21,052 nucleotides of DNA from a bacterium (GTDB taxonomy: Bacteria; Zhuqueibacterota; Zhuqueibacteria; Oceanimicrobiales; Oceanimicrobiaceae), in the NCBI GenBank assembly GCA_046757165.1, contig JBHHXT010000072.1:1-21052 (forward strand), given 5' to 3'. The notes beneath the pieces are model-generated. The model did not search any database. It was not told the DNA's origin and saw nothing but the letters and a program-made list of their open reading frames with translations. This document shows positions 1-21,052 of the stretch, piece after piece (positions within the stretch are counted from its first letter, which is position 1; each line of letters opens with the position of its first letter). The translations under genes and the position numbers were made by a program.

Positions 1-35
1 TCGCACAATTGCTACTATTTTGTGCTAAATCTGAC

Positions 36-51
36 CTTTTTCGACAGTCTC
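36..51. repeat. Possible right terminal inverted repeat of an IS/MITE (CTTTTTCGACAGTCTC)
   Basis: 13/16 identical to the right arm CTTTTTGGACAGCCCC of the inverted-repeat element at 18480-18495. A left end, if any, would lie outside the window. Confidence 0.35.
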
Positions 52-95
52 AACAGGTGTTTAGACTGTAGGCTATTAGACGCTTGGCGCCAGAC

Positions 96-115
96 ATCGA
101 CAAATTATTGTCGAT
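96..115. repeat. Palindrome/hairpin ATCGACAA-ATTA-TTGTCGAT
   Basis: Perfect 8-bp stem with a 4-nt loop. Confidence 0.7.
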
Positions 116-150
116 AATTTTTTTTGGGTCAATCGTTTGCTGAGAAAACC

Positions 151-254
151 GTCATTTTGAGCTTCGCTCGTCATTTGCTGTCATTTGACGGCGTAGGGCA
201 AATGACGGCGCGAAGCGCTAAATGACTTTTTTCGCAGCGAAGTCTGCGAAAAAA
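151..254. repeat. Two abutting REP-like hairpins
   Basis: 151-226: GTCATTT/AAATGAC, GCTTCGC/GCGAAGC and CGTCATTTGC/GCAAATGACG pair in nested order. 227-254: TTTTTTCGCAG-CGAAGT-CTGCGAAAAAA, a perfect 11-bp stem. Confidence 0.7.
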
Positions 255-501
255 TCTAGACTGTTAGGTTTTGCGCTATGCTCTAAACTAATCAACGCCC
301 CTAAAACCTTTATCCGTTTGACTGGCATTCTTCCTACAGCCTAAAAGTCTACAGCCTATCTACCTGAGTACTATTACTGAGTTATGATTTCACGAGTATC
401 TTGCCACGATGACCGTGCACAGGAGTCTTGGCTAATAATAGGATTGTCACGCTATAAAATCAACCGAAAAGCTTGCCTGAACCCTTTGTAAGCCCCCAAA
501 A

Positions 502-523
502 GTCTTGATTCATGAATCAAGAC
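502..523. promoter_or_regulatory. 22-bp perfect palindrome GTCTTGATTCATGAATCAAGAC, candidate operator (copy 1)
   Basis: Exact dyad symmetry with no spacer. Intergenic, upstream of the response regulator, and repeated at 9985-10006. The operator role is inferred. Confidence 0.65.
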
Positions 524-701
524 AGCCATCCCGTCCATCTGCGTGACTCTGGACAAGCAAAAGGTGAATAATGCGGAATTTCCCCTGTATACTTTTTGCG
601 CGTTCGTAACAGGCGTGTCGTTCTCATTGCTGCGTCATCCTCTCTCGGAGGTGCGTCAATCAACAAGAAGACAAATCATGAACCTAATATGGCCTAGTGA
701 T

Positions 702-1106
702 ATGAAGCGTGCAAATCTCCTTATCGTCGAAGATGATAAGAATACGTTATACGGCCTGGTTGAGATACTCAGGCTCGAGGGGTATGAGGTGACCGGCGTT
801 GAGAACGGCAGGAACGCCCTGCGGGTGCTGAGACCGCGCCGGTTTGATGTGATGTTGACCGATTTGAAGCTGCCTGATATAAGCGGTCTGGAGCTGCACA
901 AGCAGGCAAGAACGCTTTGTCCCAACATGCAGACGGTTATCATGACCGCCTACAGCTCGACGCGAGAAGCGTTGCAGGCCAGACAACATGGCGTTTATGA
1001 GCTGCTGACGAAGCCTCTGAATATGGAGCTTTTGTTTGCAACATTGCTGGCAGCGGCAAAGCCTTTCCATACAGCGCATTCGTTACAGTTACCTGCACTT
1101 CCGTGA
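702..1106 (+). CDS. Single-domain response regulator (receiver domain, no output domain)
   Basis: CheY-like motifs are intact: LLIVEDD acidic pocket, DVMLTDLKLPDISG phospho-acceptor Asp, VIMTAY, and LTKP Lys. Start is ATG 702 or ATG 678; the GTG 543 extension looks non-coding. Confidence 0.88.
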   Translation: MKRANLLIVEDDKNTLYGLVEILRLEGYEVTGVENGRNALRVLRPRRFDVMLTDLKLPDISGLELHKQARTLCPNMQTVIMTAYSSTREALQARQHGVYELLTKPLNMELLFATLLAAAKPFHTAHSLQLPALP

Positions 1107-1300
1107 ATCGGGAGCCTCAATCCACCCGACATGTACTAAGCGAGGTGCGATCAAACTCGATTCAATGTGAAATGAAAGCCAAATGAAAGGAGGTGGGAAT
1201 CCGTTGGACTATCCATTGGCAGCAAGTCCGCTGACTTGTTGTGTTGGTCTGATGAAGAAGTCTTGAATGTTTTGCTTCACTAACGAGAGGAGGTGTCTCT

Positions 1301-1978
1301 ATGAAGATTCAAACCGCGTCAGTTTTGGCGGCGATACTTTGGTGCATCGCAGGGCTTATGGGATGTACTGATGTGTCGTCATCAGGACCGACACCCCCGG
1401 AGTTCAATTCGGAGTTTCGTTTCCTGAATGCCGCTTCTGAGCTGGGAGATGTCAGTATCACGCTGGATTTGGGGCCGAATATCAGCAATATCGGGTTCGG
1501 TGCAGCAAGTTCTCACCAGACCTACCCCTCTGGCAACCGGGTGGCGACGTTGAGCAATGGCGACACGCTGCGCATCGCCATGACAAGCGATCAGCGAGCA
1601 ACTGTCGTCATTTTGCCGATGACAAGCGAGACTCGCGAGTTTGTCAAGTTAGTTGAACGGCGCGTTTTTGACCCGCCAACGACGTCGACGGGTAGGCTGC
1701 GTCTGGTGCACGCGGGTGTGGCCGGCAGCGATGCCGGTGCAAGCGTGGACATCACCGTCGCTGGTCCGGATACGGTCAGCATTTCTGCGCTGGCATTCAG
1801 GGGGGACAGTGGTTATTTCAGCTTGACGCCTGGCAGCTACACCATCAGTGCTGTTGAGGCAGGCGGCGACGGGACGGTTATCGCCACGACCAGCGTCGAG
1901 GTCGGCAATGCGCGCGCGACCAGCGCTCTAACCGGTGATATGTCGTCATTGTCGTTCAGCAACCTTACAGATAACTAA
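1301..1978 (+). CDS. DUF4397-like domain lipoprotein
   Basis: SD AGGAGGTG upstream. Signal peptide with lipobox LMGC. Two internal repeats begin FRFLNAASELGDVSI and LRLVHAGVAG...VDITV, and the SGYFSLTPGSYTI motif is typical of DUF4397. Confidence 0.8.
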   Translation: MKIQTASVLAAILWCIAGLMGCTDVSSSGPTPPEFNSEFRFLNAASELGDVSITLDLGPNISNIGFGAASSHQTYPSGNRVATLSNGDTLRIAMTSDQRATVVILPMTSETREFVKLVERRVFDPPTTSTGRLRLVHAGVAGSDAGASVDITVAGPDTVSISALAFRGDSGYFSLTPGSYTISAVEAGGDGTVIATTSVEVGNARATSALTGDMSSLSFSNLTDN

Positions 1979-2039
1979 CGAATCGATGATTCACCAGAAT
2001 CTCGACAATCAAAGAACACAGGTTCAAAAGGAGGTAAGA

Positions 2040-5000
2040 ATGATTCGTAGATCATTTATGACCTTGTTCGCCGTGCTATTTTTGTCCTCCCTTGGTTTTT
2101 CACAAACGGGGAAGGTTTCCGGGAAAGTCGTAGACCGTGAAACAGGCGATGCGTTGCCCGGTGCCAACGTGGTCATTGTCGGAACGACCTTTGGTGCGGC
2201 CACCGATGTGACCGGTGAGTTCGTCATCCTCTCGGTGCCGACCGGAGTCTATACCTTGAGGTCATCATTTATTGGCTATCGCGACATCACCATCGAGTAT
2301 GTCAGGGTCAATTCTGGCTTGACCACCAGTCTGGAGTTCGCGTTGCCGAGCGAGGCCCTGGAGGTGAGCGAGATCAGCATCGTGGCTGAACGCCCGTTGG
2401 TGAACAAGAATTCCACCAACGCGGTTCGCATCCAGGGATATGATGACATGAAGAATTTGCCCATCCGTGGTGTGACCGCTGCCGTGGCGTTGCAGCCAGG
2501 CATTGTACAGTACAACGGCGAGCTTTACATCCGTGGGGGGCGCGAGAACGATGTCGGCTACTTTCTGGAAGGCGCCAATATTCGCGACCGCGATGGCGGC
2601 TCACAAGTTGCCCTGGGGGGAGCAAATCCGGTTGGTGTGATTCCCGAGGCACTGGAAGAATTTCAGATCCAGGCTGGCGGGTATACGGCTGAATTTGGCG
2701 GCGCCAACGCCGGCATTATTCGGCAGACGTTGAAAACCGGTGGCTCAGACTATAACTTTACGTTCCAGTTCGAGACCGATGACTTTACCAACGCCGGGGA
2801 GACGTTCTTCGACACATTTTCCTATGGGTACCGCGACCTGACGGCCACCCTCGGCGGTCCTGTTCCCGGGACGAACGATAGGCTTCGTTTCTTTGTCGCC
2901 GGTGAAAGAAGATTGACGACTGACTATATCCAACGCTTCAATCGTGGTTTCAACTTTCAGCATGTTGACGAGACCGAATTCAACGCCTTGAGCCAGGATG
3001 AGCAGCTGGCCTCCATCGCTCAGGGACGGTTCCCGATCATCCTGGAGGTGAGTCGAGATGCTGATCTGGAAGCCAGTCTGCAAAAACAGGGTCTGGTTTA
3101 CCTGGATGGCAACACCCCGAACGCCGATCGCGAAGAATGGGTGGGCAACGGCACGCTGGTGTTCGATGCCAATCCCCTCATTTTTCGTCTGGGGGGTTCC
3201 TTCAACTGGCGCCGGCAGGACGAGGTGATTGGCAACATTCCCAGCATGATCTTCAACAATCGCATCGAACAGGAAGAATTCAGCTCCGCGCTCATCAACC
3301 TGAAGGCCACCCATCTGCTGGGGGCGAAGTCATTCTATGAGCTCAACTTGAGCTACTTTGACCGTCGTGAGCACCAGTACGATCCCATCATGAGGGACAA
3401 CTTCTGGGCGCTGTGGGATAGTACGGCCAATGCGGCCCGGGGGGTGCAATTCTTCAACATCGACCAGCCCTGGCGCGGCGGCACACAGGTGATGGAAGTC
3501 TATGGGTTTGATTTTGAAGCACCTGGCTCACCGATCCAATCCAACACGGTCAAGACCAAGCGCAACTATTTTGGCGGAAGCTTCAATTTCACCACGCAGT
3601 TGCCGCAGCACGAGCTGAAGATCGGGGTGTCCTACGAGCGGTGGACGGTGCGAAACTTTTCCATCACCGCGCAGACAGCGCTAAACTTCTTACGCGGTGC
3701 ACGCCAGAATCCGGACATCCTGCGACAGGCCCTGGCCGGTGACCGCAGCGACCCGCAGGTCCTGGCTGCGCAGCGTAATCTCGGCGCCCTTGCTCGCGGC
3801 GTCTCGTTCAACTATGGCTACGACGTCTTCGGCAACGAGATCGATGTGGATGGCGTTGATGGCCCGAGACATCCGAAGTATTTTTCAGCCTACATTCAGG
3901 ATAAGTTCGAGGCCAGCGACCTGGTGATCAATGCTGGCGTGCGCCTGGATGTTATCGACAACGATGATTTCACCTTCAGCGATACATCCAATCCGCCGTG
4001 GGATCAGGCGAACTTCGGCCTGATTCAAGACCAGTTGCGGAAGGTCGATGCGCAGGTTGAAGTGAGCCCGCGTCTGGGGATTGCTTTCCCGGTGACCGAC
4101 CGCACGGTATTCCACCTGCAGTATGGGCGGTTTGTGCAAGCGCCACGCTTGACAGATATCTACAATGGCTCGAAGTGGTTCGATGACATCTTCACGGCCG
4201 GCAACACTTTCCAGTCCAATCTCGTCGGCCTGGGATTGAAGCCCGAGATTACCACGCAGTACGAGATCGGCTTCAACCAGCAGTTTTCGGACAACGCTGC
4301 CTTTGACGTGACCACGTTCTACAAGAACATCAAGGACCAGATTCAAGTGACGCGAATCACCACCATCGCTGCCACTGCGGCGGGTGATTACAATGTGCTG
4401 GCGAATCTGGATTTTGCCACCACGGCCGGGGTTGAGCTGTCGTTAACGTTGCGACGGACGAGCCGGGTGGCCGCACAGGTCAACTACACCTTCTCCAGAG
4501 CGCTGGGAACGGGGTCTGTTGCGAATTCGGCTATCTCAGGCATCGAGCAGCAGTCGGAGGTCCCGACGGCCATTTCGCCGCTGGATTTCCATCGGGCGCA
4601 GACCGGCTCGTTCAACCTCGACTATCGTTATGGTCGCGGGGATGGCGGCGCGATCCTCGAGCAACTGGGGGCCAACCTGCTGTTCACCTTTCAAAGCGGT
4701 CATCCGTACACCTTCGCGCGTGGGGATTTCGGCCAGCAAGATGAGTCTCTTGGGGGTCAAATCACGGACCCGCGTTCCAGGTTCCCGTTGGAGAACGTCA
4801 ATGCCTCCACCACGCCGTGGAATTTCCAAATCGACTTGCGCGTGGACAAAACGATCGACTTTGGCAAGTTCAACACGAACTTCTACGTTTATGTTCAGAA
4901 TATCACCAATCGCGAGAACGTCATCAACGTCTTCCAGCGCACGGGCAATGCTTTCGACGATGCGTTTCTGTCGGATGACCAGTTGAGCAACTCCGTGCTG

Positions 5001-5186
5001 ACTCGCCGGAACGAGGTCAACCCCGGTTTCGGTGCTGCTGCCTATGAGGCGTTGTATCGCGCTATCAACCTCGGGGGCAATGCGATCAACTTCCGGTCGG
5101 ATCTGACCGGGCCGCAGAATTTCAACGGCCTCGAGGTGCTCGGCGTGCCGCGGCAAATTCGCGTGGGGGCCCGCTTTGAATTCTAA
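2040..5186 (+). CDS. TonB-dependent receptor with N-terminal carboxypeptidase-regulatory-like domain (1048 aa)
   Basis: SD AAGGAGGT 2028-2035 supports ATG 2040. Signal peptide, then GKVSGKVVDRETGDALPGANV (CarboxypepD_reg-like). Plug motifs YIRGGR and GGYTAEFG. Barrel motifs SPRLGIAFP and LKPEITTQYEIG. C-terminal Phe (GARFEF). Confidence 0.93.
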   Translation: MIRRSFMTLFAVLFLSSLGFSQTGKVSGKVVDRETGDALPGANVVIVGTTFGAATDVTGEFVILSVPTGVYTLRSSFIGYRDITIEYVRVNSGLTTSLEFALPSEALEVSEISIVAERPLVNKNSTNAVRIQGYDDMKNLPIRGVTAAVALQPGIVQYNGELYIRGGRENDVGYFLEGANIRDRDGGSQVALGGANPVGVIPEALEEFQIQAGGYTAEFGGANAGIIRQTLKTGGSDYNFTFQFETDDFTNAGETFFDTFSYGYRDLTATLGGPVPGTNDRLRFFVAGERRLTTDYIQRFNRGFNFQHVDETEFNALSQDEQLASIAQGRFPIILEVSRDADLEASLQKQGLVYLDGNTPNADREEWVGNGTLVFDANPLIFRLGGSFNWRRQDEVIGNIPSMIFNNRIEQEEFSSALINLKATHLLGAKSFYELNLSYFDRREHQYDPIMRDNFWALWDSTANAARGVQFFNIDQPWRGGTQVMEVYGFDFEAPGSPIQSNTVKTKRNYFGGSFNFTTQLPQHELKIGVSYERWTVRNFSITAQTALNFLRGARQNPDILRQALAGDRSDPQVLAAQRNLGALARGVSFNYGYDVFGNEIDVDGVDGPRHPKYFSAYIQDKFEASDLVINAGVRLDVIDNDDFTFSDTSNPPWDQANFGLIQDQLRKVDAQVEVSPRLGIAFPVTDRTVFHLQYGRFVQAPRLTDIYNGSKWFDDIFTAGNTFQSNLVGLGLKPEITTQYEIGFNQQFSDNAAFDVTTFYKNIKDQIQVTRITTIAATAAGDYNVLANLDFATTAGVELSLTLRRTSRVAAQVNYTFSRALGTGSVANSAISGIEQQSEVPTAISPLDFHRAQTGSFNLDYRYGRGDGGAILEQLGANLLFTFQSGHPYTFARGDFGQQDESLGGQITDPRSRFPLENVNASTTPWNFQIDLRVDKTIDFGKFNTNFYVYVQNITNRENVINVFQRTGNAFDDAFLSDDQLSNSVLTRRNEVNPGFGAAAYEALYRAINLGGNAINFRSDLTGPQNFNGLEVLGVPRQIRVGARFEF

Positions 5187-5220
5187 GCAACCGTGTTTCG
5201 GCCTGATCCGGGGCCAGGTT

Positions 5221-5248
5221 CTGGCCGGCGGCTTCGGCCGCTGGCCGG
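5221..5248 (+). other. Intercistronic GC-rich hairpin with C(UUCG)G tetraloop
   Basis: CTGGCCGGCGGC-TTCG-GCCGCTGGCCGG (12 bp including G-U pairs) between the TBDR and cargo genes. Only a weak TCTCTTT tail follows. Confidence 0.6.
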
Positions 5249-5328
5249 TCTCTTTGATTCGTGACCGGCGGGCCGGGGACGGCGTTCTCACTCAATGGGC
5301 TAAATGTTAAATTGGAGGTAAAGGACAA

Positions 5329-8300
5329 ATGAAAAGAATTCGCACACTTCACCCTTTGTTTCTGATGTGTCTTCTCCTGTTTGGCGTCACGGCGTCATTT
5401 GCCACAGGGAAGGATGGGGCGAAGGACAATGTACTCGATGCCGTGATTACGCAGAACACGGCCAACCGTACGCTGGTCAACGTTGGCCAGGTGGCGATGT
5501 GGATTTATGCCAGCGGCCAATCTTCCATTACCCCGCAGGGGGGCTCAGGCTTGTTTTTCCCGCGGGGCAGCAATCCGACAACCTCCGCCATTTTCCAGGA
5601 TGGCCTGGTGTGGGGCGGGCAGGTCAGTGACGGTCAGGAACCGGTCATCCGGGTCGGCGGCGCACAGTACAACGTCGGCCATGTTCCCGGACGAATTCTG
5701 TCGCAAGGGGTGGCCGAAGACCGCACCGACCCGAGCGTGAACCGCATCTGGCGTGTCCGGCGGGATTTTCTGATCGCTGATTTGCGTCAGGACGCGGCGG
5801 AGGTCAACAACGTCAGGGCGGCTCAGGTATCGGAGGCTCAAATCGAGCAACTGCGGGACACCTACCGGCAGGACTGGATCGATTGGCCGGCCGCCAGCGG
5901 GGCGCCGTTTTATGATGCAGACGGCGATGGTCAGTACACGCCCGCGTTCAACAGCGATGGCACGCCCAGGCTAGCCCCCCGGGGCGATCAGGAGTATGAC
6001 CCGGAGGTGCACGCTGACGAGCCTGGTATCGCGGATGCGGACCAGGTGGTATGGCTGGTGTCCAACGACCTGGACCGGGCGACGTTGAGCAACTTTTCAG
6101 GGGCGCCGCCCATCGGCATCGAGCAGCAGATTACCCTCTGGGCCTATGCTCGTGCCGATGCGCTCGGACAAATCATTTTCAAGCAATTCCGTCTGATCTA
6201 CAAAGGGGACACCAACACCCCGTCAACGGCAAGAGTGGACAGCATGTACATTTGCCAGTGGTCCGACCCTGACGTCGGCAGCTCTGGCGACGACCTGGCC
6301 GGCTCCGATACGACGTTGAGTCTTGGCTATGCCTACAATTCCAACGCTCAGGATGCCGTTTATGCGTCGGCCGGTCTGCCGCCGCCGGCGTCTGGCTATG
6401 ACTTTTTTGCCGGTCCTCTGGTGAGAGATGCGGATGGCGAGGCCATTTTCGGGCTGGAAAAACGTCCTGGCTGGCGCAATCTGCCCATGACGACCTTTGC
6501 GTCCTTCTCGGCCGGCAGCCAGGCTTCTGACCCGGCTCCGCTCGGGACGTTCAATGTGACCCTGCAGTGGTTCAACCTGCTGCGGGGCTTCCTGCCGCGT
6601 CCGGAGTCGCCGGCGACGCCGTTTATCGACCCGACGACCGGTCTGGCGACCAAGTTCACGCTCTCCGGCGATCCGATTGCGAACACAGGCTGGGTGGACC
6701 AGGGTTCGGGCGACCGTCGAATCCTGCTCTCCTCCGGGCCGTTTACCATGGCCTTAGGCGATACGCAAGAGACAGTCGTTGCGACGCTCGCCGCTATCGC
6801 CACGGACCGGCTTTCGAGTGTGGCGCTGTTGAAGTTTGTGGACCGGTTTGCCCAGGAAGCCTTTGACAACCTGTTCGAGCTGCCGAAACCGCCGGCCACG
6901 CCAGTTGCGTTTGCCAGCGAGCTCGATGGCCAGATTATTCTGAACTGGGGTGGTGATGAGACCGCCGTCAGCGCAACGGAGGGGCATAATGACAAAGGCC
7001 ATCTGTTCGAAGGCTACGATATCTACCAACTCCCTTCTGCCGGCGCCACAGCCGACCAGGGCGTGAGAATCAGGACCTTTGATGTTGTCAACGATTTCAC
7101 CACGATTTCGCAGGAGGCCTTTGATATTCCGTCAGGTCTGGTTTTGAGCCTGCCGGTGCAATTTGGCAGCAACAGCGGAATTCAGCGTACGACGGTGCTT
7201 TCAGCGGACAAGATCCGCGGGTTGAAGTTGGTCAACGGCCAGACCTACTTTTTTGGCGTTTCTGCCTACAGCAACAACCCGGATCCGAGCGCGACCATCA
7301 AGTCGCTCGAGAGTACCATGGCCGTCGTCACGGTTGTGCCGCAGACCAGCAAGCCGGGCGTGCGGTTGCAAGCCGCCTTCGGCGATACGGTCTCGACCAT
7401 CGAGCACGTCAATCTTGCTGGCGGGCCTCTGAGTGATGGCAAAGTGCTGCCCATCGTGAGTGATCCAACTGCGATTACGGGGGACGATTACTCTGTGAGC
7501 TTCAGAGAGGTGATTGCAGACATCGACCTCTCTGATCCCGAACACCCGGATACGACCACTCAGATCGTCTGGGATCTGGTGAACCTCACAACCGGAGACA
7601 CGGTGTTGGCGGCGCAAGCGAACCAGAGCGGCGATGAAACCTACCTGACCGCGGACGGGTTGCAGGTCAAAGTTCTTGGCGCGCCTCTGGCCATTGCGTC
7701 GGCGCCTGGCTCCCAGGCGGACGGCCTTGTCGAAGTGGCGGCGGACGGTCAGCCCTTGCCCGAGTCGGCCTGGGATGGAGCCGGAACGCCGTTCGGTGGC
7801 AATAAGGTGTGGCATAGTCTCAATGCCGGTGGGTTTTCCGACCGCTACTACGTGAGCGCCGGCGGAGGGACCGGACAGCTTTCCCGTCTGGCAAGAAGCG
7901 TTCAAAACCTCGTTCCATTTGACCTTGAAATGCGCTTCACCACACCGGAGGAGGGCAGCCTCGGTTGGTGGGCATTTACCAATGGCGCCGTCTCAGCAGT
8001 TCCCTTCCAGCTCTGGCGCACGGGCATCGGAACGCCGGATGATCCGAGTGATGACATCCGGTTGCTGCCCCTGATTTTCAGCTCCGGCACCGACGACGCC
8101 TGGGATATTACGTATCCCGATCCCTGGCAGAGCGGCGCCTTTCTCTGTACTGACTGGACCTATTGGTATTTCGATGCGCGCGGCTACGACGCCTTCGCTG
8201 CAGACGCGGCTGACGGCATCGTGGATGATGGCTCATTTGGCACGGTCGAATACATCGCACGCATGACCGTTTGCGACTTCGACGCCAACGGCCAGGTGGC

Positions 8301-8739
8301 CGGGCCCGGGTATGTGATTCGAATCAACACGACCAAACCCAATTCTCTTGATGACAAATTCACCTTCTCGACCCGGCAGTATGTCAAGACCGAATCGCAG
8401 TCTGTGGCGAAACAAGACGTGAGCGAGTTGGTGAACGTTTTCCCGAATCCGTACCTGGGGGTCAACCGTTTCGAACAGAACCGGTTCAACCGGCGGGTGA
8501 CGTTCAGTCATCTGCCTGCGCGCGCCACGATCCGCATATTTAACTTGGCTGGAATTCTGGTCAGGACGCTGCGCAAGGACGATGCAGCGCAGTTCATGGA
8601 CTGGAATCTGGTGAACGAGAGTGGCTTGCCGGTAGCAAGCGGACTCTACATTGCGCACATCGAGATGCCTGACCTCAAGGCGTCGAAAAACCTGAAGCTT
8701 GCTATCATTCAAGAACAGCAGTTCCTGAGAAGATTCTAA
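5329..8739 (+). CDS. Large secreted protein with T9SS type-A (FlgD Ig-like) C-terminal sorting domain
   Basis: SD GGAGGT and a Sec signal peptide. DADGDG Ca-binding-like motif. FN3-like segment (PKPPATP...IILNW...FEGYDIY...NGQTYFFGVSAY). C-terminus VNVFPNPY...TIRIFNLAGILVRTL...WNLVNESGLPVASGLYI matches the type-A CTD pattern. Confidence 0.85.
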   Translation: MKRIRTLHPLFLMCLLLFGVTASFATGKDGAKDNVLDAVITQNTANRTLVNVGQVAMWIYASGQSSITPQGGSGLFFPRGSNPTTSAIFQDGLVWGGQVSDGQEPVIRVGGAQYNVGHVPGRILSQGVAEDRTDPSVNRIWRVRRDFLIADLRQDAAEVNNVRAAQVSEAQIEQLRDTYRQDWIDWPAASGAPFYDADGDGQYTPAFNSDGTPRLAPRGDQEYDPEVHADEPGIADADQVVWLVSNDLDRATLSNFSGAPPIGIEQQITLWAYARADALGQIIFKQFRLIYKGDTNTPSTARVDSMYICQWSDPDVGSSGDDLAGSDTTLSLGYAYNSNAQDAVYASAGLPPPASGYDFFAGPLVRDADGEAIFGLEKRPGWRNLPMTTFASFSAGSQASDPAPLGTFNVTLQWFNLLRGFLPRPESPATPFIDPTTGLATKFTLSGDPIANTGWVDQGSGDRRILLSSGPFTMALGDTQETVVATLAAIATDRLSSVALLKFVDRFAQEAFDNLFELPKPPATPVAFASELDGQIILNWGGDETAVSATEGHNDKGHLFEGYDIYQLPSAGATADQGVRIRTFDVVNDFTTISQEAFDIPSGLVLSLPVQFGSNSGIQRTTVLSADKIRGLKLVNGQTYFFGVSAYSNNPDPSATIKSLESTMAVVTVVPQTSKPGVRLQAAFGDTVSTIEHVNLAGGPLSDGKVLPIVSDPTAITGDDYSVSFREVIADIDLSDPEHPDTTTQIVWDLVNLTTGDTVLAAQANQSGDETYLTADGLQVKVLGAPLAIASAPGSQADGLVEVAADGQPLPESAWDGAGTPFGGNKVWHSLNAGGFSDRYYVSAGGGTGQLSRLARSVQNLVPFDLEMRFTTPEEGSLGWWAFTNGAVSAVPFQLWRTGIGTPDDPSDDIRLLPLIFSSGTDDAWDITYPDPWQSGAFLCTDWTYWYFDARGYDAFAADAADGIVDDGSFGTVEYIARMTVCDFDANGQVAGPGYVIRINTTKPNSLDDKFTFSTRQYVKTESQSVAKQDVSELVNVFPNPYLGVNRFEQNRFNRRVTFSHLPARATIRIFNLAGILVRTLRKDDAAQFMDWNLVNESGLPVASGLYIAHIEMPDLKASKNLKLAIIQEQQFLRRF

Positions 8740-8756
8740 GCAGCCCCCGTACTCTG

Positions 8757-8794
8757 CTAACCGATTCCAGCGCTGAAGCGATGGAATCGGTTAG
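8757..8794 (+). other. Intercistronic hairpin between cargo and PorV-like genes
   Basis: CTAACCGATTCCA (8757-8769) pairs perfectly with TGGAATCGGTTAG (8782-8794), with an inner CGC-TGAA-GCG. No U-tract. Confidence 0.65.
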
Positions 8795-8848
8795 ACTATC
8801 GGGTTGGGAATTCAACGAGTCCAGCAAAGTTACAAGGAGAAAATAAAC

Positions 8849-9883
8849 ATGAAAAGTTCAGTTCATAAGATGGTGATTCTTTGCCTGGCCATATTGTTCC
8901 TGGCCAGCGTTGAGGGAATCGCACAGGAGCAACGGATCGGCACAAATTCTGCGTCAGAGCTTCTGATTCCGGTGGGCGCACGGTACATCGCCATGGGCGG
9001 CGCCTCGATCGCGACCGTGCAGGGGGTGGACGCCATTTTCTGGAACCCCGCTGGCGTGGCGCGGTCGGATTATTCAGCCGATGTGACGTTTTCACACATG
9101 CAGCATCTCGCCGATATCAACATCAACTACGCGGCTTTGAGCATCAAATTCGGCAGTGTTGGCACGTTCGGGTTCAGCATCAAGGCGATGGATATCGGCG
9201 ATATCGTCGTGACCACGGAAGTCGCTCCCGATGGCACGGGCGCTTTGCTGAGTCCCCAGTTCATCACCGGCGGGTTGACCTATTCGCGCGCCCTGACCGA
9301 CCGCATTTCGGTTGGCGGAACCATCAATTTCATCAGCGAGACCTTCGAGCGTGTCAGTGCCAGCGGTGTCGCGCTCGACCTGGGGGTCCAGTACCGCGAT
9401 TTGGCGAGTATCAATGGCCTGAGCCTGGCAGTCGCAGTCAAAAACCTGGGGCCGAGCCTGAAGTTTGGCGGCTCTGGTTTGTTGGGCTCGGCTCAGCTCG
9501 ACGAGGTTGATCGTGGTGCGACCCCGCTTTTGATTCAGGCTCAGGACGACGAGCTGCCGTCCTACATCGTCATCGGGGCCTCCTACATGGTGAACCTGGG
9601 CGAGACCAGCAGTCTGGAGCTGGCGGGAACATTTCAGGATAACAACTTTCAGGATGACACCGGCCAGTTTGGCGCAGAGTACAACTATAACAATTTGTTC
9701 TTTGCGCGCCTCGGGTACACCGTCTCGCCAGATGCCGCAAATGATGCGCACATCTACGGCGCAACGTTGGGTGCCGGCATTCACCATGATTTTCCCAATA
9801 TCGGCCTCACCATCGACTATGCCTACAGGGATGTCGATTTTTTCGAAGCGAGCAATGTGTTCTCAATCAGATTGGGTTTTTGA
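8849..9883 (+). CDS. PorV/PorQ family outer-membrane beta-barrel protein
   Basis: SD AAGGAG and signal peptide. Hallmark N-terminus LLIPVGARYIAMGGA...AIFWNPAG. Alternating beta-strand pattern and C-terminal Phe (SIRLGF). Confidence 0.9.
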   Translation: MKSSVHKMVILCLAILFLASVEGIAQEQRIGTNSASELLIPVGARYIAMGGASIATVQGVDAIFWNPAGVARSDYSADVTFSHMQHLADININYAALSIKFGSVGTFGFSIKAMDIGDIVVTTEVAPDGTGALLSPQFITGGLTYSRALTDRISVGGTINFISETFERVSASGVALDLGVQYRDLASINGLSLAVAVKNLGPSLKFGGSGLLGSAQLDEVDRGATPLLIQAQDDELPSYIVIGASYMVNLGETSSLELAGTFQDNNFQDDTGQFGAEYNYNNLFFARLGYTVSPDAANDAHIYGATLGAGIHHDFPNIGLTIDYAYRDVDFFEASNVFSIRLGF

Positions 9884-9916
9884 GCCGACCAACAGAACAT
9901 AAGTTGCTGTATTGTC

Positions 9917-9952
9917 AAGGGGTTGGAGCGACCACGCTCCAACCCCTTTTTT
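9917..9952 (+). terminator. Rho-independent terminator
   Basis: AAGGGGTTGGAGCG-ACCA-CGCTCCAACCCCTT (14-bp perfect stem) ending in a T6 run, 33 bp after the PorV-like stop. Confidence 0.92.
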
Positions 9953-9984
9953 GCGGATTCCCGCAGAATTTGAACAAGAAGCAA

Positions 9985-10006
9985 GTCTCAATTCATGAAT
10001 CAAGAC
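9985..10006. promoter_or_regulatory. Second copy of the 22-bp palindrome (GTCTCAATTCATGAATCAAGAC), candidate operator
   Basis: 20/22 identical to 502-523, and 23/25 with flanks (500-524 vs 9983-10007). Lies between the terminator and the AraC gene. Confidence 0.65.
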
Positions 10007-10150
10007 ACGAAAATGCGAATATTTTCTTGAATTTGTCGTATTTGTTAGAAACAATACAGCGCGTCAAGGATTGACAAAGTTTGTCGATGTTAGCGTACCA
10101 GGCGCTTGACTTGAAATGTATGGCAATCTCAAAAGGTTCAGCGGGACGTT

Positions 10151-11143
10151 TTGCAGAATTTACCTTTGATCTTAACTGCCCCTCCTTTCTTCTATGGCGT
10201 CGGGTCTGCCTACCAGTTTGCTGCCGGCCCATTGCTCTACCTGTATGTCCGATCGACACTGGATAAGGACTTCAAGTTTACGATAGCCGACCTGCTGCAT
10301 TTTATCCCATTCTTCGTTTTTCATTTTGGTGCGTTTCCGGACTTATTTCCTGGTGCGTCTGATAATATCACGATTCAGTTCCTGGTTTGGCATCTTCAGC
10401 CCCTTGTGTACGCGGCTTTGTTGATTCGGCTGCTGCACAATAATGCCCTTATCAACAAAGAACAGTATCCGACGGACAGCAAGGTTAGTTTCAGGTGGAT
10501 GCGCAACGTATTTTACTCATATGGTGCCATCTGGCTTGTGAAGTCGTGTGTGGAGCTGGCTTTGCCTTACGAGGTTTACAGCCAAAAACTTTATTACATT
10601 GCTGCTTCTGTCGTGTTGACTGCATTCCATGTCTATATTATTGCTTACCTCGGGTTCAATCGTTCTGAGTCCAGCGCGGAGGGGGACGAGCCGGTTGAAC
10701 GCTACAAAGGCTCACGATTGTCAGAGAAGATGTCCAGGGAGTACTTGCACCGACTCATTCACGATATGGAAACCGAGAAGTCCTTTACTGACCCGAAACT
10801 GACCCTGGCGGTACTGGCAAGCCGGCTGGCTATCAACAGCCGCTATCTTTCGCAAGTCATCAACGAAAACCTCGGACAGAATTTCTATGACTTTGTGAAC
10901 GGATACCGAATCGAGGAGGCCAAAAGGAGGCTGACAGACCCGGAGAAGGATAAATACACCATCGAGGCAATCGCCTTCGAGGTGGGTTTCAATTCAAAGG
11001 CCGCCTTCTACAGTACATTCAAGAAACAAACGAAGATGACCCCTTCGCAATTCAAGGAGATGAGCAAGACCTCCTCCTGTGCCATTCCGGCCGGTGCCAA
11101 TGGCCGGAACCTTTACCCGTCTGACAATCCGCATTCGGCTTAA
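10151..11143 (+). CDS. Membrane-anchored AraC-family transcriptional regulator (possibly N-terminally truncated)
   Basis: About 5 hydrophobic segments (GPLLYLYV, LHFIPF motifs), then YKGSRL and FTDPKLTLAVLA...YLSQVINE...NFYDFVNGYRIEEAK...IAFEVGFNSKAAFYSTFKK (AraC HTH). TTG start with a weak SD, and an in-frame TGA at 10112 limits upstream extension. Confidence 0.88.
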   Translation: MQNLPLILTAPPFFYGVGSAYQFAAGPLLYLYVRSTLDKDFKFTIADLLHFIPFFVFHFGAFPDLFPGASDNITIQFLVWHLQPLVYAALLIRLLHNNALINKEQYPTDSKVSFRWMRNVFYSYGAIWLVKSCVELALPYEVYSQKLYYIAASVVLTAFHVYIIAYLGFNRSESSAEGDEPVERYKGSRLSEKMSREYLHRLIHDMETEKSFTDPKLTLAVLASRLAINSRYLSQVINENLGQNFYDFVNGYRIEEAKRRLTDPEKDKYTIEAIAFEVGFNSKAAFYSTFKKQTKMTPSQFKEMSKTSSCAIPAGANGRNLYPSDNPHSA

Positions 11144-11305
11144 ATTCAAATCTTCTCATCCGAAATGACCTGCCAGATGGCTATGCTGCCTTCTATGCCG
11201 CCCGGAATAAAACCTCAGGAACTTTAGTATTTCTTTGGAAGTAAAAAATTACTTACATTCCTTCTTAATCAATCAGCGCAATCAACACCCAAACCGATAG
11301 GTGAA

Positions 11306-12733
11306 ATGATGGATCGTGTGTCAGGTTTCCGCCCCCTTGTCGTTGCCGCTTTCGTGGTCAGCCTCATGGTCGTCCCTCCTGTCCTGGCGGACAGTGGCAT
11401 TCAACCCAGTATCGATATGGCGCAGTTCAAGGATTCACAGAACAATTCGTATATGGAAATCTATTATTCCATTCCGGAGGTGGGGATGAACTACATGCCC
11501 GACGGCAGCGGCAAATTCGCCTGCCAACTGGTTCTGGATATCGAAATCCATCGGGACAGTCAGCTCTGGGCGAACAAAGTCTGGAAGATCGAAAAGACGG
11601 TTGCAGACACTTCTTCGGTGGCCGCCGGCAGCCAGATGGTCGACGTCGTTCGCTATCTCGTGGAACAGTCCGGCGAATACAGGATCTCTATGCGCATCAA
11701 GGATATGCACCACACAGACCGAGTCGATAGCGCGCGAGCTGTCTTTCAGGTTTCTCCCTTCACCGGAGAGGCGGTAGAGATCAGCGATGTTGAGCTGGCC
11801 TCACATATCAAGAAGATGGCCCCGGGTTCACAAAGCAATCTGATCAAAAATACCTACAAGGTAACGCCGAATCCCGCGGGCATCTTTGGTGAAGGCGCTG
11901 CAAGTATCTACTACTATTTTGAAGCCTATAACTTGAAGACCCATCTCGAGGGCGACCACTATAAAAGCGTGTGCAAAGTGATCGATTCCAATGGCGTCGA
12001 GAGGGAGGGGCTTGGCATTACCTATCGGCCCAAGAAAAAGTTGTACAATACCAGTATTGAAATCGGTATGTTGAACATCTCCAATCTGCCCTCAGGCAAA
12101 TATCGCTTGCTCTATGGCATTGCCGACGAGTCAAAAACAATGATTGCAAGTAAGGAAAAAATGTTTTATGTTTATAACCCGAATGTCTTTGCGGCGGAGG
12201 TTTTGCAGGAAGGCAGGTTCGGTCCCCTGGAAGAGCTGAGCGAAGCGGAATTGGATGACGAGTTCGCTAAACTGATCCACATCAACACCAAAGACGACCG
12301 GGAGTTCTATGGCAGCCTGAACAACGTGCAGGGAAAGAGGGAGTTTATTTTTTCTATCTGGTCCAGGGCCAATGACAACCGCCTGCCGCCGCTGGTCTAT
12401 CGCGAACAATACTTAGGCCGGGCTCATTATGCGAATGATAAATTCAAGTCCATCTTTGCCAAAGGCTGGAAAAGCGACCGGGGTCGTGTGTTCATTCTCT
12501 ACGGCGGGCCGTCGGACATTGAACGCTTCGCCAGCACAGAGACCACGGTGCCCTATCAAGTGTGGACGTACGACAAGTTGAAGGGACAAGGCGGGGTTCA
12601 GTTCGTTTTTGCCGACAAAGGGGGATTTAGCAAATATGAATTGCTACACTCTGATTTGCGAGGTGAAAGAAGAAACGATTCATGGAAAACGGAGGTGTTT
12701 CGAGGAAGCAATGAGAGACAGTTCAGGAACTAA
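11306..12733 (+). CDS. GWxTD domain-containing exported protein
   Basis: Signal peptide and a beta-rich N-terminal region. C-terminal ANDKFKSIFAKGWKSDRGRVFILYGGP...YQVWTY...FVFAD matches the GWxTD domain, with Ser at the Thr position. Confidence 0.88.
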   Translation: MMDRVSGFRPLVVAAFVVSLMVVPPVLADSGIQPSIDMAQFKDSQNNSYMEIYYSIPEVGMNYMPDGSGKFACQLVLDIEIHRDSQLWANKVWKIEKTVADTSSVAAGSQMVDVVRYLVEQSGEYRISMRIKDMHHTDRVDSARAVFQVSPFTGEAVEISDVELASHIKKMAPGSQSNLIKNTYKVTPNPAGIFGEGAASIYYYFEAYNLKTHLEGDHYKSVCKVIDSNGVEREGLGITYRPKKKLYNTSIEIGMLNISNLPSGKYRLLYGIADESKTMIASKEKMFYVYNPNVFAAEVLQEGRFGPLEELSEAELDDEFAKLIHINTKDDREFYGSLNNVQGKREFIFSIWSRANDNRLPPLVYREQYLGRAHYANDKFKSIFAKGWKSDRGRVFILYGGPSDIERFASTETTVPYQVWTYDKLKGQGGVQFVFADKGGFSKYELLHSDLRGERRNDSWKTEVFRGSNERQFRN

Positions 12734-13499
12734 ACTTCTTATTCTGGCCATCGGCCTGTTCAGCTTGATTTCGTGCCGTAAGAGCGACAGCATCACCATC
12801 AATGCGCTGCCGCAAGAAATTGGTTCGGAGCTTTACTTTCGAGGATTTGTGACTGACGAAGAAGAGCAGTTGGTCAGCGAGATTCACAATTTTAGCAAGA
12901 AGGTAACCCGTCGAGACACCGTAGACGGCAAGCCGGTTTTTGTCTACACGGTGGGCTCCGGCAACGCTGCCGACAGAACGAAGGAGAGCTACTTTTACAC
13001 CGATGAAGATGGAACCGTGTGGGAGCACAACACCACGGACGTGGGCGCTCAGCTTGTCGCCTATGGCTTTTCTTATCGCAATCCAATCCTGTTGCCAGCC
13101 TGGCAGACACTGCTCAAAGTCGATGAGGGAGAGGGTACTGAATGGCAAATTGACATCGACACCACTTATTCTGCAATCACCTTATCTGGCGAGACTCAGA
13201 CCGTGCGTTATGTCAAGCACGGCAGGGCACGTTATGAAGGATGGTCCGAAACTTTCCTGCCTGAGCCTTACAAATACATCCCGGCTCTGGATGTCTACTG
13301 GTACGAGCTGAGAACAACCATCATCAATGAAACCACCTCTGACACTCTTTTTGCGACTGAGGGGATTGCGCATCAATATTTTACACCTGAGCTGGGCGCC
13401 GTGAAGTACGTGACCAATTTCACGTTGTATGAGCAAGGCAAGGAAGCGGTTGCACGGCGCGGCACCTGGGAATTGATGCGCAAAGAATTATCGGAATAA
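12711..13499 (+). CDS. Hypothetical lipoprotein (beta-rich)
   Basis: ATG 12711 preceded by GAGGA gives MRDSSGTKLLILAIGLFSLISC with lipobox LISC. Overlaps the GWxTD gene by 23 bp. Confidence 0.78.
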   Translation: MRDSSGTKLLILAIGLFSLISCRKSDSITINALPQEIGSELYFRGFVTDEEEQLVSEIHNFSKKVTRRDTVDGKPVFVYTVGSGNAADRTKESYFYTDEDGTVWEHNTTDVGAQLVAYGFSYRNPILLPAWQTLLKVDEGEGTEWQIDIDTTYSAITLSGETQTVRYVKHGRARYEGWSETFLPEPYKYIPALDVYWYELRTTIINETTSDTLFATEGIAHQYFTPELGAVKYVTNFTLYEQGKEAVARRGTWELMRKELSE

Positions 13500-13602
13500 T
13501 AGCCTCTTCCGTCTTGTATTTAGAAGTGATCCGCTAAGCCCATCGATTGAGTTGATAACACCGGCCAGGGAAGTTATATTAAGGTCATAAATGCGAAAAC
13601 GC

Positions 13603-13640
13603 TTGCCCCGTACACCGGTGGGAACTACATTATAATCATT
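13603..13640 (+). promoter_or_regulatory. Putative sigma70-like promoter with overlapping weak Fur-box-like core
   Basis: TTGCCC (13603-13608), 17 bp, TACATT (13626-13631). CATTATAATCATT (13628-13640) matches 11/13 of the Fur core AATGATAATCATT. Confidence 0.3.
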
Positions 13641-13766
13641 CCTTCTCATTCTTGCAGAAAAATGCCAGAAAGTGACAGGGAATAGGGCCGGGGATGCGGC
13701 TTTTTGCCGTGCTGGGGATTGACAGGAATCGTCTTACGCAAGCATCTAATCTCGAGGTGGTCCGCC

Positions 13767-16067
13767 ATGTTCTCTTCCAAAAGCTTCTATCCTCTCATCT
13801 TTGTCTGTGCGCTGGTGCTGACAAACCCCCTCCTTGCACAGGAAAACGTGGCCACGGGGGTGGTCAGGGATAAGAATACGTACCAGCAAATTCGCTCGGT
13901 CAACATTTTCGTGAAGGGCTCGAAGACGGGAACCACGACGGACCTGTCTGGCAAATATCGTTTAAGGGTGCCCGGGAGCCGCGGAGACCTGGAGAATCGC
14001 GATGTGTCAGTTGTCGTGTTTCAGCATATTGCCTACTACGAGCGGGAGATTCCTGTGACGCAGTTGTTGAAGATGGACCGCATCTATCTCCAGCCTCGTG
14101 TCATCCCTCTCAGCTCGGTGGAGATCGAAGAGGAGGGCGTCCGCCATCTTGAAATTGAAAAGGACTTGCCGCAGGCCGTCTCGGTGATTGAATCCAGAGA
14201 TTTTGAAATCCGTGGCTACGTGGACGCCGGAGATTTGCTGAGAATCGACAACAGTGTGCAAGTCGATGAGGATCTGAGCGGGAGCAAAACGGTGTCCATT
14301 CGCGGGGGCAATCCTGATGAGGTCATCATCTTGTTCAACGGCGTGAAGATGAATAATGCCTACAACAACGTTTTCGACCTGTCCTTGATCGACCTGGAAG
14401 ATGTGGAGAGGTTCGAGCTGATCAAGGGCAGCAACACGGCCCTGTACGGGCCAGAGGCTTTCTCTGGCGTCGTCAACATCGTGCCGAAAGTGGAGCAGGA
14501 TTACACCATTCGGTTTCAGCAGCGCGTCGGCACGTATCGCTCCGGTAACTGGGGGTTGCATTTTTACAAGCGTTTCAACCGGTTGTACGGGTCATACAGC
14601 ATCAAAAGGGGGGGCTTTGGCCGGAGTTTCGTCAACGATGGCGGGAATCTCGAGAATAGCTCGTTGCACCACACCGCCACACTGAACTATGATGTCGGAG
14701 CCAACGAAGTTGGACGTCCGGCAGGGACCCTGAGCGCAATGTGGATTTACAGCTCGTTGGATTATCGACAAGAGGAGCGAGGGGAGCCAGTTGGGACGGG
14801 CGAAGAAAACGCCATTGAGTTTACCAACGATATTGAGAATTTCAACAACATGATTTCCCTGAAGTACAGCGGGCAATTGTTCGGCCAGGAAGGCTTTGAT
14901 CTGTCCACCTCATACAAGAATCTGGATCAGGACCAGTTGGTTCTCAATCGAGCCGATGCGCCCAGGATGCGAGAAATCCTGGATCGTGCCTTTCTGCTGA
15001 ACGTACAAAAACAATTTCAAATCTCGAAGGTTGACCTCCTTTTCGCGTACCAGTTCCAGATGAGTGAGCTCGAACAGTTGGACGAGAACGTGGGCCAGGA
15101 CCTCGGCAGGACACACCACGGGGCCGTGTCTATTTTGAAGTATCATGGTGACACCGGTTCGGACTTCTTTCAATCCATGGACCTGGATCTGAGCATTCGC
15201 CACGACCGCGTGCAAGACAAGCAAGAAAACGTCGAATTCTTTGGAGAATTCGGTGACCGTGGCGGATTTGGGTTGTTTGCGGACAATGCCTGGAATGCGA
15301 CCAATTTCAAGTTTTCGGTGAGCCTGGCCGGGTACCGCGAGAATCTGTCGCTCAAGAGCTACTTCAATTTTGGCGCGAATACCAAGTTTCCGACGCTTTT
15401 TCAGCAAATCAGCTCGGCGGATCCTCTGGCCTCAGGGGCGACCACTCCGAACCTCAGTCCGGAAAAAAATCGCAGCTTTGAATTTGGGATCACCGTTGGA
15501 AAAGACGTGCGCGAGCACACCAGCATTTATGGCTGGCAGGTGAGCGGCAGCTATTTTCAAAATCACTACGATAACAAGTTTCGAATGTTCATTACGCAGA
15601 TCACCGATCCAACTCCGTCCTTCGATAATGTTCAGAATGCCAACATTAGCGGGTTTGAAGGTCGGGCCATCGCGTTTCTGTTCAAAAAGAAGATTTCTGC
15701 AGAGCTCGGTATCTCGAAGTATTTTCTTTCTGATCAATCAAGCTTCCCGTTCAAATCGGACAATAAGAAGTCTCTGACGGTGAGCATAGACCACGCCGGC
15801 TATGCGTTTCAGCTCTATTGGTTCAGGGAGGGCGACCAAGTTGCCCTGTTGAGAAACTTTGGAACTGGCGAGTTCAACTCCGAAGTGCAAGGGCTTCCGA
15901 GTCAAACGAATCTGGATGTTCATCTGAGCAAAACTTTCGAGATTTCGAAGTTGAGATTCTTTGCCAATGCCAGTGGACGAAATTTGCTCAATGATGAGGA
16001 CACGGTGTTGCGGGGTCTGGCCATCCGCGACCGGCGGTTTTACCTGACGGTGGGCGTGCAATACTGA
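13767..16067 (+). CDS. TonB-dependent receptor (766 aa) with N-terminal carboxypeptidase-regulatory-like domain
   Basis: SD GAGGTGG before ATG 13767 and a signal peptide. Plug motifs SIRGGNPDEVIILFNGV and VERFELIKGSNTALYGPEAFSGVVNI. Barrel motifs NLSPEK and RNLLN. Aromatic C-terminus GVQY. Confidence 0.92.
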   Translation: MFSSKSFYPLIFVCALVLTNPLLAQENVATGVVRDKNTYQQIRSVNIFVKGSKTGTTTDLSGKYRLRVPGSRGDLENRDVSVVVFQHIAYYEREIPVTQLLKMDRIYLQPRVIPLSSVEIEEEGVRHLEIEKDLPQAVSVIESRDFEIRGYVDAGDLLRIDNSVQVDEDLSGSKTVSIRGGNPDEVIILFNGVKMNNAYNNVFDLSLIDLEDVERFELIKGSNTALYGPEAFSGVVNIVPKVEQDYTIRFQQRVGTYRSGNWGLHFYKRFNRLYGSYSIKRGGFGRSFVNDGGNLENSSLHHTATLNYDVGANEVGRPAGTLSAMWIYSSLDYRQEERGEPVGTGEENAIEFTNDIENFNNMISLKYSGQLFGQEGFDLSTSYKNLDQDQLVLNRADAPRMREILDRAFLLNVQKQFQISKVDLLFAYQFQMSELEQLDENVGQDLGRTHHGAVSILKYHGDTGSDFFQSMDLDLSIRHDRVQDKQENVEFFGEFGDRGGFGLFADNAWNATNFKFSVSLAGYRENLSLKSYFNFGANTKFPTLFQQISSADPLASGATTPNLSPEKNRSFEFGITVGKDVREHTSIYGWQVSGSYFQNHYDNKFRMFITQITDPTPSFDNVQNANISGFEGRAIAFLFKKKISAELGISKYFLSDQSSFPFKSDNKKSLTVSIDHAGYAFQLYWFREGDQVALLRNFGTGEFNSEVQGLPSQTNLDVHLSKTFEISKLRFFANASGRNLLNDEDTVLRGLAIRDRRFYLTVGVQY

Positions 16068-16268
16068 GGAGCGCACGAGAATTTGAGAATGACAATAAAG
16101 AAACAGGCTTGACTTGATGGACTTGCCTGACGACGATAGGATAGCAGAAAATTTCCTCACGCACAGATTGTGTGAAAACCGCAGGGGCCGGGTAACGGTC
16201 CAACGCACTCTCCGGTTGTGTCTTTTGTGTTTCACTCAGTCTGGCATCTAACTTCAAGCAGGGATGGC

Positions 16269-17144
16269 ATGAAGATTACAGGATTGCTAGGGTGCATTGC
16301 AGCATTCCTGGCTCAGGGATGTGTAAACAACCCCTTTGGCAGCAGCGATATTTCACTGCGCGGGAGACAAATCGAGGGAACGGTGCGCTTAGACAGCAAC
16401 GCGCCGCCTGCTGGCGTCTATGTCTGGCTGGAGGGGTTCGATCTGGCCACTCGCACTGATTCACAGGGCCATTTCAAGGTGACGCTGCCGCCGCCATTCT
16501 CACGTCCTGCCAGTGACGGCATCTCCGGTGCGTTTAGCCTTTATTACTACGTTGCGAATTTTGCCCTTGCAGCCACCCGCATCGCAACACAGGAGGGGCG
16601 AATCGTCAACGCGGATATTGAGATGAACGCGGACGGGACGTTGCTGGAGCCCGTGCTTTTGAAGCAGAGACTCAGGATTGACACCCGTGTGCGTCCCGCG
16701 GTGGTTTCTAACTCGCAGATCACGGTAACCGGCGGGCTAACGGATTTTCTGCTGCGCGTCGATGTCACGCTGCAGGCGATACGAGACTCGGTCCTGGTCA
16801 CCTTCCCGGGCGTGGTCGATGGCATGTTCGGGCCGTTGATGTTCCGCAACCTCGAGACCGATGACGTGAGGGTCTTGAGCTCGACCATCGCGGGCGTGGT
16901 TTCCAGTGCTTATGATACGGTCAAGACGGATCCGCACGTGCGGACGATGGTGGTGCCAATCTTTCCGGACGACCTGGAAGTCGGGGAATACGAGGTCATC
17001 CCCTATCTGTTTGTAGAAGATGAGCCCGTGCCGGACGGGATACGAAAGCGCTTGCGAATTGAATTCATCGGTCCGGGGCCGGATTATCTCGAGATTCCCT
17101 TCTTGCGCACCGGAGCTGGGAGGACCGTCAAGATCATACCATAA
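16269..17144 (+). CDS. Hypothetical lipoprotein with N-terminal carboxypeptidase-regulatory-like domain (paralog A)
   Basis: MKITGLLGCIAAFLAQGC lipobox-like start. RQIEGTVRLD...VYVWLEGFDLATRTDSQGHF. Collinear with the next gene. Confidence 0.82.
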   Translation: MKITGLLGCIAAFLAQGCVNNPFGSSDISLRGRQIEGTVRLDSNAPPAGVYVWLEGFDLATRTDSQGHFKVTLPPPFSRPASDGISGAFSLYYYVANFALAATRIATQEGRIVNADIEMNADGTLLEPVLLKQRLRIDTRVRPAVVSNSQITVTGGLTDFLLRVDVTLQAIRDSVLVTFPGVVDGMFGPLMFRNLETDDVRVLSSTIAGVVSSAYDTVKTDPHVRTMVVPIFPDDLEVGEYEVIPYLFVEDEPVPDGIRKRLRIEFIGPGPDYLEIPFLRTGAGRTVKIIP

Positions 17145-17167
17145 CTGCTTTACTACCGGAGGGTGAG

Positions 17168-18070
17168 ATGTTGGTTGTTAGAATGATGAGCTGGACCATC
17201 TGGTTTCCGCTCTTTGCTGCTGCCCTGCTTGTGGTCACAGGCTGCGAGGAGAATCCCGTCGGCGGCGATGAGGGGATCTCCGGGGCGAACCGCCAGATCA
17301 CCGGCACCGTGCGATTTGATACCAATATCGAGCCTGCGAATGTCTATGTCTGGTTGGACGGGTTCGACCTCAACACCCGAACCGACCGCACCGGCAAGTT
17401 TGAATTGGTGCTGCCGCCGTCCGCTGCCCAGGGGAGGAGCGGGATCACCGGTGCTTTCAACCTCTATTATTACATGGGAAACTACACCTTTGCTTCGACA
17501 GAAGTGGTCACTAAAGATGGCGAGTTTGTCTACGACACCGAGGAAATCAGCGCCGACGGCCAGCTTCGTGAGGCTGTGCTGTTGTTTCAGAGGCTGAGGA
17601 TCAGGACCGCAGTGCGTCCCGGTTCGGTTTCGCGCTCCGCCATCACTGTCACAGGTGGAAAGTCCGATTTTGTCATGGCCGTGGATGTCACGCTGCAGGC
17701 TGCTCGGAATGATACGGTTATTGTCTTCTTTCCGGCGACTGTGGAGAGTCGCACCGGACCCTTGTTGTTTCGGAATACCGCTACCGATCAGGTCACCGTG
17801 CTCAATTCGATAGTGGCAGAACAGGTCACCAGTGCTCTGGACACGGTCACGGCGGCTCAGAAGGTGCGCACCATGGAAATCAATTTGTTTCCGGACGATC
17901 TCGGCGTCGGCGAGTATGAAATCATCCCCTACCTGCTGGTCGATGATGTTGAGTTGCCGGCCGGCTTGCGAGACGAGCTTGGCCTGGACGTTCTTCTTCC
18001 CGGCGCACCCTACCTGAAGATTCCCTTTGTGCGCGATGGCGATCAACGCGTCTTCACCGTGGATGAGTAG
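17168..18070 (+). CDS. Hypothetical lipoprotein (paralog B)
   Basis: Signal peptide with lipobox VTGC. Shares VYVWLxGFDLxTRTD, LYYY, QRLRI, ITVTGG, VDVTLQA, FPDDLxVGEYExIPYL and YLxIPFxR with the upstream gene. Confidence 0.85.
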   Translation: MLVVRMMSWTIWFPLFAAALLVVTGCEENPVGGDEGISGANRQITGTVRFDTNIEPANVYVWLDGFDLNTRTDRTGKFELVLPPSAAQGRSGITGAFNLYYYMGNYTFASTEVVTKDGEFVYDTEEISADGQLREAVLLFQRLRIRTAVRPGSVSRSAITVTGGKSDFVMAVDVTLQAARNDTVIVFFPATVESRTGPLLFRNTATDQVTVLNSIVAEQVTSALDTVTAAQKVRTMEINLFPDDLGVGEYEIIPYLLVDDVELPAGLRDELGLDVLLPGAPYLKIPFVRDGDQRVFTVDE

Positions 18071-18105
18071 TCCATGAGTTGTAAAGTCTTGACGCTTTTT
18101 GGCAA

Positions 18106-18148
18106 GCCCCGACTGTCCTCATTGTATGCCTATGATGACTGTCGGGGC
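18106..18148. repeat. Imperfect hairpin downstream of lipoprotein pair
   Basis: GCCCCGAC/GTCGGGGC outer stem plus GTC/GAC and TCAT/ATGA inner pairs. No U-tract. Confidence 0.5.
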
Positions 18149-18156
18149 AAGACTTG

Positions 18157-18202
18157 AAATCACAAACCGCAAAAGCCAAATAACAAACAAAACCCAATAC
18201 CC
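18157..18202 (+). repeat. Degenerate heptamer tandem array
   Basis: AAATCAC AAACCGC AAAAGCC AAATAAC (AAAC) AAAACCC AATACCC. Confidence 0.6.
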
Positions 18203-18325
18203 AATTGGGCCACGCTCTCGAGCCTGTTTCAAGCCCTGCCATGCTGCACCAGCTTACGATAGTTTCTCTTGCTTATCAGCGTGAGTTTATTATCTTTCTT
18301 CAGGTGTGTCCGGTTGGGCACCGTC

Positions 18326-18497
18326 ATGGGGCTGTCCAAAAAGGTTCCTCGTGCCTGTCATTTCGAGCGAAGCGAGAAATCTGTTCGTGCAAGGACTTCG
18401 ATGTAAGTAGTTGTTTTCGTGAGTCCTACGATTGGTGGCTTGTCAGATTCATCCCTTCGGTCGGAATGACATTTCTGGTCTTTTTGGACAGCCCCAT
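18326..18497. mobile_element. 172-bp MITE-like element with perfect 18-bp terminal inverted repeats and an internal REP-like pair
   Basis: ATGGGGCTGTCCAAAAAG (18326-18343) and CTTTTTGGACAGCCCCAT (18480-18497) are exact reverse complements. Internal TGTCATTTCGAGCGAAGCGAGAAATCT (18356-18382) and AGATTCATCCCTTCGGTCGGAATGACA (18445-18471) have complementary ends. No transposase. Confidence 0.7.
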
Positions 18498-18516
18498 CCG
18501 TAACTGGCTGGTGTTG

Positions 18517-18544
18517 CTGGATTCCTGCGAAAGCAGGAATGACA
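18517..18544. repeat. REP-like palindrome CTGGATTCCTGC-GAAA-GCAGGAATGACA
   Basis: ATTCCTGC/GCAGGAAT 8-bp stem with a GNRA loop. Its GGAATGACA end is shared with the repeat at 18445-18471. Confidence 0.7.
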
Positions 18545-18644
18545 AATCTGGGATCTTATTGGACTTTCTGGATAGGCCCCGGGCTCGGTCTTGATTTGCT
18601 TGATCTCATTCTTAGTGTGATGTCCTTGGAATTGGTTTGCTGAC

Positions 18645-19604
18645 ATGCCGTCGCTCAGATGCACACAGAAGACCGATTTGGAACAGATCAATTTGATTCT
18701 TTCCAAATCTTTTACGCATGCCAGACAGAAGGAGGGGGCTGCCCGCTCGCGTGTCCCGCTCTGCCGGCCGGAATTTCTGCAGATGTATCTGGCAGCCAAT
18801 CCTGGAGGCTCTTTTGTCCTCGAGAAAGAGCACAGAATTATCGCCTACTGTTTCTCCCGTCTTTGGGGCAAGGTCGGCTGGATTGGCCCCCTGAGCGTGT
18901 TGCCCGCCGAACAGGGGCAGGGTCTGGGCAAGCGAATCGTGCTGGCCGCCGTCGAGCATCTCATCGGGCAGGGCGCCACGACCATCGGCCTCGAGCTCGC
19001 GGCCGAGTCGAACAAGAATCTGGCCTTCTATACCAGGCTGGGGTTTATCCCGCAGATGCTGACGGTTGATCTGATTCGGGATGTGCCGCAATGCACCGAG
19101 ACCGTTCCCTCAGAGTGGGAGATCTCGAGATATACAGCCACCTCTGCCGAAGGGCGGGTCAGATTTCTGCGGGCTGCACAGGCGCTTGCGACAGATGTGC
19201 AACCGGGGCTTGACTATCGCACGGAGATGGACCTGACGGAGAAGTTTCGTTTCGGTGACGCTCTGCTCGTGGAAAGGTCGGGCCGTGCGCTGGCTTTTGT
19301 TTTGGCGCACACGGAAACCTATTCCCAGGAGGAAGAGCGTCTTTTCCTGAAGGTCAACGCGCTCCAGTTGGCGCCGCGGGAAGACATGAGAACGCTCGAT
19401 GCTCTTATACGACTTGTCAGCAATTGGGCCTCCGAAGTGGGCCTGCGAGGGATTTATCTGCGGGCGTACACGAGATATTTCGCCGCTTACAAGTGGCTGC
19501 TATCGAAAGGATTCAGGGCGGTACATAATGAACTAAGAATGACCCTGGACGGGTACGATCAGCTTGACGACCCGACGGCGGTAAACTTTAATAAGTGGGA
19601 ATAA
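18645..19604 (+). CDS. GNAT family N-acetyltransferase (N-terminal GNAT plus degenerate C-terminal GNAT-like domain)
   Basis: Acetyl-CoA motif A in WIGPLSVLPAEQGQGLGKRIV and motif B NLAFYTRLGF. A second YKWLLSKGF motif lies near the C-terminus. Confidence 0.88.
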   Translation: MPSLRCTQKTDLEQINLILSKSFTHARQKEGAARSRVPLCRPEFLQMYLAANPGGSFVLEKEHRIIAYCFSRLWGKVGWIGPLSVLPAEQGQGLGKRIVLAAVEHLIGQGATTIGLELAAESNKNLAFYTRLGFIPQMLTVDLIRDVPQCTETVPSEWEISRYTATSAEGRVRFLRAAQALATDVQPGLDYRTEMDLTEKFRFGDALLVERSGRALAFVLAHTETYSQEEERLFLKVNALQLAPREDMRTLDALIRLVSNWASEVGLRGIYLRAYTRYFAAYKWLLSKGFRAVHNELRMTLDGYDQLDDPTAVNFNKWE

Positions 19605-19701
19605 TTAATTAGAAATTTCACTTGTTTTATTACATGAATCTTTTATATTTGAATTTGATCAGTTTCCGGAATCCCTCCAGATTATTGCACCTGTTCTTTG
19701 T

Positions 19702-20607
19702 GTGATGTCCTTTGAAGGAATCTATTGCCCTGTTGTAACAACCTTTAAGACGAACCGGTTCGATAGCGCAGCATTCGGTTCGAATATCGAAAAATTACTC
19801 TCGTGCGGCCTGGCCGGATTTGTGATTCTGGGTTCAACTGGAGAGTCTGTCACCCTTTCTATGGATGAGAAGGCAGAGATTGTCCGACTTGCGCGTAGAT
19901 GTGTTCCGACGGAGAGCGGGTTCATTGTTGGCACGGGCGCGGAAGCAACGGAGAAGGCCATCGAGCTGACCAACCGGGCAGCCGAATGGGGGGCGGATTA
20001 TGCCCTGGTCATTACACCAGGCTATTTCAAAAGTCATCTCAGCAGTCTTGCGTACTCAGAGCATTTTCAGCAGATTGCGGACCGATCCCCGATTCCGATT
20101 ATCATCTACAATGTTCCAAAGTTTACGGGACTGGATCTGGATGTTTCTGTTATTTCGGAATTGTCCACGCATCGGAATATCTGCGGGATCAAAGACAGTA
20201 CCTCGAACGTGACCAAACTACATGAATTGATGCCATGTTGCTCAGAGACGTTCAGCATTTTGATTGGCAACGCAGGGATGCTGTGGGTCGGTCTGCTGCT
20301 GGGTGCTCAGGGCGCAATCCTGGCGCTGAGCAATTTTGCTGGCAAAGCGTGCGTGGAGATATTTGACTTGCTCAGAGAACAGAAGCATGAGGCGGCGCAG
20401 CTTCGGTTTTTGAAAATACTGCCGGTGGCAAAGAGAATCGTCGGTCAATACGGCATCCCTGCAATCAAGGCAGCCATGGATATGGTTGGGTATCACGGCG
20501 GGGAGCCAAGAAGGCCCTTGCTGCCTGCAGACCAAGAGACAACCGTCGAAATTGCAGCTCTTCTACGACAAGCTGAACTGATTCAAAAATATCAAATGCG
20601 AGGTTAA
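19702..20607 (+). CDS. Dihydrodipicolinate synthase/N-acetylneuraminate lyase (DapA) family aldolase, probably not canonical DHDPS
   Basis: GSTGE motif, IIIYNVP catalytic Tyr, GIKDS Schiff-base Lys and PRRPL tail. Start is GTG 19702 or ATG 19705. Confidence 0.9.
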   Translation: MMSFEGIYCPVVTTFKTNRFDSAAFGSNIEKLLSCGLAGFVILGSTGESVTLSMDEKAEIVRLARRCVPTESGFIVGTGAEATEKAIELTNRAAEWGADYALVITPGYFKSHLSSLAYSEHFQQIADRSPIPIIIYNVPKFTGLDLDVSVISELSTHRNICGIKDSTSNVTKLHELMPCCSETFSILIGNAGMLWVGLLLGAQGAILALSNFAGKACVEIFDLLREQKHEAAQLRFLKILPVAKRIVGQYGIPAIKAAMDMVGYHGGEPRRPLLPADQETTVEIAALLRQAELIQKYQMRG

Positions 20608-20613
20608 TCATTT

Positions 20614-20958
20614 ATGATCAAGATTAAGGAAAAGATGGTCGGAGATGTTGCGATTTGCACAATTGAAGGCAAGCTGTCCGGAATCGAGGGAAAAGGCCAG
20701 ATCCAGGAAAGAATTCGGGAGCTCATGGGCAAAGACATCACCAAAATCATTCTGGATTTGTCAAAAGTCAGTTGGATAGACAGCACCGGTCTGGGCGAGC
20801 TCATCGCTTCCCTCTCCTCGATCAAGAAAAAAGATGGCAATATGGTGCTCACCAACTTGCAAGCGCCGGTTCAAAGCCTGCTCAAGATGACCAACCTGAC
20901 ACAGATTTTCGATGCGTTCGAGGGTGTGGAGGATGCGCTGCGCGAGTTTGCGAAGTGA
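20614..20958 (+). CDS. STAS-domain anti-sigma factor antagonist (RsbV/SpoIIAA-like)
   Basis: IILDLSKVSWIDSTGLGEL with the phosphorylatable Ser. 114 aa, 6 bp after the aldolase stop. Confidence 0.92.
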   Translation: MIKIKEKMVGDVAICTIEGKLSGIEGKGQIQERIRELMGKDITKIILDLSKVSWIDSTGLGELIASLSSIKKKDGNMVLTNLQAPVQSLLKMTNLTQIFDAFEGVEDALREFAK

Positions 20959-21052
20959 TCATCGGATAGGCTTCGGTGTAAGTTCAACGACTAAGATAGT
21001 GAGACAGTTTGCCCCTACATCCAGAAGTTAGAAAAGATCTAGTTGCGATAGA

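Follow-up and report, generated by a model that had tools for sequence, protein, structure and literature searches.

Among the closest described relatives of the locus presented here are T9SS systems in which a barrel of the PorV family is paired with a CTD protein. The cognate PorV-like barrel PorQ retains the CTD protein PorZ (PMC10202324), the CTD of which is itself retained (PMC11285876). Type A cargo is received by one general PorV, dedicated carriers being described for type B only, as in SprB-SprF, where an adjacent gene encodes one dedicated carrier per cargo that acts as its anchor (PMC12635249). In Cytophaga hutchinsonii, PorV co-purifies with a TonB-dependent receptor (TBDR) (PMC8564354). 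A PorV-like barrel holding a CTD protein is hence already known from PorQ-PorZ, and the coupling to a TBDR appears to be the undescribed part: literature searches returned no published description of it, and the passages considered of PMC12204202 and PMC5317091 contain no mention of a TBDR-CTD-PorV cassette.

The window, i.e. the whole stretch of 21,052 nucleotides that was analysed, contains a TBDR operon of four ORFs, as defined by ORF analysis and HMM scans. The last three genes, encoding the TBDR, the CTD protein (cargo) and the PorV-family barrel, are referred to as the trio. The features are as follows.

1301..1978, + strand: DUF4397 lipoprotein, 225 aa, lipobox Cys22, Pfam PF14344 at 50.5 bits (cut-off 30.6)
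2040..5186, + strand: TonB-dependent transporter (TBDR), 1048 aa, with CarboxypepD-like N-terminal extension, plug, 22-strand barrel and long extracellular loops
5221..5248, + strand: internal GC-rich hairpin in the TBDR/cargo gap, 12 pairs, TCTCTTT tail, -28.1 kcal/mol for 5215-5262
5329..8739, + strand: secreted CTD protein (cargo), 1136 aa, with PorZ-like CTD and 8-residue tail
8757..8794, + strand: hairpin in the gap between cargo and PorV-like gene, 13 pairs, without U-tract, -33.5 kcal/mol for 8740-8810
8849..9883, + strand: PorV/PorQ-family barrel, 344 aa, PorV_fam NF033709 at 179.4 bits (cut-off 90)
9917..9952, + strand: intrinsic terminator at the operon end, 14-pair hairpin, U6 tail, -27.3 kcal/mol
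11306..12733, + strand: GWxTD-domain protein, TIGR04514 at 69.9 (cut-off 28), separated from the operon here by an AraC-type gene

ORFs and family matches agree with the original prediction of four co-oriented genes, as do its strong SD sites, with GGAGG or AGGAG ahead of every start codon, and its gaps of less than about 145 bp, measured as 61, 142 and 109 bp in gene order. The single terminal terminator that it described is present at 9917-9952, but is accompanied by the two internal hairpins, of which the one at 5221..5248 is possibly a leaky terminator or an mRNA-stabilising element. Strong hairpins occur at the TBDR/cargo position in 23% of 109 trios, and 80% of 108 have a hairpin of -18 kcal/mol or lower just past PorV, where the operon is predicted to end. 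The GWxTD gene, located 3' of PorV in 41/58 TBDR-centred and 40/100 cargo-centred evaluable trios, is a conserved downstream neighbour, probably with its own transcript. A sigma54 promoter was rejected as a general feature of the cassette, as the strict motif is present in 3/111 upstream regions, with about one expected from shuffles, and in none of the window.

Gene neighbourhoods point to the TBDR-CTD protein-PorV paralog trio as the conserved unit, with the lipoprotein being optional. The full order was found at 140/175 evaluable cargo loci and at 60/63 evaluable TBDR-centred loci, and the cargo gene comes next in 72/75 cases for close TBDR homologs, as anticipated in the original prediction. 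One exception in the TBDR-centred count, L339, is actually a trio whose cargo has an internal deletion in length, scored in this way because of an overlapping ORF start. A read-through of cargo and PorV at L167 was not accepted as a fusion, the record being rich in frameshifts. The trio is kept in several little-studied phyla, the non-Bacteroidia relatives of Bacteroidota concerned being represented by records with the names KSB1, Calditrichota, Ignavibacteria, Latescibacterota, Gemmatimonadota and Kryptoniota. This genome alone holds six complete copies. Here, a PorV-family gene comes after 6/7 of the CTD genes that have a TBDR gene ahead of them, as compared to 8/137 for the remaining CTD genes, and the trio order exceeds chance. 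The proposed co-phylogeny was likewise recovered in 161 trios, with 69 strong splits identical and 2 in conflict between the TBDR and PorV trees, and 74 identical and 17 in conflict between the TBDR and cargo trees; such agreement is expected from linkage alone.

A self-contained four-gene operon, in contrast, is not what the survey returns, since the lipoprotein lies 5' of the TBDR in just 26/108 cargo-centred and 24/54 TBDR-centred evaluable trios. Its relatives share a C-x-D-V-P start, a sequence search against the PDB gave no match, and it is best described as a putative accessory confined to one sub-clade of the cassette. The nearest TBDR homolog (G004, 76%) is found in a lipoprotein-TBDR-TBDR arrangement that has no cargo (locus L297).

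The surroundings of the trio are unlike those of a PUL, the recurrent neighbours being GWxTD, sigma54 regulators and PIG-L-like and SerA-like genes. No SusD, inner-membrane transporter or co-conserved hydrolase was found among 70 hand-picked flanking proteins, which include one GH77 beside a non-trio locus. The claim that neither a SusD nor a glycoside hydrolase adjoins the TBDR stands, as a scan of 14 proteins of the window turned up neither, and this locus hence lacks the neighbouring SusD lipoprotein and glycoside hydrolases of a SusC/SusD PUL or utilisome. The TBDR is not of the SusC type that had been proposed, scoring 63.9 bits against a cut-off of 368.25 for the SusC/RagA model TIGR04056, through its N-terminal extension only. 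With a TBDR outside the SusC type and no hydrolase conserved alongside it, the label 'utilisome' goes too far. True SusC proteins (five above cut-off) and one SusD are encoded in this genome as well. The AF2 model of the TBDR (pLDDT 90.2, pTM 0.89) has the plug domain and, as counted by DSSP, the 22 barrel strands of a TonB-dependent transporter. Its fold matches are generic transporters with Z up to 37.2, without SusC structures among the 50 listed, and its extracellular loops are long and variable. Covariation in 161 paired trios (136 without near-duplicates) gave inter-chain scores no higher than those of nearest-neighbour-swap controls, while the intra-barrel signal was partly recovered, with adjacent strands in 8/11 strand pairs among the top 50; the outcome is neutral with regard to TBDR-cargo contact.

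The cargo model (AF2, pLDDT 86.5) divides into the following parts.

aa 45-517: beta-supersandwich (AF2 model; fold matches for residues 43-517)
about aa 523-675: FN3-like domain (model strands, fn3 match in the C10 paralog)
aa 785-1003: Ig-like domain with a hypervariable insert (label from model strands)
about aa 1022-1128: PorZ-like CTD (PorZ model, CTD clade)
aa 1129-1136: 8-residue tail (alignment count)

The N-domain is predicted to be a beta-supersandwich of the type found in carbohydrate enzymes, devoid of the catalytic barrel. Its best fold match is 9ju0 (VIA Z 19.1, rmsd 3.4, 258 aligned), and Z ranges from 19.1 to 11 among the 50 matches listed, at 4-12% sequence identity. The top-matching enzymes carry a helical barrel that we take to be their catalytic part, and no such barrel of the GH15/GH65/GH94 kind is present here, the cargo model being nearly all beta past residue 517. 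The N-domain has no Pfam match and belongs to a family of 4,385 representatives at 50% identity that has no Pfam model; in the ESM Atlas it retrieves unnamed clusters only, with scores below 0.8 for the variable insert. A cargo profile found nothing significant among PDB sequences (best E 0.097, PorZ E 0.67). In tail-less homologs only 4/136 conserved N-domain residues fall below 45%, i.e. this conservation is not specific to the TBDR association. HH comparison links the C114 cargo over 727 columns, and the C10 and C47 cargos via the CTD only.

The C-terminal part matches the original description as a T9SS-CTD cargo in that an all-beta C-terminal domain is present in the model, best matched by the PorZ model (E 4.6e-8), but it remains below the type-A cut-off (TIGR04183, 17 against 23 bits). 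In the CTD tree, eight trio-type CTDs form a clade with PorZ and one S8 protease (10/144 CTDs, support 0.956). A type B pair was not indicated, as the barrel scored 20.6 against 90.55 with the PorP/SprF model TIGR03519 and the cargo has no type B CTD match. Exactly 13 residues follow the conserved Lys in 158/160 PorV-linked cargos, as opposed to 6/42 unlinked homologs; the 8-residue tail is absent from 33/42 of the latter, and the tail-less unlinked homologs occupy 13 separate places in the tree. Five other trio-type cargos of this genome lack the tail, which therefore does not hold as a rule for all.

The barrel at 8849..9883 falls in the PorV/PorQ family by its NF033709 score, and its profile matches the solved PorV 6h3i_F (E 3.9e-23). 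It remains below the scores of a housekeeping PorV (77.7 against 250) or PorQ (92 against 220), and better PorV, PorQ and PorV2 candidates exist elsewhere in this genome (C11, C15 and C63; 232.1 for PorV at C11, 193.6 for PorQ at C15). By its sequence it is thus, as had been proposed, a dedicated paralog rather than the housekeeping PorV, PorQ or PorV2. A confident model of the PorV paralog-CTD complex was obtained, as foreseen in the original prediction, with a score of 0.91 versus 0.00 for the best control, by a mark that 116/157 solved pairs and 2/215 mismatched pairs reach. At least 80% of contacts agree between runs, partner pLDDT is at least 76, and the modelled contacts involve PNPY, the beta3-beta4 loop and last-strand motifs. 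The final five tail residues are unplaced, making the model uninformative on the tail either way. As PorV:CTD structures have already been solved, the outcome may reflect likeness to them. Taken with the sequence evidence, the model nevertheless lends good support to a private PorV paralog as partner of the cargo.

The SprA translocon and PorU that type A cargo requires are encoded in this genome, along with TonB, and SprA is present in 5/5 trio genomes of other lineages. The core T9SS expected by the original prediction is hence there as regards SprA and PorU; no recognisable GldL/M/N (PorL/M/N) was found in this genome, which may have diverged forms of them. GldM is detected in 0/167 genomes of this phylum, as compared to 9/41 in a Bacteroidota-phylum sample that served as positive control, and the phylum seems to run its T9SS without a recognisable motor. 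Cargo-profile matches (E<1e-20) in the latter sample occur in 0/9 GldM-positive and 23/32 other genomes, a mutual exclusion that comes from one sample, with lineage and the reach of the profile as confounders.

Based on these data, we propose that the cassette is an uptake unit that dispenses with SusD and has a surface partner anchored by the PorV paralog. This is the best reading in our view, and one to which we assign about even chances. The CTD and the T9SS genes of the genome suggest that SprA exports the 1136-aa protein. The own PorV paralog, and not the general PorV, would then receive it, an uncleaved PorZ-like CTD would keep it bound, and the 8-residue tail may serve as a sub-family-specific lock in the pairing. 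We consider this step of reception and retention highly probable, the binding being modelled and the retention inferred. The tethered cargo would act as surface partner beside the co-encoded TBDR, its supersandwich domain binding, and perhaps processing, a glycan or glycoconjugate, the swappable insert may tune specificity, and TonB-ExbBD would drive import through the TBDR, with the lipoprotein as a possible lineage-specific extra. More tentatively, and at somewhat less than even chances, the parts may form a widespread and so far undescribed three-part machine of the outer membrane, in which the T9SS installs a non-lipoprotein lid on the TBDR, PorV paralogs read cargo-specific C-terminal address tags, in this case the exact 8-residue tail, and the swappable insert sets specificity; in the boldest form, TonB force via the TBDR replaces the missing GldLM motor at the translocon exit.

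Alternatively, though we regard this as unlikely, the cargo may be a tethered surface enzyme or adhesin that is held by the PorV paralog and acts alone, e.g. by cleaving or binding a polymer, with the TBDR importing products independently. The GH174 fucanase 9k1g, matched over most of its length (Z 13.2, rmsd 4.0, 236 aligned), is compatible with this, as are trio-free N-domain homologs with ordinary CTDs that retain invariant acidic residues. The top fold matches are however enzyme domains whose helical barrel is absent here, and the strict 1:1 arrangement at 72/75 TBDR loci, together with block duplication, seems tighter than a loose coupling predicts. Less likely still, the TBDR may assist secretion in the manner of a private PorF, its TonB force freeing or assembling the PorV-cargo pair at SprA in lineages without GldLM, and the cargo may be a structural or adhesive surface protein. 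The GldM pattern, neighbours that are not catabolic, the energy needed at substrate release in the T9SS (PMC10994853) and the co-purification of a PorF-like TBDR with PorV (PMC8564354) all favour such a role, yet the GldM pattern is confounded as stated, about 130 ordinary CTD proteins of this genome without an adjoining TBDR need another energy source, and the long variable extracellular loops resemble those of a ligand-facing importer.

It is improbable that the PorV paralog is a shuttle passing the cargo to PorU for cleavage and release or LPS linkage, perhaps to work like a hemophore for the TBDR. PorU is encoded, type A cargo is released by the general PorV (PMC12635249), and HasR-HasA, a TBDR with a released partner, is among the TBDR fold matches (3csl); on the other hand, the CTD clusters with PorZ, whose CTD is retained (PMC11285876), and the exact-length tail disappears along with PorV linkage. 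Very improbable is a BtuG/XusB-like lid formed by the DUF4397 lipoprotein with the CTD protein as passenger, for despite a conserved lipobox region immediately 5' of the TBDR, and L297 keeping both without a cargo, the lipoprotein is missing from 82/108 evaluable trios, whereas a cargo gene is found at nearly all TBDR-centred loci. Export of the cargo via the TBDR itself and capture by the PorV-like barrel, which has a precedent in the proposal for Myxococcus Oar and PopC (PMC6434023), is hardly credible for a protein that bears a T9SS CTD in a genome with SprA, and whose modelled multi-domain chain of 1136 aa would fit a plugged 22-strand barrel poorly.

If true, the SusD-free uptake unit would represent a SusC/SusD counterpart for non-Bacteroidia relatives of Bacteroidota, and would blur the rule of one general PorV for type A and dedicated carriers for type B only (PMC12635249). 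The tail offers a direct handle on the selectivity of a cognate PorV-like barrel for one CTD and on the protection it confers, a question posed in PMC10202324.

In comparison to known systems, the locus resembles PorQ-PorZ and PorV-PorU of the P. gingivalis T9SS attachment complex in pairing a PorV-family barrel with a CTD protein, the CTD clustering with PorZ of this genome. It differs in that equivalog scores place the barrel outside both PorV and PorQ, and in having a cargo that is neither sortase nor LPS carrier. Moreover, the genes of the pair are accompanied by a TBDR gene and occur in several copies per genome, and the CTD bears the extra 8-residue tail. With SusC/SusD (RagA/RagB), BtuB/BtuG and XusA/XusB it shares an N-extended TonB-dependent transporter whose gene is paired one to one with that of a large surface protein of sugar-associated fold, but the transporter is outside TIGR04056 and CAZymes are not co-located; unlike the lids of lipoprotein-lidded transporters, the partner is a non-lipoprotein unrelated to SusD that would be anchored by a barrel. 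As in type B SprB-SprF, each cargo has its own adjacent carrier as anchor, although this carrier is of the PorV and not the PorP/SprF family (20.6 against 90.55 for PorP) and the CTD is type-A/PorZ-like. PorF (PG0534)/CHU_1606 is likewise a TonB-dependent receptor tied to T9SS function but, compared by description only, a general T9SS component rather than a repeated cargo-specific cassette. Finally, the beta-supersandwich is shared with GH15/GH65/GH94 and galactose mutarotase-like proteins, whereas the helical catalytic barrel that follows it in GH15/GH65/GH94 is replaced here by FN3, Ig and CTD domains.

A TonB-dependent transporter (TBDR), a secreted cargo with a C-terminal domain (CTD) and a PorV-family barrel, encoded in that order, constitute a real and conserved module that is apparently undescribed. 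In the window, this trio follows a lipoprotein gene:

1301-1978, DUF4397 lipoprotein (Pfam/family HMMs)
2040-5186, TBDR (Pfam/family HMMs)
5221-5248, strong internal hairpin between TBDR and cargo genes
5329-8739, cargo, 1136 aa (no Pfam match)
8757-8794, strong internal hairpin between cargo and PorV-family genes
8849-9883, PorV/PorQ-family barrel (family HMM)
9917-9952, terminal terminator

In agreement with the original prediction, the four genes are separated by gaps below about 145 bp (61, 142 and 109 bp), each start being preceded by a Shine-Dalgarno motif. The terminal terminator is likewise present, but it is not the only strong hairpin of the operon. Among related trios, a hairpin of -18 kcal/mol or below lies 3' of PorV in 80% of 108 cases and 3' of the TBDR or cargo in 23% of 109 (raw counts), and hence the transcription unit normally stops at PorV.

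Past the terminator lie a membrane-anchored AraC-type regulator gene (10151-11143), which appears to be an insertion since the PorV and GWxTD genes adjoin in most relatives, and a GWxTD-domain gene with a signal peptide (11306-12733), as at many loci (L011, L012, L298-L362). A GWxTD gene follows PorV in 40/100 cargo-centred and 41/58 TBDR-centred loci, the latter from the window's phylum; the window's own genome holds 16 GWxTD-like ORFs, and no paper using the term was found in the mostly open-access literature searched. Upstream, a lone receiver-domain gene (543-1106) takes the place of a full sigma54 response regulator found in several relatives (L009, L013, L014, L017, L036, L065, L111). 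The window's second TBDR (13704-16067, within the region 12609-18070) has a probable lipoprotein gene on one flank and, further, two similar probable lipoprotein genes with weak CarboxypepD matches (16218-17144 and 17168-18070). In another clade (L036, L037, L154, L176) a PIG-L-like deacetylase-domain gene of about 790 aa follows PorV, which may hint that the ligands are N-acetylated or that envelope glycans are involved. No substrate hint was found among 70 hand-picked flanking proteins.

The predicted TBDR-CTD-PorV order recurs widely. The cargo-centred set, comprising 80 hand-picked regions of relatives, the top 80 among 577 genome loci and the top 80 among 252 metagenome loci, and thus biased toward close homologs, yielded 211 unique cargo ORFs. 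Among the 175 with room on both sides, 140 were full trios (relatives 32/59, genomes 58/64, metagenomes 50/52), 28 had neither neighbour, five only the TBDR and two only PorV. Taxa named in the record titles are KSB1, Calditrichota, Ignavibacteria, Latescibacterota, Gemmatimonadota, Handelsmanbacteria and Kryptoniota. In 79 new TBDR-centred loci, which leave out those of the cargo-centred set and a few at contig ends, the TBDR is followed by the cargo in 72/75 evaluable cases and the trio complete in 60/63; L297 lacks the cargo, L344 lacks PorV, and L339, scored as an exception by the count script, is actually a trio with an internally shortened cargo (5201-6844) that keeps part of the N-terminal domain, the CTD, the tail and the trio context. 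The lipoprotein fares less well as a fourth member, directly preceding the TBDR in only 26/108 and 24/54 evaluable trios, respectively.

Trees of 161 trios agree well, as anticipated: at support of at least 0.95, identical and conflicting splits number 69 and 2 for TBDR/PorV, 74 and 17 for TBDR/cargo and 60 and 5 for cargo/PorV. Such agreement demonstrates inheritance as a block rather than physical co-evolution. The ORF L167:4232-8788 reads through from cargo into PorV but comes from a record rich in frameshifts and is probably an artefact. Tandem arrays of three to four tail-less cargo copies without a PorV gene occur in three relatives (L020, L024, L031 in G004, G005 and G003), and the closest TBDRs of G004 are arranged lipoprotein-TBDR-TBDR (L297).

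The CTD scores below the type A cut-off and matches the PorZ model best. In a tree of the 144 CTDs detected in the window's genome, eight trio-type CTDs, the PorZ candidate (259.8 against a cut-off of 260 bits) and one S8 protease form a clade of ten (support 0.956). According to the accessible text of PMC11285876 PorZ and PorU each keep their CTD uncleaved, and that of PMC10202324 has PorQ keeping PorZ bound. Behind the PorZ-like CTD the cargo carries an eight-residue tail (1129-1136). Counted from the conserved Lys of the last CTD strand, exactly 13 residues follow in 158/160 PorV-linked cargos, the final one being F (73), Y (70), L (13) or I (2). The 42 unlinked homologs comprise 33 with at most 10, six with 13 (for the most part tandem copies or cases with a more distant PorV) and three with 12, 19 or 22. 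In the N-domain tree, where support is weak at some nodes, tail-less unlinked homologs occupy 13 places, which suggests that tail and PorV linkage were repeatedly lost together. L030 and L216 keep the TBDR and lack both PorV and tail, which makes PorV a likelier partner for the tail than the TBDR. Five other trio-type cargos of the window's genome are tail-less. In P. gingivalis, T9SS export is not prevented by extending the C-terminus, as far as the accessible part of PMC11285876 describes.

Better PorV, PorQ and PorV2 candidates reside on other contigs, so the window's barrel is indeed an extra paralog. Modelling, likewise proposed at the outset, predicts that the CTD binds it (score 0.91, best control 0.00; a mark reached by 116/157 solved and 2/215 mismatched pairs), with at least 80% of contacts shared between runs, partner pLDDT of at least 76 and contacts including residues 1036-1041, 1071-1078, 1100-1106 and 1127-1131, although the score may reflect likeness to PorV-CTD complexes already solved (PMC10994853, in its accessible part).

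The host genome (6.09 Mb, 99.98% complete) has 16 PorV-family genes and eight TonB_C matches above cut-off, five SusC loci and one SusD. Of its CTD genes, 14 have a PorV-family gene next, seven a TBDR just before and six both, with two more on contigs cut upstream. A second complete four-gene copy (C49:7973-16456, L087) has the same tail, its TBDR and cargo being 71% and 67% identical to the window's. Six CTD/PorV-like pairs without a TBDR (C17, C48, C51, C70, C104, C153; L095, L100, L103-L106), some barrels bearing C-terminal TPR, SH3 or CARDB+OmpA domains, suggest private barrels as a genome-wide strategy. Of the core T9SS genes sought, SprA and PorU are present, but GldL, GldM and GldN were not found; GldM was found in 0/167 genomes of the window's phylum and, as control, in 9/41 of a Bacteroidota-phylum sample. 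Despite the SprA, PorU and 144 CTD proteins of the window's genome, the T9SS of this phylum seems to lack a recognisable motor.

In the cargo model (pLDDT 86.5, pTM 0.76), FN3- and Ig-like domains follow the N-domain; an insert is modelled with less confidence, and the CTD ends in a disordered stretch. The fold comparison, in effect covering residues 43-517 only, finds a beta-supersandwich like that in dextran dextrinase (Z 19.1, rmsd 3.4, 258 aligned), and also in glucodextranase, GH94/GH65 phosphorylases and mutarotase-like proteins, all at 4-12% identity. In glycoside hydrolases of this type the helical barrel is the catalytic domain; the cargo shares the supersandwich of GH94/GH65-type enzymes, but no such barrel follows. 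E265, D313, D322, D327 and D462, invariant in 111 sequences, would fit metal or ligand binding or catalysis. A DxDGDG motif (residues 196-204, window ~5914-5940), similar to a calcium-binding loop, shows a D196-T204 covariation signal. At E<=0.001 this family counts 4,385 representatives. The nearest named homologs of the cargo are labelled KSB1, Calditrichaeota and Deferribacteres, suggesting a KSB1-type host. Across 91 homologs without a tail, the N-domain loses only 4/136 of its conserved positions, so it has its own job; residues 785-1003 evolve uncoupled, with a median identity of 27% and a correlation to the TBDR of r = 0.24. The TBDR model (pLDDT 90.2) has a plug, 22 strands and poorly conserved long loops of up to 85 residues; its fold matches are generic transporters, none standing out, and by family HMM it is not of SusC type.

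With gene content, linkage, folds, CTD sub-type and tail-PorV association established, we give a roughly even chance to the cargo acting as a PorV-anchored surface partner of the TBDR: it would be exported through SprA, its CTD retained on the paralog it is modelled to bind, and the anchored protein may then contact the TBDR, which would import the captured ligand. A tethered enzyme or adhesin, uncoupled from the TBDR, is rather unlikely. That the TBDR aids secretion in a PorF-like manner is a shade less probable again; according to the accessible part of PMC8564354, SprA and a PorF-like TBDR were co-purified with PorV, release of the substrate is the T9SS step that needs energy (PMC10994853), and in the Bacteroidota-phylum sample cargo-profile matches occur in 0/9 GldM-positive versus 23/32 other genomes, a pattern, however, confounded by lineage. 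A paralog that shuttles the cargo to release is improbable, and the DUF4397 lipoprotein as lid, or cargo secretion through the TBDR, are each more improbable still.

No description of trio or tail was found in the mostly open-access literature, where supplementary gene tables could mention such loci. SusD, BtuG and XusB are lids of their TonB-dependent transporters. The trio appears as a variant combining known designs that would anchor its cargo as PorQ-PorZ does and probably resembles SusC/SusD in uptake, yet is a member of neither system.
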